DNA of 64,000 bases from an uncultured Chloroflexia bacterium (GCA_963833225.1 CAWHXD010000017.1:32001-96000), one strand, 5' to 3'. Positions 1-64,000 are shown, counted from the first letter of the stretch. The notes: generated from the letters alone by a model not told the origin. Made by a program: numbers and translations.

Positions 1-857
1 CTCGAGCAGGAATGGCAGCAGGAAGGTGGCCGTGAACAGCCCGGCGAACGCCACCACCACGCTCGCCAGACCCGCGGAGAATGGCCGGATCCGGAACAGC
101 GCGAGGTCGATGATCGGCTGGAGCGACGCCCGCTCCACCGCGACGAAGGCGACGCCCAGCACCACGAACACGAGCAGCAGGCCGACGGTCGAGAGGCTGG
201 TCCAGCCCCATGTCTGCCCCTCGCTCAGCGCGAGCAGCAGCGCAAACAGTCCCACACCCGAGAGCGCGGCTCCCCGGACGTCGAACGACTGGCCCCGGCC
301 GGCGGTCTCGGACGGCAGGACGCGGGCGGCCCAGACGATGGCCAGCAACCCGATCGGCGCGTTGATGAGGAAGATCGCTCGCCAGGTGCCGACCTGGGTG
401 AGGAGCCCACCCAGCGCCGGGCCCAGGCTCAGCCCCAGCGAGACGCTCACCCCGTTGAGGCCCAGGGCTCGGCCGCGCTCGCCGGCGGGGAACGTCCGGG
501 CGACGATCGCCGGGCCCATGGCCATCAGCATGGCCGCTCCCGTGCCCTGCAGGATCCGGAACGCGATCAGCCACCCTTCGTTGGGCGCGGCACCGCACAG
601 CACGCTGGCCACCGTGAACACGCTGAAGCCGGCCAGGTATACGCGCTTGAACGTCAGCACCTCGCCCAGCCGGCCGACCGGCAGCAGCAGCGAGCCCACG
701 ACCAGCAGGTAGGCGACGACGACCCACTCGATGGTGGTCAGGACGACACCGAAGTCGCTCTGGATGGCGGGCAGCGCGATGTTGACGATGCTGCCGTCGA
801 GCGTCGACATCAGCGTGCCGAAGAGACGCTCGAGAGGATGAGCCACTTCCGGTCCAT
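1..857 (-). CDS. DHA2 (EmrB/QacA-type) MFS efflux transporter, 3' end beyond the window; apparent 1-nt deletion near 823
   Basis: Manual translation gives MDRKWLILSSVS, then after a frame shift FGTLMSTLDGSIVNIALPAI...WVVVAYLL...GRLGE...FRILQGTGAA...ERGRALG...GPALGGLL...WRAIFLINAPIG, which are DHA2 motifs. Confidence 0.85.
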
Positions 858-958
858 CGGGTGCCCTGCGCTGGTGGGGCCCGCGGTCCCGGGCGGTCCG
901 GGGCCGATACCGTGCACGCTACCCGATGCCGGGACGCGGATGCCGCGGAATGTCGCCG

Positions 959-1882
959 CTACGGCGCCGGCGCGACCTCGCCCAGGGCGTCGCGAAGCTC
1001 CACGTACCGCTCGAGGCACAGGTCCGCGGGGTCTGCCGCCCGCAGCTGGACGCACACGTGGTCCGCACCCGCGTCGAGATGCTCCCTGACGCGTCGCGCG
1101 ATCGCCGCCGCGTCCCCCTGGGGGACCACCGCGTCCAGCAGGCGGTTGCTGCCACCGTCCGCGAGGTCCTCGTCGGGCCAGCCCAGGCGGCGCAGGTTGT
1201 TCGCGTAGTTCTCGAGTCCGAGATAGCGGACGGCGAAGCTGCGGGCCGTCTCGCGGGCGAGGGCGGCGTCCGTCTCGAGAACGGCGGTCACCTCGACCGC
1301 GAGGACGCCTTCTGGACCCAGCCGCTCCCGCGCCATCCGGGTGTGCTCCACCGGGACGAAGTACGGGTGCGCGCCGTCCGTTCGCTCACCTGCCAGCTCC
1401 AGCATCCGGGGGCCCAGCGCTGCCAGCAGGACCGGCGGCCGATCCCGGGAGCCCGGTCCTGTGTACGCGGCCGCGTCCATCGCGTCGAGGTAGGCGGTCA
1501 TCGTCTTGACCGGCGGACCGTACAGCCCGCCGCGCGACGCCACCGACGGGGCGTGGCTCACGCCGATCCCGAGCACGAACCGACCCGGGTACGCCTCGGC
1601 CAGCGTCCGGGCGCCATTGACCATCGCGGCGGCATCCCGCGCGTAGATGCTGGCGATCCCCGTGGCAACGACCATCTCTGAGCCGCCGGCAAGGAGGATG
1701 GCGGCGTGGGACATCGCCTCCTTGCTCCCGATGCTCTCCGGGAACCAGGCGGCCGAGTAGCCGGCTGCCCGGTAGGTGGCGAGCGCGGATTGCGCCTGTC
1801 TCGCGGGCTTCGCCTGCAGGGCGAAGCTCCAGACGCCCACGCGCCCCAGGCTTGAACGGAGCAGACCTCGTCGATCGGTCAT
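959..1882 (-). CDS. LLM-class (luciferase-like) F420-dependent oxidoreductase, MSMEG_4141-like
   Basis: Motifs VATGIASIYARD, YPGRFVLGIGVSH, LAALGPRMLELA, GAHPY and HLDAGADHVCVQ. Confidence 0.85.
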   Translation of the reverse strand: MTDRRGLLRSSLGRVGVWSFALQAKPARQAQSALATYRAAGYSAAWFPESIGSKEAMSHAAILLAGGSEMVVATGIASIYARDAAAMVNGARTLAEAYPGRFVLGIGVSHAPSVASRGGLYGPPVKTMTAYLDAMDAAAYTGPGSRDRPPVLLAALGPRMLELAGERTDGAHPYFVPVEHTRMARERLGPEGVLAVEVTAVLETDAALARETARSFAVRYLGLENYANNLRRLGWPDEDLADGGSNRLLDAVVPQGDAAAIARRVREHLDAGADHVCVQLRAADPADLCLERYVELRDALGEVAPAP

Positions 1883-1929
1883 GGGCCGAGTGTAGCGAAC
1901 CGGGACCCGAGGTCAATTCCACCACGCCC

Positions 1930-2937
1930 ATGCATGCCGTGACCGATCCCACGATCGACACCCCCGAGACCCGCACCGGGGCGCTTCGCCGCCGCAACGA
2001 CCGGCTGCTCCTGGGCGGCATCCTGGTCTACAGCGCCCTGGTGGCCGCGTTGATGATCGCCGCCGGCGTGTCGATCACGCCGGACTTCCTCGCGATCGCC
2101 TTCGGCCTGGCCGCGGTGCTGCTGGGCCGCGGCCGCGTGTTCCTCCGAGACTGGCTGCCGTTCATCGTCCTGCTCCTTGCGTATGAGCTGATGCGCGGCA
2201 TCGCCGACGACGTCGGGTTCCCGCTGCACGCCGCTGACCTCGCAACCGCGGAGCGGATCATGGCGATGGGCGTCCTCCCCACGCAGGTCCTCCAGGACGC
2301 CCTCCATCCGGCGACCGGCGCGGACCCGATCGCGATGCTCGCGACCGTCGTCTACATGCTCCATTTCGTGCTGCCGCTGGCGACCGGCTTCGTGCTCTGG
2401 GCCTGGCGTCGCCCCGCGTACTACGACTTCGTCGCGGGGCTCGTGCTGCTCAGCGTGGCTGGCTTCATCAGCTACCTGCTGCTGCCCGCGGCGCCGCCGT
2501 GGTACGTGGCCAACGAGGGCCTGCTCAACGGCCCGGATGGCCGCCCGGTGATCGCCTATCTCAAGCCGGACGCGTTCGAGGCACTGGCCGCGGCGATCGG
2601 GTTCGAGGGCCGCCACCTCTACTCGCTCGCCTTCGACCACGTGAACCCCAACCTGGTCGCCGCCTTCCCGTCGCTGCACGTGGGATACCCGGTCCTGACC
2701 TTCCTGTTCCTCCGGCGCGCGTTCGGCCGTCCCGGGTGGCTCGCCCTGGGCTATGCGGGCCTGGTCGCGTTCTCGGTCGTGTACACGGGCGACCACTGGC
2801 TGCTCGACGTCATCGCGGGCGCCGCCTACGCCTACGTGGCGTACTACGCGGTGGTGCATCTGCCGTCACGCCTGTACGGCCGGCGCTCCCGGCTCCGCTC
2901 CCGGGTCCCGCTGGCCCCGCCGGACCCAGCGGGCTGA
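1930..2937 (+). CDS. PAP2-superfamily membrane protein, AUR1/inositol-phosphorylceramide-synthase-like
   Basis: Several TM segments with PAAPPW, AAFPSLH and HWLLDVIAG motifs; ATG 1930 chosen as start. Confidence 0.8.
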   Translation: MHAVTDPTIDTPETRTGALRRRNDRLLLGGILVYSALVAALMIAAGVSITPDFLAIAFGLAAVLLGRGRVFLRDWLPFIVLLLAYELMRGIADDVGFPLHAADLATAERIMAMGVLPTQVLQDALHPATGADPIAMLATVVYMLHFVLPLATGFVLWAWRRPAYYDFVAGLVLLSVAGFISYLLLPAAPPWYVANEGLLNGPDGRPVIAYLKPDAFEALAAAIGFEGRHLYSLAFDHVNPNLVAAFPSLHVGYPVLTFLFLRRAFGRPGWLALGYAGLVAFSVVYTGDHWLLDVIAGAAYAYVAYYAVVHLPSRLYGRRSRLRSRVPLAPPDPAG

Positions 2938-3012
2938 ACCCACCGCCGCGAGGAGCAGCGCGGTCGTCCGGGTCAGCCGGCGGCGTCGGGCACGCCTACC
3001 CCGGGTGGGTCA

Positions 3013-3681
3013 TCAGTTGGACTGGCACCTGATCGTCGTCTGGGTCGCCGGCAGCGGCTCGTCGAAGTAGCACGTGAGCGGCGTTCCCGAGGCCAATCCG
3101 TCCACCGTGCCGTCATCAAGCCGGCAGCCATTGATCGAGCCGTCAGCCGCTTCCCAGCACTGGTGCTCGGCCCCGTAGGCGGGCTGCGAGATCGTGGTGC
3201 CACTGCCGCCTGTGGCACCGCCACCGGCGAGCGACGGTGAGGAATGGGGCGACACGGCGCCGGCGACCAGGAGCAGCGCGACGAGCACCGGCCAGGCCTT
3301 GAGGTACATGTCCCACGCCCCGCGCTTGGGGTTGACGACCAGGCGGTCGAATGCGGCAGCCGGCTGGAGCGGCGGCTGGCCGGATTCCGCGGCGGCCGCG
3401 GCGAGCATCCCGGGAGCGTTCGGCCTGGGGCGATCGAGGTGGAGGACACCCGTCTTCATTGCCTCCCGGACCCCCTGCCAGGACAGCGGGCTCCACGATC
3501 CGCAGGTCGTGCAGATCAGGCCGTGGCTGAAGCCCAGGAACAGCACCGGGATCCAGAACACGTGGCCCCAGTTGGTCTTCCGGCCCACCACGTGCTCGCA
3601 CACCTGTCCGCAGTTGGCGCACTCGTCAAGCTTGACGCCCAGGGTGGTGAAGCGGCGCAGCCACCCGAAGATGAAGAACAT
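3013..3681 (-). CDS. Zinc-ribbon domain membrane protein with a Cys-rich C-terminal domain
   Basis: MFFIFG...CANC...HVFWIPV...CTTC zinc-ribbon pattern, a TM helix (WPVLVALLLVAGAV) and four C-terminal Cys. Confidence 0.7.
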   Translation of the reverse strand: MFFIFGWLRRFTTLGVKLDECANCGQVCEHVVGRKTNWGHVFWIPVLFLGFSHGLICTTCGSWSPLSWQGVREAMKTGVLHLDRPRPNAPGMLAAAAAESGQPPLQPAAAFDRLVVNPKRGAWDMYLKAWPVLVALLLVAGAVSPHSSPSLAGGGATGGSGTTISQPAYGAEHQCWEAADGSINGCRLDDGTVDGLASGTPLTCYFDEPLPATQTTIRCQSN

Positions 3682-3830
3682 CGTTGCGTGTCCCCAACCG
3701 TGCCCTGACGGCGCAAGCAGGATCCGTGCGCCGACAAGGGACGCCGGGCACCCTGGGGGTGTAGCAGAGCGGGAACTCGGCGAAACATGGCCCGAAAGTC
3801 CTTCGCCCACGACGCAAGGGGCTCGGCCTC

Positions 3831-3903
3831 CGGTGCCACGGGGGCCTCCGAACGCTCGACCCCCGTGAAACGCCAGCCCGGTGCGCTACCAGGCGGCGGC
3901 GCG
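3831..3903 (-). pseudogene. Degenerate tRNA-Pro copy, with a remnant of the tRNA 3' flank
   Basis: Exact blocks shared with the tRNA locus: CGAACGCTCGACC (3849-3861 = 5559-5571), GGTGCGCTACCAGGC (3880-3894 = 5588-5602) and CACGGGGGCCT (3837-3847 = 5456-5466). Anticodon and acceptor stems are destroyed. Confidence 0.7.
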
Positions 3904-3910
3904 GCGGCCG

Positions 3911-5422
3911 TCAGGACGGTGGCACGGCACAGCGGTACCCACGAACGGTCTGGGTCAGCGTCTCGGCGAGGGCTTCGGGGTTCCCGCCGGGCACGGTCGC
4001 GCCGGGAGCCACGATGATGTGCACGTTCGGGGACCGATTCTGCCGGCAGGTGATTGCGGTCGCCCAGCCCCCGTCCTCACGCACGTACGGGCTGCCAGCC
4101 TGGCCCTCCGGCAGGTAGCGGGGGCCGACGACGATCGCCACCGGCTGGGGTGTCGCGTCCGGGGACACCAGGACCCGGTCCGGGTACATCGCGGCACCGA
4201 CCATCGTCACGGCCGCTGGCGCGGCTGTGACCACCGGCAGGCCGGCGAGCTCCGGGCGATGCAGGAGGACGCGCAGCCGGAGCAGCGACGGGCTATGGGC
4301 GCCTTCGGACCGGACGCGCACCTGCGGGGGCAACACGAGGGCGACCACGACGATCAGCGCCACGACGCCCGCCACGCGCGAGCGCCCGGCCAAAGCCGAC
4401 AGTCCCAGGGCCGCCACGAGGCACGCCCCGGGCAGCGCGAACACGAAGTACCGTGACGAGAGCGTCGGCATGTCCAGGAGGCCCCGGGCCAGCACGAAGC
4501 AGGCCAGCGGCACGAGGACCCAGGCGACCCCGAGCACCACCACCGGGCGTCGCTCGGGGATGCGCCATGCCAGGATCGTCCCACCCGCCGCGAGCAGTGC
4601 CACCGCCACGCTCATCCAGTGCCCGAAGCTCCTCGTGGCGATCTTGATCAGCGTCCTCGTCGACACCGGCGGATTGGTGGGCGATCCGGTGGGGTGCGCC
4701 AGATTGAGATAGACATGCGGCAGGAGCACGACCGACGCCACGGCCGGCGGGACGATGGTGCGCAGGAGGTGCGAGCGGCGCGACCCCGGGACCCAGAGGG
4801 CCGTGAGCACCAGGGCGGGGACCACCGACAGCGCGTAGAGATGCGACAGGCCCATCCCCACGACCGCTGCCCCGTAGGCCACCGACCACAGCCGCCGCTC
4901 GCTGTGCAGCGATCGCCACCAGCAGAGCACCGCGAGGACCACGAAGGCGGTCGCCAGGGCGTACATCCGGTTGTCCTGGGCCCACCGCGAGGCACCCGGG
5001 AGCGCGATCAACAGCAGCCCGGCACCGACCGCCGTCCAGCGGCCCACCGTCCCCCGGGCAAACGCCACGAGGCCGCCCACCGCCACCGCCATGGCGATCA
5101 GCGACGGGATGCGCGTCCACCACGAATCGGACGAGACCGCCACCCACGGCTTCATCACGAGGTAGAACGGCCCGGGGGCGGGATCAGTCGTGGTGATGAC
5201 GTGGAGCAGCTCCTGCCACGACAGGCTGGTCCTGCCCACCGCCACCAGGTACTCGTCGTAGCGGTAGAGCGGGTTCCAGTACCACAGCCCGAACACGAGC
5301 AGGGCAAGCCCGCCGAGGGTGAGCGGCAACCACCGATCCGCGAGCTCGGTGAGTCGCTCGCGTCCGGACCGCCGGTTGTCCACGAACAGCCCCTCCCCGC
5401 TGGGCGCCTCGACCGGGCGCAC
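3911..5422 (-). CDS. GT-C fold membrane glycosyltransferase (PMT_2/GT39-like mannosyltransferase)
   Basis: About 11 TM segments with RYDE, YLVMKPW, RIPSL, AQDNRMYA and SHLY motifs. Confidence 0.75.
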   Translation of the reverse strand: MRPVEAPSGEGLFVDNRRSGRERLTELADRWLPLTLGGLALLVFGLWYWNPLYRYDEYLVAVGRTSLSWQELLHVITTTDPAPGPFYLVMKPWVAVSSDSWWTRIPSLIAMAVAVGGLVAFARGTVGRWTAVGAGLLLIALPGASRWAQDNRMYALATAFVVLAVLCWWRSLHSERRLWSVAYGAAVVGMGLSHLYALSVVPALVLTALWVPGSRRSHLLRTIVPPAVASVVLLPHVYLNLAHPTGSPTNPPVSTRTLIKIATRSFGHWMSVAVALLAAGGTILAWRIPERRPVVVLGVAWVLVPLACFVLARGLLDMPTLSSRYFVFALPGACLVAALGLSALAGRSRVAGVVALIVVVALVLPPQVRVRSEGAHSPSLLRLRVLLHRPELAGLPVVTAAPAAVTMVGAAMYPDRVLVSPDATPQPVAIVVGPRYLPEGQAGSPYVREDGGWATAITCRQNRSPNVHIIVAPGATVPGGNPEALAETLTQTVRGYRCAVPPS

Positions 5423-5539
5423 GTCGCAAACCTGACGCCAGTTCGGTGCTCACGACACGGGGGCCTGGCCCACGTGCGTGCGGTCCCGACGGCCCCCGCG
5501 TCCCCGGCAGTGCCGGCGGGTCGTCACGGGTCCCGGTGA

Positions 5540-5616
5540 TGGTCGGGGCGGAGCAATTCGAACGCTCGACCTCCTGAACCCCATTCAGGTGCGCTACCAG
5601 GCTGCGCCACGCCCCG
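5540..5616 (-). tRNA. tRNA-Pro (anticodon GGG), CCA encoded
   Basis: Reverse complement CGGGGCG-TGGCGCAGCCTGGTAGCGC-ACCTGA-ATGGGGT-TCAGG-AGGTC-GAGCGTTCGAATTGCTC-CGCCCCG-ACCA folds as a cloverleaf. Confidence 0.95.
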
Positions 5617-5625
5617 AGGGCGACG

Positions 5626-5634
5626 AGTCTACCA
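5626..5634 (-). promoter_or_regulatory. Extended -10 element (TGgTAGACT) of tRNA-Pro
   Basis: TGnTAnnnT lies 9 nt upstream of the tRNA 5' end. Confidence 0.55.
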
Positions 5635-5717
5635 CCCGCGCCGTCGCCTCTGACCGCCTCCACGCCGGGGGCGGAGCCACCAACGCCGGCGCGCCTGGCC
5701 GACCCGCGTCCCCTGCC

Positions 5718-7271
5718 CTACCGCCGGCCCTTGGGGCGACCCTTGCGCGGAAGCTTGGTACGGATCTGCTCCCGAAAGACCAGCCGGATCGGCGTCCCGT
5801 CAAACCCGTACGCCTCACGGAAGCGGTTCTCGAGGTACCGCCGGTACGAGAAGTGGATCGAGGTCGGGTCAGTCGCGAACAGCACGAATGTCGGCGGTGC
5901 CACGCCGGCCTGGGTCGCGTAGCGGATCTTCGAGCGGCGCCCGTGGACCACCGCGGGCGGGTTCCGCTCCACGGCCTCGCGGAGCAGGCGGTTCAGCTCC
6001 CCTGTCGAGATCCGCTTGCGGCGCTCGCCCCAGACATCGACGGCCAGCTCGAGCACCTTCTGGACGCGCTGGCCGGTCTTGGCGCTGATCGAGACGATGG
6101 GCGCGTAGTCGATGAACGCGAGCTCCCGCCGCAGCGTGGCCACGAACTCGTCGAACGACTTGTGGGTCTTGTCCTCGACGACGTCCCACTTGTTGACCGC
6201 GATGACCAGGCCTCGCCCCTCCTCGATCACGTACCCGGCAACGTGCGCGTCCTGGGCGGTCAGCCCGTCGGCGGCGTCCAGCACCAGGACGGCGACGTCG
6301 GAGCGGGTGATGGCCTTGAGGGCCCGCATCGTGGAGTACTTCTCGGCGGCCGGACCGGACGCCACCCGCCCCCGCCGGCGGATCCCGGCGGTGTCGATGA
6401 GCACGATCTCCGAGCGGCCCCACGGGATCGCGGTGTCGATCGCGTCGCGCGTGGTGCCCGGCGTGCTGGACACGATGGTCCGCTCCACGCCCAGGAGTGC
6501 GTTGAGGAGCGAGGACTTGCCGACGTTGGGCCGGCCGACGAACGCGATCGCCGGCGGCTGGTCCGCCTCGGCCGCCATCTGGGCGTCCCAGCGGGCCGCG
6601 AGCTCGGTCTCGGGGGCCAGGTCGTCGTCCTCGTCGGGATTGTCGTCGGCGCTCTCGCCAACGACGAACGGCTCGAGTCGCCCCGCGGACATGTCCTTGG
6701 TCCACGCGTCGGCCTCGGCCTCGCGCGCCTTGCGGGCGACCTCCGAATCGCTCTCCGCCGGCAGGGCCCACACGACGGCGTCGAGCAGGTCGGCCACACC
6801 GCGCCCGTGGCTGGCCGAGATCGCGAACGTGTCCTCCCAGCCAAGGCGATAGAACTCGGCGGCATCAAGCTCGCGCCTGTCGTTGTCGGCCTTGTTGACC
6901 GCCACGAGCACCGGCTTGGTCGCCCGGCGCAGCAGCTCGGCGGCCTCGGCGTCGGCGGGGGTCAGCCCGGTCACGGCGTCCACCAGGAGCACGATGACAT
7001 CGGCCTCGCTGATCGCCAGGCGCGCCTGCAGCTGGACCTGCTGCTCGATGGGGTCACCGGGGGCGACCTCCAGGCCGCCGGTGTCCACGACCACGAACCG
7101 GCGGCCGTTCCACTCGGAGTCCCCGTACATGCGGTCCCGGGTGGTCCGCGCCCGGTCCTCGACGATCGCCGCCCTCGCGTCACCGACCACCCGGTTGAAC
7201 AGCGTGCTCTTGCCGACGTTGGGCCGCCCGACGAAGGCGACGATGGGCAGGCCGGCCGAACGGGAGGCCAC
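5718..7271 (-). CDS. der: Ribosome biogenesis GTPase Der (EngA)
   Basis: Two GRPNVGKS/DTxG/NKxD GTPase domains and a KH-like C-terminus; GTG start just after the ispH stop. Confidence 0.97.
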   Translation of the reverse strand: MASRSAGLPIVAFVGRPNVGKSTLFNRVVGDARAAIVEDRARTTRDRMYGDSEWNGRRFVVVDTGGLEVAPGDPIEQQVQLQARLAISEADVIVLLVDAVTGLTPADAEAAELLRRATKPVLVAVNKADNDRRELDAAEFYRLGWEDTFAISASHGRGVADLLDAVVWALPAESDSEVARKAREAEADAWTKDMSAGRLEPFVVGESADDNPDEDDDLAPETELAARWDAQMAAEADQPPAIAFVGRPNVGKSSLLNALLGVERTIVSSTPGTTRDAIDTAIPWGRSEIVLIDTAGIRRRGRVASGPAAEKYSTMRALKAITRSDVAVLVLDAADGLTAQDAHVAGYVIEEGRGLVIAVNKWDVVEDKTHKSFDEFVATLRRELAFIDYAPIVSISAKTGQRVQKVLELAVDVWGERRKRISTGELNRLLREAVERNPPAVVHGRRSKIRYATQAGVAPPTFVLFATDPTSIHFSYRRYLENRFREAYGFDGTPIRLVFREQIRTKLPRKGRPKGRR

Positions 7272-7273
7272 CC

Positions 7274-8238
7274 TCAGGACGCCGAGCCGGCGGCGACCGC
7301 GACCCTGGGCAGCGAGGTGGTCCGCCCCGCCGGTGTCGCGGCGGCGGCAAGGGCGGCCGTGGCCAGCTCGGCGGCATTGGCCGCGAGCTCCGGCGCGCCG
7401 GCCATCACGTAGATGCGCTCCGCGACCTCGCGGAGGTCCTCGATCGGCGTTGACGTCCCACCCGTGACCCCCACGATCCGCACATCGTCGAACAGCCGTG
7501 ATCCGCCAGGTCGCGGGCATTCTCGATCTGGACCGAGGGTGTCCCCGCCATCTGGCACAGCCGGGTGAGCTCCTTGGTGTTGGCGGAATGGCGGCCGCCC
7601 ACGATGACCATGAGGTCCGCCTGGCGTGCCGTCTCGATGGTGTCCTCCTGCCGCCGGATCGTGACCGGGCAGACGGTGTTGACGATCTTGAGCTCGTGGG
7701 CGCGGCCGACCATGAACGCGGCCAGCTTCTCGAACTTCCAGGGCGGCTGGGTGGACTGGGTGATCAGCGCCATCCGCTTGCGGCGCGGGATCTGCTCCCA
7801 ATCCTCCTCCTCGTCCACGAGGATCGCGTCGGGGGCGAACCCCAGGAGGCCGACCACCTCGGGGTGGCCGGGCGTCCCCAGGAGCACGATGGTGTAGCCC
7901 TCGTCGACGAGCTGCTCGAGCTGGCGCTGCTCCTGGACCACCCAGCTGCAGGTGCCATCGATGATCTCCAGCTCGCGATCCCTGGCGGTGGCGAAGACCT
8001 CGGGCGTGACGCCGTGGGCACGGATCACGACGACCGACCCATGATCCACCTGGTCGACGGCGCCCACGGTCGCGATCCCGAGCGACTCGAGATCGCGGAC
8101 CACGCCCTCGTTGTGGACGACCTGGCCCAGGGTATGGGTGGACTTGCCGGCGGCGGCCGACTCCTTCGCCTTGTCGATCGCCTCGCGCACGCCGTAGCAG
8201 AAGCCCGTGCGGTTGGCGATCCGTACTTCAGAAACCAT
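7274..8238 (-). CDS. ispH: 4-hydroxy-3-methylbut-2-enyl diphosphate reductase; apparent 1-nt deletion near 7500
   Basis: GFCYGV, VHN, IRAHGV, DGTC, NTVC and GGRHSANT motifs; the C-terminal VGVTGGTSTP is in the adjacent frame. Confidence 0.93.
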
Positions 8239-8313
8239 GCCCATAGGCTGCCGATGTTCGCACACGTGGGTGGATCGCGCCCCTGGGCGGGGATCCATCA
8301 ACGCGCCGGCGGG

Positions 8314-9093
8314 TCAGGACTCGGGCGGCGGCTCCATCCCGATCGGCTCCGCGTAGACGCCCCGGTGTCGCGGCTCCAGCAGAGCCGCGATCCGGGTCAT
8401 GATCGCCTGCGTGGCCAGGCCCTTGGCGGCCTTCCGGTCGATGCCCGGCGGCAGGACGTCCGCCACCCGGAACGGCTCGCCGATGCGGACCGTGATCGTC
8501 CGTCGCGGCCATGGCGAGGGCAGCTTCCGGCCCTTCTTCCACACGGCGTCCGAGTTGTTGACGCCGATCGGGACGATCGCGGCGCCGGTCCGCAGCGCCA
8601 GCATCGCGAGGCCGTCCTTGGCCTCCTGCAGCTCGCCCGTCGGGCTGCGGGTGCCCTCGGGAAACGCCAGCAGCACGTACCCCTGCTCGAGGATCCGGGT
8701 GGCGAGGCGGAACGCCTCGACGTCGGCGGCATCACGATTGACCGGGTGGACACCGCCGTGCGCCGCGATCCAGCCGAACAACGGCCAGTCGAACAGCTCG
8801 CGTTTGCCGAGCCAGTGGATGCGCCGGCGGCGGAGCGCGGGCGTGACCCAGGCACCGGCGACGACCGGGTCGGCGTTGGAGATGTGGTTGGCCGCCAGGA
8901 TGACCGGCCCGCTCGCCGGGATGTGCTCGAGCCCCTCCACCCGGATCCGGGCGCACGCGCGCGACCCGATCCGCGACACGAGCGCCACCATCCGGACCAG
9001 CAGGCTCTGGTCGTTGTCAAGCCGATAGGCGGCCTCCAGGACGCGGTTCCGCCGCTCGGGTGCCTCCGGTGTCGCGGGGCTGGCCGGGCTCAT
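8314..9093 (-). CDS. plsC: 1-acyl-sn-glycerol-3-phosphate acyltransferase (PlsC family)
   Basis: NHISNAD and FPEGTRS motifs. Confidence 0.9.
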   Translation of the reverse strand: MSPASPATPEAPERRNRVLEAAYRLDNDQSLLVRMVALVSRIGSRACARIRVEGLEHIPASGPVILAANHISNADPVVAGAWVTPALRRRRIHWLGKRELFDWPLFGWIAAHGGVHPVNRDAADVEAFRLATRILEQGYVLLAFPEGTRSPTGELQEAKDGLAMLALRTGAAIVPIGVNNSDAVWKKGRKLPSPWPRRTITVRIGEPFRVADVLPPGIDRKAAKGLATQAIMTRIAALLEPRHRGVYAEPIGMEPPPES

Positions 9094-9824
9094 GCGGCTC
9101 CCTCCCCGGCTGCCGCCCCGATCGCCGCGACGACCGCGTCCACCGCCTCCTCGAACCGTCCCTCGTTGGTCACGTGCACCGCGTCAGCGGCAGCCCGCAG
9201 GGGGGCGACGTCCCGCGTGGAGTCCCGGTGATCCCGGGCACGGAGCTGCTCCCGGACCAGCCCGGCCTCCTCGCCGGCCGGATCCAGGCCACGCTCGGCG
9301 ATCCGGCGAGCCGCCCGAGCCTCCACGGAGGCGTCGAGGTAGATCTTGAGGCCGGCGTCGGGCAGGACCACCGTGCCGATGTCCCGGCCCACCACCACGA
9401 TGCCGCCGTCGGCCGCCATGGCTCGCTGGCGGGCCAGGAGCGCGGTGCGGACCTCGGGCACGCTGGCGACGATCGACACGGCGCGGTCGACGGCGTCACT
9501 CCGGATCGCGTCGGTGGCATCCACGCCGTCGAGCAGGACACGCGACAGGCGGCCCGTGCCGTCATCCACGACCCGCACCCGTGCCGCCAGGGCCACGAGG
9601 GCAGCGGGATCGTCGAGCGAGGCGTGCTCGCGCAGCGCCACCGCCGTCACGGCGCGATACAGGATGCCGGTATCGAGGACCCGGAATCCCACCCGGGCCG
9701 CCGCGGCGGCCCCCACGGAGCTCTTGCCCGACGAGGCCGGGCCGTCGAGCGCCACGACGATCGGCTGGGCGGAGCCGGTGAGACCGTGACTGCCTGGCAT
9801 CGCCACGAGCATACCCGTGGTCAT
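9090..9824 (-). CDS. cmk: Cytidylate kinase
   Basis: LDGPASSGKS, LDTGILYRA, GRDIGTVVLPDA and RDHRDSTR motifs. Confidence 0.95.
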   Translation of the reverse strand: MTTGMLVAMPGSHGLTGSAQPIVVALDGPASSGKSSVGAAAAARVGFRVLDTGILYRAVTAVALREHASLDDPAALVALAARVRVVDDGTGRLSRVLLDGVDATDAIRSDAVDRAVSIVASVPEVRTALLARQRAMAADGGIVVVGRDIGTVVLPDAGLKIYLDASVEARAARRIAERGLDPAGEEAGLVREQLRARDHRDSTRDVAPLRAAADAVHVTNEGRFEEAVDAVVAAIGAAAGEGAA

Positions 9825-10610
9825 CGCCTGGGGGTCGACGTGAGGCGCCGGACCTCGGCCGGGGTCAGGGGCCGCACGTCACCCGACGCCATCGTGTCCA
9901 GGCGCAGCGTGCCGATCCGCACGCGGACGAGGCGACGCACCGGCTCCCCCACTCCCGCGAACATCCGCCGCAGCTGACGCTTCCAGCCCTGGTGGATGGT
10001 CACCCGGACCCAGGTCAGTCCCGGGTCGGGCTGTGGTTCCAGGATGTCGGCCAGTCGGCGATCCTCCGTGTGCGTCTGACCGCGCAGGCCGCCCACCGTC
10101 GCCACGCCCTCGGCGAGCTCGACGCCGGTCTCCAGCCACTCCGCCTGCTCGCGGGTCAGCGGATGGGCCAGGGCGACCGCGTACTCGCGCTCGACGCCGT
10201 ATCTGCGGATGGAGCACCCGCTCCGCCCAGTCGCCGTCGTTGGTCAGCAGGATCAGGCCCTCGGAGTCCTGGTCGAGCCGCCCGACCGGGTACAGCCGCG
10301 TGCCACGGACCAGCTCGGCCGGCACCAGGTCCACCACCGTCCGGGCCGCATGCGGGTCCCGGACCGTGGAGGCGACGCCCGCCGGCTTGTGGGCCGCGAC
10401 GTAGACGCGAGCCGGCGATGCCGGCGTCATCTCGCGTCCGTCGACGGCGATCCGCTGCGTCGCCGGGTCCACCCGCTCGCCGAGCGCGGCAGGGCGACCG
10501 TCGACCGTCACCCGGCCGGCCGCGATGAGCTCGTCCGCTCCGCGGCGCGACGCGATCCCCGCGGCCGCGAGCACCTTGGAGACGCGCTCCCCGGGCCCGA
10601 CCTCAGGCAC
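9821..10610 (-). CDS. rluB: Pseudouridine synthase RluB/RsuA family; apparent 1-nt insertion near 10206
   Basis: S4 domain (GIASRR) and PVGRLDQDSEGLILLTNDG; the C-terminal QGWKRQLRRMF...LVRVRIG is in another frame. Confidence 0.9.
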
Positions 10611-11241
10611 CCGACTCGTCCACCAGCCGGGCGGCGACCTCGACGTCGAGCGCCGGCAGGTCCTCGACGCTGGCGATCCCGAACCGCTCGAGGAACTCGA
10701 ACCCGGTCCCGTACAGGATGGGCCGGCCCGGGGCATCGGTCCGGCCCTGCTCGACGACGAGCCTCCGGTGGACCAGCGAGCGCACCGTGTAGTCGGAATC
10801 GACGCCCCGGATCCGCTCGATGGCCGCCTTGGTGACGGGCTGGCGATAGGCCACGATCGCGAGCGTCTCAAGCGCGGCGGGCGAAAGGCGGATCGCGTCC
10901 GCCCCGACGTAGCGCGCGATCAGGGCACCGGCGTCGGGAGCGGTGGTGAGCTCCACGCGATCCCCGCTGAGGACGAGGCGGATGCCCCGCTCCGCGAGGC
11001 TGACCTCGAGGTCGCCGAGGCGCTGGTCCACGATCTCGCCGTCCACGCCGGCGAGGCGGGCGATCTCCGCCCGTGCCAGCGGCTTCTCGGCCACGAACAG
11101 GAGCGCCTCGAGCTGAACCTCGCTGAGCTCGCCCAGGGGCTCGGCGGTATCAACCGGCTCGGTGGGCTCGGCGTCATCGGCCCGCTCGGTGAGCTCGGCG
11201 TCATCGGCCGGCTCAGCCGGCTCGCCCGTGGGCTCGGTCAT
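10603..11241 (-). CDS. scpB: SMC-Scp complex subunit ScpB
   Basis: EALLFV, LSPAALETLAIVAYRQPVT, IRGV and GRPILYGT...FL motifs. Confidence 0.95.
   Translation of the reverse strand: MTEPTGEPAEPADDAELTERADDAEPTEPVDTAEPLGELSEVQLEALLFVAEKPLARAEIARLAGVDGEIVDQRLGDLEVSLAERGIRLVLSGDRVELTTAPDAGALIARYVGADAIRLSPAALETLAIVAYRQPVTKAAIERIRGVDSDYTVRSLVHRRLVVEQGRTDAPGRPILYGTGFEFLERFGIASVEDLPALDVEVAARLVDESGA
11139..11219. repeat. About three imperfect 27-bp tandem repeats encoding the acidic N-terminal extension of ScpB
   Basis: Units gctcggcggtatcaaccggctcggtgg / gctcggcgtcatcggcccgctcggtga / gctcggcgtcatcggccggctcagccg. Confidence 0.6.
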
Positions 11242-12107
11242 GCGAAGGACTCCAGCGACTCGTCCAGCGGTGCCTCCTCGTCCGTGGCGTCCGCGATCCC
11301 CGCCGCGGCGCGCTCCTCGGTCGTTGTGCGCCTGGCCATGATCGGTCCCCACGGCGCATCCTGCTGGACCACGATCTCCCGGCGCTTCATCAGCTCCAGC
11401 AACGCGAGGAAGGTGACCGCGATGACGACGCGGTCCCGGACGCCGCGGAGGAGCTCCTGCAGAACCACGACGTCGGCGTCCGCGAGCGCCTGGCGGATCA
11501 GCCTGGCGCGCTCGGTCAGGGTCACCAGCCGGGGCATCGTCTCCGGGGGAAGCGGCGGCGGCGGCACCACGGTGACCAGGCGCTCCAGCGCCAGCACGAG
11601 GATCGCAGGGTCCAGCGGGTCGGCAGCCGGAGGCCGGGCGCCTGCCACCCCGGCGGCCCGCGCGGCGCCCGGCTCGCGGCGCCAGAGCCCGACCCTGGCC
11701 TGGCCGGTGGCCAGCAGCCGCGCGCCGGCGTCACGGAACGCCCGGTACAGGATGAGCCGGGCTCGCAGCTCGGCTTCCGGGTCCGGACCCTCGTCGGCGA
11801 GCGGCACCGCGCCCTCGGGCCGGTGCCGCGGCAGCATGGCCCGCGACTTGATCAGGATCAGCTGGCTCGCGATGGCGATGAACGACGACACGTTGGCCAT
11901 GCGGTCGTCATCGAGGCCCGCGAGCGCGTCGATGTAGGCGTCGGCGAGAGCGCCGAGGGGCACCGTGAGGACGTCGAGCTGGCGGGCCTCGATCAGCGAC
12001 AGCAGCAGGGCGAGCGGCCCGTCGAACGCGGGCAGCGTGACCAGGGTCGCCGACTCCGGCCTCCGGCCATCCCCGAACGCGACGGCGGGCGGCATGGGCG
12101 CCGTCAT
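11238..12107 (-). CDS. scpA: Segregation and condensation protein ScpA (kleisin)
   Basis: FDGPLALLLSLI, LILIKSRAMLP and VTFLALLELMK motifs. Confidence 0.95.
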   Translation of the reverse strand: MTAPMPPAVAFGDGRRPESATLVTLPAFDGPLALLLSLIEARQLDVLTVPLGALADAYIDALAGLDDDRMANVSSFIAIASQLILIKSRAMLPRHRPEGAVPLADEGPDPEAELRARLILYRAFRDAGARLLATGQARVGLWRREPGAARAAGVAGARPPAADPLDPAILVLALERLVTVVPPPPLPPETMPRLVTLTERARLIRQALADADVVVLQELLRGVRDRVVIAVTFLALLELMKRREIVVQQDAPWGPIMARRTTTEERAAAGIADATDEEAPLDESLESFA

Positions 12108-12604
12108 CAGGACGCCTCGTCCGCGGCGTGGAACACGGCCCCGTACTCGGGATCCCCGGGCGCCTCCTGGTTCCGGACCAGCTCCACGGCACGATGCGAC
12201 AGGCCGGCCACCTCCAGCTGCAACGCCGAGACCTCGGCATGATCACGGAGCCGGTCGAGCGCGGCACGCCATCCCGGCACCAGCCGCGCAGGCACCAGCA
12301 CCCAGGAGCCGGCACGCTGCGAGAGAGACCACGCGATCCGGGGCCCAGCCCCGGTCTGGCCCTTGGCGCAGTCGTGCAACAGCCCGGCAACGAGCACATC
12401 CCGGTCCCGGACGCCCGCCCGGCGCAGGTGATCGACGACGTCCAGGCCGTGCCGCCGGTCGGCAACGTGCTGGGCGTCGAACAGGGCAAGCTCGGCGGGC
12501 GTCGTCCAGGCGGCCAGCATCCGGCGTTCCTCGGCGCTCACGCGGGCACCCAGGTGCATCCGGAGCTGGCGGGCCTTACGCGCCCACCAGGAACGCGGCA
12601 ACAC
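12107..12604 (-). CDS. Small HD-domain phosphohydrolase-like protein
   Basis: DRRH...AGLLHDCAK...HAE motifs. Confidence 0.75.
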   Translation of the reverse strand: MLPRSWWARKARQLRMHLGARVSAEERRMLAAWTTPAELALFDAQHVADRRHGLDVVDHLRRAGVRDRDVLVAGLLHDCAKGQTGAGPRIAWSLSQRAGSWVLVPARLVPGWRAALDRLRDHAEVSALQLEVAGLSHRAVELVRNQEAPGDPEYGAVFHAADEAS

Positions 12605-13211
12605 CGAAGATCAAGCTCGAGAGCGGCCGGCTGGCCAGGAGCACGAACCCGAGCAGGATGAACAGGCCGTATTGGGCGAGGAACGGCCGGATCTGCCACA
12701 CCTGTCGTGGCGAGAGGAAGCGGAACAGCAGCGTCGACCCGTCCAGAGGCGGGATCGGGAGCAGGTTGAAGATCGCCAGCGCCACGTTGAACACCACGAA
12801 CAGGAAGACCGCGTAGTCGACCAGCCCGCCGCTGCCCTGGATGAACAGGCGCACGTCCAGGCCGACAACCCGGTACACGAAGGCCCCGACCAGGGCCATC
12901 AGCAGGTTCGACGCCGGTCCCGCCAGGGCCACCAGCACCTCGTCGTTGCGCCGGTTGCGCAGGTTGGCGGTGTTGACCGGGGTGGGCTTCGCCCAGCCGA
13001 ACAGGAACCCGCCCAGGAACACCGACACCACCGTCATCACGCCCCCGAAGCGGTCGAAATGGACGATCGGGTTGAGCGTGAGCCGTCCGAACAGCTTCGC
13101 CGTGGCGTCGCCGCGCAGGTAGGCGACCCAGGCATGGGCGAACTCGTGGACCGGGAACGCGACGCCAAGGAAGATCGCAACCATGACGAGCTTGATGATG
13201 AGATCTTCCAC
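12576..13211 (-). CDS. Site-2 protease family (M50) intramembrane metalloprotease
   Basis: HEFAH, GRLTLNP, LAGPASN and FNLLPIPPLDG motifs. Confidence 0.92.
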   Translation of the reverse strand: MEDLIIKLVMVAIFLGVAFPVHEFAHAWVAYLRGDATAKLFGRLTLNPIVHFDRFGGVMTVVSVFLGGFLFGWAKPTPVNTANLRNRRNDEVLVALAGPASNLLMALVGAFVYRVVGLDVRLFIQGSGGLVDYAVFLFVVFNVALAIFNLLPIPPLDGSTLLFRFLSPRQVWQIRPFLAQYGLFILLGFVLLASRPLSSLIFGVAAFLVGA

Positions 13212-13265
13212 GCGGGCCTCGTGCGGGGAGGGATGGGGTCCCGCGTATGGTACCGGTCGGTGGGC

Positions 13266-13979
13266 CTACAGCCGGCCGAGCAGCTCCGCCTTCTTGGCCG
13301 CGAACTCCTCGGGGGTCAGGATGCCCCGGTCCCGGAGGTCGCCCAGGCGTTCGAGCGCGTCGGCCACCTCGTCGGGGGTATCCACCTGCGGGGTCGACCC
13401 GGGTGCCGCGGCCGGTGCCGCGGCCGTGGGGCCGGCCGGCGAAGACCGGACGGGCGCCATGGTCGGCCGGTTGAGCTCGAGCTCCAGCTCGTGCTTGGCC
13501 TCGAGCATGGCCTTCTTGAAGTCCTTGGCGTCGCGCAGCATGCGCAGCTTCTCGATCCCGGCCTCCGACGCCGTCAGGACGTCGAGATCCCCGAACCCGA
13601 ACATCCGCCCGAAGATCGACTCGATCAGGATCGCGTCGTTGATCTTCTCGAGCGACGAATCCGTGGCCCGCTTGTTGATCACGCCGTCGACGTGGATGAT
13701 CCGGCGGCTGCTGATCACGTACTCCTCGGCCCGGTACTGGAGCGCGCCCCAGGCCAGCATCGCCAGGCCGATCACCAGCAGGATGAGCGTCGCCCAGCCA
13801 AGGAGCGTCCACAGCAGGCCCTCCGTGTCCGACGAGATGACCCGGAGGATCGTGAGCGCGATCGCGATGACCACGCCGATGGCCGCCCAGCGGGCCCGCC
13901 AGAGGAGGATGAACCAGTGCTGGTGGGCGATCCGGACGATGCGCTCGCCCGACGCGAGCAGCGATTCGGTGTAGCTCAT
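13266..13979 (-). CDS. Membrane protein with a bacterial PH (bPH_2) domain and C-terminal SHOCT
   Basis: Two TM segments, then YVISSRRIIHVDGVI...GRMFGFGDL, and LERLGDLRDRGILTPEEFAAKKAELL at the end. Confidence 0.8.
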   Translation of the reverse strand: MSYTESLLASGERIVRIAHQHWFILLWRARWAAIGVVIAIALTILRVISSDTEGLLWTLLGWATLILLVIGLAMLAWGALQYRAEEYVISSRRIIHVDGVINKRATDSSLEKINDAILIESIFGRMFGFGDLDVLTASEAGIEKLRMLRDAKDFKKAMLEAKHELELELNRPTMAPVRSSPAGPTAAAPAAAPGSTPQVDTPDEVADALERLGDLRDRGILTPEEFAAKKAELLGRL

Positions 13980-13995
13980 CGTGTCCCTCTGATCC

Positions 13996-14949
13996 TCATG
14001 CCCGCGGGTGCGAGCGGGCGTAGACCTCTCTGATCCTGGCCCCAGTCACGTGGGTGTACAGCTGGGTGGTCGCAATACTCGCATGTCCCAGCAGCTCCTG
14101 GACCACCCGCAGGTCAGCGCCACCCTCCAGGAGGTGGGTGGCAAAGGAGTGGCGGAGCGTGTGGGGCGACACGCGGTCCCCGAGCCCGGCCCTGCCGGCG
14201 GCGGCCCGGACCACCGTCCATGCTGTCTGCCGGCCCAGCCGGAGTCCGCGTGGGGTCACGAACAGTGGCGTCGCGGCGGCGTCCGTGCTCCCGGCTGCCG
14301 CCAGCCAGGCCGCGCGGGGCCAGGCGAGGTAACGCCCGATCCACTCGAGCGCCACGTCACCGACGGGGACCATGCGCTCCCGGTCGCCCTTCCCGATGAC
14401 CCGGACCCAGCCGTCGCCAGACAGGTGATCACGGTCCAGGCCAAGCGCCTCGGAGACGCGCAGGCCACCGGCGTAGAGCAGCTCCACGAGCGCCCGGTTG
14501 CGGACGGCGAGCCCGTCCGCGACGGTGGGCCCGGGTCCCCCGTCGGGCGGCGCCCCGCCGACGGCCTCCAGCAATCGGTCCACCTCCTCGATGCTGAGCG
14601 TCACCGGCAGCAGGCGGGGCTGCCGGGGCAGGTCGAGGTGCGAGGCGACGTCGATCTCGATCAGCCCGTCGCCGAAGGCAAACCGGTAGAAGCCGCGGAT
14701 CGACGCCGTCCGGCGCCGGAGGCTGGTGGGAGCGAGGCCCGGGTCGTGGGAGCGTCCACGCCGCGCCCGTGCCGCGAGGTACCGGTGGGCGACCTCCGGG
14801 CCGGCGGCCCAATCCCGGCTGGCACCGCGGCTCATCGCGAAGTCCGTGAGGTCGCCCCGGTAGGCCCGGATCGTGGCGTCCGCGACGCCGCGCTCGACCC
14901 GCAGGTAGGCCAGGTAGTCCTCGATCGCCCGGTCGAGGTCCGGCGTCAT
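13996..14949 (-). CDS. xerD: Site-specific tyrosine recombinase XerD
   Basis: [35 protein letters not shown]...TTQLYTH and HPRA; lies next to recN in a conserved context. Confidence 0.85.
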
Positions 14950-16673
14950 CCGGTCGCCCCGACCGCCCGTCCGGCGCGCCAGGCCTCCGCGCGATCAAGG
15001 AGCTCCCGCGCGGACTCCAGCGACGCGGCGCCGCCGGTCGGGCCTCCGATCATCTGCGCGATCTCCGCGTCCCGCTCAGCCCGGTCCAGCCTCGTGATCT
15101 CCGTGACGGTGCGCCCGTCCCGCTCGCGCTTGGCGATCCGGTAGTGGGCGTCCGCGTAGGCCGCGATCTGGGGCAGGTGGGTCACGCACAGGACCTGGTG
15201 GGCGCGGGCAAGCGTCCACAGGGACCGCCCGACCGGGTCCGCGCTCCGGCCGCCGATCCCGCTGTCGATCTCGTCGAACACGAGCACCGGCGTCTCGTCG
15301 ACCTCCGCCAGGACCTGCTTGACCGCGAGGGCCACGCGCGACAGCTCGCCCCCGGACGCGATCCGCGCCAGCGGCCGCGCGGGCTCGCCGGCGTTGGGGC
15401 GGAAGGCAAACACCACGGTGTCGATCCCCGACGCATCGAACGCCACCGCGTCGCCGTCGACCTCGACCGCGGGATCGTCCCGGGCGGCGGGGCGGCGACC
15501 CATCGTCACGATGAAGGCGTCGGGCGGGAACCCGAGCTCGGCAAGGACCCGTGACACGTCCCGACCCAGGTCGCCGGCGGTCGCCTGGCGGACGATGGAC
15601 AGCGACGCTGCCGCGTCCGCGACGGCAAGCAGCAGGCGGGCATCCTCGGCCGCCCGCCGGGCCCGCTCGTCCTCCAGGCCGCGGAGCCTGGCCGCTTCGT
15701 TCGCGGACCGCTCGCCGTAGGCGATCACCGCGGCCTCGTCATCCCCGAACCGGCGCAGCAGCCGGTGGATCTCGCCGAGGCGCGTCTCGAGGCTCGAGAG
15801 CGAGTCCGGGTCGTGGTCCACGGTCTCGGCCAGGGCCCGGACCTCGGCCGCCACATCCTCCAGCTCGGCCTCGAGCCCGGCCAGGCGATCGGCGAGGGGT
15901 GCCCAGCGATCATCGAGGCGGGCCAGGGCTCGCAGCTCGTGCTCGGCAAGGGCCACCCGCTCGCGGGCGCCGCCTCCCTCCTCGAGGATCGTCTCGCGGG
16001 CCGTGACCGCCCCCCGGGCGATCGTCTCCCCGTGCTGTGCCGCGGCCAGCTGGCGCGTGATCTCGTCTGCCTCGCCCGGGCGCAGCCGCCCGGCCTCGAT
16101 CTCGTCTGCCTCGTGCTCGGAGATCTCAAGCCGGCGAAGCAGCTCCCGGGGGTCCATCGCCAGCTCCGCGAGCGCGGCCCGGTTCGCCCGCCAGCGCTCC
16201 ACGGCGACCGCGACCGCAGCCCGCGACTCGCCGTGCCCGCCGAACGCGTCCAGCAGGTCCCGCTGCCAGTCCTCGTCGAGGAGCCGCTGCTGGTCGTGCT
16301 GGCCATGGATCTCCACCAGCCCGGCCGTCGCCTGCGCGAGCCGTCCAGCGGTCACCGTCTCATCGTCGAGGCGGGCCGTCGACCGTCCCGTTGCGGCGAT
16401 CTCGCGCACGGCGATCATGGGCTCGGGGAGCCGGTCGAACAGGGCCTCCACGCGCGCGCTCTCCGCCCCGTGGCGGACCAGCGTGGTATCGGCCCGGGCG
16501 CCTGTCGCGAGGCCCAGCGCGTCGATCAGCAGGCTCTTGCCCGCCCCGGTCTCGCCGGTGAGGACGTTGAGGCCGCCCTCGAGCGCCAGCCGCAGCCGGT
16601 CGATCAGCGCGAGGTCGCTGACCGCCAGCTCGAGCAGGCGGCCCGCACGGTGGTTGGCAGGATCGCTCGCCAT
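14946..16673 (-). CDS. recN: DNA repair protein RecN
   Basis: [36 protein letters not shown] and VTHLPQIA motifs. Confidence 0.97.
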
Positions 16674-16675
16674 CG

Positions 16676-17518
16676 TCAGGACGGCAGCAGCTGGACCTTG
16701 GTCCGCAGCAGGTCCCAGAAGGGCATCGCGCCCGCCGGCTCCACGAACCGGATCGGTCGCCCGAGCGCCCTGACCTCGACCACGTCGCCCACCTCGACCC
16801 GGTGGTCCTCCCGTCCGTCGATGGAGACCAGGGCCTCGTGGGCATCGAGGATCCGCACCCGGACGACCTGTTCCGGCGACACCACGATGGAGCGGATGGC
16901 GGAGAGATAGCCCGCGATCGGGGTCACGACGAGGTTGCGCCCGTGCGGGTCGAGGATCGGGCCGCCCGCCGAGAACGAGTAGCCCGTGGAGCCGGTCGGG
17001 CTCGCGACGATCAGCCCGTCCGCGATGAACGTCGCGAGGTGCGACTCGTCGATCGTCACCGCGAGCCGGACGACCCGCGCCAGCGACCCCCGGGCCACGA
17101 CGATGTCGTTGAGCGCCGTGAACCGCGTGTCACCCGGCCGGCCGGCGGGCAGGATCGAGCCCGTGAGGCCCATTCGCTCGCCGATGACATAGGCACCCGA
17201 CTGGAGGTGCTCGAGGACCGGCTCCAGCTGGTCCGCCTCCGCCTTGGACAGGAACCCGACCTTGCCGAGGTTGATGCCCAGCAGGGGCACGTCCACCTCG
17301 GCGACCGCCTGCGCGGCACGCAGGAACGTCCCGTCGCCACCGAGCACGACGAGGACGTCCGTGCCCGGGAGCTTGTCGACCAGCATGGCCGTCTCCCCGG
17401 CGGGGACCGCCCAGTTGTCGATGCCCCGGATGCGGCACCAGCCGACGGCCCGTTCGCTGAGCTCGACGGCGTCCTCGATCGTCGGGTTGTACGCGAAGCC
17501 CATGCGGCGAACCGTCAC
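16676..17518 (-). CDS. nadK: NAD kinase
   Basis: LGGDGTFL, ALND, DGLIVASPTGSTGYSFSAGGP motifs. Confidence 0.95.
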   Translation of the reverse strand: MTVRRMGFAYNPTIEDAVELSERAVGWCRIRGIDNWAVPAGETAMLVDKLPGTDVLVVLGGDGTFLRAAQAVAEVDVPLLGINLGKVGFLSKAEADQLEPVLEHLQSGAYVIGERMGLTGSILPAGRPGDTRFTALNDIVVARGSLARVVRLAVTIDESHLATFIADGLIVASPTGSTGYSFSAGGPILDPHGRNLVVTPIAGYLSAIRSIVVSPEQVVRVRILDAHEALVSIDGREDHRVEVGDVVEVRALGRPIRFVEPAGAMPFWDLLRTKVQLLPS

Positions 17519-18339
17519 GTGACATCCTCCCAGGCGACCGCCACCGCGGCGTTGATCCGGTCATCCAGCTCCGCGCTCGAGGGACCGGCCCGGAGCCAGG
17601 CGAGGAACTCGCGGTTCCCCTCGGGCCCCCGGATCGGCGACGCGATCACGTCCCGGGTCCCGAGGCCGAGCTCCCGCGCCGCCGCGGCCGTCTCCCGGAG
17701 CACCCGGGCGTGCACCGCGCGGTCACGCACGACGCCACCCTTCGCATCCGCCCGGCCGGCCTCGAACTGCGGCTTGACCAGCGCGACGATCGACCCCTGT
17801 CCGTCACGCAGCACGGACCGCACGGGCCCAAGCACCAGGGCCAGCGAGATGAAGGCGACGTCGATCACGGCGAGATCCACCGGTTCGGGCAGGCTCGTGC
17901 CGGTGAGGGTCCGGGCGTTGACCCGCTCCATGGACACCACGCGCGGGTCCTGGCGCAGCTTCTCGGCCAGCTGGCCATAGCCGACGTCCACCGCGTATAC
18001 CCGGGACGCGCCCCGGGCGAGCAGCACATCGGTGAACCCGCCGGTCGAGGCGCCAACGTCGACGGCCACGCAGCCGGCCGGGTCGATCCCGAAGGCGTCG
18101 AGGGCGGCGATCAGCTTGTGCGCTCCCCGGCTCGCCCACTCCCGCCCGCCGGCCACGGCGACGCTCGTCGCCCGGTCAACGAGATCGCCCGCCTTGAGGT
18201 CCCGCCTCGCCGCATCGCCCTCGCCAACGTGAACGCGGCCGGCGAGCACCAGGGCCTGCGCCCGGGAGCGGGTGGGCGCGAGCCCGCGCTCCACGAGGAG
18301 CTGATCGAGTCGGACGCGTTTCGCGGTGGCTGCCGGCAT
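17515..18339 (-). CDS. tlyA: TlyA family rRNA 2'-O-methyltransferase
   Basis: RLDQLL S4 domain, SRGAHKL, DVGASTGGFTD, DVAFISL, LVKPQFE and GNREFL motifs. Confidence 0.95.
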   Translation of the reverse strand: MPAATAKRVRLDQLLVERGLAPTRSRAQALVLAGRVHVGEGDAARRDLKAGDLVDRATSVAVAGGREWASRGAHKLIAALDAFGIDPAGCVAVDVGASTGGFTDVLLARGASRVYAVDVGYGQLAEKLRQDPRVVSMERVNARTLTGTSLPEPVDLAVIDVAFISLALVLGPVRSVLRDGQGSIVALVKPQFEAGRADAKGGVVRDRAVHARVLRETAAAARELGLGTRDVIASPIRGPEGNREFLAWLRAGPSSAELDDRINAAVAVAWEDVT

Positions 18340-18392
18340 GGCGCCTATCGTGGCACACGCCGCCCAATCCGGACGTATGCCGGAGCGACGAA

Positions 18393-20507
18393 TCAGCCTG
18401 CGTGGGCCGGGATCTCGAGACCCAGTGCGGCCATCGTCTCCTCGACCTGGGCGAGCAGGCCGGGAACGTCGATCCGGATCAGGCGTCGCAGGTCGGTGAC
18501 CGAGCCGTGGTCGACGAAGCGGTCACCCGGGATGCCCAGGATCTTCACCGGCACCGACCGGTACGCCGGGTCGGCCAGGCGGGCCTCCTCGAACGCCTCG
18601 AGCACGCCGCTGCCGAACCCGCCGGTCACGACGCTCTCCTCGAAGGTCACGACCAGCTGCTTGCCACGCGCGGCATCGAGGATGAGCTGTCGGTCGAGCG
18701 GCTTCGCGAACCGGGCGTTGATGACCCCCACCGACCAGCCACGGGCGCCCAAACGATCCGCGACCTCGCTGGCCCGGGCGGTGATGGGGCCGAACCCGAC
18801 GAACAGCAGGTCCCGCCCTTCCCTCAGGACCTCGCCGCGGCCGACCGGCAGCACCTCGGGCTCGCGAACGGGCACGCCGAAGCCCGCGTCCCGCGGGTAG
18901 TGCAGCGCGAACGGATGGTCCTGGGCGAAGGCGGTGCGAACGAGCGAGCGGAGCTCCTGCTCGTCGCGCGGGCTGGCGATCACGAGGTTGGGCAGCATCC
19001 GCTGGGCCGGGATGGTGAACATGCCCTGGTGACTGGTGCCGTCCTCGCCCACCAGCCCCGCACGGTCCACGGCAAGCAGGACCGGGGCATCGTTCTGGCA
19101 GACGTCGTGAACGGTCTGGTCGAAGGCCCGCTGGAGGAAGGTCGAGTACAGCGCCACGACCGGCCGCATGCCTCCCAGCGCGAGGCCCGTGGCAAGCGTG
19201 ACCGCGTGCTGCTCGGCGATCCCGACATCGATGAACCGGTCCGGGTACGCCGCCTGCATCTTCGAGAGGCCGGTGCCGGTGGGCATCCCGGCCGTGATGG
19301 CCACGATCCGCCGATCGTCCGCGGCCAGCGCGACCAGCTCGGCCGCGAAGTGCGCCGTGTAGTTGGGGACCTTCCGGCTGTTCTGGGGGTCCGGCGCCGT
19401 CGCCTTCGCGGGCCCGACGGCAACCCGGTCGCGCCCCCGCCGGTCCGCCATCACCGACGCCGAGGGAGGCGCCCCCTCCTCGGCTTCGTGGGATGGCGAG
19501 ACCGAGGAGCCGCCGGCGGCCGACGACGCCATGCCCTCGCCATGCCCGTTGCCGTTGGCGGCCCCGATGCGATCGTGTGAATCGGTCGCCGGAACGGCGA
19601 TCGGGGGCAACGCGGCGCCGTGGAAGCTGACCTGGTCCGTCTCCGCCGGCCGGTAGCCCTTTCCCTTCTGCGTCCGGACGTGGACGATCACCGGGCCGTT
19701 GAGCGCGAGCGCCCGGCGGAAGGTCTCCTCAAGGAATGGCCGGTCGTGCCCCGGCATGACGCCGACGTAGGTGATCCCCAAGTCCTCGAACAGCTGGCCG
19801 GGCTGGGCGAACGACACCACCGACTGGCGGAAGCGGCGGCTCATCTCCAGCAGGCGGGGGCCGACCACGGGCACGTGCTCGGTGACGGTGTCCCAGGCGC
19901 CCTTGCCCTGCTGCCAGGCCTGGCTCAGCTTGATCTCGGAGAGGTACTTCGAGAGCGCGCCCACGGACGGGCTGATGGACATCTCGTTGTCGTTGAGCAC
20001 GATCAGGAGCTGCGTCTGGCGGTGGCCGATGTCGTTGAGCGCCTCCAGCGACAGCCCCGAGAGGAGCGCCGCGTCACCCACGACGACGGCGATCCGCTCC
20101 ATGGAGTGGCGCAGGTCACGGGCGGTCGCCAGGCCCTGGGCGATGGACAGGCCGGTGCCGGCGTGGCCGCCGTCCATCACGTCGTGGGGCGATTCGCTCC
20201 GCCGCGGAAAGCCGCCGATGCCATCGATCTGGCGGAGCGTGTGGAACCGTTCGAGGCGCCCGGTCAGCAGCTTGTGGGCATAGGCCTGGTGGCCGGTGTC
20301 CCACACGATCCGGTCGCGTGGCGATTCCAGCAGCCGGTGCAGCGCGAGCGTGACCTCGACGACACCGAGCGATGAGCCGAGGTGGCCGCCTGTCGCCGCG
20401 ACCGTGCGGATGATCGTCTCGCGGAGCTCGCCGGCGAGCTGCACGAGCTCTGCCTCGGACAGGCCGCGCAGGTCGGCGGGCTCATGCAGGCGGTCGAGGA
20501 TCGGCAC
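18393..20507 (-). CDS. dxs: 1-deoxy-D-xylulose-5-phosphate synthase
   Basis: GGHLGSSLG, WDTGHQAYAHK, GDAA...LNDNEMSI, DVGIAEQHA, YSTFLQRAFDQ and DRAGLVGEDG; GTG start with an AGGAG RBS. Confidence 0.97.
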   Translation of the reverse strand: MPILDRLHEPADLRGLSEAELVQLAGELRETIIRTVAATGGHLGSSLGVVEVTLALHRLLESPRDRIVWDTGHQAYAHKLLTGRLERFHTLRQIDGIGGFPRRSESPHDVMDGGHAGTGLSIAQGLATARDLRHSMERIAVVVGDAALLSGLSLEALNDIGHRQTQLLIVLNDNEMSISPSVGALSKYLSEIKLSQAWQQGKGAWDTVTEHVPVVGPRLLEMSRRFRQSVVSFAQPGQLFEDLGITYVGVMPGHDRPFLEETFRRALALNGPVIVHVRTQKGKGYRPAETDQVSFHGAALPPIAVPATDSHDRIGAANGNGHGEGMASSAAGGSSVSPSHEAEEGAPPSASVMADRRGRDRVAVGPAKATAPDPQNSRKVPNYTAHFAAELVALAADDRRIVAITAGMPTGTGLSKMQAAYPDRFIDVGIAEQHAVTLATGLALGGMRPVVALYSTFLQRAFDQTVHDVCQNDAPVLLAVDRAGLVGEDGTSHQGMFTIPAQRMLPNLVIASPRDEQELRSLVRTAFAQDHPFALHYPRDAGFGVPVREPEVLPVGRGEVLREGRDLLFVGFGPITARASEVADRLGARGWSVGVINARFAKPLDRQLILDAARGKQLVVTFEESVVTGGFGSGVLEAFEEARLADPAYRSVPVKILGIPGDRFVDHGSVTDLRRLIRIDVPGLLAQVEETMAALGLEIPAHAG

Positions 20508-20648
20508 GGCTGAACGGCTCCTGGTGCTCGGGTGAGACGTCGATGTCTGGACGACCGTGCGCCCGTCGGTGGTGCGTCTCCCCGATGGAAATATGATAGT
20601 CAATGGTAGCAGGATCCTGTGAGCGCCCACGCCAGGCGCCCGGTTCCC

Positions 20649-20924
20649 CTACTCGTCCTCGGCCTCCTCCGGGAGGACATCCACGGCGGCCAGCGCCCCC
20701 CCGGGGCGCGCCATCAGCTGCTGGACCCTCAGCTCGGCCTCGCTGAGCAGCCGCTCGCATCGCCGCTGGAGGGCCACCGCTCGCTCGTACTGCGCGATGG
20801 TCGCCTCGAGCGAGCCGCCGCCGGCCTCGAGGGCCGTGACGACGCGCTGGAGCTCGGCGAAGGCGTCGTCGTAGGCCAGGCTGTCGACGTCTGCCGTCGC
20901 GTCCGGTCCGGGTGTTTCGGTCAC
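20649..20924 (-). CDS. xseB: Exodeoxyribonuclease VII small subunit
   Basis: YDDAFAELQRVVTALEAG..SLEATIAQYERA...L..AELRV; AGGAG RBS. Confidence 0.9.
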   Translation of the reverse strand: MTETPGPDATADVDSLAYDDAFAELQRVVTALEAGGGSLEATIAQYERAVALQRRCERLLSEAELRVQQLMARPGGALAAVDVLPEEAEDE

Positions 20925-20958
20925 GGGCGGGCTCCTGTGGGTCGCGGCACGTGGTGGA

Positions 20959-22386
20959 TCATACCGATGGTGGCTCCGCGACCGGGCCATCGCTGGTGGC
21001 CACGAGGCTGCCGCCGGCGAGCGTGAGCCGCAGTCCGGTTCCTGCGGGAGCGGCGGCCGGGTCCCGGAGGATGGCACCATCGGGATCCCGGCGGACGATG
21101 GCATAGCCACGCGCGAGCGTCGCCTGCGGGCCCAGGGCACCGAGCGAGGCCGTCACCGCGGCCAGCCCCGCCGCCGACCGGCGCAGCCTGCCCTCGACGA
21201 GGGCCGGGGCTCGTCCGGTGAGGACCTCGAGGCGCCCGTGCTCCCGGGCCAGGCGGGACGGCAGCAACGTCGCGAGACGCGCGGTCGTGCGCTCGCCGGC
21301 CCGTGCGGTGTCCCGGAGGCGGTCCGCCACGACTCGCGCCGCCCGGTCCAGCAGCAGCCCGGCCCGTTCGCGCGATGCCGCCAGCTGGGCACGGGGCTCG
21401 AGCCGGACGAGCGCCCGCAGCTCGCCGTCGAGGTCGCGGCGACCGGCCGCCACGGCCCGGGCGATGGCGGACTCGGCACGCAGCCCCGCGCGGCGGCATC
21501 GCTCGAACGCCTCCATCCGGTCCGGCACGACGAGCTCCGCGGCGGCCGAGGGCGTGGCCGCCCGGACATCCGCGGCGAAGTCGGCAAGCGTCACGTCCAC
21601 CTCGTGGCCCACCCCGGTGACCACCGGGACGGGGTGAGCGATGACCGCCCGCACGACGCGCTCGTCGTTGAACGACCACAGGTCCTCGAGCGAACCGCCG
21701 CCCCGAGCCAGGATCGTCACGGCGGGGGCGTCGATCACCCGCCCCTCGGCCATCTCCTCGTCGCGGAAGCGCTCCAGCCGTCGCAGCGCCGCCACGATGC
21801 TCTGTGGGGCGCCGTCACCCTGGACCTTGCAGGCGACCAGGAGGACGCGGGCCAGCGGCCAGCGCCGGGCAAGGACCGTGCACACGTCGCGCCAGACGGC
21901 TCCGCTCGGGGACGTGACCACCGCGATCGTCCGGGGACGATCCGGCAGGGGCCGCTTGCGTGACGCGTCGAACAGGCCCTCGTCCGCCAGCCGGGCCTTG
22001 AGCTCCTCGAACCGAAGGGTGAGGTTCCCGAACCCCGACGGCTGCAGCGCCTCCACGTAGAGCTGCAGGGCGCCCTGCGGCTCGAACACGTCCATCCGGC
22101 CGTGCGCGACCACCTGGAGGCCTGTCTGGGGCTGGAACGGCGACCGCACGCGGTCGTCCCGGAACCAGACGCACTGCAGCTGGGCCCGGGCATCCTTGAG
22201 CGTGAAGTAGGCGTGCCCGGCGCTCGACACGGTGACCCGGCCGACCTCGCCCTCGACCCACAGGTCCCGGAGCCCGTCGTCGGAGCGGACGCGGTCCCGG
22301 ATGGCGCGGCTGACCTCGGAGACGGTGCGAACGCGCAGGCCGAACGTGCCGCTCGGGATGGGGCGACCCAGGTCATCCGGGGACAC
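20959..22386 (-). CDS. xseA: Exodeoxyribonuclease VII large subunit
   Basis: WVEGEV, GHAYFTLKD, ARGGGSLEDLWSFNDE, GVGHEVD and TPSAAAE motifs. Confidence 0.96.
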   Translation of the reverse strand: MSPDDLGRPIPSGTFGLRVRTVSEVSRAIRDRVRSDDGLRDLWVEGEVGRVTVSSAGHAYFTLKDARAQLQCVWFRDDRVRSPFQPQTGLQVVAHGRMDVFEPQGALQLYVEALQPSGFGNLTLRFEELKARLADEGLFDASRKRPLPDRPRTIAVVTSPSGAVWRDVCTVLARRWPLARVLLVACKVQGDGAPQSIVAALRRLERFRDEEMAEGRVIDAPAVTILARGGGSLEDLWSFNDERVVRAVIAHPVPVVTGVGHEVDVTLADFAADVRAATPSAAAELVVPDRMEAFERCRRAGLRAESAIARAVAAGRRDLDGELRALVRLEPRAQLAASRERAGLLLDRAARVVADRLRDTARAGERTTARLATLLPSRLAREHGRLEVLTGRAPALVEGRLRRSAAGLAAVTASLGALGPQATLARGYAIVRRDPDGAILRDPAAAPAGTGLRLTLAGGSLVATSDGPVAEPPSV

Positions 22387-22406
22387 GGATCGCTCTCCCT
22401 CGCGCG

Positions 22407-22964
22407 TCAGAGGCGGGTCTGGTACTCGCCGGTGCGGGTGTCGATCCGGAGGGTGTCCCCCTCGGTCACGAACAGGGGCACCGTGACCACGAGGCCGGTC
22501 TCCATGGTCGCGTTCTTGCGCGCGCCCTGGGCAGTGTCGCCCGCGTACCCCGGCTCGGTCTCGACCACGAGCAGGTCCACGGTCACCGGGAGCTCGACGC
22601 CGAGGGTGTCGCCCTGGTAGCTCGTCCGGTCGAGCGTCATGCCCTCCTTGAGGAAGCCGACCACGTCATCGAGGGTCTCGGCCCGGAGGCTGAACTGCTC
22701 GTAGGACTCGGTCTCCATGAAATGGAGGTCGTCGCCGTCGCGGTACAGGAACTGGACGGGCCGTCGGTCGATCTGGGCGCGAGGCCAGCGGTCGCCGGCC
22801 TGGAACGACTTCTCGACCGTGCTGCCCTTCTTGACGTTCCGGAGCTTGATCCGGACCTGGGCAGAGCCGCGGCCCATCTTGATGTGGTGGTAGTCGAGGA
22901 TCTGCCACAGGTCGCCGTCAAGCTCGATGACGACGCCCTTGCGCAGCTCTCCGGTGCTGATCAT
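22407..22964 (-). CDS. efp: Elongation factor P
   Basis: HHIKMGRGSA loop, FMETESYEQ, PGYAGDTA, ETGLVVTVPLFV and DTRTGEY motifs. Confidence 0.96.
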   Translation of the reverse strand: MISTGELRKGVVIELDGDLWQILDYHHIKMGRGSAQVRIKLRNVKKGSTVEKSFQAGDRWPRAQIDRRPVQFLYRDGDDLHFMETESYEQFSLRAETLDDVVGFLKEGMTLDRTSYQGDTLGVELPVTVDLLVVETEPGYAGDTAQGARKNATMETGLVVTVPLFVTEGDTLRIDTRTGEYQTRL

Positions 22965-23088
22965 CGGGTGTGGTGCTCCGGTGGCGCGTGGCGCGGTCGG
23001 GAGACGTGCAGGCTCGCCGCGCTCGGTCGGTGGGTGTCTCCGGGATGCTACCAGAGGCCGTGCCGACGGCCCTGGGAGGCGGCGCCGG

Positions 23089-24315
23089 TCAGGAGGGCAG
23101 GGCGATCACGGAACGCGGGAACCGGGTCAGGCGCTCCACCACGCCCCGGGCGGCATCGAGGTGGATCAGGTCCTCGATCCGGACGCCGGTCACCCCGTCG
23201 AGATAGACGCCGGGCTCCACGGAGAACACGGTCGGACTGGGCAGCGGGTCGTCGGATGCGCGCCTGGACAGCGATGGCTCCTCGTGGGTCGCCAGGCCGA
23301 TCCCATGCCCGGTGCCGTGACCGAAGTGCGATCCGTGGCCGGCATCCGTGATCAGGTCACGCGCCGCGGCATCGGCGGCCCGGCCACCGACCAGGGCACC
23401 GTTCGCGACGGGCAGCCGCTCCACCGAGGCGGCGATGGCATCGATCGAGGCCTGCTGGGCACGCGCGACCAGGTCGTAGATCTCGAGGTCCCGGGGACGC
23501 GGCTCGCCCACGAACAGGGTCCGTGTCATGTCGCTCCGGTAGCCCTCCACCTGGGCGCCGAAGTCGAACAGGAGGACCTCCCCTGCCAGCACCGGCCGGT
23601 CACCCGGCGACCCGTGCGGCAGGGCGGCCTCGGGGCCGGCGAGGCAGGCGACGTTGAACGCGAGGGCCTCGGCACCACTGGTTCGCATGAGCCACTCGAG
23701 CCGGAGCGCAAGGTCGTGCTCGGTGACGCCGGGCCGGATCTCGGGGAGGAGGGCCGCGAGCGCCCGATCGGCGACCGCGCAGGCGGCCTCGATCCGCTCG
23801 ATCTCGTCGGGGGCCTTTCGCGCGCGCAGGGCCTCGACCCAGCCGTCGACCGCCACGAGCTCCACCTCGGGTGCCGCGGCGGCAAGGCGCGTCCAGAGGG
23901 CATGCGACGTTGCCGCGGCCTCGACCGCCACCCGGCGGGCGCCGGCACGGGCAACCAGCCGTGCCCAGTGCTCGGCCAGGTCATAGCCGATCTCCTCGAC
24001 CACCGCGTCCGGCGCCTCGCGGCGCGCCTGGAGCGTGTACCGGGAGTCCGTCACCAGCAGGACATCGTCGGGTCCCACCAGGAGCTGCCCGGAATGGCCG
24101 GCAACCTTGTCCTCGCCCTCGGCCAGCGTGAACCCGGTGAGCCACCGCATGTGCTCGGGCCGGAGGCCGAAGTAGGCGTCGACGCCGTCGCGCGCCATCC
24201 GCTCGCGCAGGAGCGCCAGGCGCCCCGGCTGCTGCGCGCGCTCCGCCTCGCGCCAGCGAGCGCGGGTGAGGGCATCCGGGGGCGGGGCGAAGTCGGACGG
24301 GACCGGCAGCGACAT
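23089..24315 (-). CDS. Xaa-Pro aminopeptidase (M24 family, YqhT/PepQ-like)
   Basis: TDSRY, LPHG, FDFGA..GYRSDMTRT, HGTGHGIGLATHE, SVEPGVY and GVRIED motifs; sits upstream of efp. Confidence 0.92.
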   Translation of the reverse strand: MSLPVPSDFAPPPDALTRARWREAERAQQPGRLALLRERMARDGVDAYFGLRPEHMRWLTGFTLAEGEDKVAGHSGQLLVGPDDVLLVTDSRYTLQARREAPDAVVEEIGYDLAEHWARLVARAGARRVAVEAAATSHALWTRLAAAAPEVELVAVDGWVEALRARKAPDEIERIEAACAVADRALAALLPEIRPGVTEHDLALRLEWLMRTSGAEALAFNVACLAGPEAALPHGSPGDRPVLAGEVLLFDFGAQVEGYRSDMTRTLFVGEPRPRDLEIYDLVARAQQASIDAIAASVERLPVANGALVGGRAADAAARDLITDAGHGSHFGHGTGHGIGLATHEEPSLSRRASDDPLPSPTVFSVEPGVYLDGVTGVRIEDLIHLDAARGVVERLTRFPRSVIALPS

Positions 24316-24317
24316 CG

Positions 24318-25706
24318 TCAGTTGCCGCCGTACTTCGCCACGTTGCGCTCGTGCTCCGCACGGGTCTTCGCGAACGCGCTCGAGCCAGAGCCGTCACCCT
24401 TGGCGATGAAGAACAGGTAGCCGGTCTTCGTGTCCGGGTTGAGCGCGGCCTCGATCGACGCGAGGGCGGGCGAGCAGATCGGCCCGGGAGGCAGGCCGGC
24501 GCTGGTGTAGGTGTTGTAGCCGGCCAGCTCGTCCGGCAGGGGCACCGGGAGCTGTTCCACCAGCGAATCCCAGAAGACGTACTTGGTCCACCCGGACAGC
24601 TTCATCGCGTCCAGCTGGAGGGTGTCGTTGGTGTAGAAGATCGTGGGATCGGACTGCAGCAGGCCCGTGGGCCACTTCTTGGGGTTGAGCCGGTTCTGGT
24701 AGACACCGGCGATCAGCGGGCGCTCCTCGTCGAGCACCGCCTCGCGCTCCACGATCGAGGCGAGCACCAGCACCTGGTAGAAGGTCAGCCCGCGGCTCTC
24801 CGGGACCTGGAGCCGCTCCTCGCCGACTCGATCGTAGAACGCGTTGAGCATCATCCGGATCAGGTCCTCGGCGCTCGTGGGCGCATCCGCATCGACCCGG
24901 ATCGTGTAGGTCGCCGGATACAGGAACCCCTCGAGGCTGGCTCCCTTGGGGCGGACGCTCTCGTCGATCAGCCACGGGTAGTCCGCGAGCAGCTCGTCGG
25001 GCGGGTTGAGCGCGATGTCGCGGAACGCCCTGGCGTCGACGGACGTGCCGTCGATGGTCAGGAGCTTGGCCACCATCTGCTCGATCCGGAGCCCCTCGCG
25101 GAACGTGATGTCGATCGTCCGGACCACGATCCGGTTCTCCACCAGGCCCTTGACGACCTCGGCCGGCGTCAGGTTGAGGGCCAGCGAGAAATCGCCCGCC
25201 TGGAGCTTGGGGGCGAGGCCATCCATGCGCGCCTGGAACAGGAACACCCGCTCCGACGTGATGATCTTCGCGCCCAGCAGGCGCGGTGCCAGCGTGGCGG
25301 GCGTGTCGCCCGACTCCACCGTGAACTCCACCACGCTGGGGTTCGTCCCGGCGGGCGCCGTGAGGGCGGGCCCCAGGTCCTCGCGCACGAGATCCTGGAT
25401 GAACCCGATGCGCAGGGCCGCCGGATTGTCCTCGGCGAGCGGAACGATGACCAGCCGTGCGATCGGGCGGGCAACGGTGAACAGGGCGACGAGGACGACG
25501 CCGGCCAGCACCAGCAGGAACACGATGAACCCCAGCAGCCCGGTCAGCCCGCCGCGCCGCTGGCCGTAGCGCTCGTACCGCCGCTGGTCGCCGGGACCCC
25601 GCCCGAAGCGTCCGGTCCGCCGGTAGCCGTTGGGCGCCGGACGGGCGGGCTCGGGAACCGGTGGGACGTAGTCCCCGCGCGGGCCACGTCCGCCCCGGAT
25701 GCTCAT
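24318..25706 (-). CDS. mltG: Endolytic transglycosylase MltG (YceG)
   Basis: N-terminal TM, LEGFLYPATY, LASIVEREA, VYQNRL, LQSDPT and YNTY..GLPPGPICSP motifs. Confidence 0.93.
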   Translation of the reverse strand: MSIRGGRGPRGDYVPPVPEPARPAPNGYRRTGRFGRGPGDQRRYERYGQRRGGLTGLLGFIVFLLVLAGVVLVALFTVARPIARLVIVPLAEDNPAALRIGFIQDLVREDLGPALTAPAGTNPSVVEFTVESGDTPATLAPRLLGAKIITSERVFLFQARMDGLAPKLQAGDFSLALNLTPAEVVKGLVENRIVVRTIDITFREGLRIEQMVAKLLTIDGTSVDARAFRDIALNPPDELLADYPWLIDESVRPKGASLEGFLYPATYTIRVDADAPTSAEDLIRMMLNAFYDRVGEERLQVPESRGLTFYQVLVLASIVEREAVLDEERPLIAGVYQNRLNPKKWPTGLLQSDPTIFYTNDTLQLDAMKLSGWTKYVFWDSLVEQLPVPLPDELAGYNTYTSAGLPPGPICSPALASIEAALNPDTKTGYLFFIAKGDGSGSSAFAKTRAEHERNVAKYGGN

Positions 25707-26215
25707 GCGTCCGTCCCCAATGGGCGCTCCGGCACGCGGGCCAAGCCCGTGAGGCCAGCCGCCTCTCGACGCGCGTCAAGCTCGTCCTGGAGGATGATGC
25801 TGGCGGCTTCGCGATCGATTCGCGCCCGGTGCGCATCGCGCTGCGTCCGAGACGGTGGGCCGCCCGATCGGCCGCGGGGCATCCGTCCCAGCCGCCGTTC
25901 GGCCTCGAACGATGACAGGCGTTCGTCGCGCAGGGTCACGGGGAGGTCGAGCCGGCTGGCAAGCTCCGAGGCCCAGGCGCGGGCGCCCGCCGCCATCTCG
26001 CCCTCGGTGCCACGGGCCTCGACCGGCAACCCGACGACCAGCTCGCGGACGTCCTGCTCCAGGCACACACGGCCGATCGTGTCGGCATCGGCCTGCGGCG
26101 TGTTTGACCGTCTCACCGTGGACAGGGGCCGGGCGATCCCAATGCCGGCGTCGGCGACGGCCAGGCCGATCCGTCGGGTGCCGAGGTCGACACCCAGGAT
26201 CCGGCTCACCGGCAC
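25703..26215 (-). CDS. ruvX: Pre-16S rRNA nuclease / Holliday junction resolvase-like RuvX (YqgF)
   Basis: ILGVDLGTRRIGLAVAD, VVGLP, DERLSS and IDREAASIILQ motifs. Confidence 0.93.
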   Translation of the reverse strand: MPVSRILGVDLGTRRIGLAVADAGIGIARPLSTVRRSNTPQADADTIGRVCLEQDVRELVVGLPVEARGTEGEMAAGARAWASELASRLDLPVTLRDERLSSFEAERRLGRMPRGRSGGPPSRTQRDAHRARIDREAASIILQDELDARREAAGLTGLARVPERPLGTDA

Positions 26216-26243
26216 GAGACGATCGTCGGGGTGGACTGCAGCA

Positions 26244-28064
26244 TCAGCCGGATGGTACTGGCTGGGAGGGCGTCCCGTCGTCGGCCGGACCGGACGGCGA
26301 CGGCGCCGGCCGGATGGAGGGCAGGACCGGTTCGACGTCCGGCACCGCGTCGACGGCGTCCAGGACGGTCAGCGTCACGCGCGAATTGACCGTGGGAACG
26401 CTCGTGACCATGTCCGGCCAGAGCGCGATGGTCACATCCCCATACGGCTCCAGGAGGGCGCGTGCCTGGTCCGCCGGGAGCCCCATGACCTGCTGGCGGA
26501 GCCGCTCGCCGTCCACCGGCCGGACCTGCTTGGCGACACCGGCGACCGGGAACTCGATGACCCCGTGCCTGACGGTGCCCTCCCCGGCCGACACTTGCGT
26601 CGACCCCTCGACAAGATCCCAGCCCGGCGTGACCGAGTCCGCGAGCGCCCCGGCGGCGATGGCGTCGAGTGGCGACGCATCGACGGCGAGCACGGTCGCG
26701 GTCGCGGTGAGCCCCAGCTCGAATGTCTCGACCTCCACGTTGACGAGGCTCTCCGGATCGACCGTGGGTGTCGCCTCACCAAGGGTCGCCGTCTCCGGGA
26801 AGACCGTCGCCTCGGTGGGAACGCCGTCCGCGTTGTCCACCTGTGCCTCGAACTGCGCCTGCAGATCGACGGCCAGCGTGGCCAGCGCTTCGTCGACGTC
26901 CTTGCGGGAGATCCGGGTGAACTCCTCGCGAGTGCCACCGGTCGTCGGATCCGGATTGGACACCGTGACCAGGTTGCGATCGTAGCGTGCCGGCACGACC
27001 CGGATCCGTCCCGCCTCGACGTTGCCGTCTGGCCCCGGCTTGGCGGCCGTGACCGCGACCTCGGTCGTCTGGCACCTGATCGTCTGCACCGAGCCGCTGC
27101 CCGTGATCTGGGCGACGGGCAGGAACACGGACTCGTCGATCTCGAACTCGATGCCATCCGGCGTCTTGACAGAGGTCCCGGACGAGATCGTGTACGAGGC
27201 CGACGGATCGCAGTTCCGCCAGCGAACCACACCCGTCGCGCGGGTGGTCTCGACGCGCTTGCCCGTGGCCGGGAACTCCGTGGAGACCTCGACCGGGAGG
27301 TCCACCACCTGGGCGGGGATCACGAGCCTGTCCGCATCCACGGCGGTGGCAAGCGGATCCGCGGTGACGACGAGCTCCACGGGACCGACCGCCTCCACCC
27401 GTGGGGCGATGGTGATGTCGGCCGCCGGCAGGAACACGAACGCGGCCACGCCCGCCGCGCCCAGCGCGACCAGCAGGATCAGGACACCCGCCACGAGACC
27501 CGCGCCCGGAAGCCTGCGGGAGGGCCGGACCACGGGCACCTCGCGGCTGCGCCGGACGATCGCCTCAAGCTCGGCCTCGCGGTCAGCCGGGAGGCCTGCC
27601 GCCCCGTCGGCGATGCCGACCTCCTCCGCCGCCGCTGCCGGGGACGGATCGCGCGCCGTTCTGCGCTCCGCCTTATCCGACCCTGGGGACGAGCCCGCGG
27701 TCCGTGCGGCCGGCGCCGACCGAGCGGGCCGCTCCGTCACGTCGCCGGCCGGCGGGGTGTCCGTCGCGGGCTGCCCGGCTGCTGCCGATCCCTCGAGCGC
27801 GTCCTCGTACTCCCCGACCGACCCGAAGACCGGCAGTCCGGCCGACGCGGCCAGCGCCCTCGCGGACGCGTCAGGCGCCACGATGTCCAGCCGGCGCCCG
27901 TTCGCCATCGCCTCACGGGCGAGGAGCCGGAAGTTGATCCGCGACGTCGCGACGCGGGACCCGAACGGGATGACGATCGCCACCCGTGGGTCCGTCGCCT
28001 GGCGGATCCGGGCTGCCGCGGTCGTGATCTCGTCGTCGGGATCGAGGTAGATGATCGCCGCCAT
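26244..28064 (-). CDS. Single-pass membrane protein with a STAS-like N-terminal domain and a baseplate J/gp47-like extracytoplasmic domain
   Basis: N-terminus IYLDPDDEIT...INFRLLAREA...LAASAGLPV, an Ala/Pro linker, a TM (LVAGVLILLVALGAAGVAAFVFL), then baseplate-J-type motifs ATGVV, SGTSVKTPDGIEF, VAVTAAKPGPDGNVEAG and VSNPDPTTGG. Confidence 0.7.
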   Translation of the reverse strand: MAAIIYLDPDDEITTAAARIRQATDPRVAIVIPFGSRVATSRINFRLLAREAMANGRRLDIVAPDASARALAASAGLPVFGSVGEYEDALEGSAAAGQPATDTPPAGDVTERPARSAPAARTAGSSPGSDKAERRTARDPSPAAAAEEVGIADGAAGLPADREAELEAIVRRSREVPVVRPSRRLPGAGLVAGVLILLVALGAAGVAAFVFLPAADITIAPRVEAVGPVELVVTADPLATAVDADRLVIPAQVVDLPVEVSTEFPATGKRVETTRATGVVRWRNCDPSASYTISSGTSVKTPDGIEFEIDESVFLPVAQITGSGSVQTIRCQTTEVAVTAAKPGPDGNVEAGRIRVVPARYDRNLVTVSNPDPTTGGTREEFTRISRKDVDEALATLAVDLQAQFEAQVDNADGVPTEATVFPETATLGEATPTVDPESLVNVEVETFELGLTATATVLAVDASPLDAIAAGALADSVTPGWDLVEGSTQVSAGEGTVRHGVIEFPVAGVAKQVRPVDGERLRQQVMGLPADQARALLEPYGDVTIALWPDMVTSVPTVNSRVTLTVLDAVDAVPDVEPVLPSIRPAPSPSGPADDGTPSQPVPSG

Positions 28065-28072
28065 GGCCGGCG

Positions 28073-29335
28073 CTAGACCTTCATCGCCCGCAGGACCCGG
28101 CGCAGCGCGGTGTCGAGCGGGTCCTCGGATGTCTGGATCTCGATCGCCTGCCAGGCGAGCCCCAGGGGGGTCACGTCCTGCTGGTCCACGAGGAGGTCGG
28201 TGGCATCGCTGATGGCCTCGACCTGGGCGGGAGCCATCACCGACACCTCGGGCGGCCTGGCGAACGGGAGCTGCTTCCAGAACCGCTCCGCGCCCAGCGC
28301 AGCCCGGATCTCGGGCAGCCGGGACCCCCCGCCGCACAGCCAGATTCGCGACGGGAGCATCTCGCCGGCGGCCAGCTCTTCCATGACCAGCTCGACGCCC
28401 GCGGCCCAGACGGCGACGTCATCGCCCACGATGCCCGCGACGGCATCGTGCTCGTCGATCGCGAGCCCGCGCGCATAGTCCACCTTGAGCGCTTCCGCCC
28501 TCGGGAAGGGCAGGTCGAGGCGGTCGGCGATCGACTTGGTGAAAGCCCGGCCACCGAGCGCGAACATCCGGGTGCCCTCGATCCCGCCCTGGCGCACCAG
28601 TGCCACGTCCGTCGTCCCGCCCCCCACGTCCACGAACAGGGCGCCGGCCTGCCGGACCATCTCGGCCCCCAGCACCCGGGCCACCGCGTACGGCTCCGCC
28701 ACCACCTCGAGCAGCTCGAGGTCAAGCTGGCTGGCCACCGACTGGAGCGCTCCGAGATGGACCAGGGGCGCGAACGCATTGAAGATGCCGATCTTGACGT
28801 GGCGCCCCTGGAACCCGACCGGGTTGGACAGCGCATAGCCGTCGATCGAGGCCCCCACGATCGCGCTGTGGACGAGGCGGACGTCGACGTGGGGCAGCCC
28901 CGTCTCCCAGGTGATCGATCGTTCGGCCTCCTTGAGGGCCTCCCGCTGGACGCTGTCGATCAGCTTGACGAGCTCGCCGTCATTGACCGGCAGCTCCGGC
29001 CGCTTGCGCTCCTGCGTGAGCGTCGTCGTGAACCCCTTGACGAGCTCGCCGGCGATGCCGATGACGACCTGGGTCGGCCGGAAGCCGGCCATCTCCTCGG
29101 CCTCCTGGAGAGCGACCGAGCAGTTGTCCACGACCGCCGCGATGTCCGCGACGGTCCCTGACTGCATATGGGACAGGCCCTGTCGCTGGCGGCCGACACC
29201 GCGCACCGTCCCGTGGCCGGTCTCGTCGATCTCGAACACGAGCGCCTTGGCGAACTCGGTCCCGATGTCGAGCGCTGTGCACGCGGCGGGGATCGGGGTC
29301 TCATCGCGGTTCCAGAGGCGGCGGAGGAACGACAT
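28073..29335 (-). CDS. FtsA-like actin-family ATPase, not adjacent to ftsZ
   Basis: LDIGTEFAK (phosphate 1), SHS2-like insert with NPVGFQG, AEPYA, VDVGGGTTDVA (phosphate 2), GGRAFT, AEALK and LCGGGSRL (adenosine). Confidence 0.85.
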   Translation of the reverse strand: MSFLRRLWNRDETPIPAACTALDIGTEFAKALVFEIDETGHGTVRGVGRQRQGLSHMQSGTVADIAAVVDNCSVALQEAEEMAGFRPTQVVIGIAGELVKGFTTTLTQERKRPELPVNDGELVKLIDSVQREALKEAERSITWETGLPHVDVRLVHSAIVGASIDGYALSNPVGFQGRHVKIGIFNAFAPLVHLGALQSVASQLDLELLEVVAEPYAVARVLGAEMVRQAGALFVDVGGGTTDVALVRQGGIEGTRMFALGGRAFTKSIADRLDLPFPRAEALKVDYARGLAIDEHDAVAGIVGDDVAVWAAGVELVMEELAAGEMLPSRIWLCGGGSRLPEIRAALGAERFWKQLPFARPPEVSVMAPAQVEAISDATDLLVDQQDVTPLGLAWQAIEIQTSEDPLDTALRRVLRAMKV

Positions 29336-29370
29336 TCAGGCGGCCCCGACCACGGACCCGGCAGCGCGCG

Positions 29371-32172
29371 TCATCCGGGCCCCGCTTGCGCCGTGACGGC
29401 CGAGCGGACCGCCGCCAGCGCGTCACCCAGCCCCTCGCGACGGGACCCCTTCCCCTGGGCCATCTCCGCCCGACCGCCACCACGTCCATCGATCCTGGCC
29501 ACGGCCTGCTGGACGAGCGGCCCGGCCGCGATGCCACGGGCGACGAGGTCGTCGCTGACCGTCACGAACAGCTGCGGCTCGTCGGCGTCGAGCCCGACGG
29601 CGATCACCCCGCTGGGCAACGAGCCGCGGAGGTCCTTCGCGAACGCCTTGAGCGCGTCGATGGACTCCAGGTCCAGGACGGCGCCGACATACCTGACCCC
29701 GGCCCCCAGGTCCTCGGCCTTCGCCGCCAGGTCCCCGGGCCTCGGCCGCGTGCCACCCGTGCCCCCCGCCCGGAGGCGCCGCTTCGCCTCGCGCAGCTCG
29801 TCCTGGAGTGAGGCCACGCGCTCCTCGACGGCATCCGGGCCGCGGGCACCGACCGCCGCGACGGTTCGGTCGAGCGCCGCGAAGCGCTCGACCATCAGGG
29901 CATCCGCGGCGGCACCGGTGACCGCCTCGATCCGGCGCATCCCGGATCCGATGGATCGCTCGCCGGTGATGATGAAGTTGCCGACCTGCCCGGACGCGCG
30001 ACAGTGCGTCCCGCCGCACAGCTCGTGGGAGAAGCCGGCCACGCGGACGGTGCGCACCCGCTCGCCGTACTTCTCGTCGAAGAACGCGTCGGCGCCCGCG
30101 GCCTGCGCCTCTGCCATCGTCATCCACTCCACGCTCACCTCGCGGTCCTCGCGAACCACGCGCCGGACCTCGTCCTCGATGGCCCGCGTCTCCTCGTCGC
30201 TCAGCCCCCGCTCGAACGGGAAGTCAAACCGAAGGTAGTCCGGGTGGACCAGCGACCCCGCCTGGCGGGCGCGATCCCCCACCACGTTTCGGAGCGCGCG
30301 GTGGAGCAGGTGCGTCCCGGTGTGGTTGCGCATCGTGTGCGCCCGACGTGGCGCGTCCACCTCGCAGCGCAGGACGTCGCCGATCGCCACCCGGGCCCGG
30401 AGGAGGCCGCGATGCACGATCAGCCCCGCGCTCTGCGTCCCGGCCACGCGCTGGACATCGTCCACGTCGAACAGGAGGGCCCCGTCGGCGCCGCGCAGCC
30501 AGCCGATGTCACCGACCTGGCCGCCGCTCTCCGCGTAGAACGGCGTGCGGTCGAGCACGATCTCGGCGCGCGCGGCGGCCTCGGCGCGCAGCTCCACCTC
30601 GGGCACGGGCTCCAGCGTCTCGTACTCAGTGCCATCGCGCAGGATGGCGACCACGCGGGCGTCGCCGCTCGTGGCCTCGTAGCCAGTGAACTCGGTGGGC
30701 GCCGTGCGGGCGAGGACGTCCGCGTAGCGGGACGCGGCGAGGTTCGCCTCCGCCAGGCCGGACTTGGTGTGGGAGCGACTCCGCTGCCGCTGCTCGGCAA
30801 GCGCGTCCTGGAACCCGGCCAGGTCCGTCCGCACCCCGTACTCCGCGGCGAGCTCGACGGTGAGGTCGATCGGGAAGCCGTACGTGTCGTGGAGGCGGAA
30901 CGCGACGTCACCCGGGAGCACCGGGGCATCCGCCGGCAGGTGATCGGCCTGGCGGCCGACGGTGCGCGCCTCCGACGTCAGCGAGATCAGGGCATCCTCC
31001 AGGATCCCGACACCCGCCTCGAGCGTCCGGTTGAACTGGCGTTCCTCGCGCTCGATGACGCCCAGGACGTCGGCCCGGCGCTCGGCGAGGTGGGGATAGG
31101 CCCCGGCCATCGTCTCGATCACCACCTTGGCGGTCTCACCCAAGAACGGCTGGTGTCGACCGAGGAGCCGCCCGTGGCGGATCGCCCGGCGCATGATCCG
31201 GCGCAGCACGTAGCCGCGACCCTCGTTGGCGGGCCGGACGCCGTCGGCCACCAGGAACGTCACCGCCCGGCTGTGGTCGGCGATCACCTGGTAGCTGAAC
31301 CGCTCGGCCTCGAACGCGTCGGGGTCGCTGCCCAGCAGCTCGCGCATCCGCTCGTGGATCGGGGCGAACAGGTCGGTGTCGTAGTTGGTGCTCACGCCCT
31401 GGACCACGGACGCGATCCGCTCCAGACCCAGGCCCGTGTCCACGCCGGGGGCGGGAAGCGGCGTCAGCGAGCGATCCGGGTGCAGCTCGAACTCCATGAA
31501 CACGAGGTTCCAGACCTCGAGCCAGCGCGGGCAGTGTTCGCTGTGATCCGGGACGCAATCGGGACCCTCGGACAGGTGCGCGCCCCGGTCGTAGTGGATC
31601 TCCGAGCACGGGCCGGACGGTCCCACATCGCCCATCCGCCACCAGTTGGCCTCGTCGCCGGCCGGGAAGTCGCCCCAGCGCACGAGCCGGTCCTCGGTCA
31701 GACCAATCTCGTCCTTCCAGATGGCATGGGCGACATCGTCGGTCGTGTAGACCGTCGCCGCCAGCCGCTCCGCCGGGATCCCGAGGTCCCGGGTAAGGAA
31801 GTCCCAGGCCCAGTGGATGGCTTCGCGCTTGAAGTAGTCGCCAAAGCTCCAGTTGCCCAGCATCTCGAACAGGGTGTGGTGGCGCGGCGTGCGGCCGACC
31901 TCCTCGAAGTCGTTGTGCTTGCCCGCGACGCGCAGGCAGCGCTGGTAGTCCACGGCGCGCGTGTACTCGCGCTTCTCCACGCCCGTGAGCGCGTCCTTGA
32001 ACTGGACCATGCCGGAGTTGGTGAACAACAGCGTCTGGTCGCCGGCCGGCACAAGGCTCGCGCTGGGCACGACGGTGTGGCCGCGCTCGGCAAAGAACTC
32101 CACGAAGCGGCTGCGGATCTCGGCCGCGGACCGATACGGGATGACGGGACCGGACGGGGTGGGGCTGGACAT
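29371..32172 (-). CDS. alaS: Alanine--tRNA ligase
   Basis: LLFTNSGMVQFK, HHTLFEMLGNWSFGDYFK, GPCSEI, DTGLGLER and editing-domain NHTGTH/ELCGGTH motifs; ATG 32172. Confidence 0.98.
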   Translation of the reverse strand: MSSPTPSGPVIPYRSAAEIRSRFVEFFAERGHTVVPSASLVPAGDQTLLFTNSGMVQFKDALTGVEKREYTRAVDYQRCLRVAGKHNDFEEVGRTPRHHTLFEMLGNWSFGDYFKREAIHWAWDFLTRDLGIPAERLAATVYTTDDVAHAIWKDEIGLTEDRLVRWGDFPAGDEANWWRMGDVGPSGPCSEIHYDRGAHLSEGPDCVPDHSEHCPRWLEVWNLVFMEFELHPDRSLTPLPAPGVDTGLGLERIASVVQGVSTNYDTDLFAPIHERMRELLGSDPDAFEAERFSYQVIADHSRAVTFLVADGVRPANEGRGYVLRRIMRRAIRHGRLLGRHQPFLGETAKVVIETMAGAYPHLAERRADVLGVIEREERQFNRTLEAGVGILEDALISLTSEARTVGRQADHLPADAPVLPGDVAFRLHDTYGFPIDLTVELAAEYGVRTDLAGFQDALAEQRQRSRSHTKSGLAEANLAASRYADVLARTAPTEFTGYEATSGDARVVAILRDGTEYETLEPVPEVELRAEAAARAEIVLDRTPFYAESGGQVGDIGWLRGADGALLFDVDDVQRVAGTQSAGLIVHRGLLRARVAIGDVLRCEVDAPRRAHTMRNHTGTHLLHRALRNVVGDRARQAGSLVHPDYLRFDFPFERGLSDEETRAIEDEVRRVVREDREVSVEWMTMAEAQAAGADAFFDEKYGERVRTVRVAGFSHELCGGTHCRASGQVGNFIITGERSIGSGMRRIEAVTGAAADALMVERFAALDRTVAAVGARGPDAVEERVASLQDELREAKRRLRAGGTGGTRPRPGDLAAKAEDLGAGVRYVGAVLDLESIDALKAFAKDLRGSLPSGVIAVGLDADEPQLFVTVSDDLVARGIAAGPLVQQAVARIDGRGGGRAEMAQGKGSRREGLGDALAAVRSAVTAQAGPG

Positions 32173-32269
32173 CGGCGCAATGGTACCGAACGAGCGATGG
32201 TCGAACGGCCCGCTGCCAGAGATCCTCGCGCTGCCGGGGACCGCCGGGTCCCCCGCGCGCGCCTCGAGA

Positions 32270-32491
32270 CTAGGGCTGCTTCTCGCTGTCGTCGCGGCGC
32301 CGGCGCACCAGGGCGGCTCCGGCCACGGCGGCGCCAACCAGGGCACCCGCGATGAGGCCCCCCAGGAAGCGCCTGGACCGGTCGCTCTCGCCGCCGAGGA
32401 GATCGGCCAGGTCGGCCAGTCCACCAAGGGGCCGGGGATCACGCCGCGGGGTCACGGCCGGGTCGTCCGCGTGCTCGTCCTTGCCTGCCAA
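32270..32491 (-). CDS. Small membrane-anchored hypothetical protein with a YtxH-like Gly-rich helix
   Basis: RRFLGGLIAGALVGAAVAGAALVRRRR; TTG start 5 nt after the upstream stop; start uncertain. Confidence 0.45.
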   Translation of the reverse strand: MAGKDEHADDPAVTPRRDPRPLGGLADLADLLGGESDRSRRFLGGLIAGALVGAAVAGAALVRRRRDDSEKQP

Positions 32492-32495
32492 GTGG

Positions 32496-32777
32496 TCAGC
32501 CCGCCTTTCTGGACTGGGGTCCGAGCGTGGTGAGGATGGCCACGATGGCGATTGCCACCCAGGCCAGGATCGACGCCGGAATGAGCGAGAAATCGCCGAT
32601 CGCGAGCATGGTGATCCCGACACGGGTGCCCACGGCGGCGCCCGCCCAGGCGCCGAGCACGGCCGCCACGAAGGTGAGCGGCAGCCGCCCTCCGGCGTCG
32701 CCCCGGACCAGGACGTAGACCGCGGTATGGACGAGGCCCACCAGGACCGCGAGGGGGAGCGCGGGGCCGACGGTCAT
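32496..32777 (-). CDS. Small 3-TM membrane protein (GlsB/YeaQ/YmgE-like)
   Basis: ATGA overlap with the mnmA stop; 93-aa hydrophobic product with VLGAWAG. Confidence 0.6.
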
Positions 32778-33949
32778 GACAGCACGACCTCGCCCGCGAC
32801 CACCCGGCTCCCCGAAGGAGCGCCGGGTGACGCGATCCGTCCACCGCCGAGGCAGGTCTCCCCGTCGTACAGCGCACACACCTGGCCTGGGGCAATGGCC
32901 CACACGGGCGTGTCCGTGTCCACGACCCACGCCCCCATGCGGGCCGGCTCGTCCGGGCTTGCCGGGCGGACCCACGCGGGCACCAGCGGCGCGCGGTGGC
33001 GGATCCGGACCGCGGCCCGGAACGGGCGCCAGGGGCCATCCCCGTCCCGTCCAGCGGGCGGCCCGTCCGCCACGAATGACATCGAGTCCAGCGGGATGGT
33101 CCGAGTCTCCAGGTCCTCCCGCCTGCCGAGGACGATGGCATTGGTCCCCGGGTCGATGCGCGACACGAACCGCGGCTCGCCGACGGCCACACCGAGGCCC
33201 TTGCGCTGGCCGATGGTGAAACCCGGGGCGCCGTCATGCGTGCCGAGCAGCGTGCCGTCCGCGTCCAGCACCGGCCCCGGTGTCGGCAGCCACCCGCCCC
33301 GCGACCGCAGCTCGGTGCGGTAGTCACCGCCGGGCACGAAGCAGATCTCCTGGCTCTCGGGCTTCTCGGCCGTGGTGAGCCCGAGCCCGCGCGCCATGTC
33401 GCGGACCTCCGGCTTGGTCAGGTCGCCGAGGGGAAAGCGGCTGTGCCACAACTGGTCCTGGCGGAGCCCGTACAGGAAGTAGGTCTGGTCCTTCGCCTCG
33501 TCGGCTGCCCGCACAAGCACGGCGCGCGGGCCGTCCGGTGTGTCCCGGACCATCCTGCGTGCGTAGTGCCCGGTGGCGACCGCCTCGCACCCGTAGAGGT
33601 GGCGCGCGCGCCCGAGCAGGGCACCGAACTTGACCACCGTGTTGCAGTCGACGCAGGGGCTCGGTGTCCTGCCGCCGAGGTAGGCGGCCACGAACGGGTC
33701 GATCACCCCGGCCCCGAACTCGCGCTCGAGGTTCATGACGTAGAACGGGATCCCCAGGTGGGCCGCGACGCGGCGGGCGTCGTCGGCGGCGTCGGCGGAG
33801 CAGCAGCTCTTGCGGAACTCGCTGTAGCTGTCGGCGACCTCGTGCAGGCGCATCCAGACCCCGACCACCTCGTGGCCCTGGTCTACGAGCAGGGCGGCCG
33901 CCACGGAGCTGTCGACGCCCCCGCTCATGGCCACCAGGATCCGGCTCAT
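32774..33949 (-). CDS. mnmA: tRNA 2-thiouridine(34) synthase MnmA
   Basis: [50 protein letters not shown] and PGQ motifs. Confidence 0.97.
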
Positions 33950-35118
33950 CCCGTGGCCGCCTCCGCGGGCATCCGCGGTGCCGCCTCGAGCAGCCGCCGC
34001 ATGACGGCGGGGACCACCCTGGCGGCCTCCTCGATCTCGGCGACGGTCGTCGTCCGGCCAAGGGACAGGCGCACGGCGCCTCGTGCCTCCTCGTCCGGAT
34101 AGCCCATCGCCGACAGGACGTGGCTGACCTCGGCCGAGCCGCTAGTGCAGGCGGAGCCCGTGGAGCACGCGATCCCCTCGAGGTCCAGCGCGAGCGTGAC
34201 CGAGCCGCCGTCGATACCGTGGACGAGCACCGACAGGATGTGGGGCAGTCGATCGACTGGATGCCCGGTGAGCTCGACCCCGTCCACCGCCAGCAGGGCG
34301 TCGGCAAGGCGCTCCCGGAGCGCCTGCACCCGGCCGGCGGTCTCGGTCCGCTCGGCCGCGACGAGCTCGAACGCCCGGGCCATGCCCACGGCACCGGCGA
34401 GGTTCTCCGTTCCGGCTCGCCGGTGGCGCTCCTGCGACCCCCCGTGCTGCTGGGCCAGGATGTGCGTCCCCTTGCGGATCCAGAGGGCGCCGGTGCCCTT
34501 GGGACCCTCCGCCTTGTGGGCGCCGAAGGCGACGAGGTCGGCGCCCAGCGCCTCCATGTCCATCGGCCGCCACGGGGCGGCCTGGACCGCGTCCACGTGA
34601 AGCAGCACCCCGCGACGGGCGTGGACCACCTCGGCGATCTCCCCGATGGGCTGGATCGTGCCGACCTCGTTGTTCGCGAGCATCACGCTGACCACGATCG
34701 TCCTGTCCGTCAGCGCCCGCTCGATGCTCGCCGGGTCCACGCGCCCATAGCGGTCGACGGCCACCTCGACGACCTCGAAGCCGAACTTCTCCAGGTGGGC
34801 CAGGGTGTGCCCCACCGCGTGGTGCTCCACCGGCGAGGTGACGATGCGGGCACCGCGGGTACGCCCGGCCCAGGCCGCCCCCTTGAGCGCGAGGTTGCTC
34901 GCCTCGGTCCCGCCGCTCGTGAACACCACCTCCCGCGCGTCAGCCCCGATCGCCCCCGCGAACCGCTCGTGCGCGCCGTCGAGGGCCTCGCGGGCGGCCC
35001 GGCCCCAGGCGTGCGTGGACGACGGGTTGCCGAAGGTCGTGCCCAGGAACGGCAGCATCGCCTCGAGGACCTCGGGGCGGAGCGGCGTGGTCGCGGCATG
35101 GTCGAGGTAGATCGGCAT
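33946..35118 (-). CDS. iscS: Cysteine desulfurase (IscS/NifS class)
   Basis: [36 protein letters not shown] and STGSAC motifs. Confidence 0.93.
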
Positions 35119-35175
35119 GGTCGAGGGATTGTACGTCCGCGCCGCGCGGACCCCCGGCCCGAGGGTCGACGGAGG

Positions 35176-37101
35176 TCAGGCGCGCTCGGCCCGAACCAGG
35201 TCGTGGGCGCGGCCCCGCTCGCGGTCGCGCTCGTGCCTGGCCAGCAGGCGCTTGCGCAGCCGGATCGCCGACGGCGTGACCTCGACCAGCTCGTCCGCCC
35301 CGATGAACTCGATCGCGCTCTCGAGGGTGAGCGGACGGGGCGGCGTGAGCCGGAGCGCCTCGTCGTGGGCGTGCGTCCGGATGTTGGTGAGCTTCTTCTC
35401 CTTGGTCGCGTTGACGTCCATGTCACCCGAGCGCGCGTTCTCGCCCACGATCATGCCCTCGTAGACGTCCACGCCAGCCCCGATGAACAGCTCCGACCGA
35501 TCCTGGAGGTTGAACAGCGCGTAGGCGTTCGACGTCCCCGCCCGGTCGGCGATGAGCACCCCGTTGGTCCGGTGGGTCACCTCCCCGGCCCACGGCCCGT
35601 AGCCCTCGCCGATCTGGTGGAGCAGGGCCGTGCCGCGGGTGTCGGTCAGCAGCTGGCCGCGGTAGCCGATGAGACCGCGAACCGGGAGCACGAACTCCAT
35701 CCGCACCCGGCCGTCGGCATCGGTCGTCATCTGCTCCAGGCGGCCCTTGCGCCCGGCCAGCGCGTGCTGCACCTCGCCGATGTAGTCGGGCGGGATGTCG
35801 ATGGTGATCCGCTCGTAGGGCTCCTGGACCTGGCCGCCAACCTCGTGGAGGATGACCTCCGGGCGGCTGACGGTGAGCTCGTAGCTCTCGCGCCGCATCT
35901 GCTCGATGAGCACGGCCAGCTGGAGCTCGCCCCGCCCCCGGACCTCGAAGGTGTCGCCGGACTCGGTCGGGTGGACCTCGATGGACACGTTGCCCAGGAT
36001 CTCGCGATCCAGGCGGGCCTTGATCTGGCGCGACGTCACGTACCTGCCGTCCCGGCCGCCAAGCGGCGACGTGTTGACCCCGAACGTCATGCTCAGGGTC
36101 GGCTCGTCCACGTCCAGGCGCGGCAGTGGCCGGGGATCACCCGGTTCCGTAATCGTGTCGCCGATGGTCACCTCGGGCAGGCCGGCCACGGAGACGATCT
36201 CGCCCGGGCCTGCCTCGGCGATCTCCACCCGCTCCATCCCGCGGGCCGTCTGGAGGCTGCTCACGGTGCCGCTGATGGTCACCGTGCGGCCGGGCTCCAC
36301 GCCGCCCGCCGTATCGTCCGGCTCGTCGCGGACCACCGCGATCCGCTGGCCAACCCGGATCGTCCCGTTGCGGATGCGGCCGACGGCCATCCGTCCGACG
36401 TATTCGTTGGCGCTCAGGTTGGTGACCATCAGCTGGAGCGGATGGCCCTCGTCGAACACGGGCGCCGGGGTCACCTCGATGAGGAGGTCGAGCAGCGGGC
36501 GCAGGTCCGTGCCCGGGACGGCGAGGTCGCGGGTCGCGGTCCCCAGCCTGGCGTTGGTATAGACCACCGGGAACTCGATCTGTTCCTCGTCGGCGCCCAG
36601 ATCCATGAACAGCTCGTACACGGCATCGAGCACCTCGGCCGCGCGGGCGTCCGAGCGGTCGATCTTGTTGAGCGCGACGACCACGGGCAGCCGGCGCGCC
36701 ATCGCCTTCTGGAGCACATATCGCGTCTGCGGCAGGGGCCCTTCGGCGGCGTCAACGAGCAGCAGCACGGAGTCCACCATGAGCAGGCTGCGCTCCACCT
36801 CGCCGCCAAAGTCCGCGTGGCCGGGTGTGTCGACGATGTTGAGCCGGACTCCGCCGACCTCGATCATCGTCTGCTTGGCGAGGATCGTGATCCCCTTCTC
36901 GCGCTCGAGGTCCCCGGAGTCCATCACCCGGTCCACCAGGGCCTGGTTCTCGCGGAACACGCCGGTCTGGCGAAGCATGGCATCGACGAGGGTGGTCTTG
37001 CCGTGGTCGACATGGGCGACGATCGCCACGTTGCGAAGGTCGCCGCGGACGGCGGGCGTGGTGGCGCTGGCGGGCACGACGGGGCCGGGAGTGCTGTTCA
37101 T
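35176..37101 (-). CDS. typA: Translational GTPase TypA/BipA
   Basis: AHVDHGKTT, EKGITILAK, DTPGHADFGGEVER, GRGELQL and ELVEVTP motifs. Confidence 0.97.
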   Translation of the reverse strand: MNSTPGPVVPASATTPAVRGDLRNVAIVAHVDHGKTTLVDAMLRQTGVFRENQALVDRVMDSGDLEREKGITILAKQTMIEVGGVRLNIVDTPGHADFGGEVERSLLMVDSVLLLVDAAEGPLPQTRYVLQKAMARRLPVVVALNKIDRSDARAAEVLDAVYELFMDLGADEEQIEFPVVYTNARLGTATRDLAVPGTDLRPLLDLLIEVTPAPVFDEGHPLQLMVTNLSANEYVGRMAVGRIRNGTIRVGQRIAVVRDEPDDTAGGVEPGRTVTISGTVSSLQTARGMERVEIAEAGPGEIVSVAGLPEVTIGDTITEPGDPRPLPRLDVDEPTLSMTFGVNTSPLGGRDGRYVTSRQIKARLDREILGNVSIEVHPTESGDTFEVRGRGELQLAVLIEQMRRESYELTVSRPEVILHEVGGQVQEPYERITIDIPPDYIGEVQHALAGRKGRLEQMTTDADGRVRMEFVLPVRGLIGYRGQLLTDTRGTALLHQIGEGYGPWAGEVTHRTNGVLIADRAGTSNAYALFNLQDRSELFIGAGVDVYEGMIVGENARSGDMDVNATKEKKLTNIRTHAHDEALRLTPPRPLTLESAIEFIGADELVEVTPSAIRLRKRLLARHERDRERGRAHDLVRAERA

Positions 37102-37212
37102 GGGCGGGCGGAAGTGTCGCACATGCGGGCCATTCGGGCATCGGGCCGGGTCTCCCCGGGCCCGCTGCGCGCCCGGCGGCTACACTCCGGCCGAGCTATC
37201 AAGGAGCCGCCC

Positions 37213-37896
37213 ATGACCGTCGCCGCCGTGATCCTCGCCGCGACCCCGACCTCCGCGCTCGCGGACGCCGACGGCACGCCGGCCGCCCGCCGCCTCGCGG
37301 ACACGGCGTGGGCGGGGGGGGCCACCCCCGTGGTCGTGTGCACGTTCGATCCCGAGGGTGCGGTTGCCGCGGCCCTCGCCAACGCCGAGGTGACACTGGC
37401 GGACCCCGTCGATCCATCCCTGGGCCCGGTCGGCCAGATCGTCAACGGCGTCGAGGCGGCCGTGCGCCTGGTCTCGGAGACCGAGGCTGCGCTCGTGTGG
37501 CCCGCGCGGCTGGCCTGGGTGGACGCGGAGACGGTCACCACGCTGATCGCGGCCCACGGGGAGGATCGCAACGCGGTGGTGCGGCCCGCCTACGACGGGG
37601 AGGCGGGCTTCCCCGTGCTGCTGCCCGTCACCCATCTCGACGGGCTCCGCGCCCTCGCCTCCGACCGCATGCCCGGGGAGCTGTTCGAGGACCTCGAGGC
37701 TGCGGGGGTCCCGGTCCGGGTCATCGAGACGGGGGATCCCGGTGTGACCCACGACGTGTCGGTCCCGGCAGCCGAGCTGCCCCCCTACGATGGCCCGCCC
37801 GAGCCCGCCGCGACACCCGAGTGGGGCGCCGGCGTGGCCGACCAGGCAGACGATGCGCCCGTGACGGGGCCTGCTCGCCTGGGACTCGACGCGTGA
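37213..37896 (+). CDS. MobA/MocA-like NTP-transferase fold protein with degenerate motifs
   Basis: AAVILAA start, RPAYDGEAGFPVL and DPGVTHDV; AAGGAG RBS and TACACT -10 upstream. Confidence 0.7.
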   Translation: MTVAAVILAATPTSALADADGTPAARRLADTAWAGGATPVVVCTFDPEGAVAAALANAEVTLADPVDPSLGPVGQIVNGVEAAVRLVSETEAALVWPARLAWVDAETVTTLIAAHGEDRNAVVRPAYDGEAGFPVLLPVTHLDGLRALASDRMPGELFEDLEAAGVPVRVIETGDPGVTHDVSVPAAELPPYDGPPEPAATPEWGAGVADQADDAPVTGPARLGLDA

Positions 37897-38633
37897 GCCG
37901 CGCCCCCAGGGCCCTGGGGGCGGCGCTGCTGCTGGTGGTGATCATCGCGGTTGCCGGCTGGTTCTGGTACACGCAGCCACAGCCACTGCTGCCCGAGGCG
38001 ACCGCGTCACTGGTATCCACGTCCGAGGTGACCTTCGCCGAGAGCGACGGGCGGCTGGAATGGTCGCCAGCCGACAACGACTACTCGACGGCGCTCGTGA
38101 TCTATCCCGGCGGCAAGGTCCCGGCCGCGGCCTACGGGCCCGAGGCGCAGGCGATCGCGGGCGAGGGGTACCTGGTGATCATCACCCCGATGCCGTTCAA
38201 TCTCGCCGTGTTCGGGATCGGGGCCGCGGACGCGGCCATCACCGCGCACCCGGAGGTGACGACCTGGGCGCTGGCCGGGCACTCGCTGGGCGGCTCGATG
38301 GCCGCTCAGTACGCCTCCGATCACGCAGCGCAGGTCGCGGGCCTCGCCTTCTGGGCGTCCTACCCGGCCACGGACCTGTCGGGCACAAGCATCGACGTCG
38401 TGTCGATCTACGGCACGCTCGACGCCGGTGCTGCCCGCATGTCGGGGACCGAGGCACGGGATCAGCTGCCGGCGGACGCGGTGTTCGTCGCGATCGAGGG
38501 CGGCAACCACGAGCAGATGGGCTGGTACACGGGGCAGCCGAATGATCCTCCGGCCGGGATCTCGCGCGCGGACCAGCAGGCCCAGGTGGTGGCCGTCACC
38601 GTGGGGATGCTCGCGGGTGTGGCTGGACCCTAG
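37893..38633 (+). CDS. Membrane-anchored alpha/beta hydrolase (Abhydrolase_5-like)
   Basis: Signal/TM anchor, YPGGKV, GHSLGG nucleophile motif and IEGGNH. Confidence 0.88.
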
Positions 38634-38651
38634 GGTTTCGCGGGCCCCGGG

Positions 38652-41033
<2,382 letters not shown>

Positions 41034-41115
41034 CGTGTCTCCAGTGTCGGGCGCGACCGTCGCACGAGGGGTCCGGCGTGGCCGGCTCGGAGGAACGGCC
41101 GCGCTGGAGCCGAGG

Positions 41116-42984
41116 TCACCGCTTCTCGGGGCTCCCCACGAAGCGCAGGCCAAGCTCCTGGAGCTGCTCCTCGTCCGGCACCGACGGGGCCTCGAGCATC
41201 AGGTCCGAGCCGGACTGGGTCTTGGGGAACGCCATGACCTCGCGGATGTTGGTCTGGTAGCTGAGGAGCGCCGCCCAGCGGTCCACGCCGAGCGCGATGC
41301 CGCCGTGCGGTGGAGCCCCGTACTCGAAGGCGTCGAGCATGGCGCCGAAGCGCTCCTTCATCTGGGCAAGCGTATAGCCCTGCAGGTTGAAGCTGCGGGC
41401 GAGGAGACCCGGCTTCCAGATCCGCACCGAGCCACCGCCCAGCTCCCAGCCGTTGAGCGCGAGGTCGTACTGCATCGCCCGGGCCCGGCCCGCGGGATCC
41501 TCGGGTGAGCGGACGTCAAGATCGCCCGAGACCGTGGTCAGCAACGGCTCGTCCTCGGGAACGACACCGCTGAACGGGTTGTGGGTCGCGTCCCAGCGGC
41601 CGAACGGCTCGTCCCACTGGTACATCGGGAAGTGGTTGATCCAGCAGTAGGCAAGCTCGTCCGGATCGGCGAGCGCGAGGCGCCCGCCAAGCTCCACGCG
41701 CAGGCGTCCCAGGACGTCGTTGACCGTCTCACCCCGGTCGGCGACGACCAGGACCAGGTCGCCATCGGCCGCGCCGGCGGCCGCCCTCACGGCGGCCCGT
41801 GTCGTGGCGGACAGGAACTTGGCGATCGGCCCGTGCAGCTCGCCGCCCGCCTGGACCGCGAGATGGACCAGGCCCTTCGCGCCAAGCCGCTTGGCCAGCT
41901 CGGCCAGCTCGTCGATCTCGCGCCGCGTCGCCCCGCCCATGCCGGGCACGGTGATCCCCTTCACGCGACCGCCCGCGATCAGCGTCTCGTCGAACACCCG
42001 GAACCCGGACGCACCCGCACCGTCCGCGCCGGTGAGAGCCGGGGCCAGGTCGAACAGCTCCATCGCGAACCGCAGGTCCGGCTTGTCCGAGCCGAACCGT
42101 TCCATCGCGTCCTCGTACTCGAACACCGGGAACGGGACCTGGCGGATCTTCCGCCCGGGAACCGTCGCCGTGGTGACCTCGATCGCCATCCGCTCGATGA
42201 AGGCCATCAGCGTCGCCTCGTCCACGAAGCTCATCTCGAGGTCGAGCTGCGTGAACTCGGGCTGGCGGTCGCCGCGCAGGTCCTCGTCGCGGAAGCAGCG
42301 CGCGATCTGGAAGTAGCGGTCGATGCCCCCGACCATGAGCAGCTGCTTGAGCTGCTGCGGGCTCTGCGGCAGGGCGTAGACGGTGCCCGGCTGGAGCCGG
42401 CTCGGGACGATGAAGTCCCGCGCGCCCTCGGGGGTGCTCTTGATCAGGTTGGGGGTCTCGACCTCCACGAACCCGGCCGCGTGGTGGACCTCGCGGATCG
42501 CCTGCACGAGACGGCTGCGCAGGAGCAGGCGCTGCTGCATCGCCTCGCGCCGGATGTCCAGGTAGCGGTACTTGAGCCGCAGCGTCTCGTCGATCGGGGC
42601 GTCGGGGTCGTTGACGTAGAACGGCGGCGTCTTCGACTCGTTGAGGATGGTGACCCGGCGGGCCTGGAGCTCGATCGCGCCCGTCGCGAGCCTGGCGTTC
42701 TCCTGGCCCGCCTCCCGCAACGCGACGATGCCCTCCACCACGACCACGAACTCGGTGCGGACGCGGGAGGCCTCCTCGTGCGCAGCCGGAGCGTCGGCCG
42801 CATCGACCACGACCTGCGTGATGCCGTAGCGATCACGAAGGTCGATGAAGATCAGCTTGCCGTAGTCACGGCGGCGGTGGACCCAGCCGGCGAGCGTCGC
42901 GTTCGAGCCCGCGTCGTCCGCGCGAAGGTCCCCACTCGTGTGGGTGCGATACGACGTGGCGAGGCTGAACGGTTCGGCGGGCAC
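41116..42984 (-). CDS. aspS: Aspartate--tRNA ligase
   Basis: GWVHRRRDYG, FIDLRD, STPEGARDF, ALPQSPQ, RCFRDEDLR and GAPPHGGIALG motifs. Confidence 0.97.
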   Translation of the reverse strand: MPAEPFSLATSYRTHTSGDLRADDAGSNATLAGWVHRRRDYGKLIFIDLRDRYGITQVVVDAADAPAAHEEASRVRTEFVVVVEGIVALREAGQENARLATGAIELQARRVTILNESKTPPFYVNDPDAPIDETLRLKYRYLDIRREAMQQRLLLRSRLVQAIREVHHAAGFVEVETPNLIKSTPEGARDFIVPSRLQPGTVYALPQSPQQLKQLLMVGGIDRYFQIARCFRDEDLRGDRQPEFTQLDLEMSFVDEATLMAFIERMAIEVTTATVPGRKIRQVPFPVFEYEDAMERFGSDKPDLRFAMELFDLAPALTGADGAGASGFRVFDETLIAGGRVKGITVPGMGGATRREIDELAELAKRLGAKGLVHLAVQAGGELHGPIAKFLSATTRAAVRAAAGAADGDLVLVVADRGETVNDVLGRLRVELGGRLALADPDELAYCWINHFPMYQWDEPFGRWDATHNPFSGVVPEDEPLLTTVSGDLDVRSPEDPAGRARAMQYDLALNGWELGGGSVRIWKPGLLARSFNLQGYTLAQMKERFGAMLDAFEYGAPPHGGIALGVDRWAALLSYQTNIREVMAFPKTQSGSDLMLEAPSVPDEEQLQELGLRFVGSPEKR

Positions 42985-43035
42985 GGACGGGCGCTCCGGT
43001 GACGGGTTGAAGGGTGCCCATCGTACGTCACCGCC

Positions 43036-45141
43036 TCATCGGGCGGCCGCGGGCGTCCGGAGATCCATCTCCTCGAGCCAGCGCAGGAGGAGATGGTGCA
43101 CGGCCGGCGCACCGACCAGCCGCTCCGCCGGCGGCGGCAGCTCGGATGGATGGAGCACGAAGGCCTCGGTCTGGGCTCCGCCCAGGCCGCCGTGCGAGCC
43201 GACCAGCTCCTCGAACGCCGCGACCTCGCCGGTCTCGGCGTCGAGCATCGACACGACGACGAGGTCGCCCACGCAGTCGAACCCGTCGAGGCGGCGCAGT
43301 GACGGCTCCGCGAGCGGACCGAACCGCCCGAGCGGGTCCTCTCCCTCAACCCGCCCGGTCGCCAGGTGGCGCAGCCCGCCGCCGCCCAGGACCACCGGTC
43401 CGTCCGCCTCGGAGCGAACCATCACGAGGCCCACGCCCGGGTGCGACGCGAGGGCCTCCACCAGCCCGCGATGACGGTCCTCGAGCTCCTCCCACGTCAT
43501 CCGCCCGGGCGTCTCGGTGACGTAGATGTTGGCCAGGTTCCCGGACGCCGCGACGACCACGTCGTGCTCGCCGGCCCGGCCGGTGGCCTCGACCTCGCGG
43601 GCCTCGGTCTCGCCCGTCGTGTGCATCCGGCGACGGGCCAGCCTCGCCCCCCGCCCCTCCCCGCCGGCCAGCTGCGTGAGCACCGTGTTGAGGTAGCCCC
43701 AGCCCTCCACGTCGGACGTCGCGGCGAGCATCGCCGGCTCCCCGGCCATCAGGCGCCGGACCAGCTCGTCGAGGGTGGTCCCGTAGCGCTGGAGGAAGGT
43801 CGCCCCCTGGCTCTGCCCGTGGTCGGACAGGACCACGATCCGGTAGGGGCGAGGTGTCGCGGCCGCCGCCCGTTCCAGGAGGCCGATCTGCCGGTCGGCC
43901 TCGGCGATCTCGTTGAGCGCCTCGGAACGCTCAGGCCCGGCGTGATGGGCGACCTCGTCGTAGCCCACGAGGTCGACGTAGATGACCGGTACGCCACGGT
44001 GCATGTCCTCGAGCACCAGGCCGATCGACAGGTCCCGGAGCACGATGCAGGCGGCCGCCCGCAGCAGCGGGAACGGCCACCGGCGGGACGTCCGCGGCTC
44101 GAGCCCGCGAAGCCGCTGGGCGCGGGCTTCGAGCAGCTCGCGGGCAACCTCCATGGTGACCAGGACCAGCGTCCTGAACACCGTTGACGGGTCGGCGAAG
44201 AATCCGAAGAAGTCGCGACTCCTGATGCCCTGCCGGCCCAGCAGTGTCGAGGTGGTGAGCACGCTTCGCGTCGCATCCCCGGACAGCAGGTTTGCGACCG
44301 ACGATCCACCGTGGGCGAGGAGTCCGCTCCCCGTGGACACGCGCCGCTCGATCTCGGCCGCATCGGCGGGGCGGTTGGAGACGAGCAGTCGCCCGGTCGG
44401 CTTCTCGAACCATCGGAACGCCGGGATGTTGCCGTTGTCGCCGTGGAGGATGCCCGCCTGGGAAGCGGACGTCTGCGAGGGCAGCAGGACCGACCAGGGC
44501 GTGACCCGGTGGGAGCCCGACCGCACCCAGCGGGCCATGTGCGGAGCGTTGCCGGTCCGGATCGCAAACCGCAGCAGTGGCTCCGCGAGGCCGTCAACCT
44601 GGACGATGACCAGCCCGGGTGGCATCGATCCCGGCTCGGCGGGCCCCTTGCGAACCAGCTCCAGCACCACGGAGCGGTACCACGAGTCCGCCCAGTCCAA
44701 GTCCAGCACGAACCCCAGGACGAGGTTCACTACCGCGAGGTACAGCGAGAGCACGAACGCCCACAGGAAGGAGCCGACCTCGAACCCGGGCAGCAGCTGC
44801 GCGACCAGCCCGATCATCAGCCCGTTGATGAGCAGCGACAGCAGTCCGAACGTGAGGACCGCGTAGCGGACCAGGAACCGGATGACGATGGGCCGGACGA
44901 GCGCGTTCGCGGCGCTGATCCCCACGACCGCCACGACGAGGCTCGGCGGGTCGTGGAACTGGACCGGCTCGAAGATCCAGGCGACGGCGGCCAGCGCGAG
45001 GCCGTCCGCCAGCCAGGTCAGGAGGACGTAGCGGACTAGCCGGGAGCGGTCCTGCCGCCACTCGCCGGCGACACGCAGGTTGGCCCGCCAGAAGGCGGCG
45101 AGGTCACGGAGCCACTGTCGGGCGAGGGCCAGGACCCGCAT
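43036..45141 (-). CDS. Fusion of a 4-TM holin-like (YvlD/DUF360) domain and an alkaline-phosphatase-superfamily domain
   Basis: NALVRP...LTFGLLSLLING, followed by QVDGL, PSQT, YDEVAHH, SDHGQ and GSHGG. Confidence 0.8.
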   Translation of the reverse strand: MRVLALARQWLRDLAAFWRANLRVAGEWRQDRSRLVRYVLLTWLADGLALAAVAWIFEPVQFHDPPSLVVAVVGISAANALVRPIVIRFLVRYAVLTFGLLSLLINGLMIGLVAQLLPGFEVGSFLWAFVLSLYLAVVNLVLGFVLDLDWADSWYRSVVLELVRKGPAEPGSMPPGLVIVQVDGLAEPLLRFAIRTGNAPHMARWVRSGSHRVTPWSVLLPSQTSASQAGILHGDNGNIPAFRWFEKPTGRLLVSNRPADAAEIERRVSTGSGLLAHGGSSVANLLSGDATRSVLTTSTLLGRQGIRSRDFFGFFADPSTVFRTLVLVTMEVARELLEARAQRLRGLEPRTSRRWPFPLLRAAACIVLRDLSIGLVLEDMHRGVPVIYVDLVGYDEVAHHAGPERSEALNEIAEADRQIGLLERAAAATPRPYRIVVLSDHGQSQGATFLQRYGTTLDELVRRLMAGEPAMLAATSDVEGWGYLNTVLTQLAGGEGRGARLARRRMHTTGETEAREVEATGRAGEHDVVVAASGNLANIYVTETPGRMTWEELEDRHRGLVEALASHPGVGLVMVRSEADGPVVLGGGGLRHLATGRVEGEDPLGRFGPLAEPSLRRLDGFDCVGDLVVVSMLDAETGEVAAFEELVGSHGGLGGAQTEAFVLHPSELPPPAERLVGAPAVHHLLLRWLEEMDLRTPAAAR

Positions 45142-45162
45142 CGCACGCCCTCCCCCACCCGG

Positions 45163-46461
45163 TCAACCGTGCCGGTGGCCGGCGTCGGCCCGGGCGAGCT
45201 CGCGGGCCAGGTCCCCGACCCCGACGATCCGCTGCGTCCCGGCGGGGAGGTCGCGGAGCTGCACGTGCCCGTCCTTGAGCTCGTCGCCGAGGATCACCGC
45301 GAAGTGCGCCCCCTCCTTGCCCGCGGCTTCCAGCTGCCGGCCCAGCTTCCGGCGCCCGAGATCGGCCCGGACGCGCAGGCTGGCGGCCCGCAGCTCGGTC
45401 GCCAGACGCAGCCGGGCGACGGTGTCGTCGGGGTCCGCGCCGACGATCACGGCCAGCGGTCCCGACGGGTCCGCCCGGGACGCCGCCGCGTCCGGATCCT
45501 GCTCGGCGATGACGAGGGCCACGCGGTCCAGGCCCACGCCAAACCCGATGCCGGGCGTCGGCCTGCCACCCAGCAGCTCCACGAGCCCGTCGTAGCGACC
45601 GCCGCCACCCAGCGCCTGCTGCTGGCCCTCGCGCCCGGTGACGTAGAACTCGAACGCGGTCCGGGTGTAGTAGTCGAGGCCGCGCACCAGTCCCGCCTCC
45701 ACGCGATACGGCACCCCCAGCGCGTCGAGGTGGGCCTTCACGCTCTCGAAGTGCGCCGAGCACGCCTCGCACAGGCGGTCCGTGATCCGTGGGGCGGCGG
45801 CGTTGAGCGCCGCCATCGCCGGGTCCTTGGAGTCCAGCAGCCGCAGGGCGTTGCGCTCCAGGCGGTCGCGCTCGGTGGGCGGCAGGACGGCCTCATGGCC
45901 GCGGTAGTAGTCAACCAGCTCCGTGATGTAGGCGGGGCGGCAGGCCGGATCGCCGATCGAGTTGAGGAGCACCTCCACGCCGCGGACACCGGCATCGGCG
46001 ATGAACCGGGTGGCCAGCTCGATGATCTCGGCGTCGACGGCCGGGCCTGCATCTCCGATGGCCTCCGCGTCAAACTGCCAGAACTGCCGGTACCGCCCCG
46101 CCTGGGGCCGGTCGTAGCGGAACATGGGGCCCGTGGCCGTGAGCTTCACCGGCTGGGGCAGGGTCTGCATCCCGTGCTGGACGTAGGCGCGGGCAATGCC
46201 CGCGGTCGGCTCCGGGCGCAGGGCCCACGACTCGCCGTCCTCGGTCCGCGGCGCGATCCGGAACAGCTCCTTCTCCACGATGTCGGTGACGCTCCCGATC
46301 CCGCGTTCGAAGACGGCGCTCTGCTCGAACAGCGGCGTCTCGATCGGCCGGTAGCCGTAGCGGCCCGTGAGGTCCGCCGCGAGCCGGCCGAGCCGGTCGA
46401 AGGTGGCCTTCTCGTCGGGAAGGAGATCGCGGGTGCCCCTGGGGGCTCGGTAGGTGGGCAT
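45163..46461 (-). CDS. hisS: Histidine--tRNA ligase
   Basis: PRGTRD, LRPEPTA, FRYDRPQAGRYRQF, RGLDYY and GGGRYDGL motifs. Confidence 0.97.
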   Translation of the reverse strand: MPTYRAPRGTRDLLPDEKATFDRLGRLAADLTGRYGYRPIETPLFEQSAVFERGIGSVTDIVEKELFRIAPRTEDGESWALRPEPTAGIARAYVQHGMQTLPQPVKLTATGPMFRYDRPQAGRYRQFWQFDAEAIGDAGPAVDAEIIELATRFIADAGVRGVEVLLNSIGDPACRPAYITELVDYYRGHEAVLPPTERDRLERNALRLLDSKDPAMAALNAAAPRITDRLCEACSAHFESVKAHLDALGVPYRVEAGLVRGLDYYTRTAFEFYVTGREGQQQALGGGGRYDGLVELLGGRPTPGIGFGVGLDRVALVIAEQDPDAAASRADPSGPLAVIVGADPDDTVARLRLATELRAASLRVRADLGRRKLGRQLEAAGKEGAHFAVILGDELKDGHVQLRDLPAGTQRIVGVGDLARELARADAGHRHG

Positions 46462-46501
46462 CGTGGGCAAGTCTAGCCCTCGCCCACCCCGCCAGCGGGG
46501 C

Positions 46502-46852
46502 TCAGCCGGAGCGGAGCAGCCAGACGAAGGTCACGCCCAGGACCGCGAGGACGAGCCCCGCCCCTGCCGCCACCGTGATCGAGGTCCATGCCGGGAGGAA
46601 GCCCAGCTGGTCGATCTGGCGACGGCCGCTGCGGTAGCGATAGAGCCCGATCACCACGGCGGCCGCGCCGGTCCCGATGACCAGCGTCGACAGGATCCTG
46701 ACGAGCGGGATGCCCGGGTCGGCGTTGCGGGTCAGGAACTGGGCTGCCGCGAGCCCGAGGGCGATCAGCGTGACCCCGGTGCGGAACCAGGCCAGGAAGG
46801 TCCGCTCGTTGGCGAGGTGCGTGCGCGCCCGGGAGTCGGGATCGGTATCCAT
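46502..46852 (-). CDS. DUF202 (YidH-like) membrane protein
   Basis: RTHLANERTFLAWFRT signature. Confidence 0.9.
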   Translation of the reverse strand: MDTDPDSRARTHLANERTFLAWFRTGVTLIALGLAAAQFLTRNADPGIPLVRILSTLVIGTGAAAVVIGLYRYRSGRRQIDQLGFLPAWTSITVAAGAGLVLAVLGVTFVWLLRSG

Positions 46853-46892
46853 CGCCCGAAGGATACGTCCGGTCCGCGCCCGACAACCCTAA

Positions 46893-46906
46893 CGTTCACG
46901 TGAACG
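46893..46906. promoter_or_regulatory. Perfect palindrome CGTTCACGTGAACG, probable MerR-family operator
   Basis: Lies between the divergent DUF202 and merR genes and overlaps a TTCACG-17-TACGCT promoter. Confidence 0.6.
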
Positions 46907-46929
46907 GCAATGTTTGCTACGCTGGACCG

Positions 46930-47436
46930 GTGACCGAGACCGAGATGCCTCCCCGCCTGCTGCGTATCCAGGAGGTTGCCGCGGACACCGGCCTCACCCC
47001 GCGGGCCATCCGCTACTACGAGGAGGTTGGCCTGCTGGCGCCGGCCGCCCGATCCGAGGGTGCCTACCGGCTCTACGACGCCGAGGATCTCGAGCGCCTG
47101 CGCTTCATCCGCGGGCTCCGCGACGACGCCGGCTTCTCGCTTTCGGAGATCCGCCAGCTGCTCGTGGACGAGGAGGCGCGTACGCGCAACCGCGACCGCT
47201 TCCGCACGACCACCGATGTGACCGAGCGGCGGCGCATCCTCAGCGACGCCATCGCGATCGTCGACCGCCAGGTGGCCACGCTGCGCGCCAAGGTCGACCG
47301 CCTGGAGGCGATGGTCGCCGAGGCTACCGAGCGGCGGTCGCACCTCGTCAGCCACCTCGAGGATCTCGATGCGGGTCGCGAGCCCGGGCACTCCCACGCC
47401 GCGCCGCGGGACCGTGGGACCGGGGGCGCGAGTTGA
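46930..47436 (+). CDS. MerR-family transcriptional regulator
   Basis: RIQEVAADTGLTPRAIRYYEEVGLL...YRLY...GFSLSEI. Confidence 0.93.
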   Translation: MTETEMPPRLLRIQEVAADTGLTPRAIRYYEEVGLLAPAARSEGAYRLYDAEDLERLRFIRGLRDDAGFSLSEIRQLLVDEEARTRNRDRFRTTTDVTERRRILSDAIAIVDRQVATLRAKVDRLEAMVAEATERRSHLVSHLEDLDAGREPGHSHAAPRDRGTGGAS

Positions 47437-48786
47437 TCCGCGATCCGAAGCGCGGCCTGCCCTCCTTCGGGGCGGGCTTCGCCCTGCGCAACGGTGGCCG
47501 TGCGTTCCGCCATCGCAACTACCGGCTGTTCTTTGCCGGCCAGCTGACATCGCTGGTCGGCACCTGGATGCAACAGGTTGCCCAGGCGTGGCTCGTGCTC
47601 AAGATCACCAATGACCCGTTCATGCTGGGTCTCGTGACGGCGCTGGCCTTCCTGCCGGTGCTCGCCCTGGGCCTGTTCGGCGGTGTCCTCGCGGACGCGC
47701 TTCCCAAGCGCCGGACGCTGATGGCTACCCAGTCCATCCAGATGACGCTCGCCTTCGTCCTGTTCGGCCTCGTCGTGACCGACACCGTGCAGGTGTGGCA
47801 CATCCTGGTCCTCGCGGGGCTGCTGGGCATCACCAACGCGGTGGACATGCCCACCCGGCAGGCGTTCACGGTGGAGATGGTCGGCCGCGACGACATCGCG
47901 AACGCCGTCGCCCTCAACTCGGCCATCTTCAACGGCGCACGGATCATCGGGCCCGCCATCGCCGGCCTCACGATCGGCGCGTTCGGCGGCGATGTCTCGA
48001 TGGCGTTCCTGATCAACGGGTTCAGCTTCCTGGCCGTGATCGTCGCCTACGCGGCGATGCGCCAGGAGGACCTGCACAACCCGCCGCCGATCCTCCGGCC
48101 CCGCACCGTCCGCGAGGTCAGGAGCACGATCGCCGGCGGGCTCCGTTACGTCCGGCACACGGACCTGGTGCTGCTGGTGACCCTCAACGTGGCCATCGTC
48201 GCCACCTTCGGCATGAACTTCGGGGTCACGATCCCGGCGCTCGCGCAGCAGGTGCTCCACACCGATGCCACCGGCTACGGCTTCCTCATGACCGCGTCCG
48301 GGATCGGGTCGCTGGTCGCCGCCCTTTCGATTGCCTTCTCCGGGAAGTCGAGACCGGTGCTGGTCCCGCTCGGCGCAATCCTGCTCGGCATCGCGCTCAC
48401 GGCCGCCGCCCTGCTCCAGGTGTATGCGCTGGCGATCGTCGCGATGCTGTTCGTGGGCCTCGGTGCCATCGGCATGGCCGCGACCGCCAACACCACGATC
48501 CAGCTGGCCGTCCCCGACGAGCTCCGAGGCCGGGTCGATCAGCGTGTACACCACGGTGTTCGTGGGCTCCACGCCGATCGGGGGCCTGCTCATGGGCTGG
48601 ATCGCGTCAGCGTTCGGGGTGGACGTGTCGCTCGCGGTGGGCGGCATCGGGGCCGTGGTGACCGGGGCCATCATGCTTGCCTGGATGCGGCGCATCCGCG
48701 GCGGTGCGCTGTTCGCCGCCACGACCAGCTCGCCGCGGCCGGGCTCCAAGGGCGGCCCGATCCCGGCGCCCGCCCGGCCCCGCTGA
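47433..48786 (+). CDS. MFS transporter (MFS_3/DUF894 type); apparent 1-nt insertion near 48538
   Basis: HRNYRLFFAGQLTSLVGTWMQ, GGVLAD..PKRR, DMPTRQAF and NGARIIGPAIAG; the C-terminus ISVYTTVFVGSTPIG is in the next frame. Confidence 0.88.
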
Positions 48787-48834
48787 CCCCGGCTCTGGTG
48801 AGCTCCGCGTCCCGGCGCCGGGGCGCCTGTCCGG

Positions 48835-51117
48835 CTAGCCCAGCTCGCGCTGGACGCTGAGGACGTCCTTGAGCTGCTCGACGCGGCTCATGACCTTCGC
48901 CAGCTGCGCGACCGAGCCCACCTGGACGGTCATCGTGATGATCGCCGTGTGGTCCATGCTGACGCCCACGTTGGCGGCCAGGATGTTGACCTTGTTCTCG
49001 GCCATGACCTGCGTGATCTCCGACAGCAGGCCGGTCCGGTCGTAGGCTTCCACCCGGATCGCGATCGGGTAGGTCTGGGCCGCGGCCGCCTCCCACTCGA
49101 CCTCGATCAGGCGGGTGACCTCGCGCTCGTTCACGACGGTCGAGCAGGTCCGGAGGTGGACCGTGATCCCCTTGCCCCGGGTGATGAACCCCTGGATGGG
49201 ATCGCCGGGGATGGGGTGGCAGCACTTGCCAAACCGGACCAGGAGGTCGCCGACCCCCTTGACCCGGACCCCACCGGTCCGCGCGGGCTGGGCCGGCGCG
49301 ATCGTGGGCAGCGCCACCTGATCGTCACCGAGCACGCCCAGGCGCATGACCACCTGCTGGGTGGAGACGGCGCCATAGCCGATGGCGGCATAGAAGTCGT
49401 CGAGCGTGTCGTGGCCGTACGCCTTCCCGACGTCGGCGATCAGGTCATTGCCCACGGCCTGGATGCTGGTCCGTGCCAGGCGCCGGAGCTCGCGCTCGAG
49501 GCTCTCCCGCCCGTGGACGATGTTCTCCGTGCGGTCCTTCTTCTTGAACCACTGGCGGATCTTCTCCCGGGCGTGCGACGTGCGGACGATGTTCAACCAG
49601 TCTCGCGACGGACCGTGCTCGCCCTTGGTGGTCACGATCTCGACGATGTCGCCGTTCTTGAGCCGGTAGTCGAGCGGGACCAGCCGGTTGTTGACCTTGG
49701 CGCCGATCGTGCGGTGGCCGATGTCGGTGTGGATTCGGTAGGCGAAGTCGAGCGGGGTCGCACCGGCGGGCAGGTCCTTGACGTCGCCGCGCGGCGTGAA
49801 CACGAACACCTGGTCCTGGAAGATGTCGAGCTTGATCCCCTCGACGAACTCGGTCGCGTCCGATTCGCTGACGTCCCGCTGCCATTCCATCAGCTGGCGC
49901 AGCCAGGCGAGCTTCGCGTCGTAGTCGCGCTCCGCCTTGGACCCCTCCTTGTACCGCCAGTGGGCGGCGATCCCCACCTCGCTCACCTGGTGCATGGCGT
50001 GGGTCCGGATCTGGATCTCGAGCGGCTTGCCGTCGAGCGCGATCACGGCCGTGTGCAGCGACTGGTAGAGGTTGTTCTTGGGGACCGCGATGTAGTCGTC
50101 GAACTGGCCCGGGATCGGGCGCCACAGGGCGTGGACGGTGCCCAGCGCCGCGTAGCAGTCGCGGATGTCGTCGACCAGGAGCCGGATCGCGTAGACGTCG
50201 TAGATCTCGCCGAACTCGGCCCCCTTGCGCTCCATCTTCTTCCAGATGCTGTAGATGTGCTTGGGCCGTCCCTGGAGCTCGGCGACGATCCCGGCGGCCT
50301 CGAGGCGCGGCTTGAGCTCCTCGATCGCCCGATCGATGTAGCTCTCGCGACCCTGGCGGCGGGTGTCGAGGAGCTTGGCCAGATCGCGATAGGCCTCGGG
50401 CTCGAGAACCTTGAAGCTCAGGTCCTCCAGCTCCCACTTGATCTGCCAGATCCCGAGGCGCTCGGCCAGGGGGGCGTAGATCTCCATGGTCTGGCCGGCG
50501 ATGCGCTCCTGCTTCTCCGGCCGGAGGTACTCCAGCGTACGCATGTTGTGGAGCCGGTCGGCGAGCTTGATGAGCACCACCCGGATGTCATCCGCCATGG
50601 CCAGGAACATCTTGCGGATGCTCTCCGCCTGCTGCTGCTCGTGGCTGTGGGTGCTGAACTTGGACAGCTTCGTCACGCCATCGACCAGGTGGGCGATCTC
50701 CGGTCCGAACTGCTCCTCGACGTCCGCGAGGCTGAACTCCGTGTCCTCCGGCACATCGTGGATCAGCGCGGCGGCGACGGCCACGGGGTCGATGCCCATC
50801 TCCGCGAGGATCTGGGCGGCGGCGATCGGATGCGTGACGTACGGGTCACCGGATGCCCGGACCTGCGACCGGTGGGCCTCCACGGCCATGTCGAAGGCCT
50901 TCTCGACCACGCTCAGGTCGGCCTGCGGGTGGGCCTGCCGCATGGCATCGAGCAACCGGGAGCGGTACGAGGTGGCGTCGAACGGCACCTCCGCCCGACC
51001 GGCCGGGCCGCGCTCGGCGACCGGGGTCGGTGGCTTGGAACCGCGGCGCCTCGTGGACGTGCTCGTCCGGCCCCCGTCGAGGGGCTGCTCCGGATCGCGC
51101 ACCACGGGTTCAGCCAT
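48835..51117 (-). CDS. relA: Bifunctional (p)ppGpp synthetase/hydrolase Rel
   Basis: Intact HD motif (HDVPED), IKLADRLHNMRTL, RPKH, YQSLHT, EIQIRT, and TGS and ACT domains. Confidence 0.96.
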   Translation of the reverse strand: MAEPVVRDPEQPLDGGRTSTSTRRRGSKPPTPVAERGPAGRAEVPFDATSYRSRLLDAMRQAHPQADLSVVEKAFDMAVEAHRSQVRASGDPYVTHPIAAAQILAEMGIDPVAVAAALIHDVPEDTEFSLADVEEQFGPEIAHLVDGVTKLSKFSTHSHEQQQAESIRKMFLAMADDIRVVLIKLADRLHNMRTLEYLRPEKQERIAGQTMEIYAPLAERLGIWQIKWELEDLSFKVLEPEAYRDLAKLLDTRRQGRESYIDRAIEELKPRLEAAGIVAELQGRPKHIYSIWKKMERKGAEFGEIYDVYAIRLLVDDIRDCYAALGTVHALWRPIPGQFDDYIAVPKNNLYQSLHTAVIALDGKPLEIQIRTHAMHQVSEVGIAAHWRYKEGSKAERDYDAKLAWLRQLMEWQRDVSESDATEFVEGIKLDIFQDQVFVFTPRGDVKDLPAGATPLDFAYRIHTDIGHRTIGAKVNNRLVPLDYRLKNGDIVEIVTTKGEHGPSRDWLNIVRTSHAREKIRQWFKKKDRTENIVHGRESLERELRRLARTSIQAVGNDLIADVGKAYGHDTLDDFYAAIGYGAVSTQQVVMRLGVLGDDQVALPTIAPAQPARTGGVRVKGVGDLLVRFGKCCHPIPGDPIQGFITRGKGITVHLRTCSTVVNEREVTRLIEVEWEAAAAQTYPIAIRVEAYDRTGLLSEITQVMAENKVNILAANVGVSMDHTAIITMTVQVGSVAQLAKVMSRVEQLKDVLSVQRELG

Positions 51118-51156
51118 GTCCCGGAGTCTACCCCGTGGGCCCGACGGGCTCCCGCG

Positions 51157-51874
51157 TCAGCCCAGGAGATCCACGACAAGATCGCCGGTCAGCTGGAGGT
51201 CGCCGCCATCGGTGACCAGCACGGACGTCAGCTCGATCGGGATGTCCTCCCCACCCCGGAGCAGGACGATCGGGGCGCCGTCCTGGAGTGGCTCGTCGGG
51301 CCGCAGGACCAGGTTGCCGGCGCGGGTCACGGCCAGCCGGCCGGTGATCGTCACCCCCGCCTTGATGACCAGCCGGTCCGGGGCCTCGAGGCGCACCGAG
51401 GAGGGGCGCACGCCGAGCTCCGCCTCGACCGCCGCCGAGACCACGTTCCTTGCCTCCCGGTTCGAGATGACCGTCGTCGTCGTGATCGTGATCGCCGCCT
51501 CCGAGCAGGGTGATCGTCTCGACCGCCAGGTCCCGACCGTCGGGGGTCCTGATGGTCACGTCCCGCAGCTCGCCGTCCACGACCGCCACGCTGCGGTCCA
51601 GGATCCGGACGTCGCCCAGGGCGAGGTCGAGGGCGCCGATCCGCATCCCCCGGAACGTGGCATCGGTGGCCGTCACCCGGACCGTGTCGGCGTGCAGGCC
51701 GAGGAGATCCGTCGGCGGGCTGGACGAGACCGTGACGGCCGTGTCCTCGGCCACCAGGCCGGCCGCCGAGACACCCACCTTGAAGATGGCGCCGGCAACC
51801 GCCGGGAGACCCACGATCACGATGAACGCGATCACGATCGCGCCCAGCATCAGGGTGAACAGGCAGCCGCGCAC
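51157..51874 (-). CDS. LmeA/DUF2993-like membrane-anchored protein; apparent frameshift near 51495
   Basis: N-terminal TM, DLLGLHADTVRV, and a beta-rich C-terminus (ELTSVLVTDGGDLQLTG) in the adjacent frame. Confidence 0.55.
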
Positions 51875-51879
51875 GAGCC

Positions 51880-53523
51880 CTAGGTGCCCGTCCAGCCCAT
51901 CGCCGCGAGCGTCTCGCGAGCGACCGCGGCCTCATCCCACCGGATCGCGTGGTCGGCATAGAGGATGGTCGGCTCGTGCCCCTTGCCGGCGAGCAGCACG
52001 ATGTCGCCCGGACGGGCCCGCTCGAAGGCGGCGCCGATCGCCTCGCGGCGGTCCGGGATCCCGAGGACGTCGACACCCCGCCGGCGGCCCGACGCCTCCG
52101 CTCCCCGGACGATCTCGTCCACGATGGCCCCGGGGTCCTCGCCCCGGGGATCCTCGTCCGCGGCAACGACCAGCCGGCATCGTTCGCCGGCGATCCGGCC
52201 CATCACCGCTCGCTTGGCGGTGTCGCGCTCACCGGCCGATCCAAACACGGCGATCAATCCGCCACCGCGGGCGGCCGCGACGGGTGCCAGCAGGCCGAGC
52301 ACCACCTCGAGCGAGGCCGGGGAGTGCGCGTAGTCGACGATCACGCCGAACGGCTGGCCCGCGTCGATCCGCTCCATCCTGCCCGGCACGGCCTCGACGC
52401 CCTCGAGGCCGTCGCGCACGGCCGCCGGGTCCAGCCCCAGGCCCTCGCCCAGCGCAACCACCGCAAGGGCATTGTGGACGTTGAACCGCCCGGCCAGCCG
52501 GAGCTCGAGCGCGCCCTCGCCCGACGGGGCCGTGAACCGGATCCGGAGGCGGCTCGCATCCTCCTCGATCGCCATGGCCCGGACGTCCGCGGAGGGACCC
52601 GTGCCATAGCCGATCAGGGTGGCCCCCGCGTCGCGCGCGGCGGCCTCGAACATCGGGGCGGCGGGATCATCGCGGTTGACGACCGCCAGCCTGGGCCACG
52701 GGCGGTCGTTGACAACCTTGGCCGGGAGCCCGGAGCCGGCCGCCAGCGCCGTGAACAGGCGGAGCTTGGCGGCGCGATAGCGCTCGAAGGTCCCGTGCAG
52801 ATCGAGGTGCTCGTGGGTGAGGTTGGTGAACACCGCCGCGTCGAAGGCCACGCCGGCGACGCGATCGAGCTCGAGGGCGTGCGATGTCGTTTCGACCACC
52901 GCGGCGGCGTTTCCGGAACGGACCATCGCGCGCAGGGTGGCCTGGAGCGCGGGCGCGGCCGGTGTGGTGGCATGGGCCTCGTGGCGTTCGCGCAGCGCGC
53001 CGACCTTCGTCTCCACGGTCCCGATCAGCCCGGTCGCGATCCCGGCCGCCTCGAGCGCCGCCACGGCGAGGTAGGTGGTCGTCGTCTTGCCGTCGGTGCC
53101 CGTGACCCCGACGATGCCCAGCTCGTGCGACGGATCCCCATACCACCAGGCCGCCGCGGCAGCGAGGGCGGAGCGCGTGGCGCTCACGACGAGCTGCGGG
53201 ATCGGGACCTGCGGCACGTAGCGCTCGACGATCGCCGCCGGTGCGCCGGCCGTCGCCGCCCGAGCCAGGTAGTCGTGGCCATCCACGTGGAACCCGGGGA
53301 CCGCGACGAACAGCGCGCCGGCACCGGCCTGCCGCGAGTCCTCGGTGACACCTCGGACCTCGATCCGGGCAAGCGCGGCGGCCGCCGCGGGCGCTCCGCC
53401 GACGTGGGCGCCCTGGACGAGACCGGCAGCGTCCAGCCGGTCCAGCAGCCCGGACAGGGGCCGCGGGTCTCGAGGCTCGGCGTCGCCGATCAGTCGGGCG
53501 ATGGGCGACGGCAGGCGACTCAT
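51880..53523 (-). CDS. murE: UDP-MurNAc-dipeptide:diamino acid ligase MurE
   Basis: DSR, GVTGTDGKTTT, ETTSH, FTNLTHEHL, GRME, VDYAH, VFGSAGERD and LAGKGHE motifs. Confidence 0.95.
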   Translation of the reverse strand: MSRLPSPIARLIGDAEPRDPRPLSGLLDRLDAAGLVQGAHVGGAPAAAAALARIEVRGVTEDSRQAGAGALFVAVPGFHVDGHDYLARAATAGAPAAIVERYVPQVPIPQLVVSATRSALAAAAAWWYGDPSHELGIVGVTGTDGKTTTTYLAVAALEAAGIATGLIGTVETKVGALRERHEAHATTPAAPALQATLRAMVRSGNAAAVVETTSHALELDRVAGVAFDAAVFTNLTHEHLDLHGTFERYRAAKLRLFTALAAGSGLPAKVVNDRPWPRLAVVNRDDPAAPMFEAAARDAGATLIGYGTGPSADVRAMAIEEDASRLRIRFTAPSGEGALELRLAGRFNVHNALAVVALGEGLGLDPAAVRDGLEGVEAVPGRMERIDAGQPFGVIVDYAHSPASLEVVLGLLAPVAAARGGGLIAVFGSAGERDTAKRAVMGRIAGERCRLVVAADEDPRGEDPGAIVDEIVRGAEASGRRRGVDVLGIPDRREAIGAAFERARPGDIVLLAGKGHEPTILYADHAIRWDEAAVARETLAAMGWTGT

Positions 53524-54674
53524 GCCGCTCCCCCACCCCGCCCGGCGACCCGGACGAGCCTGGACACGGTGCGACCAAGGGCGTAGCGCCACGGGCGTGC
53601 CACGTGCTCGTGCGCGCCCGCCAGGGCGACCCACGCCGCGCCGAACGAGCGCTTGTGCTCGTACAGGCCGAACGTCGGTTCGCCTTCGAGCGGGATCCGG
53701 CGCGCGCCGGGCGTGTCCACCCCGCCGAGATCCATCTCGGTCCGGCCCTCCGCCAGCGCGAGCTGGATCGCCCGCCAGCGCAGCAGGTGCATCGCCCCGG
53801 GATGGTCCCGGCGCCGCTCCGCGCGGTCGGCGGAGTGGACCGTCGAGAGCCGCCCGCCGTGCCGGTACAGCACCAGCCCCGCGAGCACATCGCCATCGGC
53901 GGCGCCCTCGCGGGCCTCCAGGTAGACCAGGTGTCCCGCCGCCAGCGCCCGTCGCCACCAGGAGGTGAACTCGGCCGGACCGGCGAAGCCGAAGCCACGC
54001 CGCTCGCCGGTGGCGCGCAGCAGGCCATAGAAGCGATCCAGCGCCGGCCCGGCGTCCTCGTGGGGCGCGACCGTGCGGTCTCCATCCCACGGGCCGGCAT
54101 CGTGCTGGACCACGACCACCCGGTCGCGCTCGGCGCGGCGGATGCGCTGGCGGGTGGCCTTGGCGATGCCGTCGAACACCGCGGCCTCATCGGCGGCGAG
54201 GCTGAGCGCCATCCGGTGCCGCGACGGCTGGATCTCGTCGATCGCGTGGAACCCACCCGACGCGAGCGCCGCCTGGTAGGACGTGTCGTCCGCGGCGACC
54301 TCCGGGTCGGCGGCCAGGACATCGATCCCGTCCGCCGTCAGGTGCGCAGCGACCGCCGCGATCGCCCCGCCGACCACGGCTCCGGCGCCGGGCACCGCGC
54401 CCGCCCCATCGAACGACCAGGCCACGGCCTGGCCCACCGGCCCCCGCGGCGCGTAGGCCGATCCACCACCGACCAGCGGCCAACGACGCACGAGGACGAG
54501 CGTCCGCGTCTCGCCGACCGCGAGAAACCGCGGCATCCAGCCGCCCGTGCGCCGGTGCTCGGCCCAGGCCCGCGACTGGAGGACATGGCCGCCGGGGACG
54601 TCGACGGCACCCGCGTCCCAATCGGCGAGCGCCGCGCCCTCGAGCTCGGTGACGGGCATCGTGGCCGCCGTCAC
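53520..54674 (-). CDS. FemABX-family peptidoglycan bridge aminoacyltransferase (second copy)
   Basis: HVLQSRAWA, YAPRGP, IQP, TRQRIRRA, LLRWRAI, DLGG and LYEHKRSFG motifs. Confidence 0.85.
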   Translation of the reverse strand: MTAATMPVTELEGAALADWDAGAVDVPGGHVLQSRAWAEHRRTGGWMPRFLAVGETRTLVLVRRWPLVGGGSAYAPRGPVGQAVAWSFDGAGAVPGAGAVVGGAIAAVAAHLTADGIDVLAADPEVAADDTSYQAALASGGFHAIDEIQPSRHRMALSLAADEAAVFDGIAKATRQRIRRAERDRVVVVQHDAGPWDGDRTVAPHEDAGPALDRFYGLLRATGERRGFGFAGPAEFTSWWRRALAAGHLVYLEAREGAADGDVLAGLVLYRHGGRLSTVHSADRAERRRDHPGAMHLLRWRAIQLALAEGRTEMDLGGVDTPGARRIPLEGEPTFGLYEHKRSFGAAWVALAGAHEHVARPWRYALGRTVSRLVRVAGRGGGAA

Positions 54675-55765
54675 CCGTCGCCTCCGGCGTCGCCCCCGTA
54701 GCCGGCGGCCGTGGTGCCCCCCGCGCCCCGCAGCCCATGCCGCATCCGCTCGACGCGGACCCGCGCCCGCTGGGCGACGCTGTAGGTCCGGCGCCCGAAC
54801 GGGTCGAGCACGAGATCCCACGCCCCGATGTAGCGGACCTCGCGGCCCCCGAAGCCCGTCTTGAAGTGGTCGATCCCGGCATGCGCGAGGCCCCACAGGT
54901 CGTAGCTGTTCGCCCCGGCCGCCTTGGAGCTGCGGATCGCCTCCCACTTGAGCAGGTAGTTGGCGCGTGAGTCGGCGCCCGCCGGCGTCATCCCCCCATA
55001 GGGCTCCACGACCCGGGTCCCCGCCCGGACCAGGAACAGCGTCGCGACCGGCTCGCCATCGGGCAGCTGGGCAAACAGCAGGCGTGCTCGACCGTCCGGT
55101 CCGAAGGCGTCCCAGGCATCCCGGTAGGCCGACTGGGCCCGGATCAGGAAGCCGGCGCGATCTGCCGTCTCGCGGTAGATCCGGTAGAAGTCGTCGAGGC
55201 GCTCCGCGCCGGCATCGACCACCTGGATCCCACCGGTGCGGGCCTTGTTGACGTACTGCCGCCACTTCTTGCGCAGACCGCCCCACAGGGCATCCTCATC
55301 CGCCTGGAGGTCGATGACCCGGGTGCTGGCCGGCTGGATCGCCGGCGACGGCCGCCACCCCGCGCGCTGCAGCGCCCCGGTGATGGCGTCCCCGTCGTCG
55401 GGGCCGGCGCCGTGCTCGATCTCGGGGTCGATCGTGAGGTGGCTGACGCGTGCCCCGTCGCGCAACCGACCGGCCGCCAGCTCCGTGAACGTTACGACGG
55501 CCTCCGGGACCCAGCGCTCCAGCACCGGGCCGCGTGGGGCATAGGCGAGAGCCCACGGCAACGGCCCGGGGCGGCGGAGGAGCACCTGGGCGCCCACGCC
55601 CCCGGCCGGGTCGGCCAGGCGGCGGGCTGTCCAGCCATTCACGGCCTTGACCCGGGCCCACCCGGAGAGCTGGAGGTACGAGCCCCGCGGGTTCGCCTCG
55701 ACCAGCGCGTCCCACGCGGCGGGCGCGACGTCACCCTCGACCGAAGCCGGGATGCGCGCGGTCAT
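54671..55765 (-). CDS. FemABX-family (FemX/MurM-like) lipid II aminoacyltransferase
   Basis: YLQLSGWARVK, YAPRGP, IQP, KKWRQYVNKA, YGGM, NYLLKWEAI, YDLWG and FKTGFGG motifs. Confidence 0.9.
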   Translation of the reverse strand: MTARIPASVEGDVAPAAWDALVEANPRGSYLQLSGWARVKAVNGWTARRLADPAGGVGAQVLLRRPGPLPWALAYAPRGPVLERWVPEAVVTFTELAAGRLRDGARVSHLTIDPEIEHGAGPDDGDAITGALQRAGWRPSPAIQPASTRVIDLQADEDALWGGLRKKWRQYVNKARTGGIQVVDAGAERLDDFYRIYRETADRAGFLIRAQSAYRDAWDAFGPDGRARLLFAQLPDGEPVATLFLVRAGTRVVEPYGGMTPAGADSRANYLLKWEAIRSSKAAGANSYDLWGLAHAGIDHFKTGFGGREVRYIGAWDLVLDPFGRRTYSVAQRARVRVERMRHGLRGAGGTTAAGYGGDAGGDG

Positions 55766-57399
55766 GCGCGCCCGCGCCGGCGCAGGAGGTCCACCACGAT
55801 CCCGACGATAGTCCGCAACTCGGTGATCCGCAACGCGAGCGACCCGCCGACGATGACGAGGCCACCCGCCACCGTCGCGATGGTTGCCCGCGCCAGGAGG
55901 ATGAGGAACCCGGGGTCCTCGCCCCACGCGGCCAACAGCGCCTGCTCGACACCCCAGGCGACCGCAGCTCCGGCCAGCGCGACGACCAGCGCCCGCGCGA
56001 GCACCCAGGCCACGTACCGCAGACCGGCGCCGTACCCGGGCACCCGGCCATGCAGGAGCAGCGCCAGGGCGACCGTCTCGAGCCACGCCGAGATGGCGAT
56101 GGCCGCCGCAAGCCCGTTGAGCCCAAGCGGCCCGACCAGGATGTTCGCGAGCACGATGTTGGTGACCACGGCCCCCAGGGCGGCAAGCACCGGTGTCCGC
56201 GTGTCCTTGAGGGCGTAGAAGGCCCGGGCGAGGACGGCGATCAGCGCGTGGGCGGTGAGCCCCACCAGGAACACCGCGAGCGCGAGGCCGGTGGCCTTGA
56301 TCGCCGACTCCCCGATGTCCGCGATCCCGAACAGGAGACGGACCACGTCCTCGGAAACGACGATCCCGAGCGCGGCGATGGCGATCATCACGAACGCCAG
56401 GATCGCGAGGCCACGCACGAGGAGGCGAGTGAACGCCTCGCTGGCCCCGCCCGCCGCCACGCGCGCGAGCGACGGCAGCAGGACCACGCCCAGCGGCACC
56501 CCGATCACGCCGATCGGGATCTGGAGCACCGCGAAGCTGAAGTTGAACACCGGCAGCGCCTCGGGGCCCAGCGTGGACGCGAGGCTGGTCATGACCACGA
56601 ACACGAACTGGGTCGCGCCCAGCCCGATCGCCCGCGGGACCATCAGCAGCAGCGCCAGGCGGGCCTGGTCGTCGCGCAGGTCCACGTGCGGGCGGAGCCT
56701 GGCCCCCTGCCGGACGAGCGGCGGCAGCTGCACCAGCACGTGTCCGATGGCCCCCACGACCACCCCGATCGCCAGGCCACCGACCCCGATCGACGGGACG
56801 AGCAGGAGCGCCGCCCCGATGATCCCGAGGTTGTACACGAGCGGGGCGAGGGCCGCGGCCGCGAACCGGCCACGCGCGTTGAGCGCGCTGGTCGCCACCG
56901 CCCCTGCGGCGAGGAACAGCGGCGCCAGGACCATGATCCGGGTGAGCTCCGTCGTGCGGGCGAGCTGGTCAGCGTCAAAGCCCGGGGTCATCAGCGACAC
57001 GAGCTCCGGGGCGAACAGGAGCACGACGCCGGCGAGGAGCGCGAGCAGGGCGAGCATCAGCGTCGCCACGGTGGACACCACGCGCCACGCGCGGGCGTCC
57101 TCGTCGGTCGCGAACAGGGCCGCGACCACCGGGATCAACGCCGAGGACAGGGCGCCGGCCGCCACCAGCTGGAACAGGAGGTCCGGGATCCGGAAGGCCG
57201 CATAGAACGGGCTCAGGTCGCCGACATCCGGCACGGAGCCGGCGATCGCGATCGTCCGGACGTAGCCCAGGACCCGTGAGGCGAGGAACAGGACCGTGAC
57301 GATCAGGCCGGCCCGCGCGATCGCCCGGGTGGCGGCCGAGCCAGGACGGCCCGTGCCACCCTCGTCCGGGGGTGGCACGGCCAGGACGGGATCGTCCAT
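55762..57399 (-). CDS. murJ: Lipid II flippase MurJ (MviN)
   Basis: SRVLGYVR, AFRIPDLLF...GALSSALIP, QIPIGVIG and RAFYALKDTRTP motifs. Confidence 0.95.
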   Translation of the reverse strand: MDDPVLAVPPPDEGGTGRPGSAATRAIARAGLIVTVLFLASRVLGYVRTIAIAGSVPDVGDLSPFYAAFRIPDLLFQLVAAGALSSALIPVVAALFATDEDARAWRVVSTVATLMLALLALLAGVVLLFAPELVSLMTPGFDADQLARTTELTRIMVLAPLFLAAGAVATSALNARGRFAAAALAPLVYNLGIIGAALLLVPSIGVGGLAIGVVVGAIGHVLVQLPPLVRQGARLRPHVDLRDDQARLALLLMVPRAIGLGATQFVFVVMTSLASTLGPEALPVFNFSFAVLQIPIGVIGVPLGVVLLPSLARVAAGGASEAFTRLLVRGLAILAFVMIAIAALGIVVSEDVVRLLFGIADIGESAIKATGLALAVFLVGLTAHALIAVLARAFYALKDTRTPVLAALGAVVTNIVLANILVGPLGLNGLAAAIAISAWLETVALALLLHGRVPGYGAGLRYVAWVLARALVVALAGAAVAWGVEQALLAAWGEDPGFLILLARATIATVAGGLVIVGGSLALRITELRTIVGIVVDLLRRRGRA

Positions 57400-58365
57400 C
57401 AGGGTGTCCTCGCCCGTGGATGCGCCAGCCGGTAGGCATCCCGGAGTCGTGCCGGGGACACGTGCGTGTACACCTGGGTGGTCGCCAGGCTCTCGTGGCC
57501 GAGGAGCTCCTGCACGATCCGGAGATCGGCTCCGCCCTCGAGGAGATGCGTGGCGAACGAGTGGCGGAGCGTGTGGGGGCTGATGCCCTCGGGGAGACCG
57601 GCGAGTCGACACAGGCGATCGAGACGCATCCGCAGGCCGCGCACGCCGAGCGGCGAGCCGTGGTGGTTGAGGAAGATCTCGACCGGCTCGTCAGCGAGCG
57701 GGTCCCGGCGGGCCGACAGCTCCGGGCGACCCTGGTCGAGATAGGCGGAGATGGCCTCGCGGGCAGGCCGGCCGAGCAGCCCGACCCGCTCCTTGCGACC
57801 CTTGCCCATCACGCGCAGCTCGCCCCGTCGCAGCTCCAGCGAGCCGAGGTCCGCGGCCGCCAGCTCGCTGATCCGCAGGCCCGCGGCATAGGCCGTCTCC
57901 ACCAGCGCCCGGTCCCGCAGGGCCAGCGCGAACGCGAGCGCCGGGTCCCTGCGGGCTGTCGCCGACGTTCCAGCGCCGGCCGCCGCGAGGTCGTCGTCCA
58001 CGACCGCGAGGATGGCCTCGACCTGCTCCACCTCGAGGACCTTGGGCAGGCGCCGCGGCAGCCTCGGCGTGGCGATCACCCCCCATGGGTCGCCGGGGGC
58101 GATGCCGGAGCGGGCGCAGTAGCGGTGGAACGACCGCAGCGCGGCCATGCCGCTGGGCGACCGACGATCTGGCGTGCCCGGCCGACAGGTCGGCAAGGTA
58201 GGCGCGGAGCGTGGAGCGGCCCGGGCTGCGCCAGTCGGCGCCTCGGTCGTCGAGCCAGTCGAGGTAGGTCGCGACGGTCGCCTCATACGAGCGACGCGTC
58301 TCGGGCGAGAAGTCCCGGGCTTCCAGCGATCGCAGGAACCGGCGCAGCGCCTCCGGGCCCGTCAC
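57399..58365 (-). CDS. xerC: Tyrosine recombinase XerC; apparent 1-nt insertion near 58149
   Basis: N-terminus SPETRRSY...SVAQR, then after the shift [38 protein letters not shown] and TTQVYTH; located downstream of topA. Confidence 0.85.
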
Positions 58366-58408
58366 GCGCCTGCCTCCGTGGCCTCGAGCGACGTGGTCCC
58401 GGCGCCGG

Positions 58409-60847
58409 TCACGCCGTCTTGCGCCGCGGGCTGGGCACGGCGCGCGAGCTGCTGCTCCCGGTCCGCGCCGGGCGCCTCGCGGCAGCCGTTTTGGACGAGC
58501 CGGCGCCTCGCCGCCCACCACGGCCCGGCCGGACCAGGGCCTCGGGGTTGGGCGGCCCACCCGGGAGGCGGCTGCCGACGAGGATCCCGTCGGGAAGCTC
58601 CACGGTGGCCCCACAGGTCAGGCAGACCCCGCCCTCGCCCCTGCGGGCGACGGCCCCCCGGCCATCCGCGTGACTCGCGTCGGTGGCGTCGTGGACTGCC
58701 CCGGTGGGCTCGTCGTTGGTGGTGAAGTCGCACTTCGGGTAGGCGGAGCATCCCCAGAAGACGTTCCCCGTGCGCCGGGCGCGACGGGCGACCAGCTTCC
58801 CGTCGGCGTTCTTGGGACACACGACCTCGAACGGCAGCGGGTCCGGGGGCGGCGGGCCGTCCTTCCGGATGTACGTGCAGTCCGGGTAGCGCGAGCAGCC
58901 CACGAACGCCCCAAACCGGCCCCGGCGCTGCTGGAGCGTCCCCTCGCCGCACTCCGGGCAAGCGTCGCCCTCGCCCTCGAGCGGCGGCGGCTCGTCGCCG
59001 GGGAGCGGCCGCGTCTCCTTGTGGTCAGGGTAGGTCGAGCAGGCGAGGAACTTGCCGGTCCGGCCGAGGCGGATGACCATCGGGTGGCCGAGCGAGCAGA
59101 CCTCCTCGGTCTCCTCGGTCGTGAAGTCCGAGCGCTTGAGCTCGCGCCGCTTCTCCTCCACGCGCACCTTGAGCGGCCCGAAGAACGCGCGAAGCAGGGG
59201 CACCCACTGGCGCTCGCCGCGGGCCACCTCGTCGAGCTCCTCCTCCATGCGGGCCGTGAACTTGAGATCCACGTACTCGCCGAAGTGGCCGACCAGCAGA
59301 TCGGTGACGATCTCGCCGATCTCCTCGGGATGCAGGCGCCGCTCCTTCACGATCACATAGCCGCGATCGAGGATCGTGGAGATGGTCGCGGCGTAGGTGG
59401 ACGGGCGGCCGATTCCGTGCTCCTCGAGCGCCTTGATGAGCGTGGCCTCCGTGTACCGGGGCGGCGGCTCGGTGAAGTGCTGGGTGGGGGTCACGGACTC
59501 CACGGCGGTCACATCGCCGGCCTGCAGCGGCGGGAGCCGGCGCTCGGCCTCCTCGGCCGTGTCGTCGGTGCCCTCGGTGTACACGCGGGCGAAGCCCTCG
59601 AACAGCGTCCGCGTCGCGGAGGCGCGCAGCCGGTACGCCCCGTCCACGAGCTCGGCCGTCGTGGTCTCGAGCTCCTTGGAGGCCATCTGCGAGGCGATGG
59701 CGCGCTGCCAGATCAGCCGGTACAGCCGGTGCTGGTCCGCTTTCAGGAACGGCTGCATCGACTCCGGGTCGCGCAGGAACGAGGTCGGCCGGACCGACTC
59801 GTGCGCCTCCTGGGCCCCCTTCTGCCGGGTCTTGTGGACGCGCCCCTTGCCGGTGCCGAACCGCTCCCCGAACCGCTCCGTGATCACCGTCTGGGCCTCG
59901 GCGATGGCGACGGCCGCCATGACAGTCGAGTCGGTCCGCATGTACGTGATGAGGCCGACATGCCCATCGGGGGTATCCACGCCCTCGTACAGGTCCTGCG
60001 CAACCGACATCGTCCGCTTGGGGCTGAAGCCCAGCTTCCGGCTGGCCTCCTGCTGGAGCGTGCTGGTGGTGAACGGTGGCGCCGGGTTGCGCTTGCTCGT
60101 CTTGGTCGCCACCGAGTCCACCACGGGCCGGAGGCCGCGGATCGCAGCCGCGTGGCGCTCCGCTGTCTCGCCGTCGGCGATCTCGGGAACCTTGCCGTCG
60201 ATCCGTGCCAGGTCAGCCGTGAACGTGGCCCCCGAGGCCGTGGCGAGGACCGCCTCCAGCGTCCAGTACTCGCGCGCGGTGAAGGCACGGATCTCGCGCT
60301 CGCGCTCCACCACCATCCGGACCGCGACCGACTGGACGCGCCCGGCGGAGAGCCCGCCGCGGACCTTGCGCGACAGCAGCGGGCTGAGGGTGTAGCCGAC
60401 GAGCCGGTCCACGATCCGGCGCGCCTGCTGCGCGTCCACCAGGTGCTGGTCGATCTCGCGAGGCTCGGCGAAGGCCTGCTGGATGGCGCTCTCGGTGATC
60501 TCGCTGAAGGTCACCCGGCGCGTCTTGGCGGCTGGGACCCCGGCTGCTTGGGCAACGTGCCAGGCGATGGCCTCGCCCTCCCGATCGAGGTCGGTGGCGA
60601 GGTACACGCGCTCGGCGGTCCTGGCCGCCCGGGCGATCTCATTGACCTGCTTGCGCCGGTCCTCGGAGATCACGTACTCGGGCTCGAAGTCGTGATCGAC
60701 ATCCACGCCGAACTTGCCCTTGCCCGGGTTCTCGGGCAGGTCCCGGACGTGGCCGTACGAGGCGAGGACCTTGTAGTCGGGGCCAAGATAGCGCTCGATG
60801 GTCCTCGCCTTGGCCGGCGACTCTACGATCACGAGGTTCTTGGCCAT
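58409..60847 (-). CDS. topA: DNA topoisomerase I with C-terminal zinc ribbons
   Basis: LVIVESPAKA, ATDLDREGEAI, SAGRVQS, ITYMRTDS, GIGRPSTY and repeated Cys zinc-ribbon motifs. Confidence 0.98.
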   Translation of the reverse strand: MAKNLVIVESPAKARTIERYLGPDYKVLASYGHVRDLPENPGKGKFGVDVDHDFEPEYVISEDRRKQVNEIARAARTAERVYLATDLDREGEAIAWHVAQAAGVPAAKTRRVTFSEITESAIQQAFAEPREIDQHLVDAQQARRIVDRLVGYTLSPLLSRKVRGGLSAGRVQSVAVRMVVEREREIRAFTAREYWTLEAVLATASGATFTADLARIDGKVPEIADGETAERHAAAIRGLRPVVDSVATKTSKRNPAPPFTTSTLQQEASRKLGFSPKRTMSVAQDLYEGVDTPDGHVGLITYMRTDSTVMAAVAIAEAQTVITERFGERFGTGKGRVHKTRQKGAQEAHESVRPTSFLRDPESMQPFLKADQHRLYRLIWQRAIASQMASKELETTTAELVDGAYRLRASATRTLFEGFARVYTEGTDDTAEEAERRLPPLQAGDVTAVESVTPTQHFTEPPPRYTEATLIKALEEHGIGRPSTYAATISTILDRGYVIVKERRLHPEEIGEIVTDLLVGHFGEYVDLKFTARMEEELDEVARGERQWVPLLRAFFGPLKVRVEEKRRELKRSDFTTEETEEVCSLGHPMVIRLGRTGKFLACSTYPDHKETRPLPGDEPPPLEGEGDACPECGEGTLQQRRGRFGAFVGCSRYPDCTYIRKDGPPPPDPLPFEVVCPKNADGKLVARRARRTGNVFWGCSAYPKCDFTTNDEPTGAVHDATDASHADGRGAVARRGEGGVCLTCGATVELPDGILVGSRLPGGPPNPEALVRPGRGGRRGAGSSKTAAARRPARTGSSSSRAVPSPRRKTA

Positions 60848-60925
60848 GGCGGCGCGGAGTGTAGCACCGGCCCCTTGCGCGCCGATCACCCCGGGACCGG
60901 CCCTGGCGCGCCGTGGCCCGCGCGG

Positions 60926-61330
60926 CTAGATGTCGCGAACGCGCTTCAGGAAGTCCTCGTCGATACCGAGATCGGTATCGAGGTCCTCTCCGCCCGCGTC
61001 CTGCTCCGGCCCGCCCGGACCGACGGCCAGGACCGGCAGGCGCTGCTCGTCGTCACCCGTAGCCGACTCGGACATGGCGATCGCGACCGGCGCGTCACCA
61101 CCCTCCTCGACGTGGCGCTCGATGGCACCCGGCGGGATCTCCAGGAACCGGATGACGCGGTACGGGAAGAAGAACGTGCCCGCGATGCTGTCGATGAAGA
61201 TCGGCCGCTTGCCGTCCATCATCCGCAGGTTCGTGCACAGGAGGCCGGCGTCGGTGGCGGCCGGGACGCTGAACAGGTCCGCGAGAAGCGGCTGCTCGTT
61301 GGCAACGTGGAGGACGACGTGGCGGATCAC
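60926..61330 (-). CDS. Hypothetical protein with a compact beta domain and acidic tail
   Basis: GTG start 6 nt after a CACCAT -10; globular N-terminus HVVLHVANEQP...DGKRPIFID...FPYRVIRFLEI. Confidence 0.7.
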   Translation of the reverse strand: MIRHVVLHVANEQPLLADLFSVPAATDAGLLCTNLRMMDGKRPIFIDSIAGTFFFPYRVIRFLEIPPGAIERHVEEGGDAPVAIAMSESATGDDEQRLPVLAVGPGGPEQDAGGEDLDTDLGIDEDFLKRVRDI

Positions 61331-61397
61331 GGGTTCATGGTGCGCGACGGACGGGGCCGCGTCACCGGCCCGATGGTCCGGGTCCCGGCAGGATCGA

Positions 61398-63014
61398 TCA
61401 GGGGGTGTAGAAGTCCACCACGAGGCGAACCCGGCCGCCCGACACCCAGACCCCGATCCCGACCTCGTGGAACTGGGCATTCATCAGGTTGACGTAGTGG
61501 CCGCCGTTGTACGACTTCTCGCTCTGGAAGTAGCGGTGGGATCCGAGCACCGCGGAGTACGGGTTGCCCGACCGGCAGCCCAGGTTCTCGCCCCAGCGGT
61601 AGCTCGTGTAGCCGGCCCGGCGGAGGCGATCTCCGGGCGTCCCGCCAACGAAGTGGTCGCACAGGTTGCGCGTCGCCAGGAGCTTCGCGTACGGGCGCGA
61701 GACGTGGGTGCTGATCCCCGCGTTGAGCTTGAGGGCCGCCACGTTGCGGCCGCCCGGTGAGGAGCACTTGCCGTCCGACGTGACCCAGCCGCCCGTCCGC
61801 GTGCAGTTCATGAGCCTCAGGTAGTAGGTCTCGACGCCGTACCAGCTGGCCGAGACGGCGCCCCCTCCCCACTGCGCGGGATCGGTGTCGTCTTGGGTGC
61901 CGGCGACGAGGGCTGCTTGGGCTTGGCGGCGACGGTGAAGGTGCCGCTGGTGGGCTCGGCGATGGGGGCGCCCACCTTGGACACCGCCGTGGCGTCCACC
62001 GTCGCCTTGACCTTCGCCTTGTACGGGAGGGCCTTGTCCGGGACGAAGACCAGGACCGTGCTCGAATTCAGCCCACGTGATCTTGCCGGTGATCGCCTTG
62101 CCGTCGATCGTGACGCTGAAGGCCTTTGCCGTCGCCTTCTTGTTCATCGCATCGGTGAAGCGCACGGAGATGGCCGCGGTTCGATCCACCTTGGTCTCAC
62201 CCGCGACCGGGCGGAAGCGCACGACCTCCGGAGCACCGGCTGTCGCCACCGTCAGCGACGGCACGGTGGCGAACGGCACCCCATCCGCGTCCATCAGGCC
62301 ATCGAGCACGAGCCGATAGGTCGTATCGACCGCGAGCGGTCCGGTCGGCGTGAACAGGAACTCGCCCGCGGCGGCCCCGGCGCGCACGGTCCCGGGCACC
62401 GGAGGGTCCGTGCTGAGCGCTGCCGTCACCGCCGCCAGTGCCATGGGACGGTCGAGGACGATGCGGAACGCCGTGTCGATCCGGACTCGCTTGCCGCTGG
62501 CCCGCGTGGCCTCGATCTCACCGGTTCCGGCCGTCGCAGTGAGCACGGCGGCGCGAACGGGCGCAGCGAGGGCACCTCCATCGGCCGCTCGCGCGGCGGA
62601 CGTCACGGTCAGGACGTAGAGCGTGTCGGGCTGCCAGGAGGTCCGGGGGCGGATCGTCAGGACACGGCCCGTGTCGTCCCACGCGAAGTCCACCGCCGAG
62701 TCGGGAACGAGCCGCATGGCGGCCGCAACGGACGCCGCGTCCATGGGGGCGTCGAACTGGACGCGAAGCGGCTCCTTGAGCCCGTGGCCCGTCGTGAGAG
62801 CCTCGATGACTCGGGCATCGACCGGGGCCGGTTTGGCCGATACCGGGATGGCGTTGCTCGGTGCCGGCGGCAGGCCCGCCATCACGACCAGGGCGACAAC
62901 CAATGCGGCAGCGAGCCCGGCCGCCACGCGCGTCGCCCCGGCACGGCCGAGGAGCGCGAGGTAGACGAGCAACAGCACGGGCAGCGCGAGCAGGGTCGCA
63001 CCGAGCTTCCGCAA
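61398..63014 (-). CDS. Secreted or membrane-anchored protein with three Big_5-like Ig domains and a C-terminal CAP/SCP domain; two compensating frameshifts (~62065, ~61870)
   Basis: Repeated FDAPMD / LDRPMA / FTDAMN...P..L...T.Y units, then LMNCTR...GDRLRRAGY..WGENLG...GHYVNLMN..F.EVGIG; TTG start after GGAGG. Confidence 0.8.
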   Translation of the reverse strand: MRKLGATLLALPVLLLVYLALLGRAGATRVAAGLAAALVVALVVMAGLPPAPSNAIPVSAKPAPVDARVIEALTTGHGLKEPLRVQFDAPMDAASVAAAMRLVPDSAVDFAWDDTGRVLTIRPRTSWQPDTLYVLTVTSAARAADGGALAAPVRAAVLTATAGTGEIEATRASGKRVRIDTAFRIVLDRPMALAAVTAALSTDPPVPGTVRAGAAAGEFLFTPTGPLAVDTTYRLVLDGLMDADGVPFATVPSLTVATAGAPEVVRFRPVAGETKVDRTAAISVRFTDAMNKKATAKAFSVTIDGKAITGKITWAEFEHGPGLRPGQGPPVQGEGQGDGGRHGGVQGGRPHRRAHQRHLHRRRQAQAALVAGTQDDTDPAQWGGGAVSASWYGVETYYLRLMNCTRTGGWVTSDGKCSSPGGRNVAALKLNAGISTHVSRPYAKLLATRNLCDHFVGGTPGDRLRRAGYTSYRWGENLGCRSGNPYSAVLGSHRYFQSEKSYNGGHYVNLMNAQFHEVGIGVWVSGGRVRLVVDFYTP

Positions 63015-63158
63015 TACGTCGTCCTCCATCCAGTCCGCCGGGACATCCGCGATCGTCGGCGCCGGCACCCGGGGACGAGACCGGCAGGCAACCGGTCGCG
63101 GTTCGGCGGCAGCGTACCACCCGGGGCCGTGAATCAGCCAGCGCCCGGCCCCGTGCCG

Positions 63159-64000
63159 TCATGCGGCGGGGCGGCGCGTCCGGCCCGCGATGCCTGCGCT
63201 GGACGTGTGCGCACGGCCCCGTCGTCCCGCCAGCGCCCCGGTTGGCCGGTAGCGCCCGAACGTCTCGAGCACGAGACCGCGGAGCTCGAGGGTGGTCAGC
63301 GCGCCCAGGATCGTCGCGCTCCGGGCCCCGGTGGCAGCCACCAGGTCATCGACGGTCCCCAGGCCGGCCGCCAGATGCGCCGCGACCGCCTGCTCGGTGC
63401 TCGTCATCCCCGCCACGAGCGCGTCGCCCGCGGCGAGCGGCCGGCCACCGGCGGCGAGCAGGCCAAGGTCCTCGAGCAGCTCCGGGATCCCGGCCACGAT
63501 CCGGGCCTCGGGGCCGGCCTCGCGCAGGAACGCCAGGCAGCCGGCGACAGCCGGGTCATCCAGCCGCCCCGGCACGATGTGCAGCGATCTCCCCTGTTCG
63601 AGCGCCCAGGCAGCGGTGGTCAGGGCTCCACTCCTCGCGCCCGCCTCGACAACGACGTCGCATCCGCGAGGCCGCTGATGATCCGGTTCCGGCGCGGGAA
63701 CGTCCCCCGCGACGGCTGCGTCTCCGGCGGGAACTCGCTCAGGACCGCGCCGCCCGAGGCCGCGATCTGCCGCGCCAGCGCCCGGTGAGCGGCGGGGTAC
63801 AGGCGCTCGTGGCCACCGCCGATCACCGCCACCGTGGGGGCGCCCGCCCGGACGGCGGCCGCGTGCGCGGCACCGTCGATGCCCAGCGCCAGCCCCGACA
63901 CGATCGTGGCACCGAGGGCCGCGACGCCATCGGCGATGCGGGCCGCGATCGCCCGTCCGAGCGCGGTCGGACGCCGGGTCCCGACGATGGCGATGGACCG
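63159..64000 (-). CDS. dprA: DNA-processing protein DprA (Smf), 5' end beyond the window; apparent 1-nt deletion near 63658
   Basis: AIVGTR, VSGLALGIDGAAH and FPRRNRIISGL, then after the shift VVVEAGARSGALTTA..ALEQGR..VPG; winged-helix tail LTTLELRG. Confidence 0.92.
   Translation of the reverse strand, partial: VHRHRRDPASDRARTGDRGPHRRWRRGPRCHDRVGAGAGHRRCRARGRRPGGRPHGGGDRRWPRAPVPRRSPGAGAADRGLGRRGPERVPAGDAAVAGDVPAPEPDHQRPRGCDVVVEAGARSGALTTAAWALEQGRSLHIVPGRLDDPAVAGCLAFLREAGPEARIVAGIPELLEDLGLLAAGGRPLAAGDALVAGMTSTEQAVAAHLAAGLGTVDDLVAATGARSATILGALTTLELRGLVLETFGRYRPTGALAGRRGRAHTSSAGIAGRTRRPAA

Follow-up and report, generated by a model that had tools for sequence, protein, structure and literature searches.

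The locus lies in a Limnocylindria-type Chloroflexota MAG, of which we analysed a stretch of 64,000 nucleotides, hereafter called the window. Two tightly linked minus-strand genes, here termed A (28073..29335) and B (26244..28064), are placed between alaS and ruvX-mltG within the alaS-ruvX-mltG cell-wall operon, in agreement with the original prediction, and exactly 8 nt separate the TAG of A from the ATG of B at 28064. The minus-strand gene order is iscS-like, mnmA, alaS, A, B, ruvX, mltG (YceG), M24 peptidase, efp and xseA, with intergenic gaps in the window of at most 35 nt from alaS through the M24 peptidase gene and an overlap of 4 nt between ruvX and mltG. The alaS gene (29371..32442, minus strand, longest ORF taken) encodes an alanyl-tRNA synthetase matching Pfam tRNA-synt_2c (603 bits), tRNA_SAD and DHHA1; its true start is probably near 32120, as the Pfam match starts only at residue 108 of the longest ORF. 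The stop of B is followed after 28 nt by ruvX (25703..26215, minus strand; Pfam RuvX 116.6 bits), coding for a YqgF-type putative Holliday junction resolvase/pre-16S nuclease, and then by mltG (24318..25706, minus strand), coding for a YceG-family lytic transglycosylase of 462 aa (Pfam YceG 220.5 bits, residues 128-458) whose N-terminus is extended by about 127 aa. The gene of a PepP-like M24 aminopeptidase (23089..24315, minus strand; Pfam Peptidase_M24 and Creatinase_N) starts 2 nt after mltG and closes the tight gene run. Both A and B have a coding-type GC3 (0.93 and 0.89, respectively) and are under purifying selection.

The 64 kb had been described as free of phage and extracellular contractile injection system (eCIS) genes. 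This holds for sheath, tube, spike and baseplate genes, for which a scan of 52 window ORFs gave no candidate, and has to be amended for two others: a tyrosine recombinase (Pfam family Phage_integrase) encoded at 13996-14949, which adjoins a RecN-like SMC_N gene and by this context looks like XerC/D, and a Phage_holin_4_2-domain protein at 43036-45141.

Gene A encodes a second FtsA paralogue

The product of A (P0001, 420 aa) was assigned by Pfam and NCBIfam profiles and by a tree as an FtsA-like actin-fold ATPase. It scores 56 bits against Pfam FtsA (PF14450) and 98.4 bits against the NCBIfam ftsA equivalog TIGR01174, under the cut-off of 175.85. The ATPase motifs noted originally, i.e. phosphate-1 (LDIGT), phosphate-2 (DVGGGTTD) and adenosine (CGGGS), are invariant in 15/15 orthologues, the invariant residues being D23, G25 and T26, D236, G238 and G239, and G335-G337. 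In hhalign, the profile of A aligns with canonical Chloroflexota FtsA over 355 columns at 99.75% probability, unbroken through the SHS2/1C region (FtsA residues 82-160), which in FtsA sits within domain 1A and takes the place of an MreB-type 1B. Residues 406-420 (28076..28120, minus strand), identified by hydrophobic moment and conservation, give the strongest hydrophobic moment found anywhere in A with an 11-residue window (0.87) and are kept in orthologues; they are predicted to form an amphipathic helix, which is a candidate membrane-targeting sequence, and canonical Chloroflexota FtsA likewise has a basic-hydrophobic C-terminal segment. Judged by these features, A appears to resemble divisome FtsA in an actin-fold ATPase with FtsA domain order, in its ATP-binding motifs and in the C-terminal amphipathic segment, but it differs from it in showing just 21-25% identity, a sub-cut-off TIGR01174 score and no match to Pfam SHS2_FTSA (neither for P0001 nor in the precomputed Pfam annotation available for 120 relatives), in not adjoining ftsZ or ftsQ and in coexisting with a true FtsA.

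The canonical FtsA of the same genome, the check for which was part of the original prediction, scores 407.5 bits against TIGR01174 and is encoded on contig C8 in the divisome cluster mraY-murD-ftsW...ddl-ftsQ-DUF1290-ftsA-UPF0047-ftsZ, and A is therefore a paralogue. Canonical FtsA and an FtsA-like gene (95-114 bits) occur together in all five other genomes tested, with canonical FtsA at 397-449 bits in four of them and at 238.7 bits in the fifth, where a contig end truncates it. The FtsA-like proteins group as a clade of their own in a 29-row tree (SH-aLRT 97), sister to the canonical FtsA clade (99) and apart from MreB, for which the genome has two separate genes. A is thus a second FtsA paralogue, distinct from divisome FtsA, as had been proposed.

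Gene B encodes a predicted bitopic membrane protein

The product of B (P0003, 606 aa) has the bitopic layout that was foreseen, with a low-complexity linker, one transmembrane helix and a Cys pair. Residues 1-92 (27789..28064; this and all following segments on the minus strand) form a predicted alpha/beta cytoplasmic head of no known family, which is single-copy in the genome and gave no significant Pfam or PDB match. They are followed by a low-complexity, Ala/Arg/Pro-rich and probably disordered linker (residues 93-186, 27507..27788; A 24%, R 14%, P 12%) and by the single transmembrane helix (residues 187-212, 27429..27506), the sole segment exceeding 1.6 in Kyte-Doolittle 19-residue windows (up to 2.85); the Arg-rich sequence ahead of the helix suggests an N-in topology. 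The extracytoplasmic domain (residues 213-570, 26355..27428) is a conserved family unit of about 350 aa, whose profile A3 is matched full-length in 142/201 genomes of the phylum and, at E<=1e-30, by 5,867 cluster representatives, and a Pro/Ser-rich C-terminal tail (residues 571-606, 26247..26354; P 27%) ends the protein. Cys 285 and Cys 331 are both kept in 27/55 aligned relatives but in only 2/30 more diverse ones, which makes the Cys pair lineage-specific.

This anatomy fits the analogy, drawn in the original prediction, to actin homologues working with a bitopic partner. The same general logic underlies PilM-PilN and MreB-RodZ, where adjacent genes encode an actin-superfamily protein of the cytoplasm and its single-pass partner; A, like FtsA, has as its partner a bitopic membrane protein with a cytoplasmic N-terminus. 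FtsN has a short tail and a SPOR domain, whereas B has a folded head of about 90 aa and a 350-aa ectodomain; as no Pfam family matched in the head, B appears to lack a RodZ-type HTH. The scores of A are weak against both MreB (32 bits) and PilM (TIGR01175, 29 bits with a cut-off of 133). A PilM-PilN-type platform for assembling a pilus, a secretion system or competence machinery, in which A would clamp the cytoplasmic part of B, could draw on this residual PilM similarity, also seen with PDB PilM chains (E 6e-5 and 9e-3), and on the common architecture of an actin-like and a bitopic protein. We consider such a platform very improbable, since the FtsA score lies far above the PilM score (98 vs 29 bits), no PilN/O/P/Q, secretin, pilin or traffic ATPase was found in the 52 window ORFs or the related loci compared, no pilus genes occur in the window, and B with its 606 aa and large ectodomain is unlike PilN.

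Similarity of the ectodomain to baseplate J

Residues 270-426 of B (26787..27257) match Pfam Baseplate_J (PF04865) with 33.1 bits, above the gathering cut-off of 21.1, the match spanning just profile positions 17-158 of 255, and PHROG 6 (baseplate wedge) with 44 bits; 48/55 family members pass E<=0.01 for Baseplate_J. The B profile also matches solved baseplate J-type PDB chains over about 100 residues (9g8s_C, 1e-5; 9euf_C, 4e-5; 9ki1_H, 4e-3), and N348, N370, G376, G377 and D389 are invariant in the predicted barrel. Compared by hhalign with 16 true baseplate J proteins, i.e. the family of the tail cluster in the same genome, B aligns over 40 columns at 66.5% probability, centred on the motif G..GNV...N..P..GG. 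With baseplate J, gp47 and T4 gp6-type wedge proteins B would accordingly have in common one predicted barrel sub-domain with this invariant motif, covering only about 100-150 of its 606 residues, and the rest of the roughly 350-aa ectodomain gave no match to anything known. Calling B a domesticated baseplate J, as was done originally, is an overstatement in view of the short stretches alike to the solved chains and to the family of its own genome. The same barrel region weakly matches the beta-barrel of GlxA (PF21110, 20.2 bits with a cut-off of 27, seen in 12/55 members; PDB GlxA chains, E 0.26), the radical copper oxidase of Streptomyces, a membrane-tethered extracytoplasmic protein acting on surface glycan; B differs in having no copper-oxidase domain.

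The Pfam and PHROG matches, together with an eCIS-like cluster in the same genome, might be taken to mean that B is left over from, or anchors, a phage tail or eCIS. This explanation is largely refuted and we regard it as extremely improbable. The real contractile-tail cluster (sheath-tube-spike-gp25-J-I) is located at C8:646-659 kb, on a contig other than that of A-B, and has its own baseplate J of 648 aa, to which the similarity of B is confined to the 40 columns mentioned; B is therefore not part of the tail. The baseplate J family of the tail cluster is patchy (27/201 genomes), whereas the inheritance of B follows taxonomy, being all-or-none by taxonomic family, and the two show no joint distribution across genomes, as exemplified by family f3 with B in 10/12 genomes and eCIS baseplate J in 0/12. 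Unlike baseplate J, B is membrane-anchored and has no gp25, Tail_P2_I, sheath or tube neighbours; there are no tail genes beside B in the window or at 20 further loci, the latter compared by means of tblastn with the window proteins. No match to the B ectodomain was obtained by tblastn against 50,697 phage records, no relatives of B were found in IMG/VR, and PADLOC gave no hit. Together with the transmembrane anchor and the phylum-wide synteny of B, this shows the A-B pair to be chromosomal and not phage-borne, and its conservation across Chloroflexota in the mltG neighbourhood bears out the original prediction on this point.

Conservation and co-inheritance in Chloroflexota

In a survey of 201 genomes of the phylum, in which related genomes are not independent and the counts for A, ectodomain, MltG and PASTA cover up to three genomes that are unpublished (G038, G145, G173), the B ectodomain family is present in 142/201 and an A orthologue in 61/201 genomes, the latter at a threshold of at least 162 bits with next best matches at about 74-82 bits. 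B lies immediately downstream of A on the same strand in 61/61 genomes (60/60 without the unpublished G173), two of these loci being cut by contig ends. The predicted co-conservation is one-sided: A never occurs without B, but the B family is found in 81 further genomes without A. Because A never occurs without B, A may be regarded as a cytoskeletal or regulatory add-on to a system centred on B, and the many lineages having B alone indicate that B can work without A. Three close relatives (G106, G046, G133) keep iscS-mnmA-alaS-ruvX-mltG-pepP with an alaS-ruvX gap of about 50-180 nt and miss both genes; judged by this gene order, A and B were lost together, and the pair is dispensable there. 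Being inherited and lost together points to a cell-envelope module rather than a phage remnant. Relatives in Patescibacteria, also named in the original prediction, are so far language-model look-alikes only and serve as a lead.

In other families, B is found directly upstream of ruvX-mltG at 19 of the 20 loci compared, each up to 20 kb long, and it takes this position, by hand comparison, in 84/93 genomes with both coordinates; in the remaining nine, B and mltG are on different contigs. We also weighed the possibility that the operon position is incidental and that A and B act at the membrane in something other than peptidoglycan or MltG function, such as holding a surface layer or sheath in place, exporting lipids or polysaccharides, or roles tied to ruvX or alaS that concern the chromosome or ribosome. 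The alaS and ruvX genes are not wall genes, and the A-B synteny may merely reflect an old alaS-ruvX-mltG operon as a handy insertion slot. In line with this, alaS-ruvX-mltG lacks the insert in G091 and G064 as well as in the three relatives named above, paralogues and the B homologue of family f13 sit elsewhere, and the ectodomain evolves fast, like surface-exposed proteins. The ectodomain family is moreover missing from 37 of the 179 MltG-positive genomes, so MltG has no need of it. Against an incidental position, even families that have diverged to 25-30% ectodomain identity retain B directly ahead of ruvX-mltG, and the ectodomain family is absent from all 20 MltG-negative genomes listed. 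On balance, we judge an incidental position quite unlikely.

Possible coupling between A and the cytoplasmic head of B

Measured against the nearest relative, A has the lowest dN/dS (0.04), followed by the head (0.13), the ectodomain (0.21) and the linker (0.61). The pairwise distances between A sequences parallel those of the head (r 0.87) far more closely than those of the ectodomain (r 0.50); the partial r between A and head given the ectodomain is 0.82, a value matched by 0/2000 permutations, although two slow-evolving cytoplasmic parts would correlate anyway. At matched ectodomain divergence, the ratio of head to ectodomain identity is 1.34-1.56 in genomes with A and 0.90-1.09 without A (bins of at least 8 pairs; 1.43 in one 4-pair bin), with this comparison, as the mirror-tree analysis, being made on related sequences with a saturated ectodomain as control. 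The distance correlation, the head conservation in the presence of A and the amphipathic end of A are together suggestive of a coupling between A and the head.

Proposed role of the A-B pair

Our data point to A-B as a previously undescribed envelope module that Chloroflexota carry on the chromosome and pass on vertically; no paper on the pair was found in the literature searched. With a confidence somewhat better than even, we favour a model according to which A is a membrane-tethered FtsA paralogue coupled via the cytoplasmic head of B to a wall-facing ectodomain acting with MltG. A would probably reside on the inner membrane face via its C-terminal amphipathic helix and bind the head of B, and its ATP-dependent self-association might cluster or position B. 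The ectodomain, connected to the small head by the linker and the one transmembrane helix and carrying the baseplate-J-type barrel as one sub-domain, may touch peptidoglycan or the wall machinery, whereby B could place or gate the presumably co-transcribed glycan-strand terminase MltG, by a logic analogous to that of FtsA-FtsN, MreB-RodZ or PilM-PilN. The modular build of the ectodomain paralogues in G111 (see below) speaks for this model as well.

Alternatively, the pair could be a transmembrane sensor, likened to the PASTA kinase pathway rather than to a structural scaffold, in which the ectodomain would sense a fragment of the wall, a precursor linked to lipid or a polymer of the surface, and the head and A would relay this inward. 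It overlaps with the favoured model, the chief difference being whether A polymerises or signals, and we consider it unlikely, if worth weighing. A signalling fold could not be recognised in the B head, the genes flanking the pair in the window include neither a kinase nor a phosphatase or response regulator, and FtsA-type ATPases are not known as signalling outputs. The PASTA Ser/Thr kinases (PknB, PrkA, IreK) likewise place a wall-facing ectodomain behind one transmembrane helix; B differs from them in that Pfam finds neither a PASTA repeat nor a Hanks kinase domain in P0003, and in that its partner is an actin-fold ATPase and not a phosphoprotein like IreB/ReoM. PASTA domains (115/201 genomes, including the one studied here) are present together with the ectodomain family in many genomes, which argues against the ectodomain as a simple PASTA replacement, and the two are not complementary in their presence.

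In Bacillota, the slot beside ruvX is reportedly occupied by the kinase substrate IreB/ReoM/YrzL. A sensor is compatible with PMC3814617, in which the Bacillus subtilis ireB/reoM homologue yrzL (BSU27400) adjoins yrrK/ruvX (BSU27390) near yrrL/mltG (BSU27370), and with PMC12369325, which reports MltG of Enterococcus faecalis as a substrate of the PASTA kinase IreK, phosphorylated in its cytoplasmic segment. It could further draw on kinase fusions, which are limited to paralogues in one other Chloroflexota family, where the B-type ectodomain replaces PASTA on Hanks-type kinases. Genome G111 encodes five ectodomain paralogues, three with a predicted Pkinase-TM-ectodomain architecture, arranged in tandem and carrying the full-length ectodomain, and two with a head-TM-ectodomain architecture, which mark the ectodomain as a modular extracytoplasmic unit at the level of predicted domains. 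In the Atlas, one Chloroflexota kinase cluster has Baseplate_J in 50% of its members.

Locus layout

The window (69-75% G+C) carries on its minus strand a tight run of genes comprising an iscS-like gene, mnmA, alaS, genes A and B, ruvX, mltG, an M24 peptidase gene, efp and xseA. Gene A (28073-29335, minus strand; 420 aa), encoding an FtsA-like ATPase, is followed by gene B (26244-28064, minus strand; 606 aa), encoding a bitopic membrane protein, whose ATG at 28064 lies exactly 8 nt past the TAG of gene A. The GC3 values of 0.93 (A) and 0.89 (B) show the pattern of genuine coding sequence. Since the other gaps are short as well (35 nt for alaS-A, 28 nt for B-ruvX and 2 nt for mltG-peptidase, with a 4-nt overlap of ruvX and mltG) and a terminator scan revealed no terminator-like site between the genes of the alaS-to-peptidase run, alaS-A-B-ruvX-mltG-peptidase probably constitutes an operon. 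Promoter and terminator scans of this probable operon returned nothing above chance, and the sole find of Rfam and ARAGORN was one tRNA-Pro distant from the pair. No RNA sequencing runs carrying the locus are listed, and the DNA runs carrying it all do so with small shares.

Gene A is an FtsA paralogue

The sequence comparisons identify gene A as an FtsA-type actin-fold ATPase outside the FtsA equivalog. It scores 98.4 bits against TIGR01174 (cut-off 175.85), the EutJ, MreB and PilM models scoring far lower, and its nearest solved structures are FtsA chains (7q6f_A, 1e-13). It is 25% identical to the FtsA of its own genome over the full length, and a profile-profile alignment to four canonical FtsA proteins of Chloroflexota reached 99.75% probability over 355 columns and is unbroken across the SHS2/1C region, the Pfam SHS2_FTSA model being without a match in gene A. 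The three nucleotide-binding motifs are invariant across 15 orthologues. No transmembrane segment was found in the protein; its last 15 residues form its strongest amphipathic stretch and are kept in the orthologues, resembling the C-terminal membrane-targeting helix of FtsA, and canonical Chloroflexota FtsA likewise ends in a basic-hydrophobic stretch. In a quick IQ-TREE analysis of 29 FtsA-like, canonical FtsA and MreB rows, the 16 FtsA-like sequences (SH-aLRT 97) and the six canonical FtsA sequences (99) each form a clade on a long stem; the two clades are sisters, and the seven MreB rows lie apart from both. Gene A shares common stock with FtsA and would work alike; it departs from FtsA in score, linkage and orthology.

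The own assembly (3.89 Mb, 20 contigs, 86% complete) contains on contig C8 a division cluster with mraY, murD, ftsW and, further on, ddl, ftsQ, a DUF1290 gene, ftsA, a UPF0047 gene and ftsZ, in which the canonical ftsA (409 aa) reaches 407.5 bits for TIGR01174 and 96.9 bits for Pfam SHS2_FTSA. Gene A is therefore not the divisome FtsA, bearing out the original prediction of a second FtsA paralogue. Within the division cluster (locus L139, G000:C8:399000-418999) ftsQ is separated from ftsA by the DUF1290 gene, and ftsA from ftsZ by the UPF0047 gene. Two MreB genes are present in addition, with ORFs of 403 aa (L003:982-2193) and 491 aa (L004:691-2166) on contigs C6 and C14; their MreB domains begin at residues 62 and 161, respectively, so that the proteins may be extended at the N-terminus, or the starts may have been called too far upstream in a genome of such high G+C.

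We rate the pair as a known theme, in which an actin-like ATPase is teamed with a bitopic protein, joined to a very large uncharacterised ectodomain family. The same theme would be that of a PilM-PilN-like platform, a reading we regard as very unlikely, with the PilM model among those scoring far below TIGR01174.

Gene B and its local similarity to baseplate J

The product of gene B starts with a cytoplasmic head of ~90 aa (residues 1-92) of alternating beta-alpha pattern, single-copy in the own genome and having no significant match in Pfam or PDB, the best being a repeat-driven ubiquitin match, with no stretch passing alone, and Chap-C below the cut-off. A low-complexity Ala/Arg/Pro linker follows, and an Arg-rich stretch precedes the only transmembrane helix (residues 187-212); outside the membrane lie ~350 residues (213-570), hereafter the ectodomain, and a Pro-rich tail. 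A Cys pair, found in 27 of 55 close relatives and two of 30 diverse relatives, would fit a lineage-specific disulfide.

Pfam Baseplate_J matches gene B with 33.1 bits (residues 270-426) and PHROG 6 with 44 bits, and the family profile finds three baseplate J/gp47/'Triplex 1' chains in the PDB over ~100 residues (E 1e-5 to 4e-3). An hhalign comparison of the ectodomain with 16 true baseplate J proteins from tail clusters of the phylum aligned only 40 columns (66.5% probability, E 5e-5), centred on G..GNV...N..P..GG, which is invariant in both families; the remainder of the ectodomain has no match to anything known. The Baseplate_J signal is real but local; of the baseplate-J likeness in the original prediction, the sequence profiles bear out this local part and not an extent over the whole ectodomain. 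Like a baseplate wedge protein, gene B exceeds the Pfam Baseplate_J threshold, but it differs from one in the length of homology, in its neighbours and in solubility.

Contig C8 also carries, outside the window, a genuine and complete-looking contractile-tail or eCIS-like cluster (locus L138, C8:646000-660000) encoding sheath, tube, a 672-aa unknown protein, a second tube, a VgrG-like spike, gp25, a 648-aa Baseplate_J protein and Tail_P2_I. The real baseplate J of this genome therefore resides elsewhere, among its usual tail neighbours. This tail cluster is followed by a zinc-ribbon gene and, on the opposite strand, a gene for a large AAA/STAND-like ATPase.

Distribution of the ectodomain family

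Our sample comprised a single genome for each of 201 Chloroflexota species; the counts take in up to three unpublished genomes (G038, G145, G173), and related genomes are not independent observations. A search with the gene B protein found relatives in 106/201 genomes and the ectodomain profile in 142/201, with presence near all-or-none by family: 7/7 (f1), 13/13 (f9), 10/10 (f20) and 11/11 (f23) as opposed to 0/12 (f16), 0/8 (f19) and 0/6 (f25). In contrast, baseplate J of tail clusters is patchy (27/201 genomes; 2/7 in f1 and 0/12 in f3). Run against 1.84 billion cluster representatives, the ectodomain profile gave 17,233 matches at E<=1e-3, and true baseplate proteins are to be expected among the weaker of these. 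The 5,867 matches at E<=1e-30 define a very large uncharacterised ectodomain family; the best 150 of these representatives were all matched over the entire ~350 positions.

No ectodomain relatives were found in phages by tblastn against 50,697 phage records, nor any close relative in IMG/VR. Taken with the patchiness of true baseplate J and the mere 40 columns of likeness, this led us to reject a phage origin of gene B, its inheritance being non-phage. That gene B is a remnant of a tail or eCIS is accordingly extremely unlikely, the Pfam and PHROG matches and the eCIS-like cluster of this genome being what speaks for it. A defence system was also considered and rejected, there being no PADLOC match. 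In public databases members of the gene B family are named 'baseplate J/gp47 family protein' or 'hypothetical' and those of gene A 'cell division FtsA domain-containing protein'; labelling B as phage baseplate or A as divisome FtsA is, at the least, misleading annotation.

Beyond the sample, a locus search with the FtsA-like alignment returned 80 loci, all of them close relatives (73-96% identity) and nearly all from Chloroflexota lineages. The similar pairs in Patescibacteria named in the original prediction are echoed by language-model look-alikes of both proteins in the Atlas, which come from Saccharimonadota, Peregrinibacteriota and Minisyncoccota and serve as leads only.

Linkage to ruvX-mltG

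Using tblastn with the window proteins we compared 20 loci, each at most 20 kb long and belonging to other families. Gene B is directly before ruvX-mltG in 19, the exception being an 11.7-kb contig, and alaS is on the opposite side of B in 16. The gene B of locus L055 was seen in the genome searches with the gene B protein and the ectodomain profile, not in this tblastn comparison. Counted by eye from printed coordinates, with G038 and G173 left out, 84 of 93 genomes have an ectodomain gene that shares the strand of mltG and precedes it by no more than ~2 kb; in the other nine (G012, G037, G061, G085, G103, G147, G158, G166, G171) the two are on separate contigs, some of these cases being contig breaks.

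MltG is present in 179/201 genomes. Twenty of the MltG-negative genomes are individually identified; all are small (1.1-2.4 Mb), and not one of them is ectodomain-positive. Conversely, 37 MltG-positive genomes are without the ectodomain family, and the slot is empty, reading alaS-ruvX-mltG-efp, in G091 (f16) and G064 (f6). These cases go along with a function unrelated to peptidoglycan and a merely incidental slot, which we consider quite unlikely in view of the mltG synteny. The data show that the ectodomain family is not phage-derived cargo: it belongs to the chromosomal core and is linked to mltG, a dedicated FtsA paralogue being an optional addition.

Adjacency and probable co-inheritance of genes A and B

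Orthologues of the gene A protein scoring at least 162 bits occur in 61/201 genomes, separated by a clear gap from the next class at ~74-82 bits, which is taken to be canonical FtsA. The adjacency is strict: gene B lies directly downstream of gene A on the same strand in 61/61 genomes (60/60 without the unpublished G173), as read from genome-search coordinates in 56 cases and from fetched sequence in G075, G155, G181, G199 and the contig-end case G172; the loci of G172 and G079 are cut by contig ends. Gene B often occurs alone: in nine of the 20 compared loci it has alaS directly beside it. The predicted co-conservation of the pair consequently holds in one direction, A always occurring with B, and extends to co-loss in three genomes, but B often stands without A.

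In these three genomes of the window's own class, G106 and G046 from one genus and G133 with 1.2 Mb, both genes are absent and iscS-mnmA-alaS-ruvX-mltG-peptidase is kept, the synteny being otherwise identical with an alaS-ruvX spacing of only ~50-180 nt (loci L192, L193, L194). They represent natural 'deletion' lineages that can be compared with their relatives for differences in wall or shape.

In the ectodomain tree all ten rows from A-less genomes fall into one clade (SH-aLRT 95), which also takes in two rows with the most divergent gene A. The presence and absence of gene A needs three changes on this tree, starred branches leaving a single change possible. Its main groups are those of the FtsA-like tree, an agreement that fits co-inheritance of A and B with later loss of A; both trees are unrooted and do not give the order of events.

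Functional implications

The reading we favour, leaning towards it by a modest degree of confidence, has B as a core wall-cytoplasm link made with MltG and A as a membrane-tethered FtsA paralogue organising or regulating B. According to this model, B would be produced together with MltG as a transmembrane link from the wall zone to the cytoplasm, and A, tethered to the membrane, would bind the head of B and organise or regulate it in an ATP-dependent manner.

The ectodomain is reused in a modular way. In G111 the full ectodomain stands behind a transmembrane helix and Hanks-type kinase domains in three tandem paralogues, and two further paralogues have the same small head before the ectodomain. 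The locus L145 (G111:C1:2332000-2350500) encodes tandem large membrane proteins with the gene B ectodomain, three with an N-terminal Ser/Thr kinase and one with the small head. Genomes of f23 have 3-9 ectodomain-profile matches each, and independently a Chloroflexota kinase cluster in the Atlas has Baseplate_J in half of its members. These kinase and head fusions make the ectodomain a reusable outward-facing unit. In the kinase fusions it takes the position that PASTA repeats have in PknB-type kinases, suggesting a general wall-facing sensor module. No fused forms of 1062-3030 aa were found, the kinase fusions being shorter than this range. A complementarity with PASTA was dropped, PASTA occurring in 115/201 genomes and overlapping the ectodomain family in families such as f1, f3, f13, f20 and f23, not in f7, f9, f22 and f26, and so showing no pattern. 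That B is a sensor rather than a scaffold overlaps with the favoured reading and draws on these fusions; taken by itself it is unlikely.

Compared with the nearest relative (locus L058), purifying selection is strongest on the two cytoplasmic parts, with a dN/dS of 0.04 in A and 0.13 in the head; the values for the transmembrane helix plus ectodomain, the tail and the linker are 0.21, 0.31 and 0.61, respectively. Across 14 genomes the distances of A correlate with those of the head with r 0.87 and with those of the ectodomain with r 0.50; controlling for the ectodomain leaves a partial A-head correlation of 0.82, a value that 0/2000 permutations attained, and the converse partial correlation is -0.13. 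When pairs of equal ectodomain divergence are compared, relative conservation of the head is higher in the presence of A (ratios 1.34-1.56) than without it (0.90-1.09 in bins of at least eight pairs; 1.43 in one bin of four pairs). We take co-variation and ratios as hints of A-head coupling because the sequences are related and the control is near-saturated.

IreB/ReoM is reportedly a wall regulator. In E. faecalis, the cytoplasmic segment of MltG is phosphorylated by the PASTA kinase IreK (PMC12369325). In B. subtilis the IreB/ReoM homologue is yrzL, which by locus-tag order neighbours yrrK (ruvX) and is close to yrrL (mltG) (PMC3814617). The same slot would therefore house wall regulators in another phylum, serving as an analogy and not as evidence.

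A more far-reaching joint reading, which we consider doubtful, would be that Chloroflexota, and possibly Patescibacteria relatives, have besides FtsA and MreB a third actin-type system associated with the membrane. A dedicated FtsA paralogue would assemble on the head of B, whose ectodomain, built around a barrel common with phage baseplates and reused as a Ser/Thr kinase sensor, would read the wall state and control the sites of glycan-strand termination by MltG. The lineages that have the pair would have inherited it from their ancestor, and one large clade would since have lost the ATPase.

A full-text search of a limited collection found no description of the pair or of the ectodomain family. 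Wall growth and division are little studied in Chloroflexota, a phylum common in soils, sediments and wastewater. If the coupling is real, the pair would be a new actin-bitopic pair beside FtsA-FtsN, MreB-RodZ and PilM-PilN, and would give a handle on MltG positioning or regulation outside the model phyla.

Other genes of the window

The statement of the original prediction that the window has no integrase is contradicted by a tyrosine recombinase at 13996-14949 on the minus strand, which has a Phage_integrase domain and a SAM-like N domain. It adjoins a RecN-like SMC_N gene and genes for NAD kinase, an FtsJ/TlyA-type methyltransferase and dxs, and from this context it looks like a chromosomal XerC/D rather than a prophage integrase. 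The window also contains wall genes, ~25 kb from the A-B pair: at 51880-54090 and 55762-57612, both minus strand, lie a Mur ligase ORF and, nearby, a MurJ flippase gene. The Mur ligase ORF has 736 aa with the ligase domains beginning only near residue 245, so that the protein either is much extended at its N-terminus or had its start called too far upstream.

Between hisS and aspS, a 701-aa ORF (43036-45141, minus strand) combines a 4-TM Phage_holin_4_2 domain (residues 39-141) with a type I phosphodiesterase/nucleotide pyrophosphatase-like region; among housekeeping genes such a fusion is unusual. An 833-aa ORF at 38652-41153 on the minus strand, with ABC_tran, SMC_N-like and zinc-finger-like (DnaJ_CXXCXGXG) signals, is possibly a UvrA-type paralogue.
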